A stretch of 64,000 bases of DNA, from IMG/VR virus record IMGVR_UViG_3300030419_008158, positions 124,001-188,000 of that record. One strand, 5' to 3'. A program made the position numbers and the translations under genes. Under the pieces are notes generated by a model that did not search any database, had not been told where the DNA came from, and saw only the letters and a list, made by a program, of their open reading frames with translations. Shown one piece after another: positions 1 to 64,000 of this stretch (positions within the stretch are counted from its first letter, which is position 1; every line of letters starts with the position of its first letter).

Positions 1-278
1 TACCCTTCTACAAAACTTCTGTGCTTTAGAGAACCCCACAGAAAATAAAAAGTGTAGACAAGCCAGTGAAAAAGAAACAACATCTCAATTTGCTGAATGT
101 AATGAATCGTCTCATGGCGCTTTGATGTCTTTGACAAAGACCCTCTAGAAAAAACAAAGCACAAAATATTAACTGCTCCAATTTCAATCGGTGACACCTT
201 TGAAAGCCAAATCGGCACCTTGCTGTTCTCAAAAATCCACGGCGTTCTTCTTGAAAGCCACTTTCTTATGACGGACAT
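1..278 (-). CDS. HExxH zinc-metallopeptidase-like membrane protein (runs off the window edge)
   Basis: Not in the ORF track. ATG at 278 overlaps the sigma-gene stop (TAATG) with GGAGG upstream. Hand translation gives MSVIRKWLSRRTPWIFENSKVP...KRHETIHYIQQIEMLFLFHWLVYTFYFLWG..., open to base 1. Confidence 0.7.
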   Translation of the reverse strand, partial: MSVIRKWLSRRTPWIFENSKVPIWLSKVSPIEIGAVNILCFVFSRGSLSKTSKRHETIHYIQQIEMLFLFHWLVYTFYFLWGSLKHRSFVEG

Positions 279-1021
279 TATAGACCTCCTTTTTCTTTTT
301 CTTCCACCACTAATCTAGAATAAATCTTTCTTATTTTGCTCATTGATTTTGTCAAGTGCTTTTTTTCCAAACCGGAAATCTCGCACAAGTAAATGTAAAT
401 CGACTGTTTATTGATAAAATCAAGCTCTTGAGCATTATCAAACAATTTTTCAACTGCACTAATTGTAATCAGGTCTCTATCGTCAGATAGATGCTCTCTT
501 ACTTTCTTAACTCTAGCTATGTTTTCAGCTCTATTTTCACTGTTAATGATTAGCTCTTCTGTTGACGGAAGCTCAACATATCTATCAATTTGCTGCTTTA
601 TCAGAGAATCGCCCTTGCGTGACGTTACTTCGTCCAAATAAACGTGCTTGAAATACTTTTTTCTATGACTATTTGTCGTATTTATTAGAAAGTTTTTAGC
701 AACTACATTGAAATAGCTGAATGCTTTGGACCCTTTGGCTGGGTCCCACTTATGAAGTGACTTATAAAGAAAAAAGCAACCCTCCTCTATGAGTTCTTGT
801 GTGTTCATAAGCGGAGACTTAAATCCGTAGACGTAGATCAGACTTTCGACCAATTTTTTCATTGCTGGAAGAATTTCCTGACCGTATACTTGTTCTCTCT
901 CTTTTTTCTCTTCAGATGTCAGAAACTTTACAATTGAAACTTCTGTATCTTTGGTAAAATACATCACACTTTTTTGACCAGGGCGCCTCTTTATTCTTTT
1001 TCTGCCTTTTTTTGCCGCCAT
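278..1021 (-). CDS. Phage-type sigma70-like RNA polymerase sigma factor
   Basis: KWDPAKGSKAFSYFNVVAKNFLI resembles sigma70 region 2.3-2.4 (FDPxKGxKFSTY); C-terminal helical HTH-like segment (YIYLCEISGLEKKHLTKSMSKIR). Confidence 0.6.
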   Translation of the reverse strand: MAAKKGRKRIKRRPGQKSVMYFTKDTEVSIVKFLTSEEKKEREQVYGQEILPAMKKLVESLIYVYGFKSPLMNTQELIEEGCFFLYKSLHKWDPAKGSKAFSYFNVVAKNFLINTTNSHRKKYFKHVYLDEVTSRKGDSLIKQQIDRYVELPSTEELIINSENRAENIARVKKVREHLSDDRDLITISAVEKLFDNAQELDFINKQSIYIYLCEISGLEKKHLTKSMSKIRKIYSRLVVEEKEKGGL

Positions 1022-1309
1022 TTATTCTGTCTCCTGTTCTATGTTTTCTATATTTTTTGTAAGCGCTAAAGCAACTGAGTGCAGAGAATCTCTTACAGCA
1101 CTTATGTCGTTAACGACAGACTTTACTTCGGCACTGTCATAAAACAGGGGGCGCTTTAGTACATCTGACATCGTATCATACTTTTCATCAATTACATCCA
1201 GGCATTCTTCGATGGTGTCTTCAAGGCGAATAATTGTGATTCCCAACTTTATATTCTTGTAGACTGAAATGCTCAAAAGAATTCCTAGTATTGTAGCTAA
1301 GTAAATCAT
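1022..1309 (-). CDS. Hypothetical protein with N-terminal membrane anchor and coiled coil
   Basis: Hydrophobic N-terminus MIYLATILGILLSISVY followed by a heptad-like segment; abuts both neighbours. Confidence 0.6.
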   Translation of the reverse strand: MIYLATILGILLSISVYKNIKLGITIIRLEDTIEECLDVIDEKYDTMSDVLKRPLFYDSAEVKSVVNDISAVRDSLHSVALALTKNIENIEQETE

Positions 1310-2482
1310 CTATAGGTGTTTTCTCACGATACTCTCAAACTTTTCTTGTAATGCTTCCAAAGAGTGAGATTTGATTAGTTTTTCAGAAAGATTTTTCGCA
1401 TGAGCGCTAAACTGATTGGGTTTTTCATACACAGCTTTCATTTTTCTGCAAAAGTTTCCCTCTCTTGGATTTGCCCAAGCTGATCCGGCTACAAATATTT
1501 TTCCGTCAATTCTAGCAGGAGGTACAGGGCACATATCAAACTTTACTTTCTGAAAACTGGCGCCTTCCAAAAACTCTGTATGGGCAGACCAGTCTGTTGC
1601 AACAACTGGAAGTCCAGAAACTGCTGCCTCAAGCAGGGGCAAACCAAACCCTTCCCCACGAGTTGCAGACATATATCCTATAAGTTTCTGACTCTTGTAA
1701 ACATTTTTCATTTCCTCTCGAGTCATTGTGCCGTGCATCATATAGAGTTTTGGTGCTCTGTCTAAATTCACACTTGAAGAAGCCCTCACCTGTCTTAAAG
1801 TTTTTCTGACCAACTCTCTGTCTATTGTAGTGTCTCTTCCTCTAGATGTCTTTACAATCAACCCTACATCTTTTTTCCCTTCAAACGCCTTCAAAAACCA
1901 AAGAATACTCGATAATAAATTTTTTCTATCTGCATCAGGATTATCGCTAGTTAGAGTGCCTACTGTTAGAAAGTTTTTGTCTGTCGGTATGTCTTCTAAA
2001 GGGTCGCTGGATGGCTCCAAAAGAAGCTCACTGAAGTATGCTTCCGGAAGTACTTCTATGGGCGTTTTATTTTGTGAGCCTCCAGTCCTTTCTAGCGTTT
2101 GTTTAGTAAAGTCGCTAGGAACAATCACAAGATTCATTTTTTCTCTTTGCTTGACAGCCCAATCTTGTGAACATTTAGTTGTCTCAACACCTGCTGTAAC
2201 TCCAACATTGTAGTTGGCTAAAGTTTCATCCCACTCATGAGGAAGTTGGACTTGAAATGAAATATCAAATTTTTGTGTAGTCGGTCTAGATGCTGACATT
2301 ATTCTGCCGTATAAGCCGTCCTCATCGGTATCACTCACATTCCAGGGAGTAATTCCCCACGGAAGTATTTGTGTTGTAATATTCCAGCCTTTTTGTGCTT
2401 CACAAAATCTAAAAATTTGTCTAGAGTGAACCCCATAGCCGGATTGTGATAAAAGAGGTGCTCTTACTAAAACATTTTTCAT
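1310..2482 (-). CDS. GT-B glycosyltransferase (GT4-like)
   Basis: EGFGLPLLEAAVSGLPVVATDWSAHTEF motif. Confidence 0.85.
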   Translation of the reverse strand: MKNVLVRAPLLSQSGYGVHSRQIFRFCEAQKGWNITTQILPWGITPWNVSDTDEDGLYGRIMSASRPTTQKFDISFQVQLPHEWDETLANYNVGVTAGVETTKCSQDWAVKQREKMNLVIVPSDFTKQTLERTGGSQNKTPIEVLPEAYFSELLLEPSSDPLEDIPTDKNFLTVGTLTSDNPDADRKNLLSSILWFLKAFEGKKDVGLIVKTSRGRDTTIDRELVRKTLRQVRASSSVNLDRAPKLYMMHGTMTREEMKNVYKSQKLIGYMSATRGEGFGLPLLEAAVSGLPVVATDWSAHTEFLEGASFQKVKFDMCPVPPARIDGKIFVAGSAWANPREGNFCRKMKAVYEKPNQFSAHAKNLSEKLIKSHSLEALQEKFESIVRKHL

Positions 2483-3720
2483 GAAATTTCCTCGATAACA
2501 AATTTTTGATCTGTTTTGTAATTTTCAGTCAAATTCCACAGTGAATCATGCCACAAGTCTATCGTTTTCTGCAAAGAAAACTCCGACTGGACATAATCTC
2601 TTGCTTTCTGGCCCAGTGCTTTCCTTTCGCTTTTACTCATTTTGTACATCTTGTAAATTGATTCAGCGATAGTGTCAGTGCTTACATAGTCTTCGTAGAT
2701 ATAAGGGACCATTTGTGAACCTACCAAAGATTGCATTTCTACGTCAAGTGCAATTCCATTCTCTGTTCCATCTCTATGATCAACTACTTGACGAGTCAGA
2801 CCACCTGTTTTTACAGCAATTACAGGATTGGCCACCTTCATAGATTCCAGAGTTGCTAATCCAAACCCTTCTGCGTATGCTATGTTAATACAGCAGTCAG
2901 AAATATTATGCAGAATATTCATTCTATCAAATTCAACTCTTTGATTTGAAAAGACAACGCTGTCAACAACGTTCATGGCTTCAACATTCACTAGCAGATT
3001 TGGACCTTCTTGATCAACCGGATCTGTGTGCATAAGAAGCGTCGCATCTGATTTTCCTTCTTTTTCTAACATTTTCACAAACTTGGCCCATGCTTCAATT
3101 AAATCAGCCGGTCTTTTTCGACGAGCATTTCTATTGACCCAAAAAAGAACAAAGTGATCCTGTCTATGCGGTCCTAAAATTTGTATTTTGTTTGTTTTAA
3201 TCTGGTCTTCTGTCATAGGAAAAAATAAATCGTCCGGCAGTGCATGAGGTACAAAATTAGCTTTTCCCGGAACAATCTCATTTACCATTTCATACGAAAG
3301 ATAGCTGTGACAATTTATAAGATCAGTTGCCTCATAGAGGACTTTGTTGTAATAGGGTGCAGGTCGATTGTCCCACACATGCCAATAAGCAATTGGGCAA
3401 ATTTTATTGATCTCATCATGCATTTCCCAGACGTAAATAAAAAACCTAGGGTCTGTGAAAAGAAAAATCACATCAGGTTTTTCTGCGGCTATCGCCTGCA
3501 AAAGCATTTCTCTGTCGCCAAAACCATCTATGGGCTTGATCATAAAGTCCGGATTAACTTGAACAACATCATAATTGTTGTGCTTCATTGCAGCACCGAA
3601 CTGTCGAACTGACCAGCAGCCCTTATCGATTAGCCCGTTTATTAGAAAACGACTTTGACATCCGACCCCCGAAGTGCTGAGTGCGTGGTCGGAGAGCATT
3701 AGTATCTTTTTTTTCTTCAC
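2479..3720 (-). CDS. GT-B glycosyltransferase (GT4-like)
   Basis: EGFGLATLESMKVANPVIAVKTGG motif; GTG start; 4-nt overlap with the next gene. Confidence 0.85.
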   Translation of the reverse strand: MKKKKILMLSDHALSTSGVGCQSRFLINGLIDKGCWSVRQFGAAMKHNNYDVVQVNPDFMIKPIDGFGDREMLLQAIAAEKPDVIFLFTDPRFFIYVWEMHDEINKICPIAYWHVWDNRPAPYYNKVLYEATDLINCHSYLSYEMVNEIVPGKANFVPHALPDDLFFPMTEDQIKTNKIQILGPHRQDHFVLFWVNRNARRKRPADLIEAWAKFVKMLEKEGKSDATLLMHTDPVDQEGPNLLVNVEAMNVVDSVVFSNQRVEFDRMNILHNISDCCINIAYAEGFGLATLESMKVANPVIAVKTGGLTRQVVDHRDGTENGIALDVEMQSLVGSQMVPYIYEDYVSTDTIAESIYKMYKMSKSERKALGQKARDYVQSEFSLQKTIDLWHDSLWNLTENYKTDQKFVIEEIS

Positions 3721-3797
3721 ATCACACCAATTTTTTTAAAGCTTGTTGCTTATATTAGTGTGATGAAGACACTAGTAAATTCGAATTGAATAATTAT

Positions 3798-4664
3798 CTA
3801 CGTGCAATGCTCTGTCTGGGCGAATTCGCAAAACTTACAAGAAGATCTATTTTTTATCATAAATCCGGTCCTCATACCCTTCAACATACCGCTAACCATT
3901 TTGTTTGCTTTTGATATTGACTTCGGACCTGATGATACTTCGACAATATCTACTGACTTGCCCGGCTTGCTGTCACGCTTGAGAAGAACAAAGCATGCTT
4001 TTACTTGACTACTAGGTTTTCCTGACACTTGCATCCAGTAGTGTTTGTACAGCACAATTTGTGCCTGTGTCAAAAAATCTCTCTTTTTATCTTTTCTCCA
4101 ACCTCGAGGGCCCGCTGTCTTCCAATCAATAACTACGTGCTTTCCACTTGGAAGCTCAAGAACGCAGTCAATGAAGCCCTTGTAGAATCCAATTTCGTCA
4201 CCCGACACAGCCTCATATAGATTGTGCTCAGCAGCAACAGGTTTCCATCCAGGAAACTTTTCATCCAAAAATGATGGTAACTGTTCTAGACTGTTCTTCG
4301 ATGACTCTAGCCACCCTTCTAGATTCACGTGCCTATACTTCCACCCTTGCCCTGCAGCTCGAGATGTCTGCTCTTTTATAAATTTTTCAGAATCGAACCC
4401 ATGTTTACTCCACGCCTCTCTAATTTTATTGTGGGCCGTCGGAATATCCATAGGATTACCGTTTAGAAAATTTTCAACAGCATCATGTACAATGGTCCCG
4501 TATTCCAAGTACGGAGAAGGGACCACTTCCGAAAGGCCGTCGATGTACATCAACTTGTGACGAAAAGGACACTGCTGGTATATGCTTACTTCTGAGTATG
4601 ACACATGGGGTTTGCCATTCTTCAGAAGGGCAGTTTTTGTCTCAAGTTTTTTATAGTCTTCCAT
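3798..4664 (-). CDS. PD-(D/E)xK nuclease, RecB/AddB/Cas4-like, with 4-Cys cluster
   Basis: SYSE...QQCP at the N-terminus, KGFIDCV...VIDWKT catalytic motifs, C-terminal CKFC...C. Confidence 0.85.
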   Translation of the reverse strand: MEDYKKLETKTALLKNGKPHVSYSEVSIYQQCPFRHKLMYIDGLSEVVPSPYLEYGTIVHDAVENFLNGNPMDIPTAHNKIREAWSKHGFDSEKFIKEQTSRAAGQGWKYRHVNLEGWLESSKNSLEQLPSFLDEKFPGWKPVAAEHNLYEAVSGDEIGFYKGFIDCVLELPSGKHVVIDWKTAGPRGWRKDKKRDFLTQAQIVLYKHYWMQVSGKPSSQVKACFVLLKRDSKPGKSVDIVEVSSGPKSISKANKMVSGMLKGMRTGFMIKNRSSCKFCEFAQTEHCT

Positions 4665-5563
4665 GTATTAATTGTATCACTTTTTTGTACATTTTTACAT
4701 TTTTTCATAAATGATCGAACGTACTTCTTAAGCGACTTCTTTGCATGCCAGCCAGTTTCTTCTTTCATAAACTCCGGCTCTGCCAAAGTAATTCTTACTT
4801 CACCAGGTCGAGCAGGAATTCTGGTTTTGAGACCTCCAAACATGTTTGCCAACTCATTTATAGAATAGTTTGTGCCGGTACCTAAACTAAAAATAGGTGT
4901 TGCGTCAAATTTTGTCCAGTCTTTTATTCCAAGTTCGTATAAACCCCTGACAATGTCATCGACATGTGTAAAGTCTCGTCGTTGTTCTCCATCTCCGACG
5001 ATGGTTAGTGGTTTTTCTTTTTTTGTAAGTTCTTCAAACTTACCAACAACAGTTGCCCAAGGCCCTGTGATTGGCTGCCTAGGACCGTAAACATTGAAAA
5101 ACCTAGCAATGGCTGTGCTCATTCCATAGACTTCGTGATACATTTCACATACTCTTTCACCAGATCTTTTTGCGAAAGCATATGGATTTAAGTACTCATC
5201 TCCAAATGCAGTACTTGATCCTGCATAAACAAATCTCGCACCCACCCTTCTTGAATAATCACATGCAGCTGCAGTTCCCATAATGTCATTGGACAAATAA
5301 TCCAGCGGGTGTTCAAAAGAGGGTTGAATTCTAGCGTGTGCCGCCAAGTGAAACACAATGTCAAATTTTTCTTTTGAGTACTTTGATTTATCTAGATTTC
5401 TAACGTCATCGATCCAGTATGTAGAGTTTTCATTGCTATAACTTCTAGATGATGATTCTGAGCATAGGTTGTCCATTACAGTTACTGTACATCCCTCCCT
5501 TACTAACAAATCAACTAGATTGCTTCCTACAAATCCCAAACCACCTGTAACTAGTACTCTCAT
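4622..5563 (-). CDS. NAD-dependent epimerase/dehydratase (extended SDR)
   Basis: GGLGFVGS Rossmann motif, YAFAK (YxxxK), RFFNVYGP, GDGEQRRDF. Confidence 0.9.
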   Translation of the reverse strand: MRVLVTGGLGFVGSNLVDLLVREGCTVTVMDNLCSESSSRSYSNENSTYWIDDVRNLDKSKYSKEKFDIVFHLAAHARIQPSFEHPLDYLSNDIMGTAAACDYSRRVGARFVYAGSSTAFGDEYLNPYAFAKRSGERVCEMYHEVYGMSTAIARFFNVYGPRQPITGPWATVVGKFEELTKKEKPLTIVGDGEQRRDFTHVDDIVRGLYELGIKDWTKFDATPIFSLGTGTNYSINELANMFGGLKTRIPARPGEVRITLAEPEFMKEETGWHAKKSLKKYVRSFMKKCKNVQKSDTINTWKTIKNLRQKLPF

Positions 5564-5578
5564 TTGACACCTTCGAAA

Positions 5579-6550
5579 CTATAATTCTTTTTTTGTCAAA
5601 TCATAATCAGACTCATACATGATTTGAACTAAGTCATGAAATGTTGTTTTTGGTTCCCAAGAAAGCTTATTTTTTGCCTTTGACGAATCACCCAAAAGAT
5701 AAGGTACTTCGTGTGGTCGAAAAAACCTAGGATCAATCTCCACATGATCTTCTACGTTTAGTCCTGCAATTTCAAAAGTATAGTCTAAAAATTCTTTTAC
5801 TGACCTTGTCTCCCCTGTTGAAATCACATAATCATCCGGAATGTCTTGCTGCAGCATCAGCCACATGGCTTCTACGTAGTCTCCAGCGAAACCCCAATCT
5901 CTTTTTGCTGATAGATTGCCTAGGTAGAGCTTGTCTTGAAGGCCCAGCTTAATTTTTGCTGCAGCTCTTGTAATTTTTCTAGTGACAAAAGTTTCACCTC
6001 TACGAGGAGATTCGTGATTAAAAAGAATACCGCTTGAAGCATGAAGATCGTAACTCTCTCTATAGTTTCTGACTAGATTGTGTGCAAAAAGCTTTGCACA
6101 AGCGTACGGAGATGCAGGAAGCATTCTAGATTCTTCATTGAAAGGATAGTCTGGATTGTCACCATACATTTCAGAAGAAGAAGCTTGGTAGAATTTGCAG
6201 TCTGGCATTATGTTTCTTATCGCATCCAAAATTCTCAATGTACCCATTGCAATTCCGTCGACGGTGTTTTCCGGGATGTCGAAAGAAACGCGAACATGAG
6301 ATTGTGCAGCCAAATTATAAAACTCATCGGGCAAATAGTCGTTAAGAAGACGATAAATACATCCAGCATCGTTCAGATCAAAGTAAACAAGATGAAAGTT
6401 AGGATTTTCATAAATTTTATCAACTCGGTCTGTCGTAATAAGTGATGTCCTTCTCTTTGCTCCTACAACTTGGTATCCCTTGTCTAGTAAAAGTTCTGCT
6501 AAATAGGATCCGTCTTGCCCAGTAACTCCTGTAATTAATGCAGTCTTCAA
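5579..6550 (-). CDS. gmd: GDP-mannose 4,6-dehydratase
   Basis: [49 protein letters not shown]. Start moved to TTG 6550 (GAGG SD, overlap with the fcl stop). Confidence 0.95.
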
Positions 6551-7485
6551 TTTACACCTCTGACATTTGGATAGTTCATTATAAACCAATCACACGTCTT
6601 TTTTATTCCTTTTTCCAAAGGAGTATAGTCAGATTTTTTCCACCCTAAACTAAGAAGTTTTCTATTTGAACTGGGTTTTCTATGTTGCCCTAAGGGCTCA
6701 GATGTTTGCCACTCAATTTTTCCTTCATACTTCAGAGTTTTACAAATTATTTCCACGACCTCTTTGATTGAATACTCGTGGGTATTCCCTATGTTTATAG
6801 GTTCTGGCTCATTGTAGTTTTCCATCAAAAATAAAAGAATTTGTGCAACATCCTCAGAGTATGTGAATTCTCGAAGAGGAGATCCATCCCCCCAACACAG
6901 AACTTTCTCCTGCTTGTTGATTTTTGCTTCCCACACCTTTCTAATGATAGCCGGAATTACATGACTGTTCTCTAGATCAAAATTATCATATTCTCCGTAC
7001 AAGTTATTGGGTATTGCGGTTATAAAGTTGCATCCGTACTGTTGACGATATGCTCTTGACATGACATCAACCATTCTTTTTGAATACGCATAGCCATAAT
7101 TTGAGTTATGGGGTGGGCCTAAGTGAAGCTGGTCTTCTGTAAGCGGATAAGAAATATACTGCGCGTCTGGGTAGACACACGTAGAGAGAAGAGAGACAAC
7201 TTTTTCAACATTTTGAGAATGAGCAAAATTTAGAATTTTTTGGTTGATAATGCTATTTTCTAAATAAAAATCTAGCATGTAAGAAGTATTAGCTTTGATA
7301 CCTCCGACACGTGCTGCCAGATGAATTATATTTTTCCCAGAAACATCTTCTGGTTCAAGATTTTCAAAATCTTTGCGGTTCAAGTAAGTCGCACTTGGTA
7401 AAAATTTTTGAAATGCTGACCCCACCATTCCGGATCCGCCAGTAATCAGCATGTCTTTTTTTGTGTTCGTCTGTCTAGACTTCAT
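6547..7485 (-). CDS. fcl: GDP-L-fucose synthase
   Basis: [46 protein letters not shown]; adjacent to gmd. Confidence 0.9.
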
Positions 7486-8084
7486 GATTTTGTCAAAGTA
7501 AAAAATCCGTTACCGTGAGGAAAAACATCAGTCCACTTCTTTTTTATTTCTCCGTACTCGTAAGAAAAATCTTTTAATTCGTATCCGCAATTTTCAAACA
7601 TGTCAATCCACCACTCTTCATCTTTCTTGGTTACATGAGTGATGTCAACTTCATATTCTCTAATTCTAAATCTATTTTTGTCGCCTAAAGGTATCACAAA
7701 AAAGAATTGATCAGACTTGTTTCTCAAAAATTTCAACATTTTTGGTATGTCTTCTTCTTCAATATGCTCCAAGACATCTTTACAGATAACAAGATCATAC
7801 TTCTTGGACGTAGGTTTTCCTATAAATTTTCTTGCCCTGGGATGACAATTCTCTAGTGCGTACTCACTAATGTCTTCGCCATATGCATTGCATCCTAAAA
7901 TTCTAAGTGCTGCAACAAGAAAACCCTTAGCACACCCATAGTCTAAAACGGTGTCAAAATCTAATCTTTTCTTTATCTCAAGTGCCTCAGGTATGGATCT
8001 AGTGGGCATCCATCTGTAGTTTTCATATCCAGATATACCTTTCCTCACACCGTCTTCATAGTAATCTTTATTAAATTGACTCAA
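7482..8084 (-). CDS. Class I SAM-dependent methyltransferase
   Basis: VLDYGCAKG motif I and CKDVLEH; TTG start with GAGGTG SD. Confidence 0.8.
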   Translation of the reverse strand: MSQFNKDYYEDGVRKGISGYENYRWMPTRSIPEALEIKKRLDFDTVLDYGCAKGFLVAALRILGCNAYGEDISEYALENCHPRARKFIGKPTSKKYDLVICKDVLEHIEEEDIPKMLKFLRNKSDQFFFVIPLGDKNRFRIREYEVDITHVTKKDEEWWIDMFENCGYELKDFSYEYGEIKKKWTDVFPHGNGFFTLTKS

Positions 8085-8095
8085 TTTTTCTCACC

Positions 8096-9157
8096 TCAAG
8101 CAAAATCATTATGTTCAGTCACTGTGACTACATCATCAATTAGTTCGTTCTGCATTGCGTATTTACAGTAATGGCAAGCATGTGTTCTTTTGTGTGACGG
8201 CTTGCTGTAATAAGCATCTATTCCGTCTATGTCACATACCATAAACTGTGAAGATGGAACATAGTTGTAGTTATTCTCCAGAGATAGTTCAGCTGACGGG
8301 CAGACATATATGTGTCCATCAGTGAAAAGAAATGGTTTTACCATGTGCATGTAGCAATTGCTGTTTCTTCGCTCTCCCTTAAAATTAAAGTCTGAGAGAA
8401 ATGCGTACTCTAGAGTTTTTCCTCTGGCTGTCTCATACTCATTCAAGACCTTTCTAATTACTTCTATGTCTTTTTCTGTCTCTTTTACGTTTTTTATTGC
8501 ATTGAATGCAATTCTTGTCGGAATTTTATTATCTTCTACCCAATCTAACATTCTTTCAAAATTTTGACGATTTTGAAACTTTGTGGCCAGCTTCTTCTTA
8601 GATGCGTCTGTCCACTTTCCTGTGATATTGGGATTACTTGAAGTCGAAAGAGACTCGTCCCAAACGTATGCTGCTGATACTGCTGTGTCTAGTCCTTCAA
8701 ATACAGACAAATCATAATCGTACCCTTCATAAAATCCGTACATTCCTAAACGAACCCATGTAAATAGAGAAACGACGTCTTCTTTTATTTTTCTTTTCTT
8801 GCCGATAAGTGCACCATTTGTACAAACACCCAAAGAAAAGCCCAAGGATTTTGCATACCTAGCTATTTCTTCAAATTGCGGGTGCAGAGTAGGCTCTCCA
8901 CCGCCCGTAAACTCCACCCCTGTTACACCTATTTTGCGAAAAGAATCTAGTGCTTGTTTGACTTTTTCGACAGGTAGCCTATCTTTCATGTCTCTATTTG
9001 CAAAACAACAAAAACTGCATGTCAAGTTACACGCATTGATTAGTGAAATATGAACCATTACAGGTGAAGGAGTTTTTCCTTCTTGAATAATTTTTAGCTT
9101 ATCTAAGTGCTTGAGTAGTTTTGTTGTGTTGCTACTAAAACTTCTTCCCTGTACCAT
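8096..9157 (-). CDS. Radical SAM protein with C-terminal Cys cluster (SPASM/twitch-like)
   Basis: CNLTCSFC (CxxxCxxC), TGGGEPTLHP, CTNG, C-terminal CYM...CP...CHYC. Start moved to ATG 9157 (TAATG overlap, GGAG SD). Confidence 0.85.
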   Translation of the reverse strand: MVQGRSFSSNTTKLLKHLDKLKIIQEGKTPSPVMVHISLINACNLTCSFCCFANRDMKDRLPVEKVKQALDSFRKIGVTGVEFTGGGEPTLHPQFEEIARYAKSLGFSLGVCTNGALIGKKRKIKEDVVSLFTWVRLGMYGFYEGYDYDLSVFEGLDTAVSAAYVWDESLSTSSNPNITGKWTDASKKKLATKFQNRQNFERMLDWVEDNKIPTRIAFNAIKNVKETEKDIEVIRKVLNEYETARGKTLEYAFLSDFNFKGERRNSNCYMHMVKPFLFTDGHIYVCPSAELSLENNYNYVPSSQFMVCDIDGIDAYYSKPSHKRTHACHYCKYAMQNELIDDVVTVTEHNDFA

Positions 9158-9849
9158 TAGTAGTGCTCCTTGTACTGATGTACTATTGGAAAATTCTCCC
9201 AATTAGCATGCAATCTTTTTTGGGCTAACCATTCTGCATTTTCATAAGGCTTGCCCATTCTATTGAAATGAAATACTAAATTTAGGTCTATTGCTCCAAT
9301 TCCACGAAAGTCTGGATGCTGCAGCAAGTCATCATGATGATTCTCTGTAAACGACAATGCGCTAGAAAATACTTCTAAAAAATCACTCGAACTGTAGACG
9401 CTACCTCCGCAGGCACCGTACCTTCCATGACTCACCCAGCCTTCATTTTCTCTAATAATATTGATAGCAATATTAGGTAGCGGATTGATAGTTGCGCCCT
9501 TGAAGCTAAAATCGTCAAATTCAACTTTATCTTGAACCAAAACGTCGTCTTCCAAAATCATGATATAGTCAGTATTTGCATTTTCTACAGCCAATTTGTG
9601 ACGTCTCCATCCCTCGATCATTCTACTGGAATCATAATACGTGTCATCATTTTTGCCAAAAATATTGTGCAAGTGAACAAAATCAGTATTGTATCTACTT
9701 GCTAAATCACTAAAATCTTCGCCGCCATCAGATATCATCATGATCGGGCTGTCTGGATAGTATTTTCTAAATCTCTCAAGAACAAAGCTAGTCGCCTTTT
9801 TATTATTGTAGACTTGATAATATGCACCCAGTGTTTTAGAGGTATTCAT
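9157..9849 (-). CDS. Putative GT-A glycosyltransferase
   Basis: ISDGG and MILEDDV (DxD-like) motifs; glycan-island context. Confidence 0.55.
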   Translation of the reverse strand: MNTSKTLGAYYQVYNNKKATSFVLERFRKYYPDSPIMMISDGGEDFSDLASRYNTDFVHLHNIFGKNDDTYYDSSRMIEGWRRHKLAVENANTDYIMILEDDVLVQDKVEFDDFSFKGATINPLPNIAINIIRENEGWVSHGRYGACGGSVYSSSDFLEVFSSALSFTENHHDDLLQHPDFRGIGAIDLNLVFHFNRMGKPYENAEWLAQKRLHANWENFPIVHQYKEHY

Positions 9850-9850
9850 T

Positions 9851-11428
9851 TTATCTTTCCTTTGAAAATAAGTAGTTTTCCACTACTACGTAGTCTAACT
9901 CAGTATTATCGAGCACATGAAGAGCATCTGCTATTGTCGTTAAGATTGGAAACCCCCTGATATTGAAAGAAGTATTTAGAAGAACATTAGTATCTGATAT
10001 CTTTCCAAACTCTGTCAACAAATCATAAAATACTTCATGGTCTTCTCTGGTAACAGTCTGGAGTCTAGAAGTTCCGTCAATATGGGTTATTGCTGGAAGA
10101 ACTTCTTGATATTCTTTTTTGACAACAGGTGCGAAACTCATGTACTCCATACTGTCAAAACTACTGGACTCAAAATAATCGCCGGCTTCTTCTTTTTTGC
10201 AAAATGGAGCAAAGGGACGATACCATTCTCTAAATTTTACTTTTGCATTGAGACTGTCTTTCATTTTCTGGTAAGAAGGGTCACATACAATGCTTCTGTT
10301 CCCAAGAGCTCTGGGACCAACTTCAGAGTCGCCATAAACTAGACCTACAATTTTTCCGCTTTTTATGAGCTGCGCGACTTCAGCTAAGTTGACCTTCTTG
10401 GCACCTCTTTCTGAGACGTGCTTTTCTAGATCTTGCTTATCAAGCAATGGTATTCCACTATAGGTCACAATCGGTCTGTTTTCAGGCGGTGATACCAAGA
10501 ATGCAGCCCCAAGAGATAAGCCGCAGTCGTTTGGATTGGGTGGTACGTAAGGTGTCACACCAAATTGATTTTTTACTCTCTCATTCAACAAGACATTTAA
10601 AGATCCGCCACCGGTAAAACATATTCCTGCACTTGGAAATCTGTCTTTCCATCTGGCAAAGACATCTATGAAGGCTTCTTCGTACCCTTTTTGAAGAGTT
10701 GCAGCAAGATCATAAGCTGACTGTCCCGAAAATTTTGCATTAGACATCGGATTTTTCCAGGGATCGTCAGTATTTAAAAGATCTAAACCTGTTAGCTCAG
10801 AAAGTTTTTTATAGTCTCGATCAAAGAAAAATTCCTTAAAGTGGGGAACTAGTTCATCTTTAGCTTCTCCGTAAGCACACAGTCCCATGGATTTTCCTGG
10901 GAGTGCCAACTGGTGGCGACTATTATCACTTATTTCATGCAAAATTGAAGCACCTAGCATGTAACCACCGCCAAAGTCAGACTCTACTTTCTCCAAAAGA
11001 TTGATCTGGTTTTCTTTTGCGTGATAAACATTAAAAAAACCGTCATTTCCTCCACCATCAAAAGAAAATATTAGTGCTTCTTTATGAGGTGAAAGATAGT
11101 AAGCACAGCTAGCGTGACACTCATGGTGATTCTTTACCATGCCGATACTATTTGTCTCAAACACCTCTGCCAGAACGCTCAACGGATTGATTCCTCCGTC
11201 TGCTGTTACAATTACATGATCTGGATTGGAGAAATCCCAGAATTTTTTTGCAATGTCTTTACACTGCAAAAGAATGTTTCTTATAGCCTCTAGGTCGTTA
11301 TCAACGTGCAACCTAAAATATCTCTTTCGAACTAATCTCTCGAGCTCAATAATATGAATTTTTTGCTTTTCTGTGTCGTAGAATGTTATATTCGAATCGT
11401 GGCCGGCAAAAATATTTACTAATTTCAT
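9851..11428 (-). CDS. O-carbamoyltransferase (NodU/CmcH family)
   Basis: HHECHAS, FDGGG, GPRALGNRSI, KFREWYRPFAP, LLNTSFN. Confidence 0.92.
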   Translation of the reverse strand: MKLVNIFAGHDSNITFYDTEKQKIHIIELERLVRKRYFRLHVDNDLEAIRNILLQCKDIAKKFWDFSNPDHVIVTADGGINPLSVLAEVFETNSIGMVKNHHECHASCAYYLSPHKEALIFSFDGGGNDGFFNVYHAKENQINLLEKVESDFGGGYMLGASILHEISDNSRHQLALPGKSMGLCAYGEAKDELVPHFKEFFFDRDYKKLSELTGLDLLNTDDPWKNPMSNAKFSGQSAYDLAATLQKGYEEAFIDVFARWKDRFPSAGICFTGGGSLNVLLNERVKNQFGVTPYVPPNPNDCGLSLGAAFLVSPPENRPIVTYSGIPLLDKQDLEKHVSERGAKKVNLAEVAQLIKSGKIVGLVYGDSEVGPRALGNRSIVCDPSYQKMKDSLNAKVKFREWYRPFAPFCKKEEAGDYFESSSFDSMEYMSFAPVVKKEYQEVLPAITHIDGTSRLQTVTREDHEVFYDLLTEFGKISDTNVLLNTSFNIRGFPILTTIADALHVLDNTELDYVVVENYLFSKER

Positions 11429-11454
11429 AAATTACACCTATCGTGAGATAAACC

Positions 11455-12450
11455 TCAGTAGTTTTCGTTTGCTATGTCAACTAGCGACTTTATTCTATTG
11501 ACATAGGTGTGTTTTTCTTTTACTAGCTTTTGTGCATTTTTTATCATCTGCCAGTTCTCTCTATTTGATATACAGTTATGCAAAAGCTCATCTGTTTTTG
11601 GGTTGAATATACAGTTTCCTTCTAGCTCTTTGTATACTGCTTTTGAATTTGTCATTCCTAAGTGACCAAAACTAATGTTCTTAAAGATTCTTTCAGGAAC
11701 CATGTTAGTTCGAACATGTTCGGGCCCTCTTATTTCAACCCCTAAATAAGATTTCTTTGTCGTTTCCACTAGCTTGTCTGTTGTCACGGGAGACCGCCAG
11801 GGATCGTTGTGGTAAAACTCTATTCCTAGTTTTTGACATTCCTCAACAAAGGGCTTAAAGTTGGAAAAATTTTCATGCTGTCCCGCATTTGAAATGGAAC
11901 CTAGAAAATAAATTTTCTTTTCGTCTCGCTCTAAGTAGATATCGCTTTCTAGTATCTCATGAGGCAGAAGGTTGGTTGCCCAATTTATGTAAAGTCGATC
12001 AAAATCATCTATTTCATAAGAGACATATTGATTTGAAATTGTTACTTTTTGATCTTTCTTTTTCTCCATAAGACAGGAGGGACCGATGCTTATTGTGTCT
12101 AAGCTGGAGACGCTATAGTCGTGTATGTGATCCTTATGGTTGTCAACAGGCATTCTAACGTCTACGAACTTCTTAACACCCGCGTTTATGTACTTTGCCG
12201 GATCCGGGCAGTACCAGACAAAATAGCAGCTCGAATCATTCAGGGGAAGTTTTTTATCAGCAAATCCCTCACATAAAAACATTGTATTTGAAAAATCAAA
12301 ATCTTCAGGGAAGTCTTCATCATGAAACCAATAGACATCATAGCCCAAATAACTAAAAGCTTTTTGATAAGCTTCCCACCCATAAGATGCAGTATGAGAA
12401 TAGAGCGGATAACCCCATATTACAACTTTGTCGTAAGCAAAATTTTTCAT
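11455..12450 (-). CDS. Putative glycosyltransferase-like protein
   Basis: C-terminal RIFKNISFG...VKEKHTYVNRI resembles CgeB-like GT-B tails; island context. Weak call. Confidence 0.45.
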   Translation of the reverse strand: MKNFAYDKVVIWGYPLYSHTASYGWEAYQKAFSYLGYDVYWFHDEDFPEDFDFSNTMFLCEGFADKKLPLNDSSCYFVWYCPDPAKYINAGVKKFVDVRMPVDNHKDHIHDYSVSSLDTISIGPSCLMEKKKDQKVTISNQYVSYEIDDFDRLYINWATNLLPHEILESDIYLERDEKKIYFLGSISNAGQHENFSNFKPFVEECQKLGIEFYHNDPWRSPVTTDKLVETTKKSYLGVEIRGPEHVRTNMVPERIFKNISFGHLGMTNSKAVYKELEGNCIFNPKTDELLHNCISNRENWQMIKNAQKLVKEKHTYVNRIKSLVDIANENY

Positions 12451-13127
12451 TCTTGACTCGCATGGTTCATCTTGATATCTTCGAATCCTTCTCCGAAATT
12501 TCTCACAATTTCATTTTTTATCCCAACACGAATTTTATTTTTGTCTCTAAGCGTCAATGTTCTTCTTCCTACTTCTTCTAAGCCCAAAAGACCTTCTTTT
12601 CCTTTTCGTATGTCTGATTCCATGTCCCAACACTCGCCGTTTATCTTGTAGAGTCGATCAACATAAGGTTGTATTCCCTCATACTTGTCGAGTTCTCCCT
12701 TTAGCTGTGCCAGCTGGATAGATAAATCTTCCCCTTCAACTCTTTCATGTTTTAGTTTGCATATTGTGTAGCGATCGGCAACTTCTGCAATCGGATACGG
12801 TAGCGGAGACTTTTTCGGGTTCAACCAATCTGCTACATTTACTGCCTTGTCATCGATGTAAAAGTCTGCTTTAGGCTTTTTGTTCATTATGAGCTGGTGG
12901 TATTTTATTCCAAAATCTTTCATTTGATTTTCTGTAAACTCAGTGTAATCTTTCTTGCTAGTCATACCCCTGGCAGTCATCAAAATAATTTTATGACCTT
13001 TGTCATATAAAGAGTTTGCTTTGGATACTGCTCTTGACACAGGCAAGGCAGCGCTATAATCACCTTGCGTGTCAGTCACTAGTGTTCCATCAATATCAAA
13101 AACATAAGTTTTTATTTTTTCAACCAT
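12447..13127 (-). CDS. HAD phosphatase (capsule-biosynthesis type) fused to a helical DUF6165-like domain
   Basis: YVFDIDGTL...MTARG...KPKADFYIDDKAV, then PIAEVADRYTICKLK...LYKINGECWDME...KNKIRVGIKNEI. Confidence 0.7.
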   Translation of the reverse strand: MVEKIKTYVFDIDGTLVTDTQGDYSAALPVSRAVSKANSLYDKGHKIILMTARGMTSKKDYTEFTENQMKDFGIKYHQLIMNKKPKADFYIDDKAVNVADWLNPKKSPLPYPIAEVADRYTICKLKHERVEGEDLSIQLAQLKGELDKYEGIQPYVDRLYKINGECWDMESDIRKGKEGLLGLEEVGRRTLTLRDKNKIRVGIKNEIVRNFGEGFEDIKMNHASQE

Positions 13128-13774
13128 TCTGAAAAATCCTTCATGAAGCCGTCTATTGATTTTCTGGTTCCTTCATGTTCTAATCCCATTTCAATAATTG
13201 CCGGGCTGGCAGTAGCAATATGAGCCCCACAATCCCAAGATGTTACAATATCTTCTGGCTTTCGAATACTGCCGGCGATGATTTCACAGTCCAAATTATG
13301 ATATTCAATAAACCTTCTAGTCGTTTCAAGGTGCGACTTTACATCTTCTCCCGAATCGATTGCGCGCCTATAAAAAAGAGAAACATATCTGGCACCGCAT
13401 TTTGCAGCAGCAGTCAGCTGATTTGATGTGTAGCCGCACGTTGCATTAATTTTTATTCCCTCACTGGCAAGCCTAGAAATGACAGGCAAATATTTCATTT
13501 CTATTGGAACTTTTACACTGAGGTTTTCTGAAACGTTTTTTACTAGATTGACTGCATCAGTGTAGACATCTTCCGGGTCTAGAGAGAAAACTTCTACACT
13601 CAGCGGTAAATTACTTTGATTGCAGACTTTAGAAATCTCTCTACACATTTCTAAGAAGTTTCCTTTCGGCTCTTTAGCAAAAAGACTTGGGTTGGTAGTT
13701 ACACCATCTATTAGATTACAAGAAATCAAATTTTTTATCTGGCCTAAGTTTGCAGTATCAGCAAAAACTTTCAT
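13112..13774 (-). CDS. tal: Transaldolase / fructose-6-phosphate aldolase family
   Basis: FADTA, GVTTNPS, VKVP (Schiff-base Lys), INAT, YVSLF..R, IIAGSIR. Confidence 0.88.
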   Translation of the reverse strand: MKVFADTANLGQIKNLISCNLIDGVTTNPSLFAKEPKGNFLEMCREISKVCNQSNLPLSVEVFSLDPEDVYTDAVNLVKNVSENLSVKVPIEMKYLPVISRLASEGIKINATCGYTSNQLTAAAKCGARYVSLFYRRAIDSGEDVKSHLETTRRFIEYHNLDCEIIAGSIRKPEDIVTSWDCGAHIATASPAIIEMGLEHEGTRKSIDGFMKDFSEWLKK

Positions 13775-14193
13775 GTGTCCTCCTTGTGAACATATTTTAG
13801 TCCATCCTCAACAATATGTGAATCTCCATCGTCATCTTTTGTGGAGACTTCAATAATAACACAGTCAACAGGCGCAATTCTCATATGCATTAGACCAGGC
13901 TCAATATGAAAAACGTCACCCTGTTTTAACATTACAGATTTATTTTGTGCTCTACCGATTCGAACGCCTACCTTAAGTTGGCCACTCTCAATATAGTACA
14001 TTTCTTTCTTTTTAATGTGAAACTCCATGCTGCTCTGGGAGCCGGCTTTCATAAAAATTCTTTTGACAGAATGCACATCATCTTCAAATATTGTTGTCAT
14101 ATGACCCCAGTACTTTTCGATATGCTTTACCGGTGAAGTAGCTTGAGGCAAATCTTGTCGACCATATTTGATGTCAGTTCCCGTCTTGTCCAT
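13771..14193 (-). CDS. Cupin (sugar isomerase/epimerase-like)
   Basis: EKYWG, SMEFHIKKKE, IEPGLMHMR, IIEVST. Start placed at ATG 14193 by the GGAG SD. Confidence 0.75.
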   Translation of the reverse strand: MDKTGTDIKYGRQDLPQATSPVKHIEKYWGHMTTIFEDDVHSVKRIFMKAGSQSSMEFHIKKKEMYYIESGQLKVGVRIGRAQNKSVMLKQGDVFHIEPGLMHMRIAPVDCVIIEVSTKDDDGDSHIVEDGLKYVHKEDT

Positions 14194-14857
14194 ACCTTCT
14201 CCCTTTGCCATGCTTCCTGTCCCAGTGAAAACTAGAAATAGTCGAAGATATCTTCATTCTTCCACCCAAAGATTCTGTAATATATGCCATTTTAGCTATC
14301 TCCTCTAAAGCAATGGCAACATCGACAGCATTTTCTTTTTCTGACCACGTGAAGGGTCCATGACTGCTTAGAAGAATTGCACCGCTATCTTTAGAAGTTA
14401 AGTTTTTTGCAATATAAACTCCCAACTCTTTCTCATGCTGGTCTCCTGCTTCATAAATTGAAATAGGAGAATTTATGACCCTAACTGTGTCAACAAACAT
14501 GTCTGCATGGGTTGTTCCATACATTTGTATGTCTCTATTGGCTTGTGCAAAAGATGTCGCATATGTAGAATGATTATGGCAAATTGAACTTATGTGTGTC
14601 ATTGCTCTGTAAATCTCGACATGTATTGGTGTGTCAATAGAACACTTAAGACCCGATAGTTGATTGTAGCTCATATCAATAACTGCTATATCGCTTTCGC
14701 TCATTTTTTCAACATCTACACCACTGGGCTTTATATACACCAAAGAATTTTCTCTGTCTATGCAGCTATAATTTCCCCATGTTAGCTTTGCTAAATTTTC
14801 ACTTTTTATTTTTCTATTTTCTCTCAAACAAAGGGCAAGAAAATTCTTACTTGACAT
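14174..14857 (-). CDS. Class II aldolase/epimerase (AraD-like)
   Basis: WGNYS, IKPSG, SIDTPIH, ICHNHS, GTTHAD, LLSSHGPF. Confidence 0.85.
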   Translation of the reverse strand: MSSKNFLALCLRENRKIKSENLAKLTWGNYSCIDRENSLVYIKPSGVDVEKMSESDIAVIDMSYNQLSGLKCSIDTPIHVEIYRAMTHISSICHNHSTYATSFAQANRDIQMYGTTHADMFVDTVRVINSPISIYEAGDQHEKELGVYIAKNLTSKDSGAILLSSHGPFTWSEKENAVDVAIALEEIAKMAYITESLGGRMKISSTISSFHWDRKHGKGRRYGQDGN

Positions 14858-15668
14858 TTTCAGCCCTCCTTAGATAATTGTAAGCTGTGGTGTCTCCGAA
14901 CACGATAGCGTCATGCAAGTTTTTTCCATTGTATGTTGCACAAAAACCTGCAAAAAAGGCATCTCCTGCTCCGTGATAATCGCTAACGTCATCTATCGCC
15001 CTTGGTTTGTGAACAATTTTTTTATTTTCAGAACATGCAATAATTTCATCTTTGCCATCCGTTGCAACACACACATCAAACATATTTTGTCTCAGTATGT
15101 GCTCAATATCTTTTTTTGGTACTTCGTTCTCATTGCCAACAAAACAGTGAAACCCAAGATATTTTTTAATACTTTCGCTGGAATCGCTTACTTGCATTTG
15201 ACATATTGTTTTATTCTTGGGTAATATTTTCAATATTTGATCACTAACAACACCCAATCGATAATCAGAAACCACTATCAAATCATATGTGGGCATCTTT
15301 CTATGCGATGTCCAAACAGTAGTTGGTTCTATGGGCATACAGTCATTTATTTGCAAGTATTTGTAAGAAGCATCTTTTACAAGATAGAACCTTTCTTTGA
15401 TTTGATCTCTTTTTCCAGAGCAAATTACATTAATTCCTGGATTTGTTTCCAAAATCTTGCGATGTTCATCTGAAACTGAGGTTACAAAGTCTACATCGCA
15501 ACCTAGTTGCGACATTTTTATTGCTACATTTGCGGCGCCGCCGAGAGATTGATATTCTCTAATTTTTTGACATTTTATCGTAGGTGTTTCTAGACTAAAA
15601 CCCGTAGGTTGTAGATACACATACTTGTCTATGATTGTGTCACCTATCAGAAGGACTAATTTTTTCAT
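14847..15668 (-). CDS. PfkB-family sugar kinase (HldE kinase-domain-like)
   Basis: LIGDTIIDKY, GGAANVA, DYRLG, GAGDAFFAG. Confidence 0.8.
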   Translation of the reverse strand: MKKLVLLIGDTIIDKYVYLQPTGFSLETPTIKCQKIREYQSLGGAANVAIKMSQLGCDVDFVTSVSDEHRKILETNPGINVICSGKRDQIKERFYLVKDASYKYLQINDCMPIEPTTVWTSHRKMPTYDLIVVSDYRLGVVSDQILKILPKNKTICQMQVSDSSESIKKYLGFHCFVGNENEVPKKDIEHILRQNMFDVCVATDGKDEIIACSENKKIVHKPRAIDDVSDYHGAGDAFFAGFCATYNGKNLHDAIVFGDTTAYNYLRRAENVK

Positions 15669-16521
15669 GTGTTCTTAGCTCTCGTATTCTTCTGAGTTGG
15701 TCTGTTGTAGAAAAACCAGATGTTAGTGGCAGTGTCATGATCTTTACTTGATCTGGAATTTTGTCTCTTTTTCTAACTTCTTCTGCAGTCCACTCCCCTC
15801 CTTTTACAACAATTTCTGGCACTAGGCTTTCAATAATATTTCGTAGCTCTTCCTCTGTGTTAAAAACTATTACTTCATCGACATTTTTCATCGACAGCAG
15901 TATTTCTCTTCTAAAGCTTTGATTATTAATAGGTCTGTCTGGGCCCTTCAAGTGTTTTACTCTATCATCAGAGTCTATTGCAATTATAAGTTTTCCACCA
16001 CAACTCTTGGCGAAATTTAGCAAGTCCAAATGACCCTTGTGAAGCACATCAAATACACCGTTTGCAATTACTAAACCAGGAACAGGATCTATTTTTGCTA
16101 TTCGCTTATTGTGACGACCTTCTCCGTACGGAGTTTTTAGCCATGTTTTGACAATATCGATATTTTTTTTCTCACTATTAATCCAAGCTCCCAAGCAAAG
16201 GACATTTGAATCATTATGCTCCCTAGTTTTTTCTGATGTTGTTAGATTGTGGACTAAAGATGCTCTGGCTCCTGTAATTCTATTAGCAACAATAGACATT
16301 CCTACTCCAGTACCACAAATCAATATTCCTTTATTGTTCGGATTGTCTGAGACGATTTGTGCTACTTGGTATGCATAATCTACATAGTCAACTTTTCCAT
16401 GCTCATCATATGGTCCCAAGTCTATCGGAAGAAATCCTAGGGATTTCAAATTTTCAACGACACGCTTTTTTAGCTTTACACCGTTGTGATCAGATGCTAT
16501 TACAACTGTTTTTTCGCTCAT
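15640..16521 (-). CDS. rpiB: RpiB sugar-phosphate isomerase fused to an HldE-type nucleotidyltransferase domain
   Basis: ASDHNG, ILICGTGVGMSIVANR, HNDSNVLCLG, then NGVFDVLHKGH, GPDRP, VKGGEW. Confidence 0.88.
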   Translation of the reverse strand: MSEKTVVIASDHNGVKLKKRVVENLKSLGFLPIDLGPYDEHGKVDYVDYAYQVAQIVSDNPNNKGILICGTGVGMSIVANRITGARASLVHNLTTSEKTREHNDSNVLCLGAWINSEKKNIDIVKTWLKTPYGEGRHNKRIAKIDPVPGLVIANGVFDVLHKGHLDLLNFAKSCGGKLIIAIDSDDRVKHLKGPDRPINNQSFRREILLSMKNVDEVIVFNTEEELRNIIESLVPEIVVKGGEWTAEEVRKRDKIPDQVKIMTLPLTSGFSTTDQLRRIRELRTHEKISPSDR

Positions 16522-17289
16522 CTAAAACCTCGGAAGTGTAACATTGATTGGAAGATTGACACACTGAATTCCATGCCGGGCCAAATTTATTGCCAAAGCC
16601 ATCTCATTACAAATTGGGTGAGAATTTGGAGTTTTTTCAATGTCTGAATAGATCTTCTTGTAAGATAAGAATGTAGTACCATAAATCATCATATTTTCAA
16701 AACTTGAAAAATTTAACCAATCTGAAATGTGTCCATATTTTTTGGACATGTCGATTGCGTACATGTAGCTTTGATCAAATTGAGACATAATCAGGGGTGT
16801 CATTACATTAATGTCAAATCGACACCTTATCACGGCGTCATACTCCTGACCTGTTTTGAGACAGTGATGATACATCATTTGTGTCGACTCGTAAATAGAT
16901 GACCACATGCTAAGATTATTTGAAAGAATAAACTTTTCGTAGTCTCTATGTGTCATTCCTGCTTCTTCAGCTTCTTTTTCTGTTCCCGGAGAATAAACAT
17001 CAAATGTTCTTTTCAAAGACACACTTGGCATTAGAAATTTTCTAGTGGGTTCAACTTTACTGGCTAAGGGTGCATAGAGTTGTATAGCTTTTTCGTGAGA
17101 ATTAGAATCTATTCTCTTTTTCTTCCACCCACCATCTCCTCCGTATTTATAAGGCTCATTTTCATCTTCATAAGACCAGGCATGTAAAAATATATCTGGA
17201 TTGTTCGGTTCAATAATGTTTTTTAGAATGCTTTCGTAGCACTCATCAAGAAATCTAGGTTGGCCGGACATGCACAATGCAACTTTCAC
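16522..17289 (-). CDS. Hypothetical glycan-associated protein
   Basis: MKVALCMSGQPR start, YDAVIRCRFD, SDWLNF; type commonly seen in polysaccharide loci; function unassigned. Confidence 0.55.
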   Translation of the reverse strand: MKVALCMSGQPRFLDECYESILKNIIEPNNPDIFLHAWSYEDENEPYKYGGDGGWKKKRIDSNSHEKAIQLYAPLASKVEPTRKFLMPSVSLKRTFDVYSPGTEKEAEEAGMTHRDYEKFILSNNLSMWSSIYESTQMMYHHCLKTGQEYDAVIRCRFDINVMTPLIMSQFDQSYMYAIDMSKKYGHISDWLNFSSFENMMIYGTTFLSYKKIYSDIEKTPNSHPICNEMALAINLARHGIQCVNLPINVTLPRF

Positions 17290-18305
17290 TTTGTCTCCTT
17301 TGAGTCTATCTGTGATTTTGCATATTCCACGACTGCTTCAACACCCTTGACAAGACCAACTTTTGTCTTCCAACCTAAAATATTTTCTACCTTTTTAGAA
17401 GACCCTAAGCTAAATTTGTTCACCTCAGAAACTACTCTTTCTTGCGGAAGAGGTAGAGGGCCACTAAATAGTTCTGGGTATTTGTCCCAAAACTTTTCTG
17501 CACTTTCAAAAGATGGCTCAATATAAGTTCCGAAACTTTCACAAAATATTTTGTATATTTCTTTTACAGAATATGCCGTGCCGGACGAAACATTGAAGAT
17601 TTCTCCCGGAACATCACTTCGCTTTAAACACATTTCTACCAAATCAACCAGATCGCTTATATAGACATAGTCTCTCTTTTGATCTCCGCTGGAGAAGAAT
17701 GTGGGCTTTTCACCCTGAAGGAGGCATTTTGTAATGTATCCCATTAGTGGGGGATGTTTTCTTCTAAAATCTTGATGTGGTCCGTAAACATTAAAGAATC
17801 TAAGGGTAATAACATCCATTTTGTATGTGGAAGCATATGCTTTACACAGTGATTCACACTGTAATTTACTGACTGCGTAAACGAGGTCAGGATTGGACTC
17901 GAGTCTATCTTCCACAAAGGGAGTAATTTTACAATTTTCATAAATTGCACTAGTGCTGGCAAAAATAAACTTCTTAATTCCCTTTTTTCTGCATGCTTCT
18001 AGCATATTGGCAGTTCCAGTAACGTTATTATCGATTGTCTTGCTAGGGTTTAGCTGACAATCTGGCAAAGGGGCAATTCCCGCCATGTGTATTACAGCAT
18101 CAACTCCCTCTAAGTGCTGTCCTATGTCTTTGTCTCTAACGTCTGCATGTATAAACTCACCTACTTTTTTACCGTCGACTGTGAGATTATCTTCATGGCC
18201 ATAGCTCATATTATCTAAAAGGACAACGTAGTGTCCGTTTTCTTCAAGATGATGTCCTATTTGTGAACCAATAAATCCGGCTCCACCTGTTATAAGAATT
18301 TTCAC
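17286..18305 (-). CDS. NAD-dependent epimerase/dehydratase (extended SDR)
   Basis: GGAGFIGS, YAVSK, LRFFNVYGP, GDQKRDY. Confidence 0.9.
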   Translation of the reverse strand: MKILITGGAGFIGSQIGHHLEENGHYVVLLDNMSYGHEDNLTVDGKKVGEFIHADVRDKDIGQHLEGVDAVIHMAGIAPLPDCQLNPSKTIDNNVTGTANMLEACRKKGIKKFIFASTSAIYENCKITPFVEDRLESNPDLVYAVSKLQCESLCKAYASTYKMDVITLRFFNVYGPHQDFRRKHPPLMGYITKCLLQGEKPTFFSSGDQKRDYVYISDLVDLVEMCLKRSDVPGEIFNVSSGTAYSVKEIYKIFCESFGTYIEPSFESAEKFWDKYPELFSGPLPLPQERVVSEVNKFSLGSSKKVENILGWKTKVGLVKGVEAVVEYAKSQIDSKETK

Positions 18306-19375
18306 GTAATGTATTCTCCTAGAAGTTCATTTCTTTTTATTGATATTGATTGACAGGATGGGTGTGGGTTTGTTGGAGCAAAATCATTTATAATAATTCG
18401 TCTGCTGTGATTGCATCCTGAGATTATTTGTTTGTATTGAATATCATTATCTTTTAGTAATTGCCTAAACTCTAGAAGAAATTCTTCTGTTCTAGCTGTC
18501 ATAAAAATTATCTCATTCCCTTCCTTCGACAGCCTTTTGACAGTGTCAATATTTTCTTGAATGGGTTCAAAATAGTTTGACCAGTTATTTTTACCAAATC
18601 TTCCACTATTTTTCAAAAGAACACCATCAATATCAAAGATGTATGTTTTGTAACGCCCTAGTTCTTCATACCAATCTTCTTTAGTGCCCCAGTCTATAAA
18701 TTCATCTGCCTCGACATATTCAAAAATAGCCTCTTCACATACTATTAGATAAGAAATTACATGACTAACATATACTTCACTTAGATTTTTGTAGACTTCA
18801 TGATCTCGTATTTTTTCATACGCTCGACAAAATTCATTGGCATCCGATGAATATACACCCAAACAAATAATGTTAGAAACCATCTCTTTTTCGATGATGT
18901 CTGTTATAATGTCGTCGTCATTTTTAATGATAAAGCTTTTTTGCTGCACTCTATCAATATTTGATTTAGCAGATACACTCAAACCAACGATATGATTTGA
19001 GCTACTAGGAAGCTTTGAACGAACAAGACAGTCGGTATCTTTTATAGTTATTTTTCCTGTCACAGAAAGCTGCTTTAAAGTCTCGTATACAGTCTCAGAT
19101 GCAGAGGATGTCGGATTTTTTAGAGATAGAACTTCTACTTTTTTTCCAAAAACCTGATTTAGAATCGTATCAGCATCATACTTTTCACAATGATCATTTA
19201 GGACTGTGACTATAATTCTGTCAAATGAATTTGGATTCTCTTCAAGAAAAGACGAAATCACCTTGTCAATCATAAGTCGGCCATCTGGGTGTGTCAAAAG
19301 CCACTTGGGTCTCATGCCGGGATATCTACTTGATTTTCCAGCTGCTGGTACTATTAATGTTGATTTATTTTTCAA
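18302..19375 (-). CDS. Sugar nucleotidyltransferase fused to a C-terminal HAD phosphatase
   Basis: VPAAGKSSRYP...PKW N-terminal motif and DWGT; then YIFDIDGVL...MTAR...IIINDF. Confidence 0.75.
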   Translation of the reverse strand: MKNKSTLIVPAAGKSSRYPGMRPKWLLTHPDGRLMIDKVISSFLEENPNSFDRIIVTVLNDHCEKYDADTILNQVFGKKVEVLSLKNPTSSASETVYETLKQLSVTGKITIKDTDCLVRSKLPSSSNHIVGLSVSAKSNIDRVQQKSFIIKNDDDIITDIIEKEMVSNIICLGVYSSDANEFCRAYEKIRDHEVYKNLSEVYVSHVISYLIVCEEAIFEYVEADEFIDWGTKEDWYEELGRYKTYIFDIDGVLLKNSGRFGKNNWSNYFEPIQENIDTVKRLSKEGNEIIFMTARTEEFLLEFRQLLKDNDIQYKQIISGCNHSRRIIINDFAPTNPHPSCQSISIKRNELLGEYIT

Positions 19376-20162
19376 AATGATTTTCCATATGAGCTAATCT
19401 TTCTTCTAGAATCTTTAAAGTATGTGTATCTGCGTATGGGATTATTCTTATGATATTCATAACCAAAAGTCTTTTGACTGCTTCCATTTCGTCATTATTT
19501 AGTCTTTCACACATTTTATTATAGAGAAACATGCACTTTATTACAGGCGGAGATGTGCTATTTCTCCACGACCACATCGATATGATGTCTTGAAAAACTT
19601 TGGCGCAGTCAATGTATTTTGTCTCAGCAAATGAATCTAAAAAATCGATAAGATAGACATCAGAGTTGTAGATAATAATATTTTCAAATGTTAGGTCGCC
19701 ATGACACATCGATGATGTCATTTTTGTCCAATCATAGTCTAAACAATATTGAAAGTATTTTTCAAATTTTGAAGAGACATGACTTCTGAGGTCATCTACT
19801 TTTTTCTCAACTAACGATGCTAGATTACTTTTATCTTCTTTGCGAAATAAAAAATTAGTAATTTTTTCAAAAATATGAAGAATATCATTTGAACTACTAG
19901 AGGAAACATAGTTGCTAAATGTACAGCCACTTATGTACTCCATGTCGAAATAAAACATGTTGTCATGTGTGCCAAAGTTATATATTTTTGGCGTTTTTAG
20001 GACAGAATCTCTAAAAAGAAGCTGTTTTTTCATTTGACTTTTTAGTCGATTGTTGTATTCAATACTAGGTGATATTTTTCTTACAAACTTTCTTTCTAAT
20101 TCTTTGTCAATATGAAGCTCAACTTTGCAACCTGAGTGTCCTTTGAGTTTCTTTACAAACAT
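19365..20162 (-). CDS. APH/choline-kinase-like phosphotransferase
   Basis: KGHSGC, VRKIS, HGDLTFEN, YLIDFLD. Confidence 0.75.
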   Translation of the reverse strand: MFVKKLKGHSGCKVELHIDKELERKFVRKISPSIEYNNRLKSQMKKQLLFRDSVLKTPKIYNFGTHDNMFYFDMEYISGCTFSNYVSSSSSNDILHIFEKITNFLFRKEDKSNLASLVEKKVDDLRSHVSSKFEKYFQYCLDYDWTKMTSSMCHGDLTFENIIIYNSDVYLIDFLDSFAETKYIDCAKVFQDIISMWSWRNSTSPPVIKCMFLYNKMCERLNNDEMEAVKRLLVMNIIRIIPYADTHTLKILEERLAHMENHFEK

Positions 20163-20187
20163 GTTTTTCTATCAATTCTCACCCTCG

Positions 20188-20994
20188 CTAGCGAAATATT
20201 TGATACATTATTTCAAAATTTCTATGCTGGTGTGCATTACACTGAAGAACTAGAAATGAGGTTGGTATTTTCTTTGCTAAATACCCAATAGCTAGCTGTT
20301 CATTATTCATTCTTCCAGCGCCAATCATCAAGTTTTGTAAAACATCATCACACCATGCTCTAAGAGCAATGCTTCCGAATTTATCTACTCCGAAAAGGCC
20401 GCCCCACATAAAAGATCTATTGTCCCAAAAATAGTCTTCTGTCATATCTCCGTTGATAAGATCCGGATAGGGCGAAACATACATCTGATATAGTATTTTT
20501 GCTGTATGTTCTTTTATTTGATTTTCAAAAGTTGGTCCCGGTAAGGGTTGAGTAAAATCAATGTCAGGCGCGTGTCGAGAAATACCGGCGTCCATCCAGA
20601 AAAAATAGTCGCTATTAAAGTGATTCTCTAATGCAGCTCTTTCGACCCAAGCAAATTTAGAATATTGAATTATGGAGTAAAGACTAGTCTTGCATTCTAT
20701 CCTACCTGGATCTTTAATCCTGTCCTGGTATTCCTCGCTGGATAGAACTGCATCAATTTTTTCTTTCAAATGATAACACGGAACTTCATCAAGTTTTTGA
20801 TTGATTATTTTTGTTTCTCTACCAGGAGGTCTGTTTTCTTCAATAAACGAATTCAAACTCTCATCACAGTAGATAACCATCGGGGCACCCATTTTAAGAG
20901 TGTCCGCAAACCACTCATAATACTGCTCCATTCCGCGGCCGTCGACATCTTTTCTTCCAATATCAAATAAAGCTGTTACCACTGTTGCTTTCAT
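20188..20994 (-). CDS. HtrL/YibB (WlaTC)-like glycosyltransferase
   Basis: TVVTALFDIGR, YFFWMDAGI, GGLFG, NNEQ. Confidence 0.7.
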   Translation of the reverse strand: MKATVVTALFDIGRKDVDGRGMEQYYEWFADTLKMGAPMVIYCDESLNSFIEENRPPGRETKIINQKLDEVPCYHLKEKIDAVLSSEEYQDRIKDPGRIECKTSLYSIIQYSKFAWVERAALENHFNSDYFFWMDAGISRHAPDIDFTQPLPGPTFENQIKEHTAKILYQMYVSPYPDLINGDMTEDYFWDNRSFMWGGLFGVDKFGSIALRAWCDDVLQNLMIGAGRMNNEQLAIGYLAKKIPTSFLVLQCNAHQHRNFEIMYQIFR

Positions 20995-21950
20995 GTGTTC
21001 TCCTTGTCACATACTTTCTTTACATTCTTTAGATAAATTTGACTAACTATATTTTTCCAATCAAAAGTCTCTGCGTATCTTCTTATTTCGCTTCTCATCT
21101 CAATAGAAACTTCTCTATTTTTTGATATCACACTTTTCACATAGTCAGCATCATCAATTTTGCTTTCCGGTATTATATCAATAAAGGGAAGATCAGCATC
21201 TAAATTGGCTGCTGAAAACTCCGATATAACCAACCCTAGACCGGCTGACATGGCTTCCAAGCAAACTAGTGGGTGTGCTTCTCCGTCGCTGAGCAGTACT
21301 AAGTTAGCAAAATTAGTAAGACCATCGTAAAGTTCATTTTTTGTCCACTCGCCCAAATATCTATCAGATGATGTATCAAACTGTGGCTCGATACAGTTAC
21401 CAACAAAGTAAAGATTTTCTATATCTTGAAACTTTATTTGCCTTTTTCGAAAGTCAATCTTTGCCAGATAAATAGAATCATTGGGGCGCAAACATGTCGG
21501 TTCGTATCTAAAAAGATCAGTTCTTACTCCGTTGGGAACTACATAAAGTCTGTCTTCTGGAATTCCTGATTTTTTATAAATTTCTTTTATTCCCGGTGAG
21601 AGACAAAATACATTCCAGTTACTGTTGACAAATGCCCAAAAGACGTTTCTATAGCCGGCGTCCCACCGGTGTGTCTGTTCTAGATAGCCATAGTGACTAG
21701 TCACAACAACATTTTTCTTTCTTATGTGGGGAGCCAGATGTGCCCATTCATCATACTGAAAGTGGATAAAATCAGCATCTGATGCATTTACTAGTTCGAC
21801 TATTAGACTGTGATCTTTTGTGTTTATAATTTCCACTTCGTGACACATGGAAATTAGTGTCTTTCTGTAGTCATCAATTAATATCTCTACTGCGCCCCAA
21901 CCCTTTGGAGGTATTGGCATTTCCCCGGGACCTACTATACAAAATTTCAT
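20991..21950 (-). CDS. GT-B glycosyltransferase (GT4-like)
   Basis: IPPKGWGAVE, VVPNGV, EAHPLVCLEAMSAG. Confidence 0.8.
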   Translation of the reverse strand: MKFCIVGPGEMPIPPKGWGAVEILIDDYRKTLISMCHEVEIINTKDHSLIVELVNASDADFIHFQYDEWAHLAPHIRKKNVVVTSHYGYLEQTHRWDAGYRNVFWAFVNSNWNVFCLSPGIKEIYKKSGIPEDRLYVVPNGVRTDLFRYEPTCLRPNDSIYLAKIDFRKRQIKFQDIENLYFVGNCIEPQFDTSSDRYLGEWTKNELYDGLTNFANLVLLSDGEAHPLVCLEAMSAGLGLVISEFSAANLDADLPFIDIIPESKIDDADYVKSVISKNREVSIEMRSEIRRYAETFDWKNIVSQIYLKNVKKVCDKENT

Positions 21951-22672
21951 TTTACACCTGCGAATCTAGGGAATTCACTCATGTCTTTATGAAGATGAAC
22001 AAACTTAGTTGGATAGTTTTCTCTAATATTATTATAGCCATTTTGAGGCTGGGCATAGCCCGGATGAAGTGTTCTCACTAGACTGCTATTTTCTAAAAAG
22101 TATTTGTTTGTGTGTGATTCATCATGCCAAACTGCCACGATTTCGTCTTCTAAATCTTCATCCACTCTTCGCTCCAAAACACTTATCATTTCTAAAAACT
22201 CTAATGTCTTTCCGCCCCAAAAACACCCTTGCCTGTATTGAGATAGATCATATTGATCATCGTATATATTAGCTCGAGATCTAGTGTCGGTTTCGAACGC
22301 TCCAATTTTCCCCAAAAAACCTGGATGTTGCACACCAATCAAAGGCTCATTTCCAAAAAGATCGTCTGGGTCTACCTTCCCAACACACCACATGTCTGCG
22401 TCGACAAAAAAAGAATAATCAAATTTAGAAATTTGTTTTCTCATCTGATTCATGTACTTAAATCGATAGAGGGTAATATAAGGCCAACCCTGGTGATCTA
22501 TTTTCATGCACGTAACGTTTTCTTTATTGAATAATTCATAGTCAATATCGTCTGTGTACACAAAATAATGTTTCTCGATGCCTGGTAGAAAGTTCTTCTG
22601 TAGGCCTTCATAATAGCCCTCAAAAAAGCCTTTATATCTGCCAGTTCCGATAAAATTAATTGCTACTTTCAT
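21947..22672 (-). CDS. GT6 alpha-1,3-Gal/GalNAc transferase (ABO-transferase family)
   Basis: FIGTGRY, FVYTD, WPYITLYRF, FVDADM (DxD), QGCFWGG, WHDESHTNKY. Start moved to 22672 (ATGA overlap). Confidence 0.88.
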   Translation of the reverse strand: MKVAINFIGTGRYKGFFEGYYEGLQKNFLPGIEKHYFVYTDDIDYELFNKENVTCMKIDHQGWPYITLYRFKYMNQMRKQISKFDYSFFVDADMWCVGKVDPDDLFGNEPLIGVQHPGFLGKIGAFETDTRSRANIYDDQYDLSQYRQGCFWGGKTLEFLEMISVLERRVDEDLEDEIVAVWHDESHTNKYFLENSSLVRTLHPGYAQPQNGYNNIRENYPTKFVHLHKDMSEFPRFAGVK

Positions 22673-23436
22673 ATTGTCACCCAATTGCTTCTGTAAATAG
22701 AAGACCAATCTGAGGGTCCTTCACTAGAAAACCATTTTTTTGGAGCTATGACTCCACTAGAATTGCTAAGCCATGCACCCCACCAGCTAAACGAAGAATT
22801 CGCAATAATATGCGAGGTACACATGGACATCATGCACATTTCTGTTGCATCGTCACCATCCTCAGCAAAATAAAATCTATCGTCGCTAAAAATATTCTTA
22901 CACCACTCTATGTCGTCACTAAAAACCAGAAAAATACAGTCAGGAATATTTTGAATTACTATGTTGATCGCTTCTTGATAGTAGTCAGTGCCTAGATTTG
23001 TATGATATCCCGACAAGCTAAGATAATCACCTCTTCTGACATGTAGAGAGCAAATATTTTTTCCCTCAAATGGTGTCATTAGGTTTTTAGCGTTTTCTTG
23101 TATTTTTTTGTGAAATGTGAACTCTTTTCTAAGTGATTTTTCACAGTGATTAAAATATCCTGGTGATTGAAAATAGCCGTGTATGTCAGTTTTGTCAGGT
23201 GCCATAAAAATATTAGGAGAGAATAAAAAATTTGGCTCTTCATACCGGTACTTAGGCGCATAATTTTCCGGAATTATTTCGGCATTAGTCATAGAAAACA
23301 CGCTAAAAAGCTGATGGTTATTTTTAGGAATTGCTATTTTTTGTCCTCTCAAGAATCCTACGGAAAACAATGTTGCGTATTGAAACATTTGATTTCCTAG
23401 TCTTCCATTTTTTCCTAGCTCACTATAAGTTATCAT
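22669..23436 (-). CDS. GT11 alpha-1,2-fucosyltransferase
   Basis: GRLGNQMFQYA, GYFQS, HVRRGDY, IIANSSFSWWGAWL. Start moved to 23436. Confidence 0.92.
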   Translation of the reverse strand: MITYSELGKNGRLGNQMFQYATLFSVGFLRGQKIAIPKNNHQLFSVFSMTNAEIIPENYAPKYRYEEPNFLFSPNIFMAPDKTDIHGYFQSPGYFNHCEKSLRKEFTFHKKIQENAKNLMTPFEGKNICSLHVRRGDYLSLSGYHTNLGTDYYQEAINIVIQNIPDCIFLVFSDDIEWCKNIFSDDRFYFAEDGDDATEMCMMSMCTSHIIANSSFSWWGAWLSNSSGVIAPKKWFSSEGPSDWSSIYRSNWVTI

Positions 23437-23437
23437 T

Positions 23438-24124
23438 TTATCCCACTCCGTAAAAGGATCTAAAGACACTACTTAGAAATGCTGGTGCTTTATGGTTATA
23501 GTTGGGATTATCCTTGTATGTGTAATCTAGCAAGATCTCGTCAACAATTCCAAATTTATACCACTGCATAGCTCTAAGCCACAAACTATAATCTTCTGCC
23601 ATCCAAAATGTATCATCGTATCCGCCCAGCTTTTCCATAATCTTTTTTCTAAAAACGACACCTGGGTGTGGTATGACATTCCACCCTCTAAGAAGAGCTG
23701 CTTTTATATCCATGTCTTTGGTGGGGCGAAGTGGTTCTTGCTTTGTAGGTAAAAAATTTTCATCTACCAATCTGATTTGTGTACTACAAATGTCGATATC
23801 AGAATTTTCAGACAAATATTTTATCTGCTTTTCTAGCTTTTCAGGGTACCATAAATCATCTGCATCTTGTCGACCGATGAGATCAAATTTAGAAACTGAT
23901 AGGCCCTTATTAAGGGCCGGAACTAATCCGGGCGAAGAATGTTCCACCACAACTCTATTATCCTTCGAAGCAAAATCTAAAAGTATTTTTTCAGTTTTGT
24001 CAGAACTATCATTAACAACACAAATTAGCTCAAAATTCGAATATGTTTGTGATAAAACTGACTTTACTGCTCTCTCAAGAGTCTTTTCAGCATTTCTTGC
24101 CGGAAGAATAATAGATATTTTCAA
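23438..24124 (-). CDS. GT2 glycosyltransferase
   Basis: ISIILPARN, ICVVNDSSD, ALNKG, RQDADD, EDYSLWLR. Confidence 0.9.
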   Translation of the reverse strand: MKISIILPARNAEKTLERAVKSVLSQTYSNFELICVVNDSSDKTEKILLDFASKDNRVVVEHSSPGLVPALNKGLSVSKFDLIGRQDADDLWYPEKLEKQIKYLSENSDIDICSTQIRLVDENFLPTKQEPLRPTKDMDIKAALLRGWNVIPHPGVVFRKKIMEKLGGYDDTFWMAEDYSLWLRAMQWYKFGIVDEILLDYTYKDNPNYNHKAPAFLSSVFRSFYGVG

Positions 24125-26016
24125 AACTCGATCCGTATACTGGGGGTGGGATTTTTCCAGTCTACCTTAGAATGAAATACATGCCCTCCGGTTTCCTTTG
24201 AAAGCTTTTTAGCCAATGTCTCTATTTCATCGTCTGTCACTTCTGACCACGGTTTATCAAAGAACTTGTTATTTTCTGACGTGTCTTCATGTGTTATGTT
24301 ATACAAGCTTTCCCAATGTCTTTGCCAAAAATTTTTGTAAGTCTTGATTTTTCTAGAAATGTCCATCCAGGAAAAATGTTCTACTGCTGGCAGAAGATTT
24401 ACGCAGTTTTGAAGCCATTGCTCGTATGCTTTCAGTGCTTCATTGTTTCCGTTTAAAGCCTGGTGTCTGGCAATATGTGCCGGTTCATTGTAAAAATTAG
24501 CATGCGGAATTATTTCGAACGTCTCAGCATGCACATAATCACACCCATCTGTCCCTTGTGACGCATAAAGATCTCCATTTTCATCCTGCATTCTCATTTG
24601 CTTTGGAATTCCATGGGTAATGTGAGGTAGATTTTTACTAAGCCGCCACTTCCATGGATTTACGTCGACTCTAACTTTATTTTTAGATCCCCAGTATTCT
24701 ACTACAGGAAATGAAACTAAGTCCACAGTTTGTGGCCATGATCGACAAAAAGATCTAACTTTTTCTAAAGTACCTTCCGGTACAACTTCATCAGCATCCA
24801 TTTGCCAGCAATATTCCATCGTACATCTTTTTCTAGACTCAGCTTTTTGTGCCCCATCGAAGACTGCAGACCTTGGGTGATCCCAATCTCTTTCAACTAA
24901 AAAGACTTTGAGCTTATCTTCCTTTTCTGACCACTCCAAAAGCTTTTCCCACGTCCCATCAGATGAACCACCGTCGACGACAACAACCTCGTCACAAAAA
25001 TTTATCATCGAGCTAATACACTCTTCAAAAGGATATTTTTGCTCAACACAGTTTAGTGTAGTTGTATAGCCTGAAATTGTCGGCTGATAGTTAGCATTTT
25101 TCATCTCTTGACGCCAAAATAAATCTCTACTGCCGTATAAATACTCTTCTATTTCCTGGATATTCTCAGTTACAAACCACTCCTCGTCTTTGTGCTGAAC
25201 GTATTCATTGAGTTCTAATTTGCACCCTAGAAGCTTGGCCTCTATTACCATTCTAGGACATGTATCATTGCCCATGGGAAGATATACAAATCCTTCTGCA
25301 GTTGAAAGTTTTTCTAATAGATCTGCATACGGAAGGCCCCAAACTACTTCATATTCTAAGTTGTTTTGTTTGCACCATGCTTCTGCTTGTTCAGCTCCTT
25401 TTATCCATGAGTTAGATCCTAAAACTATCCATCCTTTTCTTTTCTTAGATTTAGAGTCTACTCTTAGCTTCTTTACAGTCACAAAAAACTCATCATTAAA
25501 GACTGAACTTAGAACTGTATTATTCTTGTCTTGTAAGAATGGAAATTTTTCGAAATATACGCTTTGTTGCTTTTCACCCATCCAATAGAGTGTTTTGGCA
25601 CCGTAATAGAAAGCAGAAATCATTTTTCCATGCTGTGATTGATCACAGTCGCACTCTGAACCTTCTGCAAATAGGTGTTTTTCTGCAGATCTATACTTAC
25701 AGTACTTATAATCATACTCTAGAACTGAATAGCTTATATTGGCAACAATTGTAGGAATCAATTCTGGGTTCATTCCGGAAAAGTTTCCAAATATCCAATG
25801 TTTACCATGACCTTGCTCTAAAAGTTCAACAGAAACCCTTTTAGAGTGTACTTTCTGATATTTTACTGGGCACTTCTCGATAAGCGCTTCAGTAGTAAGC
25901 TCAGCTCCGCCCACATAATCATCTACGAACATGTCTGAGACGAATATTATTTCTGCATCTTCTTCTAGCGAGAATGTGTCTACATTTTTAGCTGAGAAAG
26001 GACTGTTTAAGTTCAT
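24121..26016 (-). CDS. Two-domain glycosyltransferase (GT-B-like + GT2)
   Basis: FVYLP...DTCPRMVIEAKLLGC, then YPFEECISSM...VVVVDGGSSDGT...QMDADE. Confidence 0.8.
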   Translation of the reverse strand: MNLNSPFSAKNVDTFSLEEDAEIIFVSDMFVDDYVGGAELTTEALIEKCPVKYQKVHSKRVSVELLEQGHGKHWIFGNFSGMNPELIPTIVANISYSVLEYDYKYCKYRSAEKHLFAEGSECDCDQSQHGKMISAFYYGAKTLYWMGEKQQSVYFEKFPFLQDKNNTVLSSVFNDEFFVTVKKLRVDSKSKKRKGWIVLGSNSWIKGAEQAEAWCKQNNLEYEVVWGLPYADLLEKLSTAEGFVYLPMGNDTCPRMVIEAKLLGCKLELNEYVQHKDEEWFVTENIQEIEEYLYGSRDLFWRQEMKNANYQPTISGYTTTLNCVEQKYPFEECISSMINFCDEVVVVDGGSSDGTWEKLLEWSEKEDKLKVFLVERDWDHPRSAVFDGAQKAESRKRCTMEYCWQMDADEVVPEGTLEKVRSFCRSWPQTVDLVSFPVVEYWGSKNKVRVDVNPWKWRLSKNLPHITHGIPKQMRMQDENGDLYASQGTDGCDYVHAETFEIIPHANFYNEPAHIARHQALNGNNEALKAYEQWLQNCVNLLPAVEHFSWMDISRKIKTYKNFWQRHWESLYNITHEDTSENNKFFDKPWSEVTDDEIETLAKKLSKETGGHVFHSKVDWKNPTPSIRIEF

Positions 26017-26078
26017 TTACTTCACCTCTTCTCTATAATAGAGATACTAATACATAAAGTACAAAAGTAAATGAACTT
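26009..26078 (-). promoter_or_regulatory. 14-bp perfect inverted repeat covering the start codon of the first glycan gene
   Basis: aagttcatttactt (26009-26022) and aagtaaatgaactt (26065-26078) are exact reverse complements; ATG at 26016; SD GAGGTG at 26023-26028. Confidence 0.55.
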
Positions 26079-26237
26079 TCTTATAGATGATTCTTTAAGA
26101 AAATAATCTCTATAGAGATAGAAGATATCTTAAGAATCTCAGTCTCTTTCCCCGAGTCCAGGTTCATTTAAAGAATAGAAGCATTTCTATAAATGTTCAA
26201 AAAAAAATAATTATTTTCTAGAAATGATGAAAATTAC

Positions 26238-27683
26238 CTATGAAACTACTTGATAACCTTTCATTGGATCAAAATCGATTAGGACATCGCCCGATGATGA
26301 ATCTATGGAAAGAGCATATCCAACAACTCTTACGTACTCGCCGGCGCTTGAGGGGGCTGCTGCATCAAATTGTCCTGCGGTACCTTCTGATACATAGACA
26401 GCTGAGCCTGTCACAAATGTTCCATTGAATTGACCAGAAGGAATTCTATAATACCCCTTGGTGAAAACACCATAGTATTGAGAAGGTCCGCCCAATCCAA
26501 TGCCTAATTTTGCTGTTGCACCGGTTGATACTGATGAAGCATCTGCCAGATTCCACGTGCCGTCTGTGTGCAAGTAGTATAATGCACCTGCAGTAAGCAT
26601 CTCATTAGCACCCGGGGAGAAAACAAGAAAGTCTCCTCTTCCCCACCCACTTTGGAACTGTCCGGTAAATGAATAATTCTGAATATCAAGCCAGTCTTCT
26701 TCCCCTCCAAACTTTTTAAAGCCCCCAGACACAATTAAATCGCCCTGGGAGACTGCGGCTCCATAAGACCCGGGCTGGCCGTTGGATCCTGCTGTTCCGG
26801 AAATGAAAAGAACAACATCAGTCCCCACACCGGTTACACGCCCACCACCTATAATGTTTTGAGTTGATCTGAGATGAAGAGAATCGACTTCAGAGTGATG
26901 ATTGTACCCACCATACAAATTTCCTGATACAACTAGATCACCACCGAATATTGAAACTCCTTCGTTATTTTTACCACCTTCTGATCCGGACACAAAGAAG
27001 TTAGTATCGGACGGTGCTTCGTCGGAGAGGACTAAAACTTGACCCTCGTTGCTGCTTTCAACCATCGTGAGCATATCAACTCCGCCGGCCTGGAAGTTAA
27101 TTTTGTCTGCAGCAGGAAAATCCATGAAAGTATTGCTATCACCCAGATGCTGCAACCTCTTTGAGATGGCAATATCAGATGTATGACCTCCATCAATCCC
27201 TACAACAAAAGTTCCAGCGCCCATTGAGCTTACGCCATTTGGTCCGAATCCAAAACGACCATCAGCCCGAGCTCTAAATAGTACATCACCGTCACCATCT
27301 TCCATCTCTAGAATGTGGGTACCAGATCCGTTGCCATCTGCTAATAGCTTTAAAACATGGCCTGAATCGCTTTGATCGTTATGTAATTTGGCAGCGAAAC
27401 CCTCATGAACATTTGCCTTAGATTCTAGTGCACCTGTTAAAATAAGAGTTGTACCATTATATGTAAGATTAGATTCTACAGAAGCCTCGTCTGAGTCTTT
27501 ATAGGTCAGCACCCCGTTAGATGTTGATCCGTCAAAAGATATTCCGCCCCCACCACCAGATGCAGCTATAGTAACATTATCTCCGGAGCCACTAGATATT
27601 GTAATGTTAGATCCGGCGATTAAAAATGATGATCCATCAGAAAGTTTTGTATGTGAACCTGAAACTGGCCCTATTAACGGCAT
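26238..27683 (-). CDS. Virion fibre/appendage protein (481 aa)
   Basis: Gly/Ser-rich; shares SGSxTxLxDG and FxVSG...FGGD modules with its neighbours; distinct C-terminal domain. Confidence 0.65.
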   Translation of the reverse strand: MPLIGPVSGSHTKLSDGSSFLIAGSNITISSGSGDNVTIAASGGGGGISFDGSTSNGVLTYKDSDEASVESNLTYNGTTLILTGALESKANVHEGFAAKLHNDQSDSGHVLKLLADGNGSGTHILEMEDGDGDVLFRARADGRFGFGPNGVSSMGAGTFVVGIDGGHTSDIAISKRLQHLGDSNTFMDFPAADKINFQAGGVDMLTMVESSNEGQVLVLSDEAPSDTNFFVSGSEGGKNNEGVSIFGGDLVVSGNLYGGYNHHSEVDSLHLRSTQNIIGGGRVTGVGTDVVLFISGTAGSNGQPGSYGAAVSQGDLIVSGGFKKFGGEEDWLDIQNYSFTGQFQSGWGRGDFLVFSPGANEMLTAGALYYLHTDGTWNLADASSVSTGATAKLGIGLGGPSQYYGVFTKGYYRIPSGQFNGTFVTGSAVYVSEGTAGQFDAAAPSSAGEYVRVVGYALSIDSSSGDVLIDFDPMKGYQVVS

Positions 27684-27697
27684 TTAGCCCTCCCAGA

Positions 27698-30600
27698 TTA
27701 GTCGGTGATTTCTTCCATAAGAAGTCTGAAAAGTTTTCCGTTGTTGTTATTTCTAAGAGTGAGATAATTCTCTTCCTCTATGACTGTCCAGTTTCCTCTA
27801 TCATTCTGTAAGTGGAGGTCACCGGTGTATATGTTTGCCCATCTGTTAGTTGCACTGCCTAGATTTAGAGAGTTGTCTACACCCGGTAAAAGGTTACCGG
27901 AAGTAATCAAGCGCCCACCGAAAACGGAAACTCCTGAAGAACCGGTTTTAGATCCTGAAACGAACATGCTAGTATCTGATCCAGGGCCACCGTATTGGCC
28001 TCCCAGCATAACTGTACTGGATCCAAGTACTGTTAGATCGGCTCTAAGGTTAAGCATAGATCCACCCGTGGGTGAAGTATAACCACCTCTAACAGTACCT
28101 GACATAACAACATCACTGTCGAAAATAGCTCGAGCTTTTTCTCCTTCCTCTTGATATCCAAATTGCATCCCTCCGTAGAGAGGAGTTCGAACTCCTGAAA
28201 CGAAAAGTATTGCATCACTTACTGGATTAGTATTGGCAATTGAATCCGGAGATGCCATAACCAAGGGCGAACCGGCCATGTGAAGTTCGGATCCACCGGT
28301 GTATCCTTGGCTCCATCCTCCCAACAAAGAACCTGATATTACTACGTCTCCACCAAAGAGAGCTGCTCCGTGAGATTCTCCGTTATGCTTTGAATCGACA
28401 GATCCCGAAACGTAAAAATAGACGTCTTCCGGATTTGTAACATTTCCCACCGCAACATTTCGATCGGAATCAACACCAATAACAGTGGTTCCGTCCTCTT
28501 GAATCTGAACGCCTGTTTGACCATCCAGTTTTAGAGGTCCTCCAGAAGTTGTCACTGTAGAAGAAGCTGTACCAGCAATATTAAAGGCACCAGATGTAGC
28601 ATCAATGTCCAGAGTTTCTCCTGCAAGTGTCAGTGCGCCTGAAGATGTAGAAAGATTAGTGGCACCTGCACCATCAATAGAAATAGTGCTTTCAGAATCT
28701 ATGGCAATTGAACCGTGTGCATCTATGTCGATGGCATCATCAGAATTGATATCTAAATCTCCGGTACCTGCTGTGATTGTGATACCACCGGCAGCATGCG
28801 AAGATGTTAGAAGAAGAACACCAGCACCGGTCTTTCCTGCGTTAATGATAACGCCGCCAGCAGTTGAAGTTAGCTTGAGAGAGTCATTACCCGTTCCGTC
28901 ATTATTAATGACCTCAAGATCTCCATCAGATTCAGACCAGATGTAGTTTCCAGCGTCTCTAAAGAACAACTTAGCATCACCTGTACTGGCTCCGACTGTA
29001 GAATCTCCTGTAGAGTCATTAAAGGTGAGGTCAGCCGCGGCTCCGAAGGATCCACCGTTATTATATTGATATTGTGTATCTGATCCCGCAACTGATCCGC
29101 CCCCGCCAGAAGCAGAAATTGTAACAGCACCCGAAGAACCGGTTGTGATTGTTATGTTAGACCCAGCGATAAATGCTGAAGTACCGTCAGTCAACTTTGT
29201 ATGTGACCCAGACATTTTAGTTGCAAAAACCTGTCCCGTGTATAAGACACCCGAAACAAATGTATCACCTCTAAACGTCGCGACACCGGAGCCTGTATAT
29301 TTTCCACCAATAGACCCGGAAACAGCAAAATATTCATCGCTAGCTAGAGTAACCCCACCAATAGCAACCTCTCTATCATTAGTGACTGCTATGACTGTGG
29401 TTCCGTCTTCCTGGATGTTTACTCCAACTTGTCCATCTAAGTTTAGTGCACCGCCAGAAGTTGTCACTGTGGAGGCAGATGTGCCTGCGATGTTGAATGC
29501 CCCGGAAGTGGCATCAATATCCAGAGATTCTCCTGCCAGAGTTAGAGCCCCAGAAGATGTCTGAAGATCTGTCGCGCCGCCACCTTGAATAGAAACTGTC
29601 GAAGCACCATCAATTGTTAATGCACCTGAAGCGTCGATATCGAGAGTAGAAGCATCAACATCAATAGCAACATCAGATGTTGTACCGATATTGATACCGC
29701 CGGCTCCATGAACAGTAAGAGCACCGGCTGAAGTTGACAAGTTTGAAGCCGCACCGGCATCTATAGAGATACCCGCTTCTGAATCGATTGTCATAGCACC
29801 TACTGAATCGATATCTAATGTGTTACCGAACTGTAAGTTACCAGCTGCTGAACCTGATATAGTGAGAGCACCAGATGTTGTAGTAAGGTTTGTGGCACCT
29901 GCCGCGTCAATAGAAACAGTTGAAGAACCATCGATGGTAATAGCACCAGAAGCATCGATATCGAGAGCTGCTGAATTAAGATCAACAGTCTCACCGGTTC
30001 CGTCTAGAGTAAGTGTACCGCCCAATGATTTTATAGTAACAGTACTGTCAGCTGCTTCACCAATAGTAATGGTACGCGTACCGTCAGTACCGATGTTGAT
30101 AGCTTGGTCTACGTCATCATTACCAATATTAATGGCGGCCGCGGATGAGTTGAGTGAAATAGCACCCGAACCGTCAATGTCCACTGTTGTTGCATTAGCA
30201 ACTGCGACCGCTCTTGCATCTGAAATGGTAATAACTGAAGTTCCATTCTCTTGAATATTTACGCCTGTTTGACCGTCTAGACTTAGTGCACCACCAGAAG
30301 TTGTTACTGTGGAGGCAGATGTACCAGCAATATTAAAGGCACCACCCGTTGCGTCGACATCTAGGGATTCTCCAGCAAGAGTTAGTGCACCAGCACTAGT
30401 CGTAAAATTAGATGCTGCACCTGCATCGATTGATATCGCACCTACAGCATCAACAGTCACAGCATCGTCAGAATTAATGTCTACATCACCCGTACCTGCG
30501 GCTACCTTGACACCACCATCAGCATGTGAAGCAGACAAAAGAAGCACACCAGCGCCTGATTTTCCTGCTTTAATGATCACCCCACCCGCTGTTGAGGTGA

Positions 30601-30955
30601 CTTTAACTGAATCTGCTGCTGTTCCGTCGTTGTTTATGACTTCAAGATCTCCATCAGACTCAGACCAGATGTAGTTTCCAGCATCTCTAAAAAATAGTTT
30701 AGCGTCTCCGGTCGAAGCGCCTACTGTCGTGTCGCCTGTGGAGTCATTAAAAGTAAGATCAGCCGCACCTCCAAATGCGCCCCCGTTATTGTACTGGTAT
30801 TGTGTGTCTGACCCTGCAACGCTTCCTGCGGAAGATGCAATTGTAATAGAATCACCAGAGCCGCTTGTAAGCGTAATTCCAGACCCAGCAATCAAGTATG
30901 ATGATCCATCTGTTAAGTGGGTCAAAGAACCCGACATACTTCCGATTAGTGCCAT
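27698..30955 (-). CDS. Tail-fibre-like protein (1085 aa) with internal duplication
   Basis: Beta-repeat composition; C-terminal NIYTGDLHLQNDRGNWTVIEEENYL domain of the type seen at phage fibre ends. Confidence 0.75.
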   Translation of the reverse strand: MALIGSMSGSLTHLTDGSSYLIAGSGITLTSGSGDSITIASSAGSVAGSDTQYQYNNGGAFGGAADLTFNDSTGDTTVGASTGDAKLFFRDAGNYIWSESDGDLEVINNDGTAADSVKVTSTAGGVIIKAGKSGAGVLLLSASHADGGVKVAAGTGDVDINSDDAVTVDAVGAISIDAGAASNFTTSAGALTLAGESLDVDATGGAFNIAGTSASTVTTSGGALSLDGQTGVNIQENGTSVITISDARAVAVANATTVDIDGSGAISLNSSAAAINIGNDDVDQAINIGTDGTRTITIGEAADSTVTIKSLGGTLTLDGTGETVDLNSAALDIDASGAITIDGSSTVSIDAAGATNLTTTSGALTISGSAAGNLQFGNTLDIDSVGAMTIDSEAGISIDAGAASNLSTSAGALTVHGAGGINIGTTSDVAIDVDASTLDIDASGALTIDGASTVSIQGGGATDLQTSSGALTLAGESLDIDATSGAFNIAGTSASTVTTSGGALNLDGQVGVNIQEDGTTVIAVTNDREVAIGGVTLASDEYFAVSGSIGGKYTGSGVATFRGDTFVSGVLYTGQVFATKMSGSHTKLTDGTSAFIAGSNITITTGSSGAVTISASGGGGSVAGSDTQYQYNNGGSFGAAADLTFNDSTGDSTVGASTGDAKLFFRDAGNYIWSESDGDLEVINNDGTGNDSLKLTSTAGGVIINAGKTGAGVLLLTSSHAAGGITITAGTGDLDINSDDAIDIDAHGSIAIDSESTISIDGAGATNLSTSSGALTLAGETLDIDATSGAFNIAGTASSTVTTSGGPLKLDGQTGVQIQEDGTTVIGVDSDRNVAVGNVTNPEDVYFYVSGSVDSKHNGESHGAALFGGDVVISGSLLGGWSQGYTGGSELHMAGSPLVMASPDSIANTNPVSDAILFVSGVRTPLYGGMQFGYQEEGEKARAIFDSDVVMSGTVRGGYTSPTGGSMLNLRADLTVLGSSTVMLGGQYGGPGSDTSMFVSGSKTGSSGVSVFGGRLITSGNLLPGVDNSLNLGSATNRWANIYTGDLHLQNDRGNWTVIEEENYLTLRNNNNGKLFRLLMEEITD
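28460..30823 (-). repeat. Internal duplication of about 200 aa (copies near 30823-30215 and 29095-28460), plus a third partial copy near 29570-29370
   Basis: SVAGSDTQYQYNNGG...GASTGDAKLFFRDAGNYIWSESDGDLEVINNDGT occurs twice almost identically; ALTLAGE.LD.DAT.GAFNIAGT...LDGQ.GV.IQE.GT occurs three times. End points are approximate. Confidence 0.85.
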
Positions 30956-30970
30956 TTTATCTCTCCAATG

Positions 30971-33900
30971 TTATTCATTTTCGTCTAGCGGTATGAGTGC
31001 CATTTTGAATTTTTTCCCTGTAAGGTTGTTGACTACGCAAAGATAATCAGCTTCCTCAACTATTGTCCAGTCTCCCCTATCATTCCTCAAGTGGAGGTCT
31101 CCAGTGTAAATATTACCGAATCGTCGACTTGGTGCACCTAAATTCGATCCTAAATCTGCACCCGGTAATATTGTTCCGCTAGCAACGACATCGCCACCAA
31201 ATAATGATGTACCTCTTGTGGACGTTGATGCAGAAGAAGTCGATCCTGACACATAGAATGCTACATCAGATCCTACTGCTTCGTTAGTAGAGGAAGCCGC
31301 TCCTCCAGAAAGGATGAGAACTTGGTCTGTTGAACCATCAACCAAAAGAGCGTTTGCTTTAAGTCTAGACTCAACTCTAAAATCTGTTGCTGCACCAATT
31401 TCATTCACTACCACACCTGAGCTGGAAATATCAAGTGCGCTTCCATAGCGATTATTGATCAACATTCGTGAATTAGGACTTCCGCCTCCAAACCAGCTAA
31501 CTCTATCAGTTGTATGGTCTACTGATAATGCCAAAGGATCGCTATTAGTTGCCAAGTAAAATCCACCGGAGACGTATAAATCACCCCCAAAGACTGATGT
31601 CCCTCTATTAGCAGATCCAGCATTATCTGCTGTACCTGAAACGTAGAAGTTGACGTCAGCTCCAGCTGCTTCATTATAAGATGTTGCCCCTCCACCCGAC
31701 AGTATCAGAACCTGGTCTGATGATCCGTCAACTAAGAGAGCGTTTTCTTTAAGGTTAGACTCAACTCTAAAGTCGACACTAGCTCCTTGCTCGTTGAAAA
31801 CAGCAGCACCGTTAGATGCAAAGAATATGTCAGCATCTCCCGGAGTTGCCGAAGTTGTTCCAATAGTAAGCGAACCAGAAGTTGCAATAACTTGATTTGC
31901 AGGTCCGCTCCACCCTACCGCATCTGCGACCCCTCCTCCAGATGAAGCTATCGTCACAGCTCCGGAGGATCCGGTTGTTATGGTTACATTCGAACCAGCA
32001 ATAAGATAGGATGTGCCGTCACTTAGGTGGGTGAGAGATCCCGAAAGAGCTGGAGCAGTAACAGCTCCGGAAAATGTAGATCCAGTAAGAGTTGCGATTA
32101 CCGTATTGTCAACTGCCAGCTCTGTTGAATCTATTTTCAGCCCGCCGCCAGACTTCAGATCAGTGCTAAATGTAGTCCCACTTAGATCTAGACCATCACC
32201 AGCAGTGTACTCCGTGTTAGTGTCTGCTGAGGTGATCGTCACAGCTCCAGATGATCCGGTTGTTATTGTAACATTAGATCCGGCAATCAGGTATGAAGTT
32301 CCGTCTGAAAGCTTAGTTAGTGATCCTGAAACGGCGGCACTGGTGACTGTAGAAGCGTGAACAGTGCTGGCATAAACAGATCCTGAAGAGTATAGATCGC
32401 CTCCAAAAACTGCTGTTCCTTTTGTTGATGTACCTCGAGAACCGATTGCGCCTGAAACAAAGAAGGCAATATCTGCGGCGTTCTTCGGTTGCATTGCTCC
32501 CTCATGAAGCCCTGAACCTGACAGGAATATAATTTGTCTATTTAGAGAACCCCAGTGAGAACCTATTCGGAACATCTCCTCAGGGGCTGATCCGTTGTGA
32601 GTCTTGAAAACTAAGTCGTTGCTGCTGCTTATGTGCATTATGGCGCCGGTGCTACCCTCAGAGCCTATAAATGCTACTGTCGAATCATTTGAGTTACTTT
32701 CTCTCTGTAGTGAAAGCGTTGGAGCTGACTCCTTCAAGTGAAGCAAAGAAGAAGGTGAATTTGTACCAATACCTACCCTGTCTGAACTTCCTTGAACATA
32801 TAGAGTATTGTCATCTCCATCGGTTCTAACTTGGAAGTCAACATCTCCACCATCTCCGATTTTTACGATATCCTGACCGGCCTCAGATACTGTAATAAGT
32901 TGTTCACCACCTGCAGTAATCCCAATAGAATCTTCAGCAAATTGTATGAATGTATTGGAGTCAGTATCGCCACTGTGGTAGATGTACTCGCTTACATGTA
33001 TATCTTGTCCATGCAGTGTACCTGAAATAACGACATCACCACCAAATACCGCGGCCCCTCTAGTAGAAGTACCTCGTGATCCAACTGTACCTGAAACGTA
33101 GAAGTTGACGTCATCGCCGGTTGCCTCATTGTAAGATGTTGCTCCTCCACCCGAAAGTATTAGGACCTGATCGGTAGAGGCATCAACCTTTATGGCATTA
33201 GCTCCGGACCCACCGCTAGAATTGACAACAAAATCTACATTTGCAAAATCACCATTGACGATTAGTTGACCACTGTTATCACTTCCCTCCGAAACGGTAA
33301 TGACAGCATTTCCGCTGTCTTCCTGAATTTCTAAAGAACCTCCCCCAGCACCTCCAGTTTGAAGAGCTTTTAGAATTACACTTTTGTCACCCGATTTTGA
33401 AATACTAAGAACGTCGTCAAGATGTATAGTTCCCGATGATAATAGATCGCCTCCAAAAACAGCAGTCCCCGCTGTGGAAGAATCTTTAGAACCTATTGTT
33501 CCGGAAACAAAGAAGAACGCGTCAGACCCAACCGAATCTGCAGTATAAGTCATCCCTTTTCCGCCGGCAACTGAAAGTGATGCTGTCGTAACAAACTCTG
33601 CGGGAGAAGGAACGTTAAAGCTACCTGATGTTACAGTGCCACCAGTTGAAGCAATTGTAAGAGCTCCACCGGCACCAGCATCACTTAGAGAAATACCAGA
33701 CCCAGCTGTAAGAACTCTTTCATTATTTAGCGAACCTGTGGCTGAAAGAACAATGTATGTTGCACTTGGGTCACCTGATCCACCCCCAGATCCAGCAGCT
33801 GCATTAATAGTCACAGCACCCGACGATCCAGTAGAAATCGTAATGTTATCGCCGGCGATTAGATATGGTGTGCCGTCTGTCAACTGTGTAAGAGATCCAC

Positions 33901-36900
33901 TTATACCATCATCTGCTCTAATCTGTCCCTTGAAGTGTGTTCCGCCGGTGGCACCGGTCATGAACAGTGTACCGGGGGTGTTTAGTGATATTGATCTATT
34001 TGCTACACCACCGCTACCTGTTAGCCACATTGCGCCGGCTGCACCATCATCTAAGTCTAAAAAGTCTATTTGCCCAATGCTGGAACCCAGCTTCAGAGAA
34101 GAGCTGGCAAATACTTTTACAGGACCGTGTGGATTTCGAACGATAGCATCGTCACCAGAAGGAGGCTTCAGCTCCATTGTGCCGGTTACTTCCAAACCGC
34201 CGTCAATTTTGAGAGGTGATCCGCCGTGGAGAGTTCCTGATATTACAACATCTCCACCGAATACAGCGACACCTCCTCCGGATCCGTCCTTAGACCCTAT
34301 GGTTCCCGATACAAAGAATGATGTGTCTGTAAAATGTTTGGGATCTACACTAGTGGGCGCGCCGCCAGAAAGTATATAAACCTGGCCCCCGTGTGATGCA
34401 GATGTCATCAAAAAGTTTCGATTGGCCCCGCCAAAACCACTTCCGTAGGTTGGCATAGCCATCTCTGTCACCAAAAATGAAGCAGGACTTTTAGCTAGAG
34501 ATCCGGTCCCTAGACCTATCATTATTGATCCTGCGCCTCTATTTTGAATGTTTACAGAATTAGCACCACCCACAGCCGGCAAAGTATCTTTCGAGCGTAA
34601 ATTGATATGGAAGTAAGCATTACTGTCATCATTATCATTTATAAATTTAATGCCGCGATAATCGGAGGTTGACTGTGCTGAATTGTCTATGAAAAGCGTC
34701 CCGCTGGATAATAAGTCACCTCCAACTACAGTCGTTCCTCTAGCATTTGATGTACCCTTCCAGTCTATTGCGCCTGATATAAAAGTCGAAATATCGGCGC
34801 CCATAGAGGACGGTATGCTACCGCCTTGAATTATGTTGACATCTGCTCTGTGTGCCAGGTGTGTACCCTCTATGACTGAACTGACTCCGCCGTAAAGTGT
34901 TCCAGAAATAACAACATCGCCCCCAAAAGCACTCACGGCTGCTGAGTCTATTACATCTTTTTTCCCTTTTGAACCACTGACAAAGAAATAAAGATCTGAT
35001 CCTTCATGATTTGCAGTGTGTGTAAATCCTTCACCACCCGCTAGTGAAAGGGATGCCGTTGTTACAAACTCTCCCTGCCCAGGAACGTTAAAGGATCCGG
35101 TTGTAACTGTGCCGCCTCCTCCTCCGCTTCCAACTTCAACTTCACCGCTTTCGTTCTTGAAATATAGCTTTGTTACACCGGAGTCGTCTTTACCGTAAAG
35201 CACAACAGCACCATCAGGTATTGTACCTGGTGCGGAAATCTCTTCAAGATACATGGCGCCAGAGACAACAACATCACCACCAAATAATGAAACATTGTGA
35301 TCATCTCCTCCTTTGCCTCCCACGGCGCCTGAGACAAAGAAGTTGACATCCATGTATTCTGATTCGTTAGGAGAATTTATGCCACCTCCTGATAGAATTA
35401 ATACCTGATCCCACCTGTTGTATTGTGAGCTCGGGCCTCCCAAATATATGATGTCACTGTGATCACCCTCTGACTCTGACAAAACAAGTCCGGCCTTGCC
35501 TCCAGCCTCTATGCTGATTTTATCATCAGAAAAATGAATTTTTGTGTTTGAGTCCCCAATTCTACTGACAGTGTTTTGGACTTCTATGCCGTTACCGTTT
35601 GTTATTCTAACTTTCTCACTGCCGTCCACATTGAATAGAATGTAGCCAGTTCCGCTGTTGTCACCAAAATGCATATTGGTGTCATCTGCCAAAGAACTAG
35701 TAATAGCTGTTACATGAAGGGCAGTTTCTGCATAAAGCGCGCCGGAGACAACAGTATCGCCTCCAAAAACTGCTGTTTTGCCAGTTGCCTCTCCCTTTTG
35801 ACCAACTGACCCGCTAACAAAGAAAAACGCATCTGCTCCGGATGCGTCTGCTGTATGACTGAAACCAAGACCACCAGCAACTGATAGAGATGCAGTGGTC
35901 ACAAACTCTCCCGGTGATGGAACGTTAAAGCTACCTGTCGTGCTACTTCCACCGCCACCGCCACTACCTATTGGATTTCCGTTCCCATCATACAGGGTTC
36001 CGCTAACAACAACATCTCCACCAAAGACCGCAGTCCCTCTATCTGTAGCAGAATTTTTTGACCCCCTAGATCCAGAAATATAAAAGTTGGTATCATCGCC
36101 TGTTGAAGCGGATCTTCCATTTCTGTTCTGGAACCTTAGTTGATCAGCAGTAAAATCAAGTACTGTTTTACTGCCTGATTCTTGTGTTCCCCAAATAGAG
36201 CCAGAAATAACAACGTCACCACCAAAGACCGCGACTCCCGTGCTATCTTTGCCCCCAGAAGTTCCTGATACGTGAAAGAATGTGTCACCACCAGGTGAAA
36301 GCTCGCCAGAAGAGTCTGATGTTTGAAACTGAATATAGTTGTGTTGTCCGCTGACCTTTATAATTCCTGCGGAGTCTTTTGAGTTTACAACAAAATCTTG
36401 CAGTGATCCGTCAGCAGAATCTGTGGGAGGTGTTCCGACAACCATTGCACCGCTGACCATTACATCGCCACCGAAAATCGATGTACCCCTAGTTGATGTA
36501 TTTCTAGATCCCATAGACCCGGATACCCATACATGAGCATCTAGGCCCAATCCGGTTGCACCGGCAGTTTCACCAATAGCAGCTGCAGCAACTCCGGAAT
36601 TTGATCCCAAAGCATAGAGCGTGCCACTTATGACTGTGTCGCCGCCGAATAGCGATGTAACATGTGAATCTGTATGTTTAGCGCCGGCGCTTCCAGAAAC
36701 AAAAAATGCTACATCTTCTCCACTTGACTGATCAGCAGAATGCCCACTACCACCGGAAAGAATTAGAACCTGCTCGTTCCCTGATTGTGCGATTCCCTTG
36801 ATCAACTGTTTACCCAGAGCATCTGCATAAACAATAAAATCAACATCATTTGCGTTGTTGTTTATGTTGATAGACTTTTGACCAGAATCTCCATCTAATT

Positions 36901-38041
36901 GTATAACTACAGTCCCATCAGCTTGTATTTTTACATCATTATCTTGAAAATCAATTCTTGTGTTAGAATCAGATAAGTGAGAAACATACTGTGAAACTAT
37001 TAGTTCACCTCGAACTGTGAGGTCATCGCCAACGTCTAGATCATCTGTAATGGTGAGATCATCAGTATAAAGTGCGCCGGAAACTACGACGTCACCCCCG
37101 AAGACCGCAGTCCCTTTTGTGGAGGATCCCTTGGAGCCTTGCGATCCAGAAACATAGAATGCAACATCAGATTGAGCGGCTTCGTTAAAAGATGTAGCTC
37201 CGCCACCAGACAGGACTAAGACTTGATCAAATTTATATGGATTGCCTGAACCTAGCCCGTAGCTCCCTAGCCATACTTTTTGATTCGGACCATCGGCAGA
37301 AAGAGCTGTAAGTGACTCTGCGTCTAAGAAAAATTGACCATCTGCAGGAAATGCTATTTGTGTAGTCAGATCTCCGATGTGTCTGACGCTTCTAGCAATA
37401 TCGATTGAAGCCGCCCCTGCCCCGTAAACCTCCAAGACACCGCTTGTTACAACATCACCACCAAAAACTGATGTTCCTCTAGTTGATGTTCCTTTAGAGC
37501 CTACAGCCCCAGAAACATAGAATGCAACATCATTTTGGGAACCTTCATCAAAAGATGTAGCTCCGCCGCCCGATAGAATTAAAACCTGGTCTTTGCTAGC
37601 ATCAACAAAAAGTGCATGTGTTTTATTTTCTGACTCGACCCTAAGATCATTTTCTGGATCTCCCTCGCCCGATTCATTGACAATTAGTCCTTCATGAATC
37701 GTGGCACTCTGAGAAACAATAAGTGATCCGGATACAGAAAGAGATCCTGTGGCGCTAAGATCAACCTCGACGACCTGTCTTTCCGCATACATTGTACCAG
37801 AAATGACTACGTCTCCACCAAAAAGCGTGACATCTGTTCGTGTGTTTTTACTTCCTGTCACAAACATAAAAACGTCTGTGCCGACATTTGCGAGAAGTGC
37901 AGAGTTGCTTAGAGCTTCTCCCTCATAGCCAGAAGAATCAGATGCACTAACAACCAGAATGCTGGGCTTTCCAGATTCAGATCCGGATCCGATTATTTGT
38001 GTAAGCCTGACCTGACTAGCTCTAAAATCTTTAGTTGCCAT
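30971..38041 (-). CDS. Giant tail-fibre-like protein (2356 aa)
   Basis: About 17 copies of D..F.VSG..G.K.....G..(V/L)FGGD..(V/S)SG; YTAGDGLDLSG fibre motif; C-terminal NIYTGDLHLRNDRGDWTIVEE domain. Confidence 0.8.
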   Translation of the reverse strand: MATKDFRASQVRLTQIIGSGSESGKPSILVVSASDSSGYEGEALSNSALLANVGTDVFMFVTGSKNTRTDVTLFGGDVVISGTMYAERQVVEVDLSATGSLSVSGSLIVSQSATIHEGLIVNESGEGDPENDLRVESENKTHALFVDASKDQVLILSGGGATSFDEGSQNDVAFYVSGAVGSKGTSTRGTSVFGGDVVTSGVLEVYGAGAASIDIARSVRHIGDLTTQIAFPADGQFFLDAESLTALSADGPNQKVWLGSYGLGSGNPYKFDQVLVLSGGGATSFNEAAQSDVAFYVSGSQGSKGSSTKGTAVFGGDVVVSGALYTDDLTITDDLDVGDDLTVRGELIVSQYVSHLSDSNTRIDFQDNDVKIQADGTVVIQLDGDSGQKSININNNANDVDFIVYADALGKQLIKGIAQSGNEQVLILSGGSGHSADQSSGEDVAFFVSGSAGAKHTDSHVTSLFGGDTVISGTLYALGSNSGVAAAAIGETAGATGLGLDAHVWVSGSMGSRNTSTRGTSIFGGDVMVSGAMVVGTPPTDSADGSLQDFVVNSKDSAGIIKVSGQHNYIQFQTSDSSGELSPGGDTFFHVSGTSGGKDSTGVAVFGGDVVISGSIWGTQESGSKTVLDFTADQLRFQNRNGRSASTGDDTNFYISGSRGSKNSATDRGTAVFGGDVVVSGTLYDGNGNPIGSGGGGGSSTTGSFNVPSPGEFVTTASLSVAGGLGFSHTADASGADAFFFVSGSVGQKGEATGKTAVFGGDTVVSGALYAETALHVTAITSSLADDTNMHFGDNSGTGYILFNVDGSEKVRITNGNGIEVQNTVSRIGDSNTKIHFSDDKISIEAGGKAGLVLSESEGDHSDIIYLGGPSSQYNRWDQVLILSGGGINSPNESEYMDVNFFVSGAVGGKGGDDHNVSLFGGDVVVSGAMYLEEISAPGTIPDGAVVLYGKDDSGVTKLYFKNESGEVEVGSGGGGGTVTTGSFNVPGQGEFVTTASLSLAGGEGFTHTANHEGSDLYFFVSGSKGKKDVIDSAAVSAFGGDVVISGTLYGGVSSVIEGTHLAHRADVNIIQGGSIPSSMGADISTFISGAIDWKGTSNARGTTVVGGDLLSSGTLFIDNSAQSTSDYRGIKFINDNDDSNAYFHINLRSKDTLPAVGGANSVNIQNRGAGSIMIGLGTGSLAKSPASFLVTEMAMPTYGSGFGGANRNFLMTSASHGGQVYILSGGAPTSVDPKHFTDTSFFVSGTIGSKDGSGGGVAVFGGDVVISGTLHGGSPLKIDGGLEVTGTMELKPPSGDDAIVRNPHGPVKVFASSSLKLGSSIGQIDFLDLDDGAAGAMWLTGSGGVANRSISLNTPGTLFMTGATGGTHFKGQIRADDGISGSLTQLTDGTPYLIAGDNITISTGSSGAVTINAAAGSGGGSGDPSATYIVLSATGSLNNERVLTAGSGISLSDAGAGGALTIASTGGTVTSGSFNVPSPAEFVTTASLSVAGGKGMTYTADSVGSDAFFFVSGTIGSKDSSTAGTAVFGGDLLSSGTIHLDDVLSISKSGDKSVILKALQTGGAGGGSLEIQEDSGNAVITVSEGSDNSGQLIVNGDFANVDFVVNSSGGSGANAIKVDASTDQVLILSGGGATSYNEATGDDVNFYVSGTVGSRGTSTRGAAVFGGDVVISGTLHGQDIHVSEYIYHSGDTDSNTFIQFAEDSIGITAGGEQLITVSEAGQDIVKIGDGGDVDFQVRTDGDDNTLYVQGSSDRVGIGTNSPSSLLHLKESAPTLSLQRESNSNDSTVAFIGSEGSTGAIMHISSSNDLVFKTHNGSAPEEMFRIGSHWGSLNRQIIFLSGSGLHEGAMQPKNAADIAFFVSGAIGSRGTSTKGTAVFGGDLYSSGSVYASTVHASTVTSAAVSGSLTKLSDGTSYLIAGSNVTITTGSSGAVTITSADTNTEYTAGDGLDLSGTTFSTDLKSGGGLKIDSTELAVDNTVIATLTGSTFSGAVTAPALSGSLTHLSDGTSYLIAGSNVTITTGSSGAVTIASSGGGVADAVGWSGPANQVIATSGSLTIGTTSATPGDADIFFASNGAAVFNEQGASVDFRVESNLKENALLVDGSSDQVLILSGGGATSYNEAAGADVNFYVSGTADNAGSANRGTSVFGGDLYVSGGFYLATNSDPLALSVDHTTDRVSWFGGGSPNSRMLINNRYGSALDISSSGVVVNEIGAATDFRVESRLKANALLVDGSTDQVLILSGGAASSTNEAVGSDVAFYVSGSTSSASTSTRGTSLFGGDVVASGTILPGADLGSNLGAPSRRFGNIYTGDLHLRNDRGDWTIVEEADYLCVVNNLTGKKFKMALIPLDENE

Positions 38042-38048
38042 ACTACCC

Positions 38049-38363
38049 TCAATAATTTGTTTCTACTACAAAAATATTATGTGACTGAACTACAAAATGA
38101 GAACCGCCGTCGTTGGTTTCCCTAGGCACAGCACTGACTGAGCCTGTGTGCGCTAACACTGTTGATGTGTTCATAACGCCGGAAGTAAATACGTTTATGT
38201 TACCGTATAGATTGCTGCCGTCTTCCAGGATATTTGTAAGAAGAGCAAAATTACCATCAGCTTTCATATCACGATCGGCTTTTAACACTCCTGAGACGAT
38301 TTTGTCGTCTCCCTGGCTAGAGGCTTTTTCTCCAGTATATACTGCAAAATTAAACAATCTCAA
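38049..38363 (-). CDS. Hypothetical protein (probable virion-associated)
   Basis: TTG start with AGGTGG SD; sits between structural-type genes. Confidence 0.6.
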   Translation of the reverse strand: MRLFNFAVYTGEKASSQGDDKIVSGVLKADRDMKADGNFALLTNILEDGSNLYGNINVFTSGVMNTSTVLAHTGSVSAVPRETNDGGSHFVVQSHNIFVVETNY

Positions 38364-38364
38364 C

Positions 38365-38703
38365 TTATCCCACCTTTATTGCCAAAACATCTACGTAGCC
38401 TGTGAAAGGTGCACTAGCGTATATTGTGACTGAAGTCGTCTTAATGTCTCCGGTTTTCAAGTACAGGTTGACGTTTGCACTTTCTTCTCCATCTTGTCGA
38501 GCAATTGCTTGCACTGCATAATTGGCAGGAAGCTGATATTCGAACTCAAGCGTTCCTGAATCTGTGTTGTCAAAATATATAGAACCTACTTCTATTGATA
38601 GATCCTGATCTCCTGAGAACGTCAAACGCTTGGGTGCTCGAATAAGTGGATACCTTTTAGAGTATCGATTTCTATCAATCAGTCTAGAACGCAGTTTTGC
38701 CAT
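38365..38703 (-). CDS. Hypothetical protein (probable virion-associated)
   Basis: GAGG SD; beta-rich C-terminal half; preceded by the GATATTTA motif. Confidence 0.65.
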   Translation of the reverse strand: MAKLRSRLIDRNRYSKRYPLIRAPKRLTFSGDQDLSIEVGSIYFDNTDSGTLEFEYQLPANYAVQAIARQDGEESANVNLYLKTGDIKTTSVTIYASAPFTGYVDVLAIKVG

Positions 38704-38719
38704 TGCACACCTCTGCGAC

Positions 38720-38727
38720 TAAATATC
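38720..38727 (-). promoter_or_regulatory. GATANTTA putative late-promoter motif
   Basis: GATATTTA 16 nt upstream of ATG 38703; same motif precedes several other genes. Confidence 0.5.
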
Positions 38728-38742
38728 TTGATGTAAGATTTT

Positions 38743-40044
38743 CTAGAGCAAATGAGATGCCTCTGATGCTATTGTTGATCTTATTCCAACGGGCAAGTTT
38801 ACGTGGCTTGTGTGGAGAGAGTCTCTTAGTTTTTTTGTAACCAGCGAAAGTCCGTTTGTATTTTTGTTGATGTATGGAGTGTCAATTTGATCTGTGTCAC
38901 CCATAAGAATAATTTTTGAACCTTCTCCAACTCTTGTGATAACTGTCTTGAGCTCATGAATTGTAGCATTCTGAGCTTCGTCCAAGATAATGTAGGAATT
39001 AGTAAAAGTTCTGCCCCGAATAAAACTCATGGGGGCAATTTCTATCAACCCATTGACTCTCATGAGATCCCAAGCTGATTTGTCTTTAAAATGATTTCGA
39101 AGATTGTCAATAACTGGCGCCATCCATGGAGTCATCTTTTCTGTCATGTCACCGGGTAAATAGCCTATCTCTCTTCCCACAGGTTGTAGATTTCTGGTTA
39201 TTACAATTCTTTCATATCGATTCTGCTGAACTTCTGAAATTCCCGCAATTAAACTTAAAAATGTCTTTCCGGAGCCCGCTAAGCCTGTCATAGTAAAAAG
39301 CGGGATTTTAGGATTTTGCAGAGCCCACATGGCAAATTTTTGTTCTTTATTTTTTGCCATGACAGGCAAAGGAGATCCACCCAACCTAATGTCATTATCA
39401 GGAACAAGAATCATTTTTCTTTCAAAAGCATCATAAACACAAAGTGCAGACTGCCCCGAAGGACTTTTCATGACGACAAAAGAATTAGGACTAAGATCGC
39501 TGTCGTAGGGAATTTGTTTTTCTTTGTACAGGGCATCTATCATTCCGTCTTCTGGTTGAACTTCAACAATACCAGACCAGTTGTCTTCAGGAAGATCGAT
39601 GTAGTCAGTATAATAATCTTCTGATGATAATCCTACTGCATCGCACTTCACCCTAAGATTGATATCTTTAGAAACAACTACGATTGATTTCTGTGGGCTC
39701 TCTGATTTCATCTGAAGGCCTTCTAGTAAAATCTTATTGTCACTATCATTGGGATTCAAAGGAAAGCTCTGTGGTATCTCTGGATGTACGAGACGAATCG
39801 ACAGCGTGCTATCGTCTCCCATAGGTACACCCTTATGAAGTGGGCCTGCAGACCTAAGATCATCTAACAATCGATTTGCGTATCTTGCGTTTTCTCCTAA
39901 TGATCCTTGCTTTTCCTTGAATCGATCCAGCTCATCTAGGACAACTAGAGGAATAACAACATCACATCCGGAAAAATTTTCGATAGCATTTTTATCGTAT
40001 AAGATCGCGCTAGTATCTAGAATTACAGTTTTTCTTTTTGACAT
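38743..40044 (-). CDS. phoH: PIN-domain PhoH-like ATPase (PhoH2/YlaK type)
   Basis: VILDTSAILYD, ELDRFK, VSKDINLRVK; GLAGSGKT Walker A, RGRTF, ILDEAQN, GDTDQID. Confidence 0.92.
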   Translation of the reverse strand: MSKRKTVILDTSAILYDKNAIENFSGCDVVIPLVVLDELDRFKEKQGSLGENARYANRLLDDLRSAGPLHKGVPMGDDSTLSIRLVHPEIPQSFPLNPNDSDNKILLEGLQMKSESPQKSIVVVSKDINLRVKCDAVGLSSEDYYTDYIDLPEDNWSGIVEVQPEDGMIDALYKEKQIPYDSDLSPNSFVVMKSPSGQSALCVYDAFERKMILVPDNDIRLGGSPLPVMAKNKEQKFAMWALQNPKIPLFTMTGLAGSGKTFLSLIAGISEVQQNRYERIVITRNLQPVGREIGYLPGDMTEKMTPWMAPVIDNLRNHFKDKSAWDLMRVNGLIEIAPMSFIRGRTFTNSYIILDEAQNATIHELKTVITRVGEGSKIILMGDTDQIDTPYINKNTNGLSLVTKKLRDSLHTSHVNLPVGIRSTIASEASHLL

Positions 40045-40086
40045 TGAAAATTTTTCTCCCGTATGTTACATTTTCCATCATAAGTA

Positions 40087-40284
40087 ATGAGTTCCGCTAT
40101 GAAAAAAAATGATTTTGATCAAAACAGTGAAAAAGATAAGTCTCCAATAAAGAAAAAAATGAGAGAAGCATCTCTTCAAGAGATTGGAGAAAAACTAGGT
40201 CTTACAAGAATGAGAATATGTCAACTCGAAAAAATAATACTAAGAAAGATTCGAGAAAGCAAAGATTTAGATGAATTTAAATAA
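40087..40284 (+). CDS. Stand-alone sigma70 region-4-like HTH mini-protein
   Basis: SLQEIGEKLGLTRMRICQLEKIILRKIR matches sigma region 4.2 (TLEEVG..F.VTRERIRQIE.KALRKLR). Confidence 0.6.
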   Translation: MSSAMKKNDFDQNSEKDKSPIKKKMREASLQEIGEKLGLTRMRICQLEKIILRKIRESKDLDEFK

Positions 40285-40311
40285 AAAAAGGCGGTGGATA
40301 AATCCACCGCC
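40283..40311 (-). terminator. Rho-independent terminator
   Basis: GGCGGTGGA-loop-TCCACCGCC stem (40290-40311) followed on the minus strand by 7 T; lies between convergent genes. Confidence 0.85.
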
Positions 40312-40341
40312 CAAAAACCATTTTACTTATGTTTTTAGAGT

Positions 40342-40545
40342 TTAGCTTTTTCTAGCCTTTTCTTCCGAAATGGTCAGTTTGACAAGATCAGCTGATCTTC
40401 CCTTGAGAAGCCTTAGGGCTCTACGTGCTCTTACTCCTGCAGCAGAATTTCCTTTTGCATTCTTGACGACATCTGTCTCTGCTGCATCAACTAGAGCCTT
40501 TACTTCGGCCCATGCCTCCAAGATTGTGCTATTTCCATTACTCAT
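40342..40545 (-). CDS. Histone H1-like nucleoid protein (Hc1-like)
   Basis: KGNSAAGVRARRAL matches the GNKAAGxRARK hallmark; AGGAG SD. Confidence 0.7.
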   Translation of the reverse strand: MSNGNSTILEAWAEVKALVDAAETDVVKNAKGNSAAGVRARRALRLLKGRSADLVKLTISEEKARKS

Positions 40546-40553
40546 AATTACTC

Positions 40554-40826
40554 CTAGGTGTAAATCTTAACATTTGGATTTTTTTCCATAGCATCAGCGC
40601 CAGATTCGATTTTATCGTTCTCATCGAAAAAAGCATTGATTTTGTTCATGATCTGAACGTTTTCTAATTCTAGTGAAAGAAGCTTGATTATGTAAACAAT
40701 TTGTGACTGGGATACACCAAAATCCATAATTTCTCTTACAATTTCTCTTGCTTTCATTCTGCTTAGAACATCGTCCCGCTCATCTTTTGATAAATTTTTA
40801 ACTTTTTCTTTTCCATTCTCACTCAT
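40554..40826 (-). CDS. Hypothetical protein
   Basis: In-operon spacing; 4-nt overlap with the upstream gene. Confidence 0.65.
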   Translation of the reverse strand: MSENGKEKVKNLSKDERDDVLSRMKAREIVREIMDFGVSQSQIVYIIKLLSLELENVQIMNKINAFFDENDKIESGADAMEKNPNVKIYT

Positions 40827-41287
40827 GAAATTACCTCTTGCCGACTAAATGATTCGACGCGAAATCTATCGGGACCCAAAAATCTCAATATTTTTCCAGT
40901 AGTTTTTTCGCCCTCGATCTCTGTGTCTAGCGTGAGAACATATTCCCATTTTTTATTTTCCAGAATAAATCTCGCCATTTGATAGTCACAAAGATCTAAA
41001 CTATAGCTTTCCAAGAGTTCAACTATTTGCCCGGGAAGAGAAATAGCAACATCTTTTATTTTTTCAACTGTTACTGACTCTTCTTTGCCCACGATAATTT
41101 CAGACTTGCAAATGTCATAAACTTTATGAACTGTTCCACAATTATTACACTGTGCATGATTAGGAAGCACTGTATCAGATGCGTCAAGCTCGCTAAAGAC
41201 TACAAACTTATGGTAAACGGGATCTTTTCTATCTCTGTATTGAGGAAGAATACAGTGACACTCAACAATATGTTTCGTCCCATTCAT
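40823..41287 (-). CDS. Hypothetical protein with possible Zn-binding site
   Basis: ECHC and CNNC...H motifs. Confidence 0.65.
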   Translation of the reverse strand: MNGTKHIVECHCILPQYRDRKDPVYHKFVVFSELDASDTVLPNHAQCNNCGTVHKVYDICKSEIIVGKEESVTVEKIKDVAISLPGQIVELLESYSLDLCDYQMARFILENKKWEYVLTLDTEIEGEKTTGKILRFLGPDRFRVESFSRQEVIS

Positions 41288-41493
41288 TTTGAAAAAAGAT
41301 TGCTAATAGCTCCAACTGTTCCGTTTGTGCTGGATACTTGCGCTGCTTCAACTTTACCAAAAAGATCCTTAAGTACTTCCTGGTCCAATTGTGATCCTGC
41401 AGCTTCAAGTATCAAATTTTTTACTTGATTTGACAGAACTTCGTTTCTTTCAATAACTAGTCGACAGACATCTCTTTCTTTTGCAGAAGACAT
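41284..41493 (-). CDS. Hypothetical protein (69 aa)
   Basis: Start moved to ATG 41493 behind a strong AAGGAGG SD. Confidence 0.65.
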   Translation of the reverse strand: MSSAKERDVCRLVIERNEVLSNQVKNLILEAAGSQLDQEVLKDLFGKVEAAQVSSTNGTVGAISNLFSK

Positions 41494-41506
41494 TTTTTCC
41501 TCCTTA

Positions 41507-42655
41507 TCATTCGTATGTGACAATTGACCCAATGTTTTGTAAAATATTTTCGATACTCTCAGAGCATCTAACAGCTGCTTTATACGTTGAAATAGGCACA
41601 TAAAAATTGAAATTATTATACTTTAATTTCATAACTCCCGACCTAGATGTAAAACGAGCCAGTGCCAAAAGAGTCTTGACTCTATCAATTGTAACTCCTT
41701 TGAGATAACTTAGGTCGGCTCCAAACTCTACGCTGATCTTTCTATCTTTTGCAGAAGATGCACTTTTAATAAGAATGCTCGACATTTCCATGGAAATTTC
41801 TATTTCGTCTGCTAGTCTTAGATTTGTTAGTTCACTGCCGATATCAGCACTAGCACATACAACACCAGCATTTTCAAAAAATAAAAAATTGGAAATACAC
41901 CATTCGTCAACAACAAATGGAATGCACATAAGTTTGTCGGGGTAATTAGTTGCTAACGTGTTGATCACATCCGGAAGAAATCCCTTCGCAGCAATTACAA
42001 CTGTTTGTCCTTTAGAATGATCTAAAATATTATGAATCTGTGACACTTTTTCTACGAATCCATCGACAGCAAATACAAATGCTTTTCCTGAAAAAGAAAA
42101 GTCACTTTCAAGTTTAGAAGAAAACCCCGGGGCAATATTGCCTTTCTGTGTAATACCTTCAATACATTTTATTTTAGTGCCGAATGAGTTTGCTTCCAAA
42201 AGATTGACTTCACACCCGCAGCCGCCCATATAAAATACTTCTTTTGCTATTTTACTGGATAGTCCGGAACCGCCCCAAGAGCTCACAACATTAATTACAT
42301 CATTTTCGTAGACTTTTCTTTCTTCTGTAATTTTTTCAACTTCACCAACAAGCATCATGCAGGAAAGCAACGCAGAACCTCCCTGCTTAGCTTCTGATGA
42401 AAAGAAAGAACTAAGCATGATGTTTCGTATGGATTTATCTAGAGAGTTGTTTCTAGACCACTCTGATAATATCCTAGGAAATTCTAAGGGCGTGCATGTA
42501 GACACTCTATCACCCAGCATTATGGTTCCGTTTCCAGAAATGCATTGGGATAAAAAATCTGACAGTTCTTTCTTTGCTTTTTTTATGGATGAGCTAACAT
42601 CACGTGAAAAATGAATAGATGAACTAGTGTATTTCTTTTGAGAAGGCTGATACAT
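41507..42655 (-). CDS. Degenerate, shortened GroEL/Cpn60-like protein
   Basis: Collinear similarity by eye to GroEL equatorial, intermediate and apical segments (see findings); the GDGTTT ATP motif is replaced by GGSALL. Confidence 0.65.
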   Translation of the reverse strand: [382 protein letters not shown]

Positions 42656-42881
42656 CGAAGTGATTGGGTGCCTCGACTAACTTATTTATGAAAGTACATG
42701 CAGAATCATAAAGTGCTTCTTTTTTGGACATTCTATTCAATTCAACCGCGTATCTAACGATGCCGCTTATAGTGCCTAGAGAAAGCAAAACTATGGAAAG
42801 TGTAACACTTTGAGAAAAAGAAAGTGCTCCACATGCAATTAGAGTTTCTGAAACAAACCCTTTCATTAGCTGTCTCTCCAT
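42624..42881 (-). CDS. Small membrane protein
   Basis: Two hydrophobic stretches in the N-terminal half. Confidence 0.55.
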   Translation of the reverse strand: MERQLMKGFVSETLIACGALSFSQSVTLSIVLLSLGTISGIVRYAVELNRMSKKEALYDSACTFINKLVEAPNHFDVSAFSKEIH

Positions 42882-44797
42882 AAGTTGTTGCTGGCATACG
42901 TAAGAATTTCTTCTGCAGAATCTTCGTTGTATCCATATTGTTCTATCATAACTTTCACCATTTCGTTATATTTCTTCTGTTGATCTTTGTCTCTAGTTTT
43001 GGACTTGGTAACAATTCTAGAAATATCTCGTACAGAGTTAATCAAGTATGACTCAATCGCTTCCTTGAGCGGTTCGTAAGATCTAAAGTCTACTTTTTCT
43101 CCTCTTCTCATTTTGGCGAACATATAAGCAGTGACATCCGACCTAAAGCCATCCCTAGAAGATCCTGTAACTCCAATTTGCTCTTCTATTGAAGCCATAA
43201 ATCGATCATCAGGCTTTCGAGTCTCTTTTGTGACTCTATCTTTCATCTTTTGTTTTGTTGTGTAGGCTTCTGCGTTGTCAAGATAGGTGTCAAAGAGTGA
43301 CTGTGCCTGTTCTTCGTAGGCGGAAATAAATGCTTTTGCAATTTCTGAATCCAGCATTTTCAAATACTCTTCCCGAAGAACTTTTCCAATAAGCTCGAGA
43401 CATTTTTGCTTGAATTCTTCGTCGGAAATTTGTTCTTTAACAGAATTTGTCAAGGATTCCATTAGTGATACCGGCGTAATCATATTTTTATCACTTTTGG
43501 CCAGTGCACCGTCCAAAGCCTTGGTTATAAATCTAGTCGATATGCCGCTCATCCCTTCTCTTCGAGCTTCTTCCTTTAGATCTTTGATGTCAATTTTTTT
43601 AACTCTGCCTTTTTCTACAACTTCTTCTCCATTGTAGATCTTCATTTTAGTGACTAGATCACACTTAGCAGACTGTTTAAGTCTAGACATGATGCTAAAC
43701 ATTGAAGCAATTCGCAGCGTGTGGGGCGCAATGTGTGCATCAAAATCTGATTGGCCTAGCATTTTTTCGTAAATTTTAATTTCTTGATCTAGTTCTAGGC
43801 AATAAGGTACATCTACTTTTACAACTCTGTCTAAAATTGCTTCGTTTGTGTGTTCACTTTGGAACCTATTCCACTCTGCTTCATTGCAATGAGCTAAAAT
43901 TACACCATCGAAGTGAAGCATATCACTTTTTCCGGGCGAAGGAATTCTTTTTTCTTGAGTCGCTGTAATAATTGTATGAAGAAATTCTATTTCATTTTTG
44001 AAAACTTCTACTAGCTCAACAATACCCCTGTTACCGACATTGAATGCACCGTTTAGAGAAAGAGCACGAGGGTCATCTTCTGCATATTTGTCAAGTTTTG
44101 ATATATCAACTGATCCTATCAAAACAGAAGTATCTTGACTGTTGGCATCCATGGGAGGGACAGAGGCTACGCCACGACGACCGCGCTGGGAAAATGTCGT
44201 CTCTTCAACCTCAAAATCCTCATATTTTCCATCCAACTGCTGAAGAAGGAGGTGGCGTGCAATAGGACTAATATCGCCATGGATTCTCACCCCTAGCTCT
44301 TTTTCAAACGTATCTCTTAGTGCTCTTGGAACCAGCTGTAATGGCTCTCCTCGATGAGGATCACCTTTCAAGTGGTAATATTTGTGTCCTTCTAGTGCAC
44401 TTTTTATATGCTCAGTAAGCGCAGATTTACCAGCCCCGACAGGCCCCATAAGAAGTAAAACTTGTCTACTTTCTTCTCCGTTGTGAGCCGAGCTGTGCAT
44501 AAAGCTCATGAGTTTTTCTAGCACTAATTCCATGCCAAAAAAATGCTCTTCAAAGTACTTGTAAACTTTGACTGAATTATTGTCAAAGATTCTACTTTTT
44601 CGCGGGTTGCTATCTGGCATTTTTTCAACACCGTACTCAATAATAGCATCGTAAAGTCGTCTATGTGCAGACTTTACAACACTAGGATCTTTGGCAACTT
44701 TTTCCAAGTAATCGCTAAAAGTACCTTCAAACTTTTTCTTTTTGGAACCTTCTTCTCTCTGTTCCTTTATTGCATCTAATAGTGTGTTTACAGACAT
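42866..44797 (-). CDS. prkA: PrkA/YeaG-family AAA+ protein
   Basis: FFGM, GPVGAGKS Walker A, NVGNRGIVELVEVFKN, AHCNEAEW, AILDR, APHTL. Start moved to 44797 (GGAG SD). Confidence 0.93.
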   Translation of the reverse strand: MSVNTLLDAIKEQREEGSKKKKFEGTFSDYLEKVAKDPSVVKSAHRRLYDAIIEYGVEKMPDSNPRKSRIFDNNSVKVYKYFEEHFFGMELVLEKLMSFMHSSAHNGEESRQVLLLMGPVGAGKSALTEHIKSALEGHKYYHLKGDPHRGEPLQLVPRALRDTFEKELGVRIHGDISPIARHLLLQQLDGKYEDFEVEETTFSQRGRRGVASVPPMDANSQDTSVLIGSVDISKLDKYAEDDPRALSLNGAFNVGNRGIVELVEVFKNEIEFLHTIITATQEKRIPSPGKSDMLHFDGVILAHCNEAEWNRFQSEHTNEAILDRVVKVDVPYCLELDQEIKIYEKMLGQSDFDAHIAPHTLRIASMFSIMSRLKQSAKCDLVTKMKIYNGEEVVEKGRVKKIDIKDLKEEARREGMSGISTRFITKALDGALAKSDKNMITPVSLMESLTNSVKEQISDEEFKQKCLELIGKVLREEYLKMLDSEIAKAFISAYEEQAQSLFDTYLDNAEAYTTKQKMKDRVTKETRKPDDRFMASIEEQIGVTGSSRDGFRSDVTAYMFAKMRRGEKVDFRSYEPLKEAIESYLINSVRDISRIVTKSKTRDKDQQKKYNEMVKVMIEQYGYNEDSAEEILTYASNNLWRDS

Positions 44798-44850
44798 ATT
44801 ACAAATCTCCAGCGCCATGGCATCTTATAAAACATAGGAAGACGATAAAA

Positions 44851-46152
44851 TCAAATCTCCCATGGCTCTCCCTCTATTATAGTATTTAAGACTACATTTT
44901 TACCCCATAAACATTTTGAATGTTCGACAGTATGATCTGCGTAGTCTAAATCAAGATCTCTTCCGTCGTGCTCATGCCGAAGCATAAGCGTACCATCCAT
45001 ATCGATATCATCTACTTTAATGACAGGAAGACGAGAATCAGCAATAGAGTCACACATGTGTGCTTTAACTTTTTTCCACCCATCATCATCTGAAATTTCA
45101 TCAATTGTAAATGCGTCTTTTTTTTCACTCCAGCTAAACAGATTTAGCTCATTGCAAAGCTCTTCGGTCAAATACTGTCTAACAAAACTAATGTCATTTC
45201 CTGACTCTCTTGCGACAAAGCATTCTTCTAGGCCGTGCTTTTCTTTGATGTCTTGAAAAATTACAAACCCCAAATGATACGGATTTAACCTTCCAATATG
45301 AGGCCTAATAACAGCATTGTGCATTCGCAAAAATGGAATATGATACTTGTCTGGTAAATTCAAATCGTGACATATTGTATAGTGCCAAAAAGAAGCCCAC
45401 CCCTCGTTCATTATTTTAGTTTGTATTTGTGGCATAAAATAATAAGCTTCATCTCTAACAATCTCTATTACATCACGTTTCCAGTCGGGCATTCTTGCAT
45501 GTTCTGAAATAAATCCCATAATATCACAGTCCGGCTCAAGAGGTGGACTGTCTAAGTCTAATAGAATTAAATTCCCTTCTTTGTCATGCTCTCTTAGCCC
45601 TTTATAATATTCGACCAATTCTTTGTGTGTTTTTCGCTCCGATCCGTCTCTATAGATCTGATACTGGAGAGCGTGACATGCATCAATTATTTCTTCGACT
45701 TTTTCTATTCCAATATAGGGATCTTCGACGTACTCTTGAATTCTTTTTTTAGCCTGTCTAAATCTACCGATCACAGAATCTGCTCTTGTATTTTTAAACA
45801 TTCGATTGTTTTTGAAAAAATCAGAGTGTCCGACACAATGAGCCATGATAAGAATTTGCAAGTAAAGAGGGTTTTCTCGCATAAGATATGCGATAGAAGG
45901 GTTGGAATTGATAATAAGCTCGTATGGAAGGCCTTCGGCACCCAAGTTATACATTTGATGTGTTCTTTCAAAAGACTTTCCGTAAGACCAATGATCGTAA
46001 TGTGTGGGCATGCCGTGATAAGACATATGACCAATCATTGAGTAATAGTCACAAACTTCATAGCTTATTGGGTACCAATCCAGCCCATACCCATTTGCGA
46101 TTTCAATAATTTTGTCATCCCATTCTTTCAAATCATCTACAGACCAGCTCAT
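44851..46152 (-). CDS. spoVR: SpoVR/YcgB-family protein
   Basis: GMPTHYDHWSYGK, YELIINSNP, AHCVGHSDFFKNN, TKIMNEGWASFWH, NPYHLG, LRHEHDGRDL. Confidence 0.93.
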   Translation of the reverse strand: MSWSVDDLKEWDDKIIEIANGYGLDWYPISYEVCDYYSMIGHMSYHGMPTHYDHWSYGKSFERTHQMYNLGAEGLPYELIINSNPSIAYLMRENPLYLQILIMAHCVGHSDFFKNNRMFKNTRADSVIGRFRQAKKRIQEYVEDPYIGIEKVEEIIDACHALQYQIYRDGSERKTHKELVEYYKGLREHDKEGNLILLDLDSPPLEPDCDIMGFISEHARMPDWKRDVIEIVRDEAYYFMPQIQTKIMNEGWASFWHYTICHDLNLPDKYHIPFLRMHNAVIRPHIGRLNPYHLGFVIFQDIKEKHGLEECFVARESGNDISFVRQYLTEELCNELNLFSWSEKKDAFTIDEISDDDGWKKVKAHMCDSIADSRLPVIKVDDIDMDGTLMLRHEHDGRDLDLDYADHTVEHSKCLWGKNVVLNTIIEGEPWEI

Positions 46153-47321
46153 TTTTCTTCTCCGTAGTTTCCAAACATTATCTTAAATGACTTCCATACA
46201 TCTTCTTTTTCTTTAATAGAGGTACATTTCATTGACCTTCCGACCAATTGTTTTAGGTGATTTGAAATTTTTTGTTCCTGAAACCATTCGGGTTCTGCTC
46301 CCGGTGTTATTTCACAGTAACCAAATAGTTGACAAATATCTCTAAGTTTCGTTGCAGCAGACAACATATCTTCCGTATCATGACCAAAGTTGTCCCCATC
46401 TGATGCATGGAACGCGTAGACATTCCAAGCAGACGGATGGTATCTTTGATTAATCACATCAAGTGCTTCATTGTAAGCAGTAGAGACTATAGTTCCTCCG
46501 GAGGATCCTCTTGTAAAAAATTGTTCTTCACTTACTTCTCGTGCTTCCATGTCGTGTGAAATAAAGACTATTTCTGTTTGATCGTATTTTGATCGAATAA
46601 ACTGATATAAAAGAAAAAAGAAGCTTCTTGCAAGAAATTTTTTCGGTTTGCCCATAGAGCCTGAAACATCCATCATCATCACAATGACAGCATTTGTATT
46701 TTCTTTCATTTTGGGCTTATAGTGTCGATATGTCAGATCATCGTTGTGAAAACTACCTTCTAGCTCTTCTATTTCTTCTCCGCCCTCTCTTTGTTTTGCC
46801 TTGAGTCTTTTTATTCGATTGATAGCTGATTTTTTCTTGTCTAGGCGTGGAATAATTCCTTGAGGTCTATAGCCAGTTCTTTTTAGTTTTTCTGATTTGC
46901 TTTGAGTAAAAGCTTTGCGCTCCATGTCAGGAAGCTCTAATTCATCAAAAAGATATTTTGCTAATTCGTCGAGTGATATTTCAACCTCGTAAAACTCATC
47001 GCCTCTTTTGTCACCGGCTTTTTGGGGCTTACCGTCTTTTGATTTATTTTTTTCTCTTATAATCTGGTCTCTTGCAAGATCTTTTCCAGGTGCTGATCCT
47101 ACATTTTTATTAGCCTCGCCACTACCGTAGACAAAACGATATTCCTTTATCCCTCTAACGGGTATTCGAAACTTCTTTTTTCCGTCTTGACCAATAATAG
47201 ATTCATCGGCAACAATATCATGAATTCCTTCACGAATTGCCTTTTCGATCTTGTGTTTGTGTCGTCGACGATCAGAAGCAGATCGATCTGCTGTAGTCTT
47301 ATGGTGAGAAAATCCTGACAT
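46149..47321 (-). CDS. yeaH: YeaH/YhbH (DUF444, vWA-like) protein
   Basis: DRRRH...IRE, IPVRGIKEYRF, MMDVSGSM, FISHD, GGTIVS, WNVYAFHASDGDN. Confidence 0.9.
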   Translation of the reverse strand: MSGFSHHKTTADRSASDRRRHKHKIEKAIREGIHDIVADESIIGQDGKKKFRIPVRGIKEYRFVYGSGEANKNVGSAPGKDLARDQIIREKNKSKDGKPQKAGDKRGDEFYEVEISLDELAKYLFDELELPDMERKAFTQSKSEKLKRTGYRPQGIIPRLDKKKSAINRIKRLKAKQREGGEEIEELEGSFHNDDLTYRHYKPKMKENTNAVIVMMMDVSGSMGKPKKFLARSFFFLLYQFIRSKYDQTEIVFISHDMEAREVSEEQFFTRGSSGGTIVSTAYNEALDVINQRYHPSAWNVYAFHASDGDNFGHDTEDMLSAATKLRDICQLFGYCEITPGAEPEWFQEQKISNHLKQLVGRSMKCTSIKEKEDVWKSFKIMFGNYGEEK

Positions 47322-47337
47322 TATCTTCCTGTGATTA

Positions 47338-47345
47338 TAACTATC
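47338..47345 (-). promoter_or_regulatory. GATANTTA putative promoter motif
   Basis: GATAGTTA 16 nt upstream of the yeaH ATG at 47321. Confidence 0.4.
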
Positions 47346-47397
47346 CTAGGAAGATTGTATGTCATATCCAGGAAAAAGAAACATAATATAAATGCCT

Positions 47398-49005
47398 TTA
47401 GCCAAATTCTGGTCCAAACATTTTTTTATTTTTTTGAAAAAATCTTTCCCACGAAGAATCAAGTATGTAAGTAACAGCTGTATCCGTTTCACTTCTAACG
47501 GATCTTCCTATGCTTTGTATGACAGTTTTTGCTGTTTGTAAGTCGTACCACCAGTCCCACTTATTCATTTTTTTTCTTACTAGTCTGTCACCCAAATATG
47601 GAAATGGAACCTTGCAGATAATCTGAAATCTGGACAAGTCTTCCTTAAGATCAACACCTTCTGTCATAGATGGCGAAAGAAGCACAGTGGGCTCTTTTGA
47701 TCGAATATGTTTTTGAAGTATTTCGTCTCTATTGGTTGAATCATGAATAAGCAGTCTAGAACTTCTAATGTTCTTCTTTAAGTGCCAAGCGATTTTATAA
47801 GAATGGCAGTGAATAATTCCTTTTTCATTTTTATGACCTTTGAGTATTTCTTTGACAGCAGCTGTAAGCTTTGGAAGCGTTGAATTTATTTCATTGGCAG
47901 ACATTTTTCCAATACCGCTGTAGATGATTGGTCGATTCTCAGTAGGAAATGGGCACGGAATAGAAAGGGTCTTATAATTTTTTCCCTCTGATATTCCTGA
48001 GATTTTTGCAAATTTTTCCATATCGACAATTGTTGCTGACATCATTAGAACATGCTGTCCCATCTTAAGCATGTAATCATATGCATACGGTGCGACATCG
48101 ATGGGTTTGAATTCTACCTTTCTACTAGATTTTTCTTGGGCCGGTATTTCTGTCATGACCCAGTTATCTTTGTCGTAAAGGGCTATAAAAGTAAGAACTT
48201 TTTGTTCATGACTCGTTAGAATTTCAATCTGCCTTGATAGTTTAGAAAATTCTCCGCTTTTCATGCGAGACTTAATTGATGTGTATTTCTCTAAACCTCT
48301 ATTGAATTCTTTGACTTTCTTTGCAAGTGCTGGATGATATTCGTTTTTTACCCATCTGACAAACATTCCAGGCGTTATCTTTTCCGGAAGGGTTATGCCT
48401 ACAAACGACTTTGCAAATCTATCAGAAAAAGTTACTTCAATAAACTTGCTAAGCTCTTCTGGTGCATTGTGTGCTTCATCAATCACAAGAAGCGTCTTTT
48501 TAGGAATTTTGCCGCTATAGCGAGTCTCAGTCAAAAAGTAAGAAAAGTTTGTAACACCGTGAGGATCTTCGATAAACTTGTCTTTTGCCTGTTTGTAGGT
48601 GCACTTAAAAGCACATCTTTTGAAAAATGGATCGCTGCGATCAGTTGTTTTTAGCATCTTCCTTGATTCATTACAGTTTTGGTGCTTGTGATACGTGCAC
48701 TGATAGTTTGAAGATGACTTGAGAGAATTAATGTCGGGATAATCCCGTTTATATTGTTCTTGTAGTAATTTTTGTGTAGTAAGGATGTTGCTTCCGCGAA
48801 CAAATTCATCGACCGCCGGAATATGATGAGCAACATAGCGTGCTACAGTTGATGCAATTGCAGACTTCCCTACACCGGTACCCGCATCGAGTACAAAATA
48901 TTTTTTTCCTGACTCGAAAGCATCAATAATTTCATCGATTGCTTTCTTTTGTCCGGGTCGTACTTCTGGGTACGGAAAGTATCCTTTCCAATCAAATTTA
49001 GGCAT
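47398..49005 (-). CDS. DinG/YoaA (XPD-like) SF2 helicase
   Basis: RPGQ Q-motif, AGTGVGKS, DEAH, MSAT, EGVD, QSIGRSVR; Cys residues compatible with an Fe-S site. Confidence 0.88.
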   Translation of the reverse strand: MPKFDWKGYFPYPEVRPGQKKAIDEIIDAFESGKKYFVLDAGTGVGKSAIASTVARYVAHHIPAVDEFVRGSNILTTQKLLQEQYKRDYPDINSLKSSSNYQCTYHKHQNCNESRKMLKTTDRSDPFFKRCAFKCTYKQAKDKFIEDPHGVTNFSYFLTETRYSGKIPKKTLLVIDEAHNAPEELSKFIEVTFSDRFAKSFVGITLPEKITPGMFVRWVKNEYHPALAKKVKEFNRGLEKYTSIKSRMKSGEFSKLSRQIEILTSHEQKVLTFIALYDKDNWVMTEIPAQEKSSRKVEFKPIDVAPYAYDYMLKMGQHVLMMSATIVDMEKFAKISGISEGKNYKTLSIPCPFPTENRPIIYSGIGKMSANEINSTLPKLTAAVKEILKGHKNEKGIIHCHSYKIAWHLKKNIRSSRLLIHDSTNRDEILQKHIRSKEPTVLLSPSMTEGVDLKEDLSRFQIICKVPFPYLGDRLVRKKMNKWDWWYDLQTAKTVIQSIGRSVRSETDTAVTYILDSSWERFFQKNKKMFGPEFG

Positions 49006-49442
49006 TATAGTTCTAGTTCCATCATTTTCTGCACCATAGACTTAGAAATGTTAATCTTAAGCTCTGTGGTAGAGAAATTATGATTTCTTTCAATAAAATA
49101 GACAGGTTTTTCGTAGTGTGCTCCAGTGTAATCTTCTCTGTCGCGATAGTCACTACCTAAAATTCTGACGTCGTAATTTTCCTGTCCCAGGACTTTGTCT
49201 AATTCTTTCTCTGTGTTATATGTGACAATCTTATCAACATAGCGAATTGACTCCAATATTTCAATTCTATCACTCAGGGATTGTACTGGCTTGCATTTTT
49301 CAGGCCTGTCGATAGTGGGATCCCCTTGAAGAGCAACAGTAACATTTTCACAAACGCTTTTTGCCTCTTTAAACATTCTAATATAGCCTGGATGAATTAC
49401 ATCAAACGAGCCACAAATAATTCCGCATGTATAAATTTTCAT
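49005..49442 (-). CDS. Cytidylyltransferase (TagD-like)
   Basis: GSFDVIHPGY, YVDKIV, LGSDY, FSTT. Start moved to 49442 (ATGA overlap). Confidence 0.85.
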   Translation of the reverse strand: MKIYTCGIICGSFDVIHPGYIRMFKEAKSVCENVTVALQGDPTIDRPEKCKPVQSLSDRIEILESIRYVDKIVTYNTEKELDKVLGQENYDVRILGSDYRDREDYTGAHYEKPVYFIERNHNFSTTELKINISKSMVQKMMELEL

Positions 49443-50059
49443 ATTATTGCATCCACCAGCCCTAGCTCCAAACATCTTTCAGAGGGTAACCAAAGCTCAT
49501 GCTTCAATAGCTCTTCAAGAGATTCTTCGTCAATCTTTGATGTTTCAAGATAAATTTTCTTTATTGTATCAAATATAACTTTTTGATTTTCTATTTCGTC
49601 AATAAACTCGTCATGCTTACCAGCCCATAAAATTTGAGGCTGATGGATTAGCATAAATGATCTTTTGCTAATATAACGTTTTTTACCTCTTGAAGATATC
49701 AATGTTGCCGCAGATGCAGCTGAGCCCTCAACGTATGTGTAAACATCAGTCTTGCATCTATCAATTGCATCACAAATATTTAGTCCAGAAAATACATCTC
49801 CGCCCGGACTTTGTATATGCAAATGAATGGGTGGATTCTTTCTAAGACCAATTCTTGCTGCTAAATAAGACATTTCTATGTCTAGACGTCTTATGATTCG
49901 AACTAATTCGAATGCTTCTTTATCTGTTACAGCTGCATAAAAATATATGTGGTTCTCTTCAACATCAATGCCGCTAGGTTTTCCTTTTTCTTCTGACATT
50001 AGCAAGGACGCAATGTTCTCACTCATCTCATCAGAAATCACTGCTTGATCTTCGTTCAT
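49439..50059 (-). CDS. clpP: ClpP-like serine protease
   Basis: IQSPGGDV, GSAASAAT (catalytic Ser), MLIHQP (His), ELWL...CLELGLVD. Start moved to 50059 (ATGA overlap). Confidence 0.85.
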   Translation of the reverse strand: MNEDQAVISDEMSENIASLLMSEEKGKPSGIDVEENHIYFYAAVTDKEAFELVRIIRRLDIEMSYLAARIGLRKNPPIHLHIQSPGGDVFSGLNICDAIDRCKTDVYTYVEGSAASAATLISSRGKKRYISKRSFMLIHQPQILWAGKHDEFIDEIENQKVIFDTIKKIYLETSKIDEESLEELLKHELWLPSERCLELGLVDAII

Positions 50060-50502
50060 TCGGTAGAATCGTCGTCTATTTTCAGAAGAGGATAATCTCC
50101 GAATGACGTTTTTACTATTGCGCATTTTACTCCTTCAAAAGCGTTATTAGGTAGACTTTTTGCATTAATAATCAAAATTTCAAATTTAGCTGTAGTTGAA
50201 ATGTGATTTCTGTCATTATCTAGATTTGAAATTTTTGGAATACAAGTCGCCCGATAATAGTTCATCATTCCATCTTTCCAGATATTTGATGTTTCGTCTA
50301 CTTTTTCTCCTTGAAAGACTTTCCACACAGATGGATTTCTGTCAGAATAGTCACCGCAGCATAAAAAAAACCTTAGGTCATCGTAGAGATCATCTGGGAC
50401 ATCTGGAACATCGCCTACAGGTGTCATATATTGATACTCTTTTTCAACGACTAAAAGATCCAGCGGAGAAAATAAGTTTCGTATTTTTTCTAATTCGTTC
50501 AT
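50056..50502 (-). CDS. Hypothetical protein
   Basis: Overlaps clpP by 4 nt; no recognised motif. Confidence 0.6.
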   Translation of the reverse strand: MNELEKIRNLFSPLDLLVVEKEYQYMTPVGDVPDVPDDLYDDLRFFLCCGDYSDRNPSVWKVFQGEKVDETSNIWKDGMMNYYRATCIPKISNLDNDRNHISTTAKFEILIINAKSLPNNAFEGVKCAIVKTSFGDYPLLKIDDDSTE

Positions 50503-50527
50503 CAGTTTATACTTAAAAATCGGGGTT

Positions 50528-51316
50528 ATGAAAAAAAACTATATCAGTCTAATTCTATTACTAATGTGTCTTTTTTTCACACAATGTGGTGTACATGGAA
50601 AATACACAGGTCCCACTCCAGCAATTTACAAGCTTGTTGAAACCCAGACAGTACTTGTTGAAGTCACAAATACGATTACACCAACGCGGTGTGAAAATAA
50701 ATCTAATTTTGCAAAGAAAGAAGACCTTTGCTCAAAAGTTTTGCCCGAACTTCCACCCATACACGGATCACATGTGGGAACAGGAACATTTATCAAGTTG
50801 AACGATGAAATAGTTGTTTTGACTGCAGAGCATGTATGTGCCCCAGACGAAGTTCCGAAAAAAGTAGAAAAAGATGACGTAGTCGTTTATCCGACAATTG
50901 AAACAAAAATTGAAATTAAGTCGAGAATTTATACGGGTGTTGGCTCTGTGTTAAAAATGAGCAAACCTCTGGACATATGTGTTTTGTCGCTAGACGTCCA
51001 GCCTAATGTTTCTGTTCCTAACTTTTCAAGAAAACCACCCGAAAGAGGTGCTAGAATATACTACGCCGGAGCGCCGCAGGGGTTCATGTCGGATACTGCC
51101 CTAATGATGTTTGATGGAAGATATGCGGGAACCATGGGGAAAATGCTAGCATTTTCAATGCCCTGTGAGCACGGAACCTCAGGTGCCAGTGTTAGAAATA
51201 GTAAAAATCAAATATTTTCGATAGTGCAAAGAGTGAACGGTCAGTTCAAGCATATGTGTTACGGTGTTAGCACAGAAGAGATGATAAAATTCTTAAGTAC
51301 TATAAAGCCTAAGTAA
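50528..51316 (+). CDS. Secreted/lipoprotein trypsin-like serine protease
   Basis: Signal-like N-terminus ending FFTQC; LTAEHVC (His), DICVL (Asp), HGTSGA (Ser). Confidence 0.82.
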   Translation: MKKNYISLILLLMCLFFTQCGVHGKYTGPTPAIYKLVETQTVLVEVTNTITPTRCENKSNFAKKEDLCSKVLPELPPIHGSHVGTGTFIKLNDEIVVLTAEHVCAPDEVPKKVEKDDVVVYPTIETKIEIKSRIYTGVGSVLKMSKPLDICVLSLDVQPNVSVPNFSRKPPERGARIYYAGAPQGFMSDTALMMFDGRYAGTMGKMLAFSMPCEHGTSGASVRNSKNQIFSIVQRVNGQFKHMCYGVSTEEMIKFLSTIKPK

Positions 51317-51599
51317 TTTCTTTGGACGTAGAATTCATATAGTCAACTCGATGCTTGTCTATGATCATTCTTGCCATGTGCTTAGCGTCACTTTCTGATG
51401 CGTGTCTAGATGTGTGCATTAGTTTTTTATCCTTAAAAGAAATATCCATAAGGTAAGAACCGTCTGCTTGTGGGTAATATTCTATTTCGTAATCCTGAAA
51501 ATTGTCCCATGTATTGGGATCCGGATCAACTGTGTGATAGTTTCTTCCAATTTCTTCTAGAATAATCTCTCTAATTGTAGCCAAGAGAACTTTTTTCAT
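51309..51599 (-). CDS. Hypothetical protein with degenerate leader
   Basis: MKKVLLATIREIILEE N-terminus; TAATG overlap. Confidence 0.7.
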   Translation of the reverse strand: MKKVLLATIREIILEEIGRNYHTVDPDPNTWDNFQDYEIEYYPQADGSYLMDISFKDKKLMHTSRHASESDAKHMARMIIDKHRVDYMNSTSKEIT

Positions 51600-52048
51600 T
51601 ATGTACTCGCGACAAAGAGTTCAATGTCAACAGCCGAAGAGTCAGCTGATGCTTTCATTGATGTAAAATCTACAAAGCTGTCAAAAGCTGCACCAGCTGC
51701 ACTGCCCGAAACAGACGGGGATGTAAAGATCGCAGATCTTTTTGCAGGAAGTTTCATGTCGTATCGATTAAGGGCACCACTTACAAATGCTATTCTTACA
51801 AAATTTGTATCATCTAGGTTTGTAATTCTGACATACTGCAAGTTAGAAGTAACATAAGTTCCGGCTCCTGCCGACGAACTCAAAGCCAAGATTTCTGTTT
51901 CGTAGGTGGGTACTGTGAAAACACGTCGAGATGCTTCGTTGACATTGGGAATCGAATGAGTAACTCTACTTCCTACTTGATGTCCATTGAGCTTTACGTC
52001 TTCGTTGACTGTGACAGTCAGTGTTGCATCATCTATTGTTGTCGCCAT
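51599..52048 (-). CDS. Probable virion structural protein
   Basis: Thr/Ser/beta-rich, TLTVTVNE...YVRITNLDD pattern; family not confirmed. Confidence 0.55.
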   Translation of the reverse strand: MATTIDDATLTVTVNEDVKLNGHQVGSRVTHSIPNVNEASRRVFTVPTYETEILALSSSAGAGTYVTSNLQYVRITNLDDTNFVRIAFVSGALNRYDMKLPAKRSAIFTSPSVSGSAAGAAFDSFVDFTSMKASADSSAVDIELFVAST

Positions 52049-52268
52049 CTTTTATCTCCAAAATTTTTTCTAGAATTACTTCCAGCAGAGCTTCTGCTTC
52101 TTTGTCATCGGATTCCATTTCTATAGCAGCTATTTGCCCTTGTGCTCTTTTTTTAGATGTATGACAAGCAGAATGTTTTTTACCTTTTTTGTCTGTGTAT
52201 GAAAGTGTGTAACTACCACTGTCTCCATCTGCTTGTTTACACTTGTTTTTTCGAACTGTGTAGGGCAT
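52029..52268 (-). CDS. Small basic hypothetical protein
   Basis: GGAG SD; MPYTVRK...CHTSKKRAQGQIAAIE. Confidence 0.65.
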   Translation of the reverse strand: MPYTVRKNKCKQADGDSGSYTLSYTDKKGKKHSACHTSKKRAQGQIAAIEMESDDKEAEALLEVILEKILEIKDGDNNR

Positions 52269-52271
52269 GGT

Positions 52272-53561
52272 CTATGCTCCACCACTGCACGACTCAGTTG
52301 ATAGATCGCTATCGTCGACTTCTATAAACTTTTCACTCTCGTGCTCTTCATCATCTTCTCTCATTCCCGAAACTTTGCTAATCATATCAGGAATCGGACA
52401 ATCACCAACATCAACTTCAAGAAACTTTTTTGCAGTTGCAGCACGTGCCATGGGAGCTGTCATCGACTTGTGTACAACAGTTGCAGCTGCAATTTTCCCC
52501 GGGTCACTATTTTTTTCTGCTTCCAGCAAAACTTTTCTTATAATTTTTCTAAGAACAGATTCAGACAGCATAAGATTTCTTTTCATAGTTTTTGTCTCTC
52601 CAATTGTACAGCTATGTGTGGGCTGGGTTGGCAATTCTCCTTTGGAAAATTCGTAGTTATATATTTCCAGCTCAGTACCTTCTGCGTTCTCAGAAGCCTC
52701 ATTATCACAAAGTTGAGCAACTCTTCGAGCATTTTCTGGATCGTCATCATAAAAGTGTATGTTATCGATGGAAGGATTGTGAATCTTACCAATTAGATCT
52801 CTCTTCGCTGATGCAGGATCACTGGGATTGAAATCAGCTGCGCCATAGACGACGTCAGCATTCGATCCGATTTCTGACGCCAAAAAATCCTGTATATCAG
52901 ATGCGTTAGTTGCAGGAACTTTACCTCCACCTAGTGTATCTAGATCGGTCTTTCCTTTTCTTGCTGTAACAACAGCGGTCATGTCGCCTGATGCTTCAGC
53001 ATCTAGGAACACATCTAGCATACTGTCTATTGGTTCTACTTCTGTGCCAATTGTACTTGATGGACTAAAGTCAGCAATGTGTATTTCGCCTGTTTTACCC
53101 TGGTCAAACATCTCTCGCCCGGCGCTTCGAATATCGTTGCTTATGTTGGGATTTACAACCAAACGAACATGTTCACCAGAAGGTATATACTTTTCTTTCC
53201 AGTCTCTATACTGCTCTGTGTCTAGAACAATCGCTTCAGCGTCATCTAGTTCATCATTGCTTCTAACAGTATTTCCTGATAGCCCTGGAGAGTTTACGTT
53301 TTTTTGAGCCGGCGTGCTGAGGTTTTTTACTTTTGATCCCACACGCGAATTTAGATTTTTTATGGGAATATACGATGAAGGGTCATCAGGGTCTCCACCG
53401 TTATATTCGACAGCTGCGACAAGTGTCGGTGAGGTGGTTACACCCAAAGTATCATCGAAATCAAAGACATGCAAATCTCTCTCCGGACTTTTTACTTGAT
53501 CCTCGTCCTGTTCTTGTAAAATTCCAGCTAGTTTACACCATCGATTGATAACTGCATCCAT
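52272..53561 (-). CDS. HAD-family hydrolase with N-terminal RWxKLAG motif and internal leader module
   Basis: VFDFDDTL, VTAR, FYDDDPEN; MDAVINRWCKLAG start; internal MKRNLMLSESVLRKIIRKVLLE. Confidence 0.8.
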   Translation of the reverse strand: MDAVINRWCKLAGILQEQDEDQVKSPERDLHVFDFDDTLGVTTSPTLVAAVEYNGGDPDDPSSYIPIKNLNSRVGSKVKNLSTPAQKNVNSPGLSGNTVRSNDELDDAEAIVLDTEQYRDWKEKYIPSGEHVRLVVNPNISNDIRSAGREMFDQGKTGEIHIADFSPSSTIGTEVEPIDSMLDVFLDAEASGDMTAVVTARKGKTDLDTLGGGKVPATNASDIQDFLASEIGSNADVVYGAADFNPSDPASAKRDLIGKIHNPSIDNIHFYDDDPENARRVAQLCDNEASENAEGTELEIYNYEFSKGELPTQPTHSCTIGETKTMKRNLMLSESVLRKIIRKVLLEAEKNSDPGKIAAATVVHKSMTAPMARAATAKKFLEVDVGDCPIPDMISKVSGMREDDEEHESEKFIEVDDSDLSTESCSGGA

Positions 53562-53590
53562 GAATAATTCTCCGAGTCACTTATGTTTGC

Positions 53591-53598
53591 TAAATATC
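53591..53598 (-). promoter_or_regulatory. GATANTTA putative late-promoter motif
   Basis: GATATTTA 29 nt upstream of ATG 53561. Confidence 0.5.
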
Positions 53599-53770
53599 TC
53601 TCCGGAGATAAATTTGACACGGCGAACGAGAATTTATTTAGTGACAACTCTGTGAAAACAGACAGCAGCCAAAATAATCACGGTGAATCATTCGCTTCTT
53701 TTATGAGTGTTTCTATATATTGTCGCAAACAATGAACCAGAGAGCTTTTTAGCAGCCTCTGTGATCAATT

Positions 53771-54835
53771 CTATGAAAGCGTTCCTGCTAGCTTGTTCCA
53801 TCTTTCAAGAAGAATATTTCCGCTGTTTCTTGTTCGCGACTCAGTTTTAGTCTTATTACCCAAAGCGTTGCCGATGGCAGTCAAGAATTTAAGAGTCTTC
53901 TGGGGATCTCCTAAAGCTTGCAAGTTTACTTGCCCGGCAGTTCCCATTGAAGCAGATGGATCATTGAACATGGTGGCAGCCCATCGATGGTGACCATCAA
54001 GAATCTCTCCGTTGGTGCCTGCCCAGGCGTCTAGATCTCCACCTGCTATTTGATTTTTAGGGTTCATTGCCATACCCAAAGCTTTGTAAATAAGAATATT
54101 AGACTGTGTAGGAATAGCGTCAGAAGCATTAAGCGATCCCCCCGCTTTTATTTCGATCTTGTCGTCTGTGTCATCTCCGTCATCAAGACCTGCAGTCATA
54201 AACTCTTTTGCACCTGGCGCATCCATGCCGACAAATTTATTTGGCGGAGGGGGCTCACCACCTTTGAGGTTAGAACTTTCTTCTTTTTCCTCTTCTTGCT
54301 CCATGAGAGCGCGCGCGCCCACCTTCCATGCTGCCTCCTTGAACGGAGCAGTAACATCAATATTATAGTCTCCGCCCGGTGTAAGAGCGTCTTCAACGTC
54401 AGAAACTTCCCCCTTAGCATCTTCGGGCCCGGGTAAGAAAGGCATGACACTTTTTGGTAATCCAGTGGAAGGAATTTTGGAAGCTAATGTGTTTAGGCGC
54501 TTGACAAACGTTTCAGGGCCAATCTTTTCAATCCATTCCTTAGCTTGCGCACCGTTAGTTTCATACCACTCGCCTTTCGTAATAGCTACGATTGGTGCGT
54601 CATCATCCCCAGAAAGAAGTTGGTTTGCGATTTCAACAGCATCTACATCTTTTACATTCGTCGTCTTATCAACCGAGGTTCCCTTAGGAGCATCTCCAAT
54701 TTTTCCAGATGCTTCTTTTTTCTCCTGGCCTTCCTCTTCTTGCTCAAAAAGAATCTTACTTAATTTCGGCAATTGGCTTGATGTGTCTTCATTTATGACA
54801 TGTCTTACTATTCTTCTTAGGTCGCTTTTCTTCAT
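53771..54835 (-). CDS. ParB/Srx-like (DGHHR) protein with leader and C-terminal RWxKLAG
   Basis: MKKSDLRRIVRHVINE; IPTQ...ILDGHHRWAA; LLERWNKLAG. Confidence 0.7.
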   Translation of the reverse strand: MKKSDLRRIVRHVINEDTSSQLPKLSKILFEQEEEGQEKKEASGKIGDAPKGTSVDKTTNVKDVDAVEIANQLLSGDDDAPIVAITKGEWYETNGAQAKEWIEKIGPETFVKRLNTLASKIPSTGLPKSVMPFLPGPEDAKGEVSDVEDALTPGGDYNIDVTAPFKEAAWKVGARALMEQEEEKEESSNLKGGEPPPPNKFVGMDAPGAKEFMTAGLDDGDDTDDKIEIKAGGSLNASDAIPTQSNILIYKALGMAMNPKNQIAGGDLDAWAGTNGEILDGHHRWAATMFNDPSASMGTAGQVNLQALGDPQKTLKFLTAIGNALGNKTKTESRTRNSGNILLERWNKLAGTLS

Positions 54836-54866
54836 TTTTCTCCCTAGGGATTTACGTTGTGATGAC

Positions 54867-54874
54867 TAAGTATC
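54867..54874 (-). promoter_or_regulatory. GATANTTA putative late-promoter motif
   Basis: GATACTTA 31 nt upstream of ATG 54835. Confidence 0.5.
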
Positions 54875-54876
54875 TT

Positions 54877-56361
54877 CTAGTCCTGAAAAATTCCTGCCAG
54901 CTTTTGCCAGCGTTCAACAATCAAGTTATCTTTTTCTAGATTTGATTCTTTCTTAAAGGGCGGGACAACATTATACTCACCGGCAGGAAGCCCTTTTTCA
55001 ATTTTTGCCAAACCTGAGGAGCCTCCAATAGACTCGTGATCTAACTGCGGCATATCTTCTCTAGATTTTGGCGCGCCATCTAGCGGTTGAGGCAGAGATC
55101 CTAAATTTTCTCCCACTTTGCTGGCAATTGCTTTTCTGATGGGGTCGTTTTCAAATCCTGTTCCTGAGTCTGCCAAAGAGACAAACTCTTCATCTCCTGT
55201 TAGACCGGCCCACTCATTTATTTTAGGGTGCTTTCCGTCTGCAATTGACTTAATCATAGCATCATTCAGCAGCGGCCCCGGGGCCTTTTCATCAGTCTGC
55301 TTACCTTTGTTTGCGTCTATCATGGCAACAATTGCATCTTTGCTTTTTCCGATGATGTCAGTTGCTGCTCCACCTCCTTTTGATGGATGCTGTCCGCTAT
55401 CATTGACAGCGGCAACTGCAAGCTGCGCTGCTGCCAGCTTATCAGCCACACTCCCGGGAAAACCAAAATCTTTTGCATTTATCGATCCGTCCGGCGTAAT
55501 AGCAAAAACGCCCGACCAGCGATGATGTCCGTCCAAAACAGCATTTCCGGAAATAGATATCGCTCCTGGTGCACCAGAAGTCTTGCTGGTAATTGCACTT
55601 TCTAGAACTTTTGCACTTCCTAAAGGAAATGAAACAGATTGCATCAAATCAATGAACTGCTGCGTAGGTCCTAGACTGCTTACGCTCACAGGAGTAGCAC
55701 TCCCTACTGTAATCTTATCATCCGGCTCTGCACCGTCATCAGCTTCAGCAGCTTTGACAAGAACATCCTGAACACCCGGGTCTTTATTTCCTTGTGCATC
55801 CATGAATGCTCGAACCCCCTCAGGTCCTGCTTTATATGCTGTTTCAAGATCTTTTCCTGGATCGCCAGTGACCTCTGGAGATTCTTTTTCTTCTTTGTCT
55901 TCTTGTTCAAAAAGGTTTCTCATTTCTGAGAGAATTATTTTTCGCAAGTCTTTGCTGTCAATTTTCTTAGTAGGTTTTGTAAAACCCAATGCTTCAGAAA
56001 GTGTAATTTTTCCCATGAATTTATTCTCCATTCTTCTTCCCATACCCGACCTTGTTGGCAACTCAATGTCATACTCACCTGGCATTAAATCTTGAATTCT
56101 ACGTTCCATTTCAATGTATTCTAGGTCTTGTATCACTTGTTCTTCTCGGGCACGATTAACAGCAGCGTATTCTTCCCAAATTTCATCTACAGCGGATTCT
56201 GCCTCTTCCATTGTTTCGAACATTGGAATTTTAGGTCGACGACCGTACAATTCTTTGTACATGTCAGAATACATGCCACCCAAATCTTGCAACTTTTGAT
56301 CATACTCGGCGTCTGCTGTGTCTCTAGGGTGCAATTCTCTAATAAGTTTGCTCAGGTGCAT
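54877..56361 (-). CDS. ParB/Srx-like (DGHHR) protein with N-terminal extension, internal leader and C-terminal RWxKLAG
   Basis: Start moved to ATG 56361 (AAGGAG SD); DLRKIILSE; LGPTQ...VLDGHHRWSG; IVERWQKLAG. Confidence 0.7.
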   Translation of the reverse strand: MHLSKLIRELHPRDTADAEYDQKLQDLGGMYSDMYKELYGRRPKIPMFETMEEAESAVDEIWEEYAAVNRAREEQVIQDLEYIEMERRIQDLMPGEYDIELPTRSGMGRRMENKFMGKITLSEALGFTKPTKKIDSKDLRKIILSEMRNLFEQEDKEEKESPEVTGDPGKDLETAYKAGPEGVRAFMDAQGNKDPGVQDVLVKAAEADDGAEPDDKITVGSATPVSVSSLGPTQQFIDLMQSVSFPLGSAKVLESAITSKTSGAPGAISISGNAVLDGHHRWSGVFAITPDGSINAKDFGFPGSVADKLAAAQLAVAAVNDSGQHPSKGGGAATDIIGKSKDAIVAMIDANKGKQTDEKAPGPLLNDAMIKSIADGKHPKINEWAGLTGDEEFVSLADSGTGFENDPIRKAIASKVGENLGSLPQPLDGAPKSREDMPQLDHESIGGSSGLAKIEKGLPAGEYNVVPPFKKESNLEKDNLIVERWQKLAGIFQD

Positions 56362-56382
56362 GATTTTCTCCTTCACTAGCAG

Positions 56383-56390
56383 TAAATATC
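56383..56390 (-). promoter_or_regulatory. GATANTTA putative late-promoter motif
   Basis: GATATTTA 21 nt upstream of ATG 56361. Confidence 0.5.
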
Positions 56391-56405
56391 ATGCAAAGAA
56401 AAAAG

Positions 56406-58499
56406 CTACTCAGGATTGCAAATCTCAGAAAGAATTTGCATTAAAGAGCCGTACATTTGTGTAGCGTTGCTAGACAGTTGAAAATACTCACCTGAACATG
56501 TGGAAGCAATTTCATCCCACTCCCATGATTCGTTAGTAGAAAAAGTGTATATCTTGGTTTTGGGCGCACTGATACAAGCATTTTTTATCTGCTCTACAGA
56601 AATCTCAGGTATCATGTAGCTTTGCTCTTCTTCATCGCTGAACACGATAATGATTTTATCAGCAGTCGGTCTCCAGCCAATTGTAAACACGTCTTTTGGT
56701 GGGATTGACTCACCGACATCTGTGTCCCACTCTGTTGCACTCATATCCATGTTTGCACCAGAAGAAATATTATGCAAAGACAAGTATATTCCATCAAGAA
56801 GCATCTCACTTCCTGTGTTCATTCCGTCGCTTCCAAGCGCAGCAAATGCTGCTAGAAAGTCCGGAAAGGGTGCAATATCTGACACTAGAATTAATCTTTC
56901 TTCAAATTCTCCTGCAAGTTGTTTCGGACCAACAATAAGACCCCAGTGTAACTTATCTTCAAGGGAATAGTAGGCAGCAAATTGATTTAATGCAATTAGA
57001 ACAGCTTCGATTTCATCAATCATCGAGCCAGACCAATCGATAACAAAAAGAATATCAGTTTCTGGTACTTCTTTTCCCCAGTCAACTTGTCCATCACAGT
57101 CATCATCAATTCCGTTACATTCTTCCGGCTTGGGTAGTACTTGATCTGCGCACATATTATCGATAAAGATATTATCTGACGTGTATGAACCCCAGGATCC
57201 CATATTGCACGTCATATTGCCTGCTTCGCAGATTCCTATGCCTAAAGTACCCTCTGGGCCTGTGTAACAATCTGCAATAAGACCCTCATCAATAAGAGTG
57301 TTGCAGTTGTCATCAAAGTTATTACACTTCTCTTCATTTAGAGGCATACCGACCAAGGAGTCACAAGCTGGGTCTGAGCCGGGAGGATCAACTAGCCAGT
57401 GGCAAATAGCGTAGCAAGGTGATAGAACAATCTCTTCACACCCAGGATCATTACAAAGACATGTCTTATATCCCTGGCCGCACAAGAGTGGCGGCTCAAA
57501 ACAGGGTAGAAGCTTTCCAACGTCTTGCACTGTGCATAGACACTCTATTCCATCGTCTATCAAGCCGTTACAATCGTCATCAAACCCGTTGCAAATCTCA
57601 GGCATTGGTTGCTTGGCTGTGCAACCACTCCAGTTTCCTGCGACGCAGACTTTGACCCCGACACCACATGCCGTGCTACACTCTTCTATTAGCTCATCAT
57701 CAACAAACCCATTGCAATCATTGTCGATCCCGTCGCATTCTTCAGCCGGAACTGCTCCGCACTCATCGCATGCGTTTCTTTGACCTTCGTCAATTTCACC
57801 ATCACAGTCATTGTCTGCATAATCACAAATTTCTTCTTGAGGTATGGGCCCGTAACAGACAAAGACACCGTCTTCACATATGGCATTCCCAGGCCCACAC
57901 TCATTTTCACAGGGTTCCACACCGATATCTTCGTCTGTAAGGCTATCACAGTCATTATCTTGTCCGTCACAAATTTCTTCTGTGCAGTCTTGACAGTCTG
58001 AAAAGTAAAGCTTGCCCTTGTCACAAACAACGTTTTGTTTACCGAGGGACCCATCTTCCATTTCACAATACTGCCACCCATAATCTAATGTCTGTGCACC
58101 TGGAGGACACTCGTATGCTTCGTAACATTCTCCCATAAAAAGAATTTGAGGTGGATCACATTCGTTTATTCCTAGAGGTTTACAAGGAACGTCTGAATCG
58201 TGACAAAAGTTTAGAACGACCTGCTTCTTCTCCATTGTAGGTTCACCGAATACAGGTGGACAAAACCATTCTTGTGTTTCACAACACTGAGGTTTGCAGC
58301 TGCACCACATAAACTGATCCTCTATTGTGATAGTTGCACAGGGATCTACATCTTCGGGAGGTGTGTCTGGTGTGTCGACATTCCTGGGATCTGTATCTAT
58401 TACAACTTGTGTGCTAGAAACATCTACCGGACTGCCACGGTCGTCGGCACAACCAACAACAAATAATAACGTAAGCGCCAGTGAGACAATTTTATTCAT
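56406..58499 (-). CDS. Lipoprotein with six Cys/Asp-rich (MopE-like) repeats and a C-terminal vWA domain
   Basis: MNKIVSLALTLLFVVGC lipobox; 6 x E.C.G.D.DC.G..DE; DILFVIDWSGSM MIDAS; FSDEE. Confidence 0.82.
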   Translation of the reverse strand: MNKIVSLALTLLFVVGCADDRGSPVDVSSTQVVIDTDPRNVDTPDTPPEDVDPCATITIEDQFMWCSCKPQCCETQEWFCPPVFGEPTMEKKQVVLNFCHDSDVPCKPLGINECDPPQILFMGECYEAYECPPGAQTLDYGWQYCEMEDGSLGKQNVVCDKGKLYFSDCQDCTEEICDGQDNDCDSLTDEDIGVEPCENECGPGNAICEDGVFVCYGPIPQEEICDYADNDCDGEIDEGQRNACDECGAVPAEECDGIDNDCNGFVDDELIEECSTACGVGVKVCVAGNWSGCTAKQPMPEICNGFDDDCNGLIDDGIECLCTVQDVGKLLPCFEPPLLCGQGYKTCLCNDPGCEEIVLSPCYAICHWLVDPPGSDPACDSLVGMPLNEEKCNNFDDNCNTLIDEGLIADCYTGPEGTLGIGICEAGNMTCNMGSWGSYTSDNIFIDNMCADQVLPKPEECNGIDDDCDGQVDWGKEVPETDILFVIDWSGSMIDEIEAVLIALNQFAAYYSLEDKLHWGLIVGPKQLAGEFEERLILVSDIAPFPDFLAAFAALGSDGMNTGSEMLLDGIYLSLHNISSGANMDMSATEWDTDVGESIPPKDVFTIGWRPTADKIIIVFSDEEEQSYMIPEISVEQIKNACISAPKTKIYTFSTNESWEWDEIASTCSGEYFQLSSNATQMYGSLMQILSEICNPE

Positions 58500-58563
58500 G
58501 CTATGTTAAACATTATAAAATTGTCGAAACAGTAAAAAGAAAAATTATCTAATAGTCAAATGA

Positions 58564-59967
58564 TTACACTTTGATTCTATCAATTGTCTGTGGATAGCTT
58601 ACAGCAATATCTTTGTAAAGCTTCTTCATCACTGCTTTCGTAATATTTGCCAGCTCTTCTTTTGTTGCTTTGTTCTTAAGAATTTTCTCTACTTCTGTCT
58701 TGATGGTTTTTTGCAGATCTTTTCCAACAACTTTTGTAATTTCTTTTTGTGCTTCTTTTCTAGAAATCCTTTCGATTTCTTTCATGTCTGTTTTGGTAAA
58801 TTTTTCTACCAAAAGTATCTCTCTTACATGTCTTCTAAAGCGAAGCTCTTCTTGGATATAGCTTTGAGCAATTCGACTATATCCTGCTGCAAGCCTAAGC
58901 TTTTGTTCGGGAGGTTGTTCTCTAGACAACCCTAGTTTATCAATGATAAGGGAGATCACTTCTTGCATGTCATCTCTAGTCAGACCCCTAACATACGCTT
59001 TTACTTGCTGCATAAATTGTTTTCTGTCAGCCGGCTCAGCAAACGCTCGATCCTCAGACCCAACTGTTTTCATTAGATTTTTTGCAGTTTTTTCGAAAAG
59101 TTGATCCGGATCCATAACTTCCAAAGATGCTATTTGAGATCCTGCGCCCTCAGTTTGACCACCTTCAGAGTTTTGACCATCCGACCCTAAAATTATCTCC
59201 ATATTCTTCTTGTTTAGGCGCCCATCAGACATGCCAAGTTTTTTTACTAGCTGCTTCTTGACTGCTTTAATAAGATCGTCAGCATCAGCCGGCTTTTTTG
59301 TAAGAGCATCTAAAAGTCTGTTTCGAAGATTTTCTAAAGGTTTACCCTGGGTTATCTCTACGGGTTCTTGTGGAAGATGTTTTACGATATTGTTTACAAC
59401 TCCCTCTCTGCTGATTGGTGCAGTCACGTGCCCCCAACGAATTATAACATTTTCGTCGTTTCCAGTTTTTATGACCCCGATATTACCTAGCATTTTCTTA
59501 TCAGGTTCTTTTATGATAAGTGCAAGAATAGATTCAATTTTTGGCGAGGAGCTTGATGTGGCTGCAGAAAAATTATCGTCTGCACGATATGAAGAAAAAG
59601 AAGACTTGACAGAATAGTAAACACCGTCCTTATCAGCATCATAAAAAGTTGTGACACCTGCACTACCTTGATCTTCTACACCAAAACCCCAAAACTGGAG
59701 CATTTTTTCGGCAATTGACTGCCACGCATTTTTATTCCCGCTCTCAGTCGCAACAGAGTGAACTAATTCATTGAATACCAGAACCTCTGAAAGCAGCTTA
59801 TCAGCGTCACCAGCTCGGGCAATATTCTCAGCGTATTTTGGTATATTGATATCGTATGCTACTGGAATATCAACACTGACACTCCCAGCAGCGCCTGCAT
59901 CCATTTTCAATACTTTTTCGGATAAGATTACATTTCTTATCCAAGACTTTAAGAGCCTCTTTTTCAT
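58564..59967 (-). CDS. Hypothetical protein with leader-like N-terminus and internal leader-like module
   Basis: Start moved to 59967 (MKKRLLKSWIRNVILSE); late segment LRFRRHVREILLVE. Confidence 0.7.
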   Translation of the reverse strand: MKKRLLKSWIRNVILSEKVLKMDAGAAGSVSVDIPVAYDINIPKYAENIARAGDADKLLSEVLVFNELVHSVATESGNKNAWQSIAEKMLQFWGFGVEDQGSAGVTTFYDADKDGVYYSVKSSFSSYRADDNFSAATSSSSPKIESILALIIKEPDKKMLGNIGVIKTGNDENVIIRWGHVTAPISREGVVNNIVKHLPQEPVEITQGKPLENLRNRLLDALTKKPADADDLIKAVKKQLVKKLGMSDGRLNKKNMEIILGSDGQNSEGGQTEGAGSQIASLEVMDPDQLFEKTAKNLMKTVGSEDRAFAEPADRKQFMQQVKAYVRGLTRDDMQEVISLIIDKLGLSREQPPEQKLRLAAGYSRIAQSYIQEELRFRRHVREILLVEKFTKTDMKEIERISRKEAQKEITKVVGKDLQKTIKTEVEKILKNKATKEELANITKAVMKKLYKDIAVSYPQTIDRIKV

Positions 59968-59968
59968 T

Positions 59969-60565
59969 TTAGAAAAGCTCTTCATTTTTTGGGTCATGCT
60001 TGACCAGAATCTTCTTCATAACAGCAACTTGTTTATCTGACATGCGTCTGCCGGATTTCATTTGATCTGCGAGGCTTTGCAAGAAATTATTGGTCTTAAC
60101 AGACAGGTAATCTTCGATAGCTGCTAATTGTTTCCCTCTTACAGAGCCGGCCATTGGAGGTATATTTTTTCTTCGCCTCCATGGCGGACTAGTCCCGAGA
60201 TAAGTCTCACCACCATATTTTTGACCAAAGGCTGCACCTCTGCGCGATACGTTACCTTCATCATCGTAGATATTACCCTCGGCGTCGACGTATTGTTCGT
60301 ATTCCAGCAGCATTAATTCACGACGAACAATGCGTCGAAGTTCATTCTCAGAAAGAAGTGGTTCTTGAGCTGGAAGAGACTCCGGAGATTTTGTAGTAGC
60401 TTCAGACCCTACAGCCTTTGAGTGATCTATGTCTAACTCTAGATTTTTTGCTGTACCCTCAATGTCTCCGGACCACGCATCTTCAACGGGCTCCACATCA
60501 GAAGGGTGTTCTTCATCTAGCATTTCTAAGATAATTTTTTTGAGCTGCTTTTTTGTAATTTTCAC
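59969..60565 (-). CDS. Leader-bearing multi-module hypothetical protein
   Basis: GTG start at 60565 with GGAG SD (MKITKKQLKKIILE); second LSENELRRIVRRELMLLE module. Confidence 0.75.
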   Translation of the reverse strand: MKITKKQLKKIILEMLDEEHPSDVEPVEDAWSGDIEGTAKNLELDIDHSKAVGSEATTKSPESLPAQEPLLSENELRRIVRRELMLLEYEQYVDAEGNIYDDEGNVSRRGAAFGQKYGGETYLGTSPPWRRRKNIPPMAGSVRGKQLAAIEDYLSVKTNNFLQSLADQMKSGRRMSDKQVAVMKKILVKHDPKNEELF

Positions 60566-60581
60566 TTTAGAATCTCCATTC

Positions 60582-60920
60582 TTAAATAAAGGCACCTAGT
60601 TCTATTTCGGTTGCTCTGTCTTCTGCCCACTCCTCTATGTCGAGTGGACCGATAAAGCCGTTCTGCGGGGGTGTGTAGTCAAGCCATGTTCGATTCGGGG
60701 CACCGGCGCGCTGTGCTAGGTCGTCTAGATCTTCAAATCCAAGACCTCTCTGGTCCAGCCACTCTCCCCAACCATGCATGAGCTTCTCGTCCGTTTTTTG
60801 TTCACCCTCCCCACCGGGTGCATAGTAATCTTCTTCACCGGGAGGAGCAGAGAAATCTCTATCATCATCGGCCCATGCTTCCCTGATGATTCGCCTGAGC
60901 TGTCGCTTAGTGATTCTCAT
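60582..60920 (-). CDS. Leader-bearing hypothetical protein
   Basis: MRITKRQLRRIIRE followed by an acidic body. Confidence 0.8.
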   Translation of the reverse strand: MRITKRQLRRIIREAWADDDRDFSAPPGEEDYYAPGGEGEQKTDEKLMHGWGEWLDQRGLGFEDLDDLAQRAGAPNRTWLDYTPPQNGFIGPLDIEEWAEDRATEIELGAFI

Positions 60921-60924
60921 ATGA

Positions 60925-61149
60925 TCATCTGCCTCTGCGCAAGACTTTAACAGTTACGCCCTTGACATCACCGGTCATAATATAAAGTTCGCCGGGTGCA
61001 TCACCTTTTTCAACAGTTGCCACCCCTTTGTTTATTCTATTCTGTAAATCAGCTGCCAATCTTTCTGGAGTCTCCTCCAGATCAGGTAAGTGACTTGCAT
61101 CTAGCATTTCCTGAATGATTTGTTTTAGCTTTTTCTTTGAGATTTTCAT
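60925..61149 (-). CDS. Leader-bearing hypothetical protein
   Basis: Start moved to 61149 (TAATG overlap); MKISKKKLKQIIQE. Confidence 0.8.
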   Translation of the reverse strand: MKISKKKLKQIIQEMLDASHLPDLEETPERLAADLQNRINKGVATVEKGDAPGELYIMTGDVKGVTVKVLRRGR

Positions 61150-61412
61150 TATCTCATCCTCTGAATTTTTTCTAACATTAGATTCTTGCATTCTCTCTTG
61201 ATTCCGGGTGAGCGAAAGCTGCCACCAATACGCACAGCCTCGCTGATACAATGCTGGATCAGTTCGTCGATGGACATTTCAACATGTGCTAAGAGGTCTG
61301 ATCTTGCTTCATCTTCATCAGCAGAGATTGTGCCATCAGGATTCATTTCATTGAGAATCTTGACTTTCTCTTCTTTAATAATTCTTCTGAGTTGCTTCTT
61401 TGTGATTTTCAT
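61149..61412 (-). CDS. Leader-bearing hypothetical protein
   Basis: MKITKKQLRRIIKEE; GGGAG SD. Confidence 0.8.
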   Translation of the reverse strand: MKITKKQLRRIIKEEKVKILNEMNPDGTISADEDEARSDLLAHVEMSIDELIQHCISEAVRIGGSFRSPGIKRECKNLMLEKIQRMR

Positions 61413-61414
61413 TG

Positions 61415-62140
61415 TTATCTCCCGCTAACCTTTCTATACATCGCCTTATGAAGAGAATTAACCATAGGTTCAAGGTCTGTCCCGTACAACACAGGCATAA
61501 CCCTGTCTTCAAGATCATAAATGGCTTGTTGTATTTTTGCGTTATTTTGAAGTTCGTATTGCTCTGCGTTGGCGTCTTCTTGTAGCTCTTCTTTGATAAT
61601 TCTTCTGAGTTGTCGTTTTGTGATCTTCATTCTGTTTTTTCCTTCAATCTTATATTCGTCGCGACCTACTTCAAAATCTTCATCATCTGGCTCTTCGATG
61701 CCAGCGGCTATAGCCTTTTTGTTTTCTACATCCGCTACGGGGGAATCATCAGCGACGTAACCCACACCAGTATTACTTGCAGGTGAAACGTCGTATGGAG
61801 GTTTCGGTGCCGGATTCTTACTGAGTGACGGGTGTCCGGCATAGAGGCTCCAGTCGATTGGCTCGTCGACAGGCACCTCTACTTTTGGGCCGAACCTTTG
61901 ATTATCCGGATGGTAGTTATCCTCCGCGACGCCTCGGGCCGCCTGGTCAGCGGTTTGAAACATATGATTTAGAGACCCAACTCCCATAAACGGCCGGCCC
62001 TGCGCCTTGCCCAGCCAGTCGGTGGCCGCTTGTTTTGACCCCTTTGCCGGCCAGAATGGTGCGTGCTTATCTCGCCTCTCGAGAAGACGGGCCTTCTCTT
62101 CTTTGATGATTCTTCTGAGTTGTCGCTTTGAGATTCTCAT
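61415..62140 (-). CDS. Leader-bearing hypothetical protein with a second complete internal leader
   Basis: MRISKRQLRRIIKEE; in-frame MKITKRQLRRIIKEE from ATG 61630. Confidence 0.8.
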   Translation of the reverse strand: MRISKRQLRRIIKEEKARLLERRDKHAPFWPAKGSKQAATDWLGKAQGRPFMGVGSLNHMFQTADQAARGVAEDNYHPDNQRFGPKVEVPVDEPIDWSLYAGHPSLSKNPAPKPPYDVSPASNTGVGYVADDSPVADVENKKAIAAGIEEPDDEDFEVGRDEYKIEGKNRMKITKRQLRRIIKEELQEDANAEQYELQNNAKIQQAIYDLEDRVMPVLYGTDLEPMVNSLHKAMYRKVSGR

Positions 62141-62143
62141 TAT

Positions 62144-62344
62144 CTATGCTTCTGCCTCTATAGTACCTTGTTCATATCCAGCATCATACGCCTGTGGATA
62201 TGTTGAGCGATCAGCATCGTTTGGATACCCCTGATAAGCATCATCATACCCGCGATCGTACTCTTGATCTTCATCCCTGTTGGGGCTCATCATTCTAATC
62301 TCTTCCTTGATGATCCTTCGCAGTTGTCGCTTGGTGATTCTCAC
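62144..62344 (-). CDS. Leader-bearing small acidic protein
   Basis: GTG start with GAGGA SD; MRITKRQLRRIIKEE; YDxGY repeats. Confidence 0.78.
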   Translation of the reverse strand: MRITKRQLRRIIKEEIRMMSPNRDEDQEYDRGYDDAYQGYPNDADRSTYPQAYDAGYEQGTIEAEA

Positions 62345-62357
62345 GGTTTATCCTCTT

Positions 62358-62966
62358 TTAAGCTCTAAAGGCATCTCGAACATAGTCGGTTGCGTAGTCA
62401 ACGGCAGATTCCTTTTCGCCCTCAGACTCGGCGTACTCAATATTAGCAAGGGCATCGAGTGCCTCATCAACCTCAAACCCCGTACCCAAGTTTCGAACCA
62501 TGTCTTCCAATTGAGCCAATGTTGCTGAATCGTTAGGGTTTCGTGATAGCTTGCTCAGCAGATCACTAGCTTGATCGTAAGTTGCTCGGCCACCAGATCG
62601 ATTGTCGTCTACTACGTCCTGCACAAATGCGATCATTTGGTCAATAGGTTGTGATGGAGTATCAGAGTCTTCTTCGGAAACTGTGTGATAGCCTGCAGCT
62701 TTAAGAGTGTTTAGCGACTGCAACTGTGCTTCAACACCGTCACGGGGCACCGGGCCGCCACCAAACTGCCTAGCAACATCATCATCGGTCATTGCGACGT
62801 TATTTCCGTCTAGATACCAAAAACCCTGTGCTAAATCAGCATGACCCTTTTTGTCCATCTGCTCCATCAATCTTCTGCGCACAATTCTACGAATCTTCTG
62901 CTCAGCCAGAACTTTGGCTTTCTCTTCTTTGATGATTTGTCTTAGTTGTCGCTTGGAGATTTTCAT
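62358..62966 (-). CDS. Hypothetical protein with extended double leader
   Basis: MKISKRQLRQIIKEEKAKVLAEQKIRRIVRRRLMEQ; AAGGA SD. Confidence 0.8.
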   Translation of the reverse strand: MKISKRQLRQIIKEEKAKVLAEQKIRRIVRRRLMEQMDKKGHADLAQGFWYLDGNNVAMTDDDVARQFGGGPVPRDGVEAQLQSLNTLKAAGYHTVSEEDSDTPSQPIDQMIAFVQDVVDDNRSGGRATYDQASDLLSKLSRNPNDSATLAQLEDMVRNLGTGFEVDEALDALANIEYAESEGEKESAVDYATDYVRDAFRA

Positions 62967-62981
62967 GTTGTTTTTTCCTTC

Positions 62982-63371
62982 TTACGTCATCTCGACAAAT
63001 TCGTCAAAGTCACCAGCTGCGTAAGGATCACCCCCTGCATACCAGTTGACAAACCAGTCCTTGAGCATTCCAACATCACCCGCGACGTCGAGCATGCTGT
63101 ACCCGCTTGGGCCGGTCCCCCTGTCTGTAAATCTCAGACCACGATATCGGGGGTTTCTTGTCATCTGCTTGAATGGACCACTCTCATCACGTATTTCCCC
63201 GTGTTCGTCCATCATGTCTAGGCCTCGAATTATTCCCTGTTGACCGGTTGGCTCAGCTGGTCCTCGCATCTTGATAGCTTGTTCAGCGATACGACGGACC
63301 TTCTGTTCAGCCAGGACCTTGGCTTTCTCTTCTTTGATAATTCTTCGAAGCTGTTTCTTTGTGATTCTCAT
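62982..63371 (-). CDS. Hypothetical protein with extended double leader
   Basis: Start moved to 63371 (TAATG); MRITKKQLRRIIKEEKAKVLAEQKVRRIAEQ. Confidence 0.8.
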   Translation of the reverse strand: MRITKKQLRRIIKEEKAKVLAEQKVRRIAEQAIKMRGPAEPTGQQGIIRGLDMMDEHGEIRDESGPFKQMTRNPRYRGLRFTDRGTGPSGYSMLDVAGDVGMLKDWFVNWYAGGDPYAAGDFDEFVEMT

Positions 63372-63784
63372 TAGAAAAAAGCTCCTATTATGTTTAGCCA
63401 TGTGTCAAGGGTAAATCTGTCGCCGGCATCTGGGTCCATTTCGTCCGCAAGCTCATCGTCCCTGACATGCGTTACACCGTATGTGGATCTAAGCCAGTTG
63501 GCCAGCGCGACATGATCAGCCTTTGAGTCCAGATCTCCTTCCCACCAGACTGTCTTAATGCCTGGCTTGAGCTCAGGATGTGAGTCTGGGTATTGAATTA
63601 CAATACCGGAATTTTCAAGAGTACCAAGGCCGCTGGGAGGCGATCTGTAGTCTATCACTAGTGTTTCACCACCAGCCTGCTCCAATAGTTTCCTGCGGAC
63701 AATTCGACGGACCTTCTGCTCAGCCAGAACTTTGGTCTTCTCTTCTTTGACTATTCTTCTAAGTTGTCTTTTTGTGATTTTCAT
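63371..63784 (-). CDS. Hypothetical protein with extended double leader
   Basis: Start moved to 63784 (AAGGA SD); MKITKRQLRRIVKEEKTKVLAEQKVRRIVRRKLLEQ. Confidence 0.8.
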   Translation of the reverse strand: MKITKRQLRRIVKEEKTKVLAEQKVRRIVRRKLLEQAGGETLVIDYRSPPSGLGTLENSGIVIQYPDSHPELKPGIKTVWWEGDLDSKADHVALANWLRSTYGVTHVRDDELADEMDPDAGDRFTLDTWLNIIGAFF

Positions 63785-63795
63785 TCTGTATCCTT

Positions 63796-63912
63796 TTATG
63801 CTACGTTGCACTTGCCCAGGCAGCTCTCACACGAGCAACAACCGCAGCAGCAGCAGCAGTGTGAAGATTTAAATAAGTTGCGTAGACGATGAAAAAATAG
63901 ATTTGCTGACAT
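63796..63912 (-). CDS. 38-aa Cys-rich, metallothionein-like peptide
   Basis: Not in the ORF track. CAGGAG SD 8 nt before ATG 63912; MSANLFFHRLRNLFKSSHCCCCCGCCSCESCLGKCNVA*; 10 Cys. Confidence 0.7.
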   Translation of the reverse strand: MSANLFFHRLRNLFKSSHCCCCCGCCSCESCLGKCNVA

Positions 63913-63945
63913 GGCGTCATCTCCTGTGGTTTGTATTACGAGATG

Positions 63946-63953
63946 TAAATATC
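63946..63953 (-). promoter_or_regulatory. GATANTTA putative late-promoter motif
   Basis: GATATTTA 33 nt upstream of ATG 63912. Confidence 0.5.
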
Positions 63954-63958
63954 ACAGT

Positions 63959-63999
63959 GCGGAGAAAATGCCGCTTGCGGCGAGATCATTTTTCTCCGC
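63959..63999. other. Stem-loop at the window edge
   Basis: gcggagaaaatg ... catttttctccgc outer arms (one bulge) enclosing gccgc-tt-gcggc. Confidence 0.5.
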
Positions 64000-64000
64000 G

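Follow-up and report, generated by a model that had tools for sequence, protein, structure and literature searches.

Chaperonins are textbook ATP-driven machines. A laboratory fragment of the GroEL apical domain, the minichaperone (residues 191-345), binds and assists client proteins without ATP. The chaperonin-like proteins BBS6, BBS10 and BBS12 and the Cpn60_TCP1-like domain of Fab1/PIKfyve have no canonical ATPase cycle, and they are precedents for the reuse of the chaperonin fold as an assembly factor or a protein-binding module. Among viruses, the phage chaperonins EL gp146, OBP and AR9 and the GroELs of the virioplankton work without a phage GroES; an ATP-dependent cycle has been described for EL gp146, and the phage chaperonins have been called functional (PMC7185714, PMC9598537, PMC5649160).

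The protein described here is encoded by a 284-kb marine jumbo phage, within a window of 64,000 nucleotides (the whole stretch of DNA analysed, positions 124,001 to 188,000 of IMG/VR record IMGVR_UViG_3300030419_008158). The chaperonins of the Pseudomonas phages EL and OBP and the Bacillus phage AR9 are full-length proteins of 515-560 residues, whereas the present protein has 382 residues and lacks the ATP site; a full-length chaperonin of the EL/OBP/AR9 kind is a separate gene in the same genome. A VIA comparison of its structural model with EL gp146 gave Z 16.8. The minichaperone is a precedent for the mode of action that we propose below; however, it is an engineered piece of GroEL, whereas the phage protein occurs in nature, still has equatorial and intermediate domains in reduced form, and is polar in part of its H/I groove. 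The BBS and Fab1/PIKfyve proteins are derived from group II chaperonins, are eukaryotic, act in another context and have no direct evolutionary link to the phage family.

A reduced homologue of GroEL

The open reading frame has an ATG start and zero internal stops. As a single sequence, the 382-residue protein retrieved nothing usable from Pfam, PHROGs, NCBIfam, the PDB sequences or a tblastn search of 50,697 GenBank phages. It scored no match to PF00118 or to any NCBIfam GroEL model, and it falls short of the curated Cpn60 sequence-model thresholds (PF00118, TIGR02348). A profile built from 17 close relatives found the OBP chaperonin (6hdd, E 0.8) as its sole match among PDB sequences, and in hhalign against the Cpn60 profile it paired target residues 129-276 with GroEL 155-305 at P 0.013. 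This profile was too shallow, so a deeper one of 140 sequences was needed, which aligned target residues 10-378 with GroEL 2-461 (E 1.2e-15, probability 98.6%). A profile of the longer "midi" clade described below reached E 9.7e-23 against Cpn60. The family HMM scored 381.9 bits on the target, 79.8 bits on Escherichia coli GroEL (region 153-412) and 57 bits on the canonical GroEL of the phage itself. One midi member (P0066) matched the NCBIfam GroEL models at 1.6e-11, but its 43 bits fall far below their cut-offs of 352-582.

The AlphaFold2 model of the protein (pLDDT 86.6) resembles GroEL/Hsp60 throughout. Foldseek against the PDB gave a best E of 1.4e-17 (TM 0.72, GroEL/Hsp60); the best 500 matches all had E <= 0.001, and chaperonins were 50 of 50 among the matches listed. 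The best structural matches were chains in the GroES-bound conformation, with an rmsd of 4.4-4.7 A over about 365 residues. VIA gave Z 19.7 over 369 residues (model 11-382 with Cpn60 3-526), and the AFDB clusters and BFVD returned chaperonin matches at E 1e-16 to 1e-18. The Foldseek and VIA values against solved GroEL/Hsp60 structures exclude chance resemblance. Descent from the Cpn60/TCP-1 stock and the equatorial/intermediate/apical fold are thus supported by Foldseek, VIA, hhalign and the family HMM alike, and the miniature protein is truly homologous to the group I chaperonin GroEL, though heavily reduced.

The original prediction of a shrunken GroEL homologue, made by eye, is therefore borne out by profile, HMM and fold evidence. 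The stretches that it had aligned lie at residues 87-102, 136-178, 195-212, 219-237 and 359-379 of the target and at residues 81-95, 162-204, 221-238, 247-265 and 501-521 of E. coli K-12 GroEL, and they agree in place with the profile and structure comparisons. Its ungapped block of 43 residues was put in the right region, but the register is off by one over the first 34 or so residues: the profile alignment pairs E166-G167 of the target with E191-G192 of GroEL.

The N-terminal 135 residues alone have zero sequence signal to Cpn60 and so were assigned by structure. At the other end, the best hhalign alignment placed the last 40 residues on GroEL 411-461, a placement that we rejected in favour of GroEL 491-524, as indicated by the structure and the midi clade. 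The second-best hhalign alignment pairs target 352-382 with GroEL 493-524 (P 0.03); this pairing is supported by the structural alignment, which reaches GroEL 524-526, and by the longer family members, which align end to end. The residue mapping used below comes from the profile alignments, with a register of ±1 residue around K51/D52 and no reliability over the last 40 residues.

Domain architecture

The equatorial, intermediate and apical domains of the GroEL protomer are all retained, in the same order (Table 1). The N-terminal equatorial part consists of the N-terminal strand, helix A, the stem-loop hairpin (44-53), helices B and C and a shortened helix D. The first half of the intermediate domain contains helices F and G plus two strands. 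In the apical domain, helix H spans residues 205-213 and helix I, with the motif FLPDVxNTLxxN, residues 228-237. The helix M region carries the conserved pair D324-R325 and the conserved hinge glycine G340, equivalent to GroEL G410, and the chain ends with a hairpin, the last helix and the last strand. Signatures shared with GroEL are T261-L262-x-x-N265, F204, R395 and G410 in GroEL numbering.

The protein is about 165 residues shorter than GroEL, and the differences are discrete. Helix E (GroEL about 108-131) is absent according to the hhalign gaps and the DSSP assignment of the model; the apical domain has no helices K-L (about 340-370); and the equatorial domain has neither helices N-Q with the 476-490 strands (about 417-490) nor the C-terminal tail.

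Table 1. Positions in the 64,000-nucleotide window of the miniature chaperonin gene, the parts of its product and the neighbouring genes.
Feature	Coordinates	Strand	Basis
DUF444 / YhbH-YeaH family protein	46149..47321	-	PF04285 1.9e-106; TIGR02877 1e-118, under its cut-off
SpoVR family protein	44851..46152	-	PF04293 7e-123
PrkA/YeaG-type AAA+ protein	42866..44818	-	PF08298 1.8e-138, PF06798 4e-79; synteny
85-aa ORF, two hydrophobic helices	42624..42881	-	ORF; synteny
Miniature GroEL-like protein gene	41507..42655	-	ORF, 382 aa; stop codon 41507-41509
Reduced N-terminal equatorial part, residues 1-112	42320..42655	-	DSSP of model; hhalign map and gaps
Counterpart of GroEL A85-G-D-G-T-T-T91, residues 92-98 (G-G-S-A-L-L-S)	42362..42382	-	Profile residue mapping; midi clade alike
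N-terminal half of intermediate domain, residues 113-166	42158..42319	-	DSSP of model; profile alignments; family HMM
Apical domain, residues 167-304	41744..42157	-	DSSP of model; profile alignment; conservation
Helix M of intermediate domain, residues 305-340	41636..41743	-	Conservation; residue mapping
C-terminal equatorial remnant, residues 341-382	41510..41635	-	VIA alignment; alternative hhalign; midi-clade alignment
69-aa ORF directly downstream of the miniature gene	41284..41493	-	Conserved position
154-aa conserved ORF, invariant Cys/His	40823..41287	-	Conservation
90-aa conserved ORF	40554..40826	-	ORF; conserved in related loci
Hc1-type histone-like protein, last gene of string	40342..40545	-	PF07432 3.1e-08; conserved in all loci
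Terminator-like hairpin, closing the string after Hc1	40289..40312	-	10 pairs, 7 G-C, T-run

Loss of the nucleotide site and remodelling of contact surfaces

The suspicion of a dead ATP site, raised from the loss of GDGTTT, is supported: in the residue mapping, Q91-G-G-S-A-L-L97 stands in its place. The GroEL set of D87, T89-91, D52, D398, G414-G416, N479/A480 and D495 is not retained as such. D87 is replaced by Ser (Ser in 78% of the family), T89-91 by L/L/S (mostly hydrophobic across the family), the catalytic D398 by T328 (variable across the family) and G414-416 by L/K/Y (replaced family-wide), and the 417-490 segment that holds N479/A480 is absent. The same replacements are found in the midi clade. 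The loss of helices E, K-L and N-Q also removes the side of the nucleotide pocket that faces adenine and ribose. An acidic residue is kept at K51/D52 (E58 in the target, Asp in 87% of the family, register ±1), and it forms part of a polar set conserved in the reduced equatorial domain: D/E58, R61, E88, G93 and S94. The conservation of this set indicates that some equatorial site is still under selection, and an unconventional ligand or phosphate site is possible.

The apical H/I groove is only partly preserved. F204 is Phe in 91% of the family, L237 is Leu in 73% and L259 is replaced by Ile/Val, whereas L234 is changed to His/Asp/Glu and Y199, Y203, V263 and V264 are not conserved. This partial loss of hydrophobicity makes classical GroEL-type binding of clients or GroES doubtful. 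The model still has the parts from which GroEL builds its ring, namely the strands at both termini and the hairpin of the stem-loop. The segments that carry the inter-ring contacts A109, S463 and V464 are deleted, and the inter-ring positions K105, E434, R452 and E461 fall on residues that vary and whose alignment is unreliable, so that rings are unlikely to stack back to back as in GroEL.

A family of viral chaperonin homologues

The protein belongs to a family of at least 753 clusters at 50% identity, which falls into two clades, the midi clade of 435-490 residues and the "mini" clade of about 370-420 residues that contains the target (SH-aLRT 99). The family branches apart from the canonical GroEL sequences (SH-aLRT 100) on a long stem branch. 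Residues conserved across the family and present in the target are D58 (the acidic position discussed above), R61, E88, F178, D198-G199, E202, T233, N237, P246, D324-R325 and G340. No Pfam, PHROG or NCBIfam model covers the family, we did not find it described in the literature that we searched, and in the source records its members are either unnamed or called "hypothetical protein". With a family model, proteins missed by all three collections could be named.

It appears that the family is exclusively viral. The diverse family alignment is too variable for a pattern-based search for loci; a pattern from the alignment of close relatives was used, and it found three viral loci and 0 relatives in 185,579 species genomes. 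Among cultured phages, Flavobacterium phage immuto is one of the closest relatives by capsid protein, and in its genome the family profile matches only the canonical GroEL. The gene is maintained in one lineage of uncultured marine jumbo phages, where it is under purifying selection (dN/dS 0.165) and diverges far faster than its neighbours. An origin through recent duplication of groEL within the phage has no support, because the family HMM scores E. coli GroEL above the phage protein and because the stem branch is long.

This large natural family keeps the architecture of GroEL without the ATP site and without a third of the chain, and so would show what the fold is capable of without its motor. 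Canonical chaperonins (about 540 residues), the midi proteins (about 455) and the mini proteins (about 385) together represent a natural series of equatorial-domain reduction.

Possible functions

The original prediction offered three functions, as a subunit of a hetero-oligomeric chaperonin, as an ATP-independent holdase or as a modulator of host GroEL, and all three are still candidates. The reading that we favour, with about an even chance of being right, is that of a reduced GroEL homologue that has no ATP cycle and serves as a binding or assembly factor independently of ATP. Given the altered nucleotide site, a GroEL-type ATP cycle would be impossible. Most likely the protein would be a holdase or scaffold that needs no ATP and binds a restricted range of clients through the remodelled apical domain. 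Candidate clients are the PrkA module next to it, a virion protein and a host protein. Any ring that it forms would be at most a single one. It may act at a membrane, because its partner ORF, with two predicted helices, would be membrane-embedded.

A second possibility is co-assembly with the canonical GroEL of the phage, to which the protein would contribute as a non-catalytic subunit, either in mixed rings or as a capping ring in place of the missing GroES. The search for canonical partners proposed with the original prediction succeeded for groEL: the genome (G000) encodes one canonical Cpn60 of 537 residues with an intact GDGTTT, at genome positions 3967-5580 (203 bits to PF00118, 511 bits to NCBIfam). 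It failed for groES, with no Cpn10 (PF00166) found in G000. A canonical GroEL is likewise encoded elsewhere in G001, the other near-complete genome with the miniature gene that was examined. The canonical Cpn60 in both carriers, the absence of Cpn10 from the one checked and the intra-ring contact elements kept in the model favour co-assembly. However, G000 and G001 share 71% identity in the canonical GroEL and 39% in the miniature protein, a wide gap if the two were obligate partners; about 160 kb separate the two genes; and the inter-ring interface segments are deleted. We consider co-assembly unlikely. Were it to occur, the miniature protein would tune the cavity, the allostery or the client choice of the phage chaperonin. 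The divergence between the two identities, the loss of the inter-ring segments and the partly polar groove weakly favour a dedicated client-specific binding protein over an obligate ring subunit. The 154-residue neighbour was considered as a hidden GroES and rejected: it was modelled poorly (pLDDT 67) and had zero fold matches, so nothing suggests a GroES-like fold.

The gene neighbourhood raises another explanation, in which the protein would serve the PrkA-SpoVR-YhbH module and the two-helix membrane protein as their dedicated partner, perhaps as an adaptor or an assembly platform that keeps the AAA+ machine or its substrates at the membrane. The PrkA gene lies upstream in the same gene string, and the order YhbH/DUF444, SpoVR, PrkA, two-helix membrane ORF, miniature gene, three small ORFs and Hc1 is conserved wherever the flanking sequence suffices, even where the miniature proteins are only 24% identical. 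The 85-residue membrane ORF overlaps the start of the miniature gene by 32 nt, and a small ORF of this type occupies the matching position in 10 of the 10 related loci examined. Both the fixed order and the overlapping frames within a string closed by one terminator-like hairpin argue for a functional link. Against it, phiYS40 and RsoM2USA carry the PrkA module and the family profile found no member in either whole genome; PrkA is nearly frozen (dN/dS 0.011) compared with the miniature gene; and every family member seen comes from a single syntenic lineage, so the linkage to PrkA may reflect inheritance alone. Bacterial prkA operons are not known to contain a GroEL-like gene. A dedicated partnership with PrkA is, on balance, improbable.

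Whatever the role of its product, the miniature gene marks a conserved and unexplained string in abundant marine jumbo phages, which comprises PrkA, SpoVR, YhbH, the membrane ORF, the miniature gene, a putative zinc protein and Hc1. The 154-residue product has the invariant residues C10, H11, C12, H26, C47, C50, H54 and C60 and probably binds zinc, and the 69- and 90-residue proteins look helical by inspection of their sequences. The longest reading of the 69-residue ORF, 41284-41601, would overlap the miniature gene.

A further reading is a new class of chaperonin-derived machine, an ATP-free single-ring or membrane-tethered cage that would be held in the open conformation and coupled to the PrkA AAA+ protein or to the two-helix membrane protein. 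It seems distinctly unlikely; if it were true, an external ATPase, or none, would drive client handling in jumbo-phage infection.

Still less probable, in our estimate, is a role as a decoy or poison subunit aimed at host GroEL or GroES, which would redirect folding capacity or block a host response. Quick divergence under purifying selection is often shown by host-interaction proteins, and GroEL-like interfaces are partly retained in the model. However, the residues of the GroES-binding groove are poorly conserved, the lack of relatives among the species genomes gives no sign of recent host capture, and the fixed operon position beside PrkA and the membrane ORF would be left unexplained.

A decaying duplicate without present use, as might be imagined from the loss of the catalytic residues and of about 165 others and from divergence much above that of the neighbours, is extremely unlikely and already largely refuted by selection and conservation: reading frames are intact across hundreds of divergent clusters, dN/dS is well below one, the deletions are clean and clade-specific, the protein is still confidently folded in the model, and G199, P246, N237, G340, D324 and R325 are conserved. 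One metatranscriptome contig of 188 nt, a weak signal, maps inside the miniature gene.

A reduced GroEL homologue in a marine jumbo phage

The record containing the window (284,429 bp, IMG/VR, rated complete by CheckV) encodes a T4-type major head protein, portal, large terminase, DNA polymerase, topoisomerase II and ribonucleotide reductase, and a 2,356-aa protein with a C-terminal endosialidase tail-spike domain; judged by this gene content, its source is therefore a tailed jumbo phage. The phage occurs in marine metagenomes, and among the best GenBank matches of its capsid are Flavobacterium phage immuto (46%), an uncultured 484-kb phage (48%) and Microcystis phage Mel-JY01 (41%).

The original prediction, aligned by eye, was of a shrunken, apparently ATPase-dead GroEL homologue. 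Every string that it quoted is found in the ORF, its GroEL strings are all found in the annotated record of E. coli K-12 GroEL, and the detection was correct. As a single sequence, the 382-aa protein has no match in Pfam, PHROGs, NCBIfam or PDB sequences. With seventeen close relatives (40-75% identity) the signals stayed weak: their profile reached the phage OBP chaperonin in the PDB at E 0.8, and a profile-profile comparison gave P 0.013 over exactly the region aligned by eye. When 1.84 billion representatives were searched exhaustively with a profile, at least 753 family members came up at E <= 0.001, of which 318 reached E <= 1e-10. With 140 full-length members, hhalign matched the Cpn60 profile over 367 columns (probability 98.6%, E 1.2e-15). 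E. coli GroEL 153-412 scores 79.8 bits with the family HMM and the phage's own canonical GroEL 57 bits, and P0066, a longer member, matches NCBIfam GroEL models directly (1.6e-11).

The AlphaFold2 model of the 382-aa protein is confident (mean pLDDT 86.6). The best 500 Foldseek matches in the PDB all have E <= 0.001, and all 50 that were listed are chaperonins (best E 1.4e-17, TM 0.72). VIA-align superimposed 369 residues, model 11-382 on T. thermophilus Cpn60 3-526, at Z 19.7, with group II chaperonins lower (Z 15-16); AlphaFold DB clusters, BFVD and the ESM Atlas support the chaperonin match as well. The predicted homology is thus borne out by profile and structure comparisons, which show that it is real and of group I type.

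Domain reduction and loss of the nucleotide site

The secondary structure of the model follows the GroEL element order (see table). Three GroEL blocks are without counterpart: 108-131 (helix E), 340-370 (helices K and L) and roughly 417-490 (helices N-Q and adjacent strands). The 49 longer members (435-490 aa, the midi clade) have inserts of about 18, 32 and 17 residues at precisely the sites of these gaps, and the midi profile matches GroEL over its full length (2-526, E 9.7e-23). Rooted on canonical sequences, the tree places the family in one clade (SH-aLRT 100), within which the midi clade (support 88) is separate from the main mini group of about 370-420 aa that holds the 382-aa protein (support 99). 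The size classes are therefore the outcome of clade-wide deletions. Helix M retains its D-R pair, and the hinge glycine G410 is present as G340 (97%). The model lies near the GroES-bound open conformation (rmsd 4.4-4.7 A) and far from the closed one (about 13 A), a likeness that may come from the predictor rather than from the protein.

Features of the locus (window positions) and of the model (residue numbers)
Feature	Position	Strand	Remarks
Sigma-70 region 4 ORF, 65 aa	40087-40284	+	little beyond that region
Terminator-like hairpin, strong	40289-40312	-	10 pairs, 7 G-C, T-run; directly after Hc1-like gene
Hc1-type histone-like protein (chlamydial type), 67 aa	40342-40545	-	adjoins sigma-70 region 4 ORF
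154-aa ORF	40823-41287	-	invariant C10 H11 C12 H26 C47 C50 H54 C60
382-aa GroEL-like protein gene	41507-42655	-	intact ORF, ATG start
85-aa ORF, two hydrophobic helices	42624-42881	-	overlaps GroEL-like gene start by 32 nt
PrkA-SpoVR-YhbH/DUF444 module	42866-47321	-	complete
Model, N-terminal part	stem-loop hairpin 44-53		strand, helix A, stem-loop hairpin, helices B and C, shortened helix D
Model, intermediate helices			F and G
Model, apical domain	helix H 205-213; helix I 228-237
Model, helix M	313-339
Model, C-terminal part	last helix 355-373; last strand 378-381		preceded by a hairpin

Residues of the ATP site were assigned by the profile map. D87 is replaced by Ser94 (a Ser in 78% of members), T89-T91 by L/L/S (hydrophobic across the family), D398 by Thr328 (a variable position) and G414-G416 by L/K/Y, and the segment with N479, A480 and I493 is missing. 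D495 has no acidic counterpart, with Val353 standing before the conserved Pro354 as we read the C-terminal alignment. The midi clade has the same replacements, with SGSGIIT in place of AGDGTTT. These replacements uphold the claim of lost GDGTTT and apparent ATPase death, and there is good support for a protein that, in the GroEL sense, is ATPase-dead. At K51/D52 an acidic residue is retained (E58, Asp in 87% of the family, the register being uncertain by one residue), as part of a conserved polar set of D58, R61, E88, G93 and S94, and there may be an unconventional ligand site.

The inter-ring contacts of GroEL are on helices E and N-Q. With these helices deleted, a GroEL-type stacking of two rings back to back is unlikely. 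The contact residues A109, S463 and V464 are without counterpart; K105, E434, R452 and E461 align with variable residues, in a part of the alignment judged untrustworthy.

Possible function beside a canonical GroEL

The phage also encodes a canonical GroEL of 537 aa with GDGTTT intact (G000:C1:3967-5580 of the genome record, outside the window; 1450-3063 of locus L001). Of the groEL and groES that the original prediction proposed to look for, only groEL is present, since no Cpn10/GroES gene was found anywhere in the genome; the related phage immuto, in contrast, has a groES-groEL pair.

We hold with high confidence that the 382-aa protein is a GroEL homologue in reduced form that lacks the GroEL nucleotide site, and that its gene, specific to phages, is maintained at a fixed operon position in a genome that also has a normal GroEL. 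Our reading of its specific mode of action is tentative, and identity and mode of action taken together are as apt to be wrong as right. Isolated GroEL apical domains offer a precedent, being active independently of ATP. The 382-aa protein would work without an ATP cycle, using its apical domain to bind or assemble other proteins, with at most a single ring possible. The H/I groove is retained in part, at F204 (Phe 91%), L237 (Leu 73%) and L259 (Ile/Val); at L234 the family has His/Asp/Glu, and there is no conservation at Y199, Y203, V263 and V264. Alternatively, the protein may join the phage GroEL encoded in the same genome as a subunit or cap, or it may be a decoy for host GroEL or GroES.

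Published papers deal with full-length phage chaperonins (PMC7185714, PMC9598537, PMC5649160), and a survey of jumbo phages has been published (PMC7824862). Full-text literature searches found no description of a shortened chaperonin family lacking the ATP site, nor a link of one to PrkA. The chaperonin fold is known; what is new is a family outside the curated models, of different size and with no motor.

Gene neighbourhood

Related loci with enough flank all share one order: DUF444/YhbH, SpoVR, PrkA, a small ORF, the GroEL-like gene, ORFs of 69-76, 154-173 and 80-91 aa, and Hc1. Some loci have an RNaseH-like ORF directly after the GroEL-like gene, and in close relatives the string is followed by a divergent sigma-70 region 4 ORF and PhoH-PIN. 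Hc1 is kept in every locus reaching that far downstream, and the sigma-70 region 4 ORF in closer relatives only (loci L003, L004, L008, L009 and L029). The gene string to which the GroEL-like gene belongs ends at the terminator-like hairpin.

This fixed position raises a third alternative, that the 382-aa protein may be a dedicated partner of the PrkA module. The module is extremely conserved in the lineage, with PrkA 90-92% identical versus 47-49% for the GroEL-like protein. It also occurs in Thermus phages (phiYS40) and Ralstonia phage RsoM2USA, and the family profile found no mini-chaperonin in the phiYS40 or RsoM2USA genome.

The small ORF upstream of the GroEL-like gene always encodes two hydrophobic helices, with the same build and place in 10 of 10 related loci, and the 382-aa protein may be tied to the membrane through this co-translated product. 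A C-terminal His is present in 10 of its 11 copies, the window included, where the His codon and stop (CAC TAG) coincide with a conserved Thr-Ser (ACT AGT) of the overlapping frame. The 154-aa ORF is conserved far better than the GroEL-like gene, and its product probably binds zinc, as its invariant residues suggest. Its AlphaFold2 model is poor, confident for 75-150 only, and has no significant fold match; therefore nothing suggests a hidden co-chaperonin.

Evolution and expression

Against the closest relative (75% identity), dN/dS is 0.165 for the GroEL-like gene and 0.011 for PrkA. Across loci, 49% identity of the GroEL-like protein goes with 81-90% for its neighbours, and 24% with 75% for PrkA; the two near-complete genomes with both genes share 71% identity in canonical GroEL and 39% in the mini protein. 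These comparisons show a gene that is maintained but fast-evolving. Searches of 185,579 species genomes and of GenBank phages turned up no relative, and the nearest ESM Atlas clusters are without name and 94-100% viral. A 188-nt contig from the marine metatranscriptome run X17, 100% identical and inside the GroEL-like gene (window 42040-42220), is only a hint of transcription, being the sole RNA-library match found and possibly DNA carry-over.

Other features of the phage

A long run of sugar and glycan genes occupies 278-26016 on the minus strand, comprising two GT1 glycosyltransferases, a GDP-mannose 4,6-dehydratase, two further epimerase/dehydratases, a methyltransferase, a radical SAM protein, a carbamoyltransferase and a GT2 protein. 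A PD-(D/E)XK nuclease is encoded among them, and a glycan-synthesis block of such size is unusual for a phage. Large ORFs without PHROG match (2,356, 1,085, 697, 499, 481, 477 and 429 aa, and others) lie at 26238-38041 and 52272-62966, also on the minus strand. GC content over 26-38 kb is 0.42-0.47, against 0.34-0.40 in the flanks.

What the first reader, a model, noticed from the sequence alone, without database searches (positions are those of the whole stretch)
42866..47345. Complete YeaH-SpoVR-PrkA trio in a phage, in permuted order
Seen: yeaH, spoVR (4-nt overlap) and prkA transcribed in that order with intact motifs, behind a GATAGTTA motif. Established: these three families co-occur in bacteria and archaea, usually with prkA first, and are linked to stationary phase, nitrogen starvation (E. 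coli YeaG) and sporulation (Bacillus). AAA+/vWA pairs commonly remodel proteins. Inference: the phage controls host dormancy or stress physiology, or reuses the AAA+/vWA machine for its own assembly.
Basis: partly seen in the sequence, partly recalled or inferred. Interest (0 to 1): 0.6.

Follow-up and report, generated by a model that had tools for sequence, protein, structure and literature searches.

The report
Phage-borne PrkA–YeaH–SpoVR stress module
A 284-kb T4-like marine phage carries an intact copy of the bacterial three-gene PrkA/YeaH/SpoVR starvation module, and hundreds of related phages keep it in the same reshuffled order, so it is a long-held phage tool and not a stray host gene; similar trios already sit, undiscussed, in published phage genomes.

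Summary
yeaH (46149-47321), spoVR (44851-46152, ATGA overlap) and prkA (42866-44797/44818) lie on the minus strand with intact Walker A, MIDAS and SpoVR motifs. The record is a 284-kb IMG/VR virus with a T4-type capsid, tail sheath, tail tube and endolysin genes.

The trio is not unique. At least 195 IMG/VR contigs hold PrkA at 65-92% identity, and 78 of 80 fetched keep yeaH-spoVR-prkA. The genes are intact, dN/dS is 0.04-0.07, and the clade is monophyletic (SH-aLRT 99). The nearest non-clade relatives share 43-54% identity in PrkA (35-47% in YeaH and SpoVR) and have the canonical order, so the block was captured once, long ago, then permuted.

Cultured Thermus phages share the permuted order. 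RsoM2USA and megaphages have the canonical one. Some high-GC bacteria are permuted too.

It also precedes tail sheath, tail tube and endolysin genes, so it is probably a late promoter.

New leads: the SpoVR model has a zincin-peptidase-like fold, and YeaH-SpoVR binding is supported (ipSAE 0.84, best control 0.01).

The likeliest role, which is inferred, is late ATP-driven turnover of host proteins. Expression was not tested.

The parts
47338..47345 (-). Its core ATAGTTA (47338-47344) is one copy of a degenerate ATA[CG]TTA element and is probably a late-promoter-like signal. It overlaps a TATAAT hexamer.
   Evidence: Sequence read. There are 20 copies on the coding strand of the genome. Eleven lie outside ORFs of 100 aa or more, which cover all but 12% of the genome (binomial p 5e-6), and 10 lie 8-60 nt before a gene start. 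Genes behind other copies are tail sheath, tail tube and two endolysin-like genes. The element is present at -12 to -25 before yeaH in 19 of 68 distinct relatives, against a 1% background, 0 of 65 before spoVR and 3 of 65 before prkA.
47325..47330 (-). Ribosome-binding site AGGAAG of yeaH
   Evidence: Read directly from the sequence. It ends 3 nt before the ATG at 47321.
46149..47321 (-). yeaH / yhbH homologue (DUF444): a conserved N-terminal region plus a C-terminal vWA domain with an intact MIDAS
   Evidence: PF04285 E 1.9e-106. The best NCBIfam model is TIGR02877 spore_yhbH at 397 bits, below its 468 cut-off. phrog_19072 E 2.6e-85. MIDAS D217/S219/S221, T276 and D307 are invariant against E. 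coli and phage homologues. Median dN/dS is 0.04.
44851..46152 (-). spoVR / ycgB homologue; the predicted fold resembles a zincin metallopeptidase catalytic domain, followed by a SpoVR_C domain
   Evidence: PF04293 E 7e-123 and PF24755. The AF2 model has pLDDT 83 and pTM 0.82. The VIA-align wide search returned almost only zincin peptidases in its top 50, Z up to 11.7. Invariant His/Glu/Asp residues are listed. Median dN/dS is 0.048. One relative (L009) carries a LAGLIDADG intein in this gene.
42866..44818 (-). prkA / yeaG homologue: an N-terminal AAA+ ATPase and a PrkA C-terminal domain. The likely true start is 44797.
   Evidence: PF08298 E 1.8e-138 and PF06798 E 4e-79. NF011999 scores 411 bits, below its 576 cut-off. 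The solved relative 9xip matches at E 6e-92. Walker A and other invariant residues are shown. The start is judged. Median dN/dS is 0.072.
42624..42866 (-). Small 80-aa ORF with a hydrophobic N-terminal half. Its ATG overlaps the prkA stop (TAATG). It is a possible fourth, poorly conserved member of the unit.
   Evidence: Sequence read. It has no Pfam match. tblastn found it in only 2 of 80 related loci, so whether it belongs to the unit is uncertain.

Best explanation
SHOWN. The region is an intact phage copy of the bacterial PrkA (YeaG/SpdA)-YeaH-SpoVR (YcgB) module. It is a fixed feature of a large clade of T4-like aquatic jumbo phages, always in the order yeaH, spoVR, prkA. All three genes rank the same relatives in the same order. 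The nearest relatives outside the clade have the canonical prkA-first order. So the block was taken once from a bacterium, long ago, then permuted and kept under strong purifying selection.

INFERRED. The three genes form one transcription unit that starts at an ATA[CG]TTA element. The same element precedes tail and lysis genes, so the unit is probably made late in infection.

Mechanism (inference). PrkA is the AAA+ motor. YeaH is a vWA adaptor whose conserved N-terminus clamps onto SpoVR. SpoVR has a zincin-peptidase-like fold with a non-canonical metal motif. Together they would act like a split ATP-dependent remodelling or degrading machine. In E. coli, YeaG is needed for bulk starvation proteolysis. 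By analogy the phage would use the module to turn host cytoplasmic proteins into amino acids and energy while virions are being built in nutrient-poor hosts.

My confidence is about 0.9 in the descriptive and evolutionary part and about 0.3-0.35 in the proteolysis-for-virion-production part.
For: Family assignments and motifs.

Viral status.

Clade size and synteny: 195 IMG/VR contigs at 65-92% PrkA identity. Of 80 fetched, 78 are yeaH-spoVR-prkA and the other 2 are cut at a contig end. A word search found 7225 metagenomic proteins, and the top 120 are at least 77% identical, Tara Oceans among the sources.

Not decaying: 81 of 82, 81 of 83 and 84 of 86 copies are full length. Synonymous sites are saturated in most pairs. 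In the unsaturated pairs median dN/dS is 0.04, 0.048 and 0.072, against 0.21 for the neighbouring helicase.

Not recent: among 1.84 billion representatives the best non-clade hits share 54, 49 and 48% identity, then 40% or less. Their contigs carry prkA-DUF444-spoVR. All three genes give the same ranking of relatives. In the tree the viral clade has support 99, with Epulonipiscium (94) and L098 (90) next to it.

Promoter-like element.

Mechanism leads: the SpoVR fold matches are almost all zincin peptidases. For the YeaH-SpoVR complex the ipSAE is 0.84 and the best of 3 controls is 0.01. That mark was reached by 58 of 80 solved complexes and 2 of 110 mismatched pairs. The runs agree in at least 85% of contacts and the partner's pLDDT is at least 87. 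The predicted interface includes invariant YeaH D16/R19/H20/E59/F62 and SpoVR H53/W54/K58/E152/D156.

Literature: yeaG, yeaH and ycgB are cofit in six bacteria (bioRxiv 10.1101/072470). YeaG is required for starvation-induced bulk proteolysis (PMC13684143). PrkA alone shows weak or no protease activity and looks like a clade III AAA+ protein similar to Yme1 (PMC9512850 and PMC13001217). A ClpP-like gene and a trypsin-like peptidase gene lie just upstream.
Against: There is no expression or functional data, and no RNA run was listed.

The promoter reading rests on motif position and on which genes follow it, not on mapped transcript starts.

SpoVR lacks the catalytic Glu of HExxH, and the His-His spacing differs between lineages: Hx3H here, Hx4H in E. 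coli. It may therefore not be a peptidase. Foldseek found no significant match, and the VIA Z scores of 8-12 fall in the range the tool warns can be common for helical models.

The complex prediction is a model's own confidence, made with my own alignments. PrkA contacts could not be tested because of the size cap.

The biochemical activity of PrkA is disputed in the literature: kinase, protease or neither.

The host is unknown, so whether it has its own trio is unknown. Late expression fits an assembly role equally well.
Confidence: 0.45

Rival explanations
1. Regulatory takeover. The phage trio acts as a signalling or regulatory unit, with PrkA as a kinase or regulatory AAA+ protein. It would push the host into, or hold it out of, a stationary-phase, nitrogen-starvation or sporulation-like state.
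For: YeaG and PrkA are linked to nitrogen starvation, the RpoS regulon and sporulation, and have been described as kinases. The neighbouring PhoH2 is another starvation-associated gene type common in phages.
Against: The late-promoter-like element is shared with tail and lysis genes. That argues against an early takeover role. The kinase activity of PrkA was not reproduced in B. subtilis or B. anthracis. Carrying all three genes suggests a self-contained machine more than a single regulator.
Confidence: 0.2
2. Phage's own assembly or maturation machine. The AAA+/vWA pair with a zincin-like partner would remodel, process or load a virion component. This would resemble MoxR-vWA chaperones or the Mg-chelatase I/D/H arrangement.
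For: Expression is predicted to be late, together with structural genes. AAA+/vWA pairs commonly mature large complexes (established knowledge). The trio was kept independently in at least three phage lineages, most of them large myoviruses.
Against: The closest cultured capsid relatives (Flavobacterium phage immuto, Microcystis phage Mel-JY01, Rhodothermus phage RM378) are not among the PrkA hits. T4-type assembly therefore does not need the trio. In bacteria the same module works without any virion. ORF28-30 were not among the proteins identified from the abundant virion bands of RsoM2USA; this is weak evidence.
Confidence: 0.2
3. Counter-defence or competition. The machine would degrade or disable specific host defence proteins, or proteins of competing phages.
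For: There is no direct evidence here. It is plausible because AAA+/vWA and peptidase modules occur in conflict systems (general knowledge), and large phages carry many anti-defence genes.
Against: The strong conservation (PrkA 65-92% identity, dN/dS about 0.05) is unlike fast-evolving arms-race genes. The bacterial module has housekeeping-like starvation phenotypes.
Confidence: 0.08
4. Artefact or passenger. The contig would be cellular or chimeric, or the genes a recent host capture that is drifting.
For: Six GTDB MAG contigs of assorted phyla carry near-identical loci.
Against: The four MAG contigs long enough to judge (L088-L091) hold the trio in the phage order, and three add phage-type neighbours such as the helicase. 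One of these MAGs also holds the T4-type capsid gene. The assigned taxa are mutually inconsistent, as expected for mis-binned phage DNA. Intactness, dN/dS, the identity gap and monophyly all speak against recent capture. The GC content of the trio matches the surrounding genome.
Confidence: 0.02

Closest known systems
Bacterial PrkA/YeaG(SpdA)-YeaH/YhbH-SpoVR/YcgB module (E. coli, B. subtilis and many bacteria and archaea)
   Same: It has the same three Pfam families with the same invariant residues. The three genes lie together on one strand. The whole block behaves as one evolutionary unit.
   Different: It is encoded by a virus. The order is yeaH-spoVR-prkA, not prkA-yeaH-spoVR. About 33 of 44 PrkA-positive genomes in one phylum sample were canonical and 3 were permuted. 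Identity to E. coli proteins is only 29-35%. Scores fall below the NCBIfam equivalog cut-offs. It is preceded by a phage late-type motif, not an RpoS- or sigma-E-type control region.
Thermus phages phiYS40, TMA, MN1, phiLo and Lalka (cultured)
   Same: They are phage-encoded and share the order yeaH-like vWA gene, spoVR, prkA ('serine kinase') on one strand.
   Different: They represent an independent acquisition. PrkA identity is 29-32%, and the proteins sit on a separate branch beside Alicyclobacillus-type PrkA. TMA has an extra 616-aa gene between spoVR and prkA. Their YeaH homologues are shorter.
Ralstonia jumbo phage RsoM2USA, megaphage records LR745206, LR756502, LR756504 and LR756511, and about 45 IMG/VR contigs with E. 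coli-type YeaG
   Same: They are large phages that carry all three genes.
   Different: Their order is canonical prkA-yeaH-spoVR, except LR756502, where spoVR lies far from prkA-yeaH. RsoM2USA PrkA nests with proteobacterial YeaG (58% identity to E. coli), so this is yet another capture. The RsoM2USA paper lists ORF28 and ORF30 under different functional headings and does not treat them as one module.
FtsH/Yme1-type AAA+ zinc proteases, and AAA+/vWA systems (MoxR-vWA pairs; Mg-chelatase BchI/BchD/BchH)
   Same: This is a working analogy only: an AAA+ motor, a zincin-like domain and a MIDAS-bearing vWA adaptor. B. anthracis PrkA was placed in AAA+ clade III beside Yme1 (PMC13001217). The SpoVR model matches zincin catalytic domains.
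   Different: Here the parts are separate polypeptides. SpoVR lacks the HExxH glutamate. No proteolytic or chelatase activity has been shown for the assembled trio.
T4 late promoter (TATAAATA, read by gp55)
   Same: It is a short AT-rich element 15-45 nt before the start codons of tail, head-neighbour and lysis genes, with no -35 partner.
   Different: The sequence is ATA[CG]TTA, usually preceded by G. TATAAATA itself is not used here: 4 copies on the coding strand and none before a gene start. Transcript starts were not mapped and the sigma factor was not identified.

Membership tests
PrkA / YeaG family (AAA_PrkA + PrkA C-terminal domain) | Both Pfam domains above the gathering score, in the family's order | tested here: met
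   PF08298 scores 461.9 bits (cut-off 25) at residues 33-386. PF06798 scores 266.3 bits (cut-off 25) at residues 389-641.
PrkA / YeaG family (AAA_PrkA + PrkA C-terminal domain) | Intact nucleotide-binding residues (Walker A Lys; acidic Walker B-like residues; sensor Asn; Arg finger) | tested here: met
   GPVGAGKS 125-132, E268/E271, H310-x-N312 and R331 are invariant against E. coli YeaG, RsoM2USA and the Thermus phages, and within the clade.
PrkA / YeaG family (AAA_PrkA + PrkA C-terminal domain) | Equivalog-level match to the curated NCBIfam model | tested here: not met
   NF011999 scores 410.7 bits, below its cut-off of 576. The protein is a family member but not a curated equivalog.
YeaH / YhbH (DUF444, vWA) | Pfam DUF444 above cut-off, with an intact MIDAS (DxSxS...T...D) | tested here: met
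   PF04285 scores 357.1 bits. D217, S219, S221, T276 and D307 are invariant.
YeaH / YhbH (DUF444, vWA) | Equivalog of sporulation protein YhbH (TIGR02877) | tested here: not met
   It scores 396.7 bits, below the cut-off of 467.95.
SpoVR / YcgB | Pfam SpoVR plus SpoVR_C above cut-off, with the family's invariant residues kept | tested here: met
   PF04293 scores 410.8 bits and PF24755 scores 38.4 bits. The invariant residues are shown. NF008737 scores 283 bits, below its cut-off of 679.
PrkA-YeaH-SpoVR three-gene module | All three genes adjacent on one strand | tested here: met
   The span is 42866-47321 with gaps of 32-53 nt and one 4-nt overlap. The arrangement is conserved in 78 of 80 related loci.
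PrkA-YeaH-SpoVR three-gene module | Canonical order prkA, yeaH, spoVR | tested here: not met
   The order here is yeaH, spoVR, prkA. The nearest non-clade relatives are canonical.
PrkA-YeaH-SpoVR three-gene module | The three proteins act together (cofitness or physical complex) | tested here: inconclusive
   Only YeaH-SpoVR was modelled: ipSAE 0.84 against a best control of 0.01. PrkA pairs exceed the size cap. Cofitness is known for bacteria only.
Zincin (MA-clan-like) metallopeptidases, considered for SpoVR | Thermolysin-like catalytic fold: a beta-sheet followed by the active-site helix | tested here: inconclusive
   The AF2 model has pLDDT 83. VIA-align Z is 8-11.7 over 150-196 residues against M1, M3, M4, M32, M49, M61 and DUF885 chains. 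Foldseek found nothing at E below 0.001, and the tool warns that Z in this range can occur by common architecture.
Zincin (MA-clan-like) metallopeptidases, considered for SpoVR | HExxH motif with a catalytic Glu and a third metal ligand | tested here: not met
   The motif is H104-C-V-G-H108, with no Glu. E. coli has Hx4H spacing. A conserved NEGWA (E249) could be the third ligand, but this is untested. SpoVR is therefore not filed as a zincin peptidase.
Phage auxiliary (host-derived) gene module | Encoded inside a bona fide phage genome, of cellular origin, and maintained by selection | tested here: met
   Viral hallmark genes. Nearest non-clade relatives, one of them on a bacterial chromosome. 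Purifying selection.
Phage auxiliary (host-derived) gene module | Expressed during infection | not testable with these tools
   No RNA run was listed for this sequence.

The most novel reading that the evidence does not exclude
A globally abundant clade of marine T4-like jumbo phages encodes a self-contained, late-expressed, split AAA+ (PrkA) / vWA (YeaH) / zincin-like (SpoVR) proteolytic machine. It would be the viral counterpart of the bacterial SpdA starvation-proteolysis programme. The phage would use it to liquidate the host proteome into amino acids and ATP for virion synthesis in oligotrophic cells. If so, SpoVR would be the long-sought catalytic partner that explains why purified PrkA alone shows little or no protease activity.
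Probability: 0.25. Interest if true: 0.8.

Novelty: new member of a known kind. Interest (0 to 1): 0.5.

Why it matters
The PrkA/YeaH/SpoVR module is one of the most widespread bacterial stress modules whose biochemistry is still disputed. In October 2026 YeaG was reported to be needed for bulk protein degradation in starved E. coli (PMC13684143).

Phages have captured the whole three-gene block at least three times. One abundant marine clade has kept it intact through enough divergence to saturate synonymous sites. This argues that the trio is a portable, self-sufficient machine that is useful during infection.

The result gives concrete experiments. Does the phage trio complement yeaG, yeaH and ycgB mutants? 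Does it drive host protein turnover late in infection?

It also gives two structural leads for the family as a whole: a zincin-like SpoVR, and a YeaH N-terminus that clamps onto it.

For phage ecology it adds proteome recycling to the list of starvation-related functions, alongside PhoH, that large aquatic phages carry.

The presence of the trio in phages is not itself new. It is already in GenBank and PHROGs. I found no paper in the held library that treats it as a module.

Tried and rejected
- Nucleotide search of the 4.5-kb region against 50,697 phage records found no match.
- The exact 8-mer GATAGTTA as a recurrent motif was rejected: 2 observed against 2.06 expected and 5 in 284 kb. It was replaced by the degenerate core ATA[CG]TTA.
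- The sigma-70 promoter and terminator scan found nothing convincing next to the trio. The only strong terminator is at 40312-40289.
- PHROGs and Pfam on the large neighbouring ORFs gave mostly no hits. A Terminase_6C search of the genome found none.
- The first genome-contig scan used clade-specific patterns, so it could not reach distant cellular relatives. This was made good with the representative search and a 121-genome survey.
- RNA evidence: none was listed.
- Foldseek of the SpoVR model against the PDB gave no match at E below 0.001.
- Paper searches for 9XIP/9XIQ/9XIR and for phiYS40 with 'serine kinase' found nothing. One search was spoiled because 'yeag' matched author names, and one was malformed.
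- The first dN/dS script timed out and was rewritten.
- PrkA-YeaH and PrkA-SpoVR complexes were not modelled.
- The recent-capture, decay and cellular-contig readings were considered and rejected.
- The idea that the permuted order is unique to viruses was considered and rejected.
- No alternative genetic code was used. Nothing human-like or toxin-related came up.

Full report
WHAT IS THERE

The window is bases 124,001-188,000 of a 284,429-bp IMG/VR virus record with CheckV completeness 100. Almost every gene lies on the minus strand.

Three consecutive minus-strand ORFs sit at the reported place:
- a DUF444/YeaH homologue at 46149-47321 (390 aa);
- a SpoVR homologue at 44851-46152 (433 aa);
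- a PrkA homologue at 42866-44818 (650 aa).

All match their Pfam families far above the gathering scores. They fall below NCBIfam's equivalog cut-offs. They are therefore clear family members but not close copies of the curated E. coli or Bacillus proteins.

The yeaH stop and the spoVR start overlap as ATGA. The prkA start is more likely the second ATG at 44797. It has a GGAG 9 nt upstream, and both the homologues and the public gene call give 643 aa. A small hydrophobic 80-aa ORF is coupled to the prkA stop by TAATG.

The conserved residues are intact in alignments with E. coli YeaG, YeaH and YcgB and with phage homologues. They are the Walker A motif and the other AAA+ residues of PrkA, the MIDAS of YeaH, and the His/Glu/Asp set of SpoVR.

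IS IT A PHAGE?

Yes. The genome encodes a T4-type Gp23 major capsid protein. Its nearest cultured relatives are Flavobacterium phage immuto, Microcystis phage Mel-JY01 and Rhodothermus phage RM378.

It also encodes a tail sheath, a tail tube and two endolysin-like proteins, a 2356-aa protein with an endosialidase-type tailspike domain, and eight tRNAs and a tmRNA.

The GC content of the trio (0.37-0.39) matches the surrounding genome.

HOW COMMON IS THE TRIO, AND IS IT DECAYING?

A scan of IMG/VR found 195 viral contigs whose PrkA is 65-92% identical to this one. Many of these contigs are 200-360 kb long.

Of the 80 loci fetched, 78 carry yeaH, spoVR and prkA in that order on one strand. The other two are cut by a contig end. 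A DinG-like helicase often lies upstream. Two small ORFs and PhoH2 often lie downstream.

A word search of 5.8 billion proteins returned 7225 hits. The top 120 are all at least 77% identical, and Tara Oceans is among the sources.

The genes are full length in 81 of 82 (yeaH), 81 of 83 (spoVR) and 84 of 86 (prkA) loci. The partial copies lie at contig ends, except in L009, where an intein interrupts spoVR.

Synonymous sites are saturated in more than 94% of pairs. In the unsaturated pairs the median dN/dS is 0.04 for yeaH, 0.048 for spoVR and 0.072 for prkA, against 0.21 for the neighbouring helicase. This is strong, long-lasting purifying selection.

WHERE DID IT COME FROM?

An exhaustive HMMER search of 1.84 billion cluster representatives found 2185 relatives. 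The best share 54, 49 and 48% identity. The next full-length ones share 40% or less.

Those three nearest relatives lie on contigs with the canonical order prkA-DUF444-spoVR. One is the 3.3-Mb chromosome of Candidatus Epulonipiscium viviparus, and the other two look cellular.

YeaH and SpoVR rank the same relatives in the same order as PrkA does. The trio therefore moved as a block.

I built a 120-row tree (quick search, LG+G4, SH-aLRT support). In it the window, 11 IMG/VR loci and 4 MAG contigs form one clade with support 99. Epulonipiscium (94) and L098 (90) are the next branches.

RsoM2USA PrkA nests with E. coli-type YeaG. The Thermus phage proteins form a separate clade beside Alicyclobacillus-type PrkA. 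Phages have therefore captured the module at least three times.

The six GTDB hits at 64-81% identity are MAG contigs assigned to unrelated phyla. The four that are long enough hold the trio in the phage order, and three of these also carry phage-type neighbours such as the helicase. One of the MAGs also holds the T4-type capsid gene. They are best read as mis-binned phage DNA.

IS THE PERMUTED ORDER SPECIAL?

It is fixed in this clade but not unique to it.
- Cultured Thermus phages MN1, phiLo and TMA have the yeaH-like gene, then spoVR, then prkA. TMA has one extra gene before prkA.
- RsoM2USA and three megaphage records are canonical, and a fourth has spoVR far away.
It confirmed 102 loci. 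Of the 80 kept, 45 have E. coli-type YeaG, of which 38 show the full canonical order. Thirty-one window-type loci are permuted.
- I surveyed 121 genomes of Epulonipiscium's phylum. Forty-four have PrkA and 43 have SpoVR. About 33 have prkA upstream of spoVR on the same strand.
- Three high-GC genomes in that sample have yeaH-spoVR-prkA. Their PrkA is only 36% identical to the phage's and lies in a different part of the family.

The rearrangement has therefore arisen more than once, in cells and in viruses.

THE MOTIF

The exact GATAGTTA is not enriched. Its core is.

ATA[CG]TTA occurs 20 times on the coding strand of the genome. Eleven copies lie outside ORFs of 100 aa or more, although only 12% of the genome does (binomial p 5e-6). 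Ten lie 8-60 nt before a gene start.

The genes behind other copies include the tail sheath, the tail tube, the gene just upstream of the capsid gene, and two endolysin-like genes.

Among relatives, 19 of 68 distinct yeaH upstream regions carry the element at -12 to -25. The background is 1%. It occurs before spoVR in 0 of 65 loci and before prkA in 3 of 65.

I read this as the phage's late-promoter-like signal, playing the part of T4's TATAAATA. On that reading yeaH-spoVR-prkA is one unit made late. This is inference from position and company. No transcript starts were mapped, and no RNA run was listed.

HOW IT MAY WORK

The literature is unsettled.
- yeaG, yeaH and ycgB are tightly cofit in six bacteria.
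- PrkA was called a kinase, then an ATP-dependent protease (PMC9512850). A later study found neither activity and described a Yme1-like clade III AAA+ protein (PMC13001217).
- In E. coli, YeaG is needed for starvation-induced bulk degradation of cytoplasmic proteins, which supplies amino acids and ATP (PMC13684143).
- A PrkA structure is in the PDB (9xip and two related entries, E 6e-92). YeaH and SpoVR have no solved relative by sequence.

I modelled SpoVR (pLDDT 83, pTM 0.82). Foldseek found nothing significant. An all-against-representatives structural search returned almost only zincin metallopeptidase catalytic domains in its top 50: DUF885, M1, M3, M4, M32, M49, M61 and ACE. Z reached 11.7, with 150-196 residues aligned at 3.1-4.3 A rmsd.

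The His-x3-His of SpoVR sits on the helix that follows the beta-sheet, where zincins carry HExxH. A conserved NEGWA resembles, from memory, the M1 family's third-ligand motif. However, the catalytic Glu is missing, and E. coli has a different His spacing. I therefore do not file SpoVR as a peptidase.

A complex model of YeaH with SpoVR passed the tool's test. The median ipSAE is 0.84 and the best of 3 controls is 0.01. That mark was reached by 58 of 80 solved complexes and 2 of 110 mismatched pairs. The runs agree in at least 85% of contacts, and the partner's pLDDT is at least 87. My own alignments were used, so those counts hold only roughly.

The predicted interface joins the conserved YeaH N-terminus (residues 1-23 and 56-92) to SpoVR's conserved polar cluster and its C-terminal domain. 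The YeaH side includes D16, R19, H20, E59 and F62. The SpoVR cluster includes H53, W54, K58, E152 and D156. The vWA domain of YeaH is left free.

One relative carries a LAGLIDADG intein in SpoVR next to the invariant H277/N278 and NPY region. Inteins tend to sit at sites of this kind in important genes.

A ClpP-like gene and a trypsin-like peptidase gene lie just upstream of the helicase.

Taken together, the most economical model is an ATP-driven remodelling or degrading machine. PrkA is the motor, YeaH the adaptor, and SpoVR the zincin-like partner. The phage would make it late to recycle host proteins. I put this at roughly one in three.

Two rivals are each about one in five: a regulatory takeover of host starvation physiology, and a role in the phage's own assembly. 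A counter-defence role is less likely. The artefact or recent-capture reading is essentially excluded.

NOVELTY AND VERDICT

The trio in phages is already in public records and in PHROGs. Thermus phage annotations name 'SpoVR' and 'serine kinase'. In the held library the only paper that mentions the genes in a phage lists them under separate headings.

What this analysis adds:
- the size and age of the marine clade and its fixed gene order;
- the en bloc origin from relatives with the canonical order;
- at least three independent phage captures;
- the late-promoter-like element;
- two structural leads, a zincin-like SpoVR and a supported YeaH-SpoVR interface.

I classify it as a new member of a known kind, of moderate interest. 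The interest would rise sharply if the proteome-recycling model is confirmed.

LIMITS
- The host is unknown.
- Expression is untested.
- The tree is a quick search.
- The gene-order survey covers one phylum sample.
- PrkA contacts were not modelled.

Noticed in passing
window 1-26016: A long run of about 25 tightly packed minus-strand genes looks like a glycan / nucleotide-sugar pathway. It includes several GT1/GT2/GT4 glycosyltransferases, GDP-mannose 4,6-dehydratase, an NAD-dependent epimerase, a carbamoyltransferase, a radical SAM protein, an RpiB-cytidylyltransferase fusion and a MobA-like NTP transferase. This is unusually large for a phage.
   Followed up: partly
window 26238-38041: A GC-rich island (0.42-0.47, against about 0.37 elsewhere) holds ORFs of 481, 1085 and 2356 aa. 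The 2356-aa protein ends in an endosialidase-type tailspike domain. These are probably fibre or host-recognition genes.
   Followed up: partly
window 38743-40044: A PhoH2-type protein (PIN domain plus PhoH ATPase) lies downstream of the trio. It is syntenic with the trio in many related phages.
   Followed up: partly
window 49005-51316: A ClpP-like serine protease (49439-50125), a cytidylyltransferase-like gene (49005-49475) and, on the opposite strand, a Trypsin_2 peptidase (50528-51316) lie just upstream of the helicase and the trio. This is a local concentration of proteolysis genes.
   Followed up: partly
window 56406-58499: A 697-aa protein carries four copies of the MopE-type putative metal-binding motif (PF11617).
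   Followed up: no
G000:C1:231895-248474 (outside the window): The phage encodes a tmRNA (tag peptide ANDNVEYDYALAA) and eight tRNAs. From memory, the ANDN... start of the tag resembles proteobacterial tags and may hint at the host. This was not tested.
   Followed up: no
L009:3255-5816: In one related viral contig SpoVR is an 853-aa ORF. An intein with a LAGLIDADG homing endonuclease is inserted after about residue 280, next to invariant SpoVR residues.
   Followed up: yes
L088-L093 (GTDB MAG contigs): Contigs of this phage lineage are binned into MAGs labelled Bdellovibrionota, Legionellales, Halobacteriovorax, Luteolibacter, Proteobacteria and Anaerolineaceae. The Halobacteriovorax MAG also holds the T4-type capsid gene. 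This is likely binning contamination in public genomes.
   Followed up: partly
G043:C15, G007:C10, G087 (phylum sample): In several bacterial genomes the PrkA AAA domain matches in two pieces, separated by 4-18 kb or lying on different contigs. This suggests insertions or split genes within prkA.
   Followed up: no
proteins P0127-P0163: Many relatives of 950-1570 aa match only residues of about 220-650 of PrkA at their C-terminal end. These are fusion forms with a large extra N-terminal region.
   Followed up: no
G000:C1:1-50 and 284009-284058: The first 50 bases of the record recur 421 bases before its end, but the similarity does not extend further. This may be a trace of circular permutation or of the assembly join.
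   Followed up: no

What the first reader, a model, noticed from the sequence alone, without database searches (positions are those of the whole stretch)
51309..63784. Array of unrelated proteins sharing a capsid-targeting-like leader: a candidate large virion cargo-loading system
Seen: eight consecutive genes (starts 63784, 63371, 62966, 62344, 62140, 61412, 61149, 60920) plus the GTG start at 60565 begin M[KR]I[TS]K[RK][QK]L[RK][RKQ]I[IV]xE, then continue into unrelated bodies. Degenerate versions head 59967, 54835 and 51599. Each leader is a basic amphipathic helix ending in I/L-x-E (IKE, IRE, ILE, LAE, LLE, LNE, LSE, INE). The three most upstream genes carry a doubled form (...IIKEEKAKVLAEQKxRRI..). 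Established: T4 internal proteins (IPI-III) carry an N-terminal capsid-targeting sequence removed by the gp21 protease after I/L-x-E, and are injected with the DNA. Inference: this is an analogous but much larger tag-and-cleave system that loads a dozen or more cargo proteins into the head. An alternative is a scaffold-binding or DNA-binding helix.
Basis: partly seen in the sequence, partly recalled or inferred. Interest (0 to 1): 0.85.

Follow-up and report, generated by a model that had tools for sequence, protein, structure and literature searches.

The report
Shared leader tags jumbo-phage proteins
An uncultured marine jumbo phage puts the same 15-residue N-terminal helix on dozens of otherwise unrelated small proteins; the tag also heads a gene beside the phage's T4-type head protease, so it most likely addresses these proteins to the forming phage head, which has not been shown directly.

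Summary
The core observation is real. Ten copies of M-[KR]-I-[ST]-K-[RK]-Q-L-[RK]-x-I-[IV]-x-E lie on the minus strand at 60562-63784, against 0 expected. Nine are at gene starts. The "degenerate" leaders at 59967, 54835 and 51599 score as noise.

Conservation is at the peptide level, because synonymous codons vary freely. The window belongs to a 284-kb IMG/VR contig with at least 29 leader genes. An exhaustive profile search finds 10,240 protein clusters worldwide. None is in Pfam, PHROGs, cultured phages or the searched literature.

The protein bodies are short, acidic, cysteine-poor and almost all without known relatives.

The window's own genome has a T4-type head module, outside the window: portal, a gp21-family prohead protease, scaffold and a gp23-like capsid protein. 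The gene two places after that protease begins MAKITKRMLKGIVKEC. This matches the leader profile (hhalign E 7e-7). The leader always ends I/V-x-E, and this protease family cuts after Glu.

Best reading (about 0.55): a prohead-core targeting leader on a very large cargo repertoire. It is analogous to the T4 capsid-targeting sequence but not homologous to it. Packaging and cleavage are untested. The ClpP-like gene in the window is probably not the head protease.

The parts
63371..63784 (-). Leader gene 1, 137 aa. Carries the doubled leader: a 15-aa core plus a second basic helix unit ending L-L-E.
   Evidence: Leader HMM 40.3 bits. Second-unit HMM 41.4 bits. 100% match to IMG/VR contig 3300030419_008158.
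62982..63371 (-). Leader gene 2, 129 aa. Doubled leader with a truncated second unit. The body has no relatives among the fetched loci.
   Evidence: Leader HMM 39.4 bits. Second unit 28.3 bits. Body is a singleton cluster.
62358..62966 (-). Leader gene 3, 202 aa. Doubled leader, with a body built from two modules that are shuffled among relatives.
   Evidence: Leader HMM 39.6 bits. 108 database hits, most sharing only the leader. Module shuffling seen in alignment A4. AlphaFold2: helix 5-38, linker, then a folded body.
62144..62344 (-). Leader gene 4, 66 aa, GTG start. Acidic body with G-Y repeats.
   Evidence: Leader HMM 36.2 bits. Sequence.
61415..62140 (-). Leader gene 5, 241 aa. A read-through fusion of two cassettes. 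A second complete leader starts at 61630 with its own Shine-Dalgarno-like sequence and ATG.
   Evidence: Leader HMM 36.1 bits at 62140 and 42.4 bits at 61630. Upstream sequence GAAGGAAAAAACAGA-ATG. The same pattern is seen worldwide.
61149..61412 (-). Leader gene 6, 87 aa. Its body family recurs in 7 fetched loci.
   Evidence: Leader HMM 39.9 bits. Body cluster of 7.
60925..61149 (-). Leader gene 7, 74 aa. Its start overlaps the stop codon of gene 6.
   Evidence: Leader HMM 24.4 bits. Coordinates.
60582..60920 (-). Leader gene 8, 112 aa. Strongly acidic body (pI 4.05).
   Evidence: Leader HMM 42.3 bits. Charge.
59969..60565 (-). Leader gene 9, 198 aa, GTG start. Also carries an internal copy of the second helix unit near residue 85.
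   Evidence: Leader HMM 23.4 bits. Internal second-unit hit 14.7 bits, E 8.5e-4.
49439..50125 (-). ClpP-like serine protease. It is probably NOT the prohead protease of this phage.
   Evidence: Pfam CLP_protease 3e-26 and PHROG head maturation protease 2e-38. In relatives it sits among helicase and PrkA genes, or among GroEL, sigma-factor and deformylase genes. A gp21-family protease lies in the head module of the same contig.

Best explanation
The 15-residue N-terminal helix, with or without a second helix unit, is a protein-level address tag. It docks a large and fast-turning-over repertoire of small acidic accessory proteins into the scaffolding core of the assembling prohead. At least 29 genes carry it in this 284-kb phage genome, and there are more than 10,000 such protein families in the ocean.

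On this reading the proteins are packaged with the DNA and delivered to the next host cell. The tag is probably removed after its invariant Glu (I/V-x-E) by the phage's gp21-family prohead protease, as happens to the capsid-targeting sequence of T4 internal proteins.

Shown here: the tag, its strict N-terminal position, selection at the peptide level, its scale, the T4-type head module, and a head-module gene carrying the tag.

Inferred: the destination (the head), the cleavage, and the injection.
For: 1. Peptide-level selection. Identity between leader copies is 0.79-0.85 at codon positions 1 and 2 but 0.57-0.64 at position 3. The same codon is used for the same residue only 56-59% of the time, and Leu8 uses six codons.

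2. The tag belongs at the N-terminus. 354 of 361 copies sit on a start codon. Internal copies keep Met or Val in about 85% of cases and are preceded by an in-frame reading of a Shine-Dalgarno sequence, so they are fused cassettes.

3. Unrelated cargo. 289 proteins fall into 156 body clusters, 103 of them singletons. Only 6 of 298 have any Pfam hit.

4. Conservation stops at a Glu. Glu14 is invariant in 299 of 299 copies and [ILVM]-x-E occurs in 99.7%. In doubled leaders E22 and E35 are also invariant.

5. The window's own contig has a T4-type head module (L372): portal (32% to T4 gp20), a gp21-family protease (34% to T4 gp21, E 3e-20) and scaffold. Its closest relative, contig 3300025141_000025 (L345), and the leader-array contig L347 add a gp23-like capsid protein. 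This protease family cuts after Glu in T4, phiKZ, 201phi2-1 and SPN3US (PMC5694885).

6. The gene two places downstream of that protease, in the stretch between protease and scaffold, begins with the tag (T4 places its core genes 67 and 68 just upstream of gene 21). hhalign against the leader profile gives probability 91.9%, E 7e-7 and 55% identity for the window-genome protein. The family alignment gives probability 92.2%, E 6e-7. The protease lies upstream of this gene, with one gene between where the ORFs were mapped, in 76 of 80 loci.

7. Precedent. T4 internal proteins are diverse defence-countering proteins that share only a capsid-targeting sequence, which docks them to the scaffolding core (PMC3012670; PMC5694885).

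8. Weak support. The bodies are 5.6-fold depleted in Cys. In 9 of 71 loci, arrays sit inside the late tail operon between the tube and hub genes.
Against: - There is no direct evidence that any tagged protein is in virions or is cleaved.
- The function of the tagged head-module gene is itself unknown. Only its position suggests a core protein.
- The similarity rests on about 22 residues, and single-sequence HMM scores for that family are low (-4 to +10 bits).
- The bodies are acidic (median pI 4.55), whereas mature T4 internal proteins are basic (pI 9.0-9.7). The leader is basic, unlike the T4 leader.
- Most arrays lie among replication, repair, chaperone and metabolic genes, not next to head genes. 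T4 ip genes also lie outside the head cluster.
- One body is RMF-like and one is an EF-hand, both cytoplasmic-type domains.
- Twenty-nine or more cargo species per virion is far beyond T4.
Confidence: 0.55

Rival explanations
1. The helix is a docking tag for an intracellular proteostasis hub. This lineage encodes chaperones and proteases (DnaK/DnaJ, GroEL, ClpP, a MoxR-VWA pair). The tag would recruit chaperones to, or time the degradation of, early host-takeover proteins that never enter the virion.
For: Neighbours of the arrays include Hsp70, DnaJ, Cpn60, ClpP and peptide deformylase. A MoxR-like ATPase and a VWA-metallopeptidase pair lie just upstream of the window's array. A hydrophobic core flanked by basic residues resembles the known DnaK-binding pattern (own knowledge, not tested). 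Most arrays lie in non-structural regions.
Against: It does not explain why a conserved gene inside the head module, two places after the prohead protease, carries the tag. It does not explain the invariant terminal Glu. No partner has been identified.
Confidence: 0.15
2. The helix is an arginine-rich nucleic-acid-binding peptide. It would tether acidic effector domains to DNA, RNA or ribosomes in the infected cell, or to the packaged genome without any specific head-core docking.
For: The leader carries a net charge of about +4 over 15 residues, with a broad basic face. Doubled leaders are more basic still. One body is a ribosome modulation factor domain.
Against: Nucleic-acid-binding helices need not be at the extreme N-terminus, yet 354 of 361 copies are. 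The residues conserved most strongly are the hydrophobic stripe and Glu14, not only the basic ones. Attaching acidic bodies to a DNA-binding peptide would weaken binding.
Confidence: 0.1
3. The tag addresses proteins to another phage-built destination, for example an intracellular compartment or a non-classical export route, rather than to the head.
For: A short conserved N-terminal peptide on unrelated proteins is the signature of a sorting signal in general. Jumbo phages of other lineages build compartments (PMC7824862).
Against: No compartment-shell or export genes were seen in about 2 Mb of fetched sequence, although no targeted search was made. The bodies have no hydrophobic signal or transmembrane segments. 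The only conserved non-array gene found with the tag is in the head module.
Confidence: 0.08
4. The conserved 45 bases act at the DNA or RNA level, as a recombination site for cassette shuffling or as a translation-initiation enhancer. On this view the peptide is incidental.
For: Arrays are hypervariable in number and content. Bodies are shuffled at the leader boundary and cassettes fuse. Shared leaders could promote illegitimate or homologous exchange as a side effect.
Against: Synonymous sites vary freely while the amino acids are kept. Sequence upstream of the Shine-Dalgarno region is unconserved. The peptide is conserved across more than 10,000 clusters.
Confidence: 0.03

Closest known systems
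T4 capsid-targeting sequence (CTS) on internal proteins IPI, IPII, IPIII and Alt
   Same: A short N-terminal leader shared by otherwise unrelated small proteins. It ends in I/L-x-E. The phage has a gp21-family protease and a T4-type portal, scaffold and capsid module. The genes lie outside the head cluster, and the bodies are diverse as expected of counter-defence cargo.
   Different: - No sequence homology: the leader HMM scores -1.3 bits on T4 ipII.
- The leader here is basic and 15-36 residues long. T4's is 10-19 residues and not basic.
- Bodies are acidic here and basic in T4.
- At least 29 genes per genome here, against 3 ip genes in T4 (Alt also carries a CTS).
- Packaging and cleavage are proven in T4 and untested here.
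T4 prohead core proteins gp67 and gp68
   Same: Small proteins encoded beside the head protease. Two conserved small genes in this lineage, of about 140 and about 90 residues, sit between the protease and the scaffold. The first carries the leader. The second has a related helix followed by a very acidic tail, as in gp67.
   Different: Similarity to gp67 is limited to the pentapeptide IKEEK (2.8 bits, not significant). The 90-residue family matches the leader only weakly (hhalign probability 13%, E 2e-3).
N-terminal propeptides of head and ejection proteins in giant phages SPN3US, phiKZ and 201phi2-1
   Same: Jumbo myophages with about 50 head proteins. A gp21-family protease removes N-terminal propeptides after Glu. 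Two paralogous ejection proteins share an identical 15-residue N-terminus that has been likened to a CTS (PMC5694885; PMC10052503).
   Different: The motif there is A-x-E or S/A/G-x-E, against I/V-x-E here. Most propeptides there are 111-254 residues long. Only a few proteins are processed there. No lineage-wide common tag on dozens of unrelated small proteins has been described.
Cargo-loading peptides of encapsulins and encapsulation peptides of bacterial microcompartments
   Same: Works in the same way in principle: a short amphipathic helix, joined by a flexible linker, is sufficient to load unrelated proteins into a protein shell (own knowledge).
   Different: Unrelated shells and sequences. 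Those peptides are not removed, and the cargo is not delivered to another cell.
Phage P1 Dar anti-restriction proteins, and polymorphic toxins with conserved N-terminal trafficking domains (for example MuF-associated)
   Same: Counter-defence or effector proteins are incorporated into phage heads and delivered with the DNA. The architecture is a conserved N-terminal delivery part with variable C-terminal parts (PMC9024508 and PMC12810830, listed and not read in detail; own knowledge).
   Different: Those systems use large proteins or whole domains for incorporation, not a 15-residue tag. There is no sequence relation.

Membership tests
T4-type CTS-bearing internal (injected) head proteins | A short N-terminal leader shared by otherwise unrelated small proteins | tested here: met
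   10 copies in the window and 454 in fetched loci. 156 unrelated body clusters.
T4-type CTS-bearing internal (injected) head proteins | The leader ends at the protease recognition motif, a hydrophobic residue, any residue, then Glu | tested here: met
   Glu14 in 299 of 299 copies and [ILVM]-x-E in 99.7%. This is a sequence motif only, not cleavage.
T4-type CTS-bearing internal (injected) head proteins | The genome encodes a gp21-family (Glu-specific) prohead protease within a T4-type head module | tested here: met
   L372, from the window's own contig: protease 34% identical to T4 gp21 (E 3e-20), flanked by a gp20-like portal and a scaffold. The same module is present in other leader-array contigs.
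T4-type CTS-bearing internal (injected) head proteins | Sequence homology of the leader to the T4 CTS | tested here: not met
   The leader HMM scores -1.3 bits on T4 ipII and gives no hit on ipI or ipIII. The resemblance is analogy, not family membership.
T4-type CTS-bearing internal (injected) head proteins | Mature proteins are basic and DNA-associated | tested here: not met
   Median body pI is 4.55, against 9.0-9.7 for mature T4 IPs.
T4-type CTS-bearing internal (injected) head proteins | Presence in virions, removal of the leader, and injection into the host | not testable with these tools
   Needs virion proteomics or an isolate. No cultured phage carries the leader.
Prohead core proteins of a T4-type head (gp67/gp68-like) | Encoded inside the head module next to the prohead protease | tested here: met
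   This holds for the conserved leader-bearing family of about 140 residues (two genes downstream of the protease in the ORF maps; protease upstream in 76 of 80 loci; window genome). It does not hold for the array genes themselves.
Prohead core proteins of a T4-type head (gp67/gp68-like) | Sequence homology to T4 gp67 or gp68 | tested here: not met
   phmmer E 0.2-0.6 and leader HMM 2.8 bits on gp67.
ClpP-type prohead protease (for the window gene 49439-50125) | ClpP fold | tested here: met
   Pfam CLP_protease 3e-26 and phrog_94 2e-38.
ClpP-type prohead protease (for the window gene 49439-50125) | Encoded in the head module beside the portal and capsid genes, as the only head protease | tested here: not met
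   It is flanked by a helicase and the PrkA operon, or by GroEL, sigma-factor and deformylase genes. The head module has its own gp21-family protease.

The most novel reading that the evidence does not exclude
A cosmopolitan lineage of marine jumbo phages uses one universal 'zip code' helix to load dozens of different, rapidly exchanged effector proteins into each virion. If so, the 10,240 or more tagged protein families form a ready-labelled catalogue of proteins injected into marine bacteria at the first moment of infection. The 15-residue tag would also be a portable packaging signal for this head type.
Probability: 0.45. Interest if true: 0.9.

Novelty: new variant of a known kind. Interest (0 to 1): 0.8.

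Why it matters
Short sorting signals that mark unrelated proteins for one destination are rare in phages. The T4 capsid-targeting sequence is the textbook case and covers a handful of proteins.

Here the same logic appears with an unrelated sequence and at a scale about ten times larger per genome. It occurs in an abundant, uncultured ocean phage lineage whose accessory genes are otherwise unreadable.

If the head-targeting reading holds, three things follow:
- Thousands of proteins with no known relatives become a defined functional class, namely injected early effectors, probably for counter-defence or host takeover.
- The result gives a simple sequence rule for finding them in metagenomes.
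- The tag becomes a candidate for loading foreign proteins into large capsids.

Even if the destination proves different, a family of more than 10,000 members with one conserved tag, absent from Pfam and PHROGs, is worth a family definition.

Tried and rejected
1. Nucleotide-level repeat or regulatory element. Rejected because synonymous sites vary and upstream sequence is unconserved.

2. Promoter and terminator scan of 49-64 kb. No enrichment over shuffles.

3. Degenerate leaders on the larger downstream genes (59967, 54835, 51599, and internal LRKII-like motifs). Profile scores are at noise level. The exception is one internal second-unit hit in the 59969-60565 protein.

4. Function from the bodies. 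Searches with Pfam, PHROGs, the ESM Atlas, AlphaFold2 plus Foldseek (viral library) and tblastn against cultured phages gave essentially nothing.

5. The ClpP-like gene as the head protease. Its context argues against this, and a gp21-family protease exists elsewhere in the genome.

6. Tail-operon location as evidence for late expression. Only 9 of 71 tube-hub junctions hold leader genes. The junction is a general insertion hot spot, so I downgraded this evidence.

7. Homology to T4 gp67 through the shared IKEEK. Not significant.

8. Host identification from bacterial genomes. There were only three hits, all in metagenome bins that look like mis-binned phage contigs.

9. Literature. No paper holds the leader peptide strings. 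The marine jumbo-phage survey and the jumbo-phage comparative review do not mention the leader.
Full report
**1. What is in the window**

All long ORFs in the window lie on the minus strand except one trypsin-like gene at 50528-51316. Between 59969 and 63784 there are nine tightly packed genes. Each begins M-[KR]-I-[ST]-K-[RK]-[QK]-L-[RK]-x-I-[IV]-x-E.

I built a profile from leaders found on other contigs only, so it is independent of the window. It hits exactly ten sites in the window at 23-42 bits, all in this stretch. The next best score in all six frames is 6 bits. A degenerate DNA pattern gives 10 matches against 0.00 expected in 100 shuffles.

The tenth copy starts at 61630, in frame inside ORF 61415-62140. 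It has its own purine-rich ribosome-binding sequence and ATG.

The supposed degenerate leaders at 51599 and 54835 score 3.5 and 2.4 bits, which is noise, and 59967 is not detected. The internal LRKII-like motifs of the larger downstream proteins are also noise. The one exception is a second-unit match inside the 59969-60565 protein (14.7 bits). The array in the window is therefore 59969-63784.

**2. Conservation is at the peptide level**

Among leader copies, identity is 0.79-0.85 at codon positions 1 and 2 but only 0.57-0.64 at position 3. When two copies encode the same residue they use the same codon only 56-59% of the time, and Leu8 uses all six codons. Sequence upstream of the Shine-Dalgarno region is unconserved. 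The selected object is the peptide, not a DNA or RNA element.

**3. Scale**

- The window is part of IMG/VR contig IMGVR_UViG_3300030419_008158, 284,429 bp.
- On that contig the profile finds 11 copies in the locus that extends the window (L066), 15 in a second array (L040) and 3 in a third (L027). That is at least 29 in total.
- A degenerate DNA scan of IMG/VR returned 62 stretches on contigs up to 293 kb. Other contigs carry 23-34 copies in the pieces fetched.
- An exhaustive profile search of 1.84 billion representative proteins finds 10,240 clusters at E up to 0.001.
- A word-indexed search returned 108 proteins, most of them sharing only the leader. The doubled 36-residue form is 80-95% identical between them. 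Where a source name exists, nearly all are from Tara Oceans material.
- Nothing matches in Pfam or PHROGs, in 50,697 cultured-phage records, or in full-text searches for twelve leader peptide strings.

**4. Anatomy of the family**

- *Position.* Of 361 copies in fetched DNA, 354 sit on a start codon.
- *Conservation profile.* Conservation is near-total for residues 1-15, weaker to residue 22 (K-A-[RK]-L-L-x-E), and then absent. In copies found by the profile in the global library, Glu14 is invariant (299 of 299) and [ILVM]-x-E at 12-14 occurs in 99.7%. In doubled leaders, E22 and E35 are also invariant, and the variable body starts right after E35.
- *Bodies.* Median protein length is 102 residues. 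The 289 proteins form 156 clusters at BLASTP 1e-5, 103 of them singletons. Bodies are acidic: median pI is 4.55, and 69% are below pI 5, against 26% of neighbouring genes. Cysteine is 0.16%, against 0.90% in neighbours. None has a transmembrane-like segment.
- *Known domains.* Only 6 of 298 scanned proteins hit any Pfam family. These include one ribosome modulation factor domain and one EF-hand.
- *Shuffling.* Bodies are themselves built from shuffled modules.
- *Structure.* AlphaFold2 models the 62358-62966 protein as one helix (residues 5-38), a low-confidence linker and a folded body. Foldseek finds no viral match.

**5. Internal copies**

About 8% of copies in my sample are internal, and at least 276 global clusters are strong enough to need two or more copies. 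In the 150 best global hits, internal copies begin with Met or Val in about 85% of cases. They are preceded by E-[GSN]-K. That tripeptide is the in-frame reading of the purine-rich ribosome-binding sequence seen upstream of free-standing leader genes. Internal copies are therefore read-through fusions of neighbouring cassettes that keep their own translation start. They are not a separate architecture.

**6. The phage and its head module**

Neighbours of the arrays include ribonucleotide reductase, RecA, ThyX, UvdE, Hsp70/DnaJ, GroEL, a sigma factor, peptide deformylase, ClpP and tail sheath. This is a large contractile-tailed phage.

The tail tube is a distant T4 gp19 homologue. The tube, hub and a 149-residue window protein have homologues in the cultured Flavobacterium phage vB_FspM_immuto. 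That phage has an annotated T4-type head module: Gp20 portal, prohead core serine protease and Gp23 capsid protein.

I used the immuto and T4 proteins as local queries on loci fetched around a head-completion homologue. The same module turned up on contigs that also carry leader arrays and the ClpP gene. Its order is:

1. portal
2. a gene of about 280 residues
3. a gp21-family protease (29% identical to T4 gp21, E 1e-18)
4. five small genes
5. a scaffold of 505-588 residues
6. a gp23-like capsid protein
7. a gp24-like protein
8. head completion

**7. A head-module gene carries the tag**

The second small gene after the protease, about 140 residues long, begins M-A-K-[VLMI]-[ST]-[RK]-x-x-L-K-x-[LI]-[VI]-K-E-C. 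In some members this reads MKITKTQLKNLVKEC.

- Profile-profile comparison of the leader alignment with this family gives probability 92.2% and E 5.9e-7, aligning N-terminus to N-terminus.
- The family occurs on at least 453 IMG/VR contigs. In 76 of 80 fetched loci the protease lies upstream of it; in the loci whose ORFs were mapped one small gene lies between them.
- The next gene, about 90 residues, has a related helix (…L-L-R-K-L-V-x-E-E-K-x-K-I…) followed by a very acidic tail. This recalls T4 gp67, but the statistical match to the leader is weak (probability 13%, E 2e-3). The shared IKEEK with gp67 is not significant.

**8. The window's own genome**

A degenerate DNA scan for the conserved V-K-E-C-L-[VF]-E-I-L stretch fetched L372, which comes from the window's own contig. 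On its minus strand it encodes, in order:

1. a terminase-like protein of 532 residues
2. a portal (32% to T4 gp20, E 1e-27)
3. a 274-residue protein
4. a gp21-family protease (34% to T4 gp21, E 2.7e-20)
5. a 134-residue protein
6. the tagged gene, beginning MAKITKRMLKGIVKEC
7. the acidic-tail gene
8. two more small genes
9. the start of the scaffold

That single tagged protein matches the leader profile with probability 91.9%, E 7e-7 and 55% identity over residues 3-24.

**9. Interpretation**

In T4, the prohead core contains the scaffold gp22, the internal proteins, Alt, gp67, gp68 and gp21. The internal proteins join the core through a 10-20-residue N-terminal capsid-targeting sequence. gp21 then removes this sequence after a Glu (PMC5694885). 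T-even internal proteins are otherwise a diverse set of counter-defence proteins (PMC3012670). All characterised gp21-family proteases cut after Glu. In SPN3US the motif is A-x-E, and short propeptides of 20-24 residues occur.

The system found here has the same parts:

- a T4-type head module with that protease family
- a tag that always ends hydrophobic-x-Glu
- a conserved head-module gene with the tag
- a large set of unrelated tagged proteins

I therefore rank prohead-core targeting, with probable removal of the tag, as the best explanation at about 0.55.

**10. What argues against it, and what is not shown**

- No tool here can show virion presence, cleavage or injection.
- The tagged head-module gene has no known function.
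- The leader is basic and the bodies acidic, the reverse of T4. T4 leaders read MKTYQEFIAE, and mature T4 IPs have pI 9.0-9.7.
- There is no sequence homology to the T4 leader.
- Most arrays lie among non-structural genes. T4 ip genes also lie outside the head cluster, next to denV, e and tRNA genes.
- Arrays inserted between the tail tube and hub genes looked like evidence for late expression. They occur in only 9 of 71 such junctions, and that junction is a general insertion hot spot.

The rivals are a proteostasis-hub tag, a nucleic-acid-binding helix, another sorting destination, and a DNA-level role. They are given with their tests in the rival section.

**11. The ClpP-like gene**

The ClpP-like gene at 49439-50125 is conserved in the lineage. 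It sits either in the block 149-residue protein, 96-residue protein, trypsin-like gene, 148-residue protein, ClpP, helicase, SpoVR, YeaH, PrkA, or beside GroEL, sigma-factor and deformylase genes. Its nearest cultured relatives are ClpP-type head proteases of small siphophages, at only 29-35% identity. The head module has its own gp21-family protease, so the ClpP-like gene is more likely an auxiliary proteostasis gene.

**12. Verdict**

It is a new variant of a known kind: T4-like capsid targeting with an unrelated tag, reversed charge logic and much greater scale. It lies in an uncultured, widespread marine jumbo-phage lineage.

Noticed in passing
window 42866-47321 (minus strand): A complete PrkA (YeaG) - YeaH (DUF444) - SpoVR operon, normally a bacterial stress or sporulation-related trio, is carried by the phage. 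It is 72-92% conserved in relatives.
   Followed up: partly
window 278-26016 (minus strand): About 26 kb of glycan-biosynthesis genes: GDP-mannose 4,6-dehydratase, epimerases, several GT1, GT2 and GT4 glycosyltransferases, a carbamoyltransferase and a radical SAM enzyme. A PD-(D/E)XK nuclease lies among them.
   Followed up: partly
window 26238-38041 (minus strand): Three very large genes of 481, 1085 and 2356 residues. The largest ends in an endosialidase-type tail-spike domain. G+C jumps to 45-46% here, against about 37% in the flanks.
   Followed up: no
window 56406-58499 (minus strand): A 697-residue predicted lipoprotein with repeated cysteine-rich MopE-type metal-binding motifs and a weak VWA match at the C-terminus. 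It is 62% conserved in a relative.
   Followed up: no
window 50528-51316 (plus strand): The only long plus-strand gene in the window: a trypsin-like peptidase with an N-terminal lipoprotein-like signal. It is present at the same place in two relatives (L070, L076) and absent in a third (L074).
   Followed up: partly
window 52272-56376 (minus strand): Three consecutive large proteins share a second short motif, E-R-W-x-K-L-A-G, at their extreme C-termini (two proteins) or N-terminus (one). Two of them are weak paralogues with a ParB/sulfiredoxin-like L-D-G-H-H-R-W motif. The third has a HAD-like F-D-F-D-D-T-L motif.
   Followed up: partly
L066:303-6921 (just beyond the window end, same contig): Upstream of the array lie an HD-domain (SpoT-like) protein, a VWA/HExxH metallopeptidase-like protein, a MoxR-like AAA+ ATPase and a KaiC/RadA-like ATPase. 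Two genes there have leader-like but sub-threshold N-termini (MKISKEMIREIV.., MSATRGLLRNIVREC..).
   Followed up: no
L086-L164 (tail modules of the lineage): The junction between the tail tube and 'baseplate hub' genes is an insertion hot spot. It is usually 90-270 bp. In other loci it holds leader arrays, an extra sheath-like gene of 1100-1230 residues, or zinc-finger/endonuclease-like genes. Two tandem sheath paralogues of more than 1000 residues are common.
   Followed up: partly
L170:5469-6986, L181:4842-6332 (scaffold homologues): In some relatives the scaffold protein begins M-S-T-x-L-Y-[KR]-E-A-I-A-E-A-Q. This closely resembles the T4 gp22 N-terminus (…Q-L-I-A-E-A-Q) and the T4 capsid-targeting sequence (…Y-Q-E-F-I-A-E-A). 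The window genome's scaffold start differs.
   Followed up: no
L005, L067, L068, L069, L078-L082: Contigs of this phage lineage have been binned as giant-virus MAGs (GVMAG) or as bacterial MAGs (Methylococcaceae TMED69, 306-kb contig; Peribacter; Verrucomicrobiales). These are probably mis-binned phage sequence.
   Followed up: no
window 62144-62344; L024:1454-1717: Some leader proteins have bodies with G-Y-x-x-G repeats. One of them reaches significance against the ribosome modulation factor family (E 6e-6), which hints at ribosome-directed cargo.
   Followed up: partly
window 51599-52048 (minus strand): A 149-residue beta-sandwich protein conserved in many tailed-phage clusters (Atlas TM 0.9). 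In the cultured Flavobacterium phage its homologue lies in the structural region between PhoH and a head-completion gene. It is probably a virion protein.
   Followed up: partly
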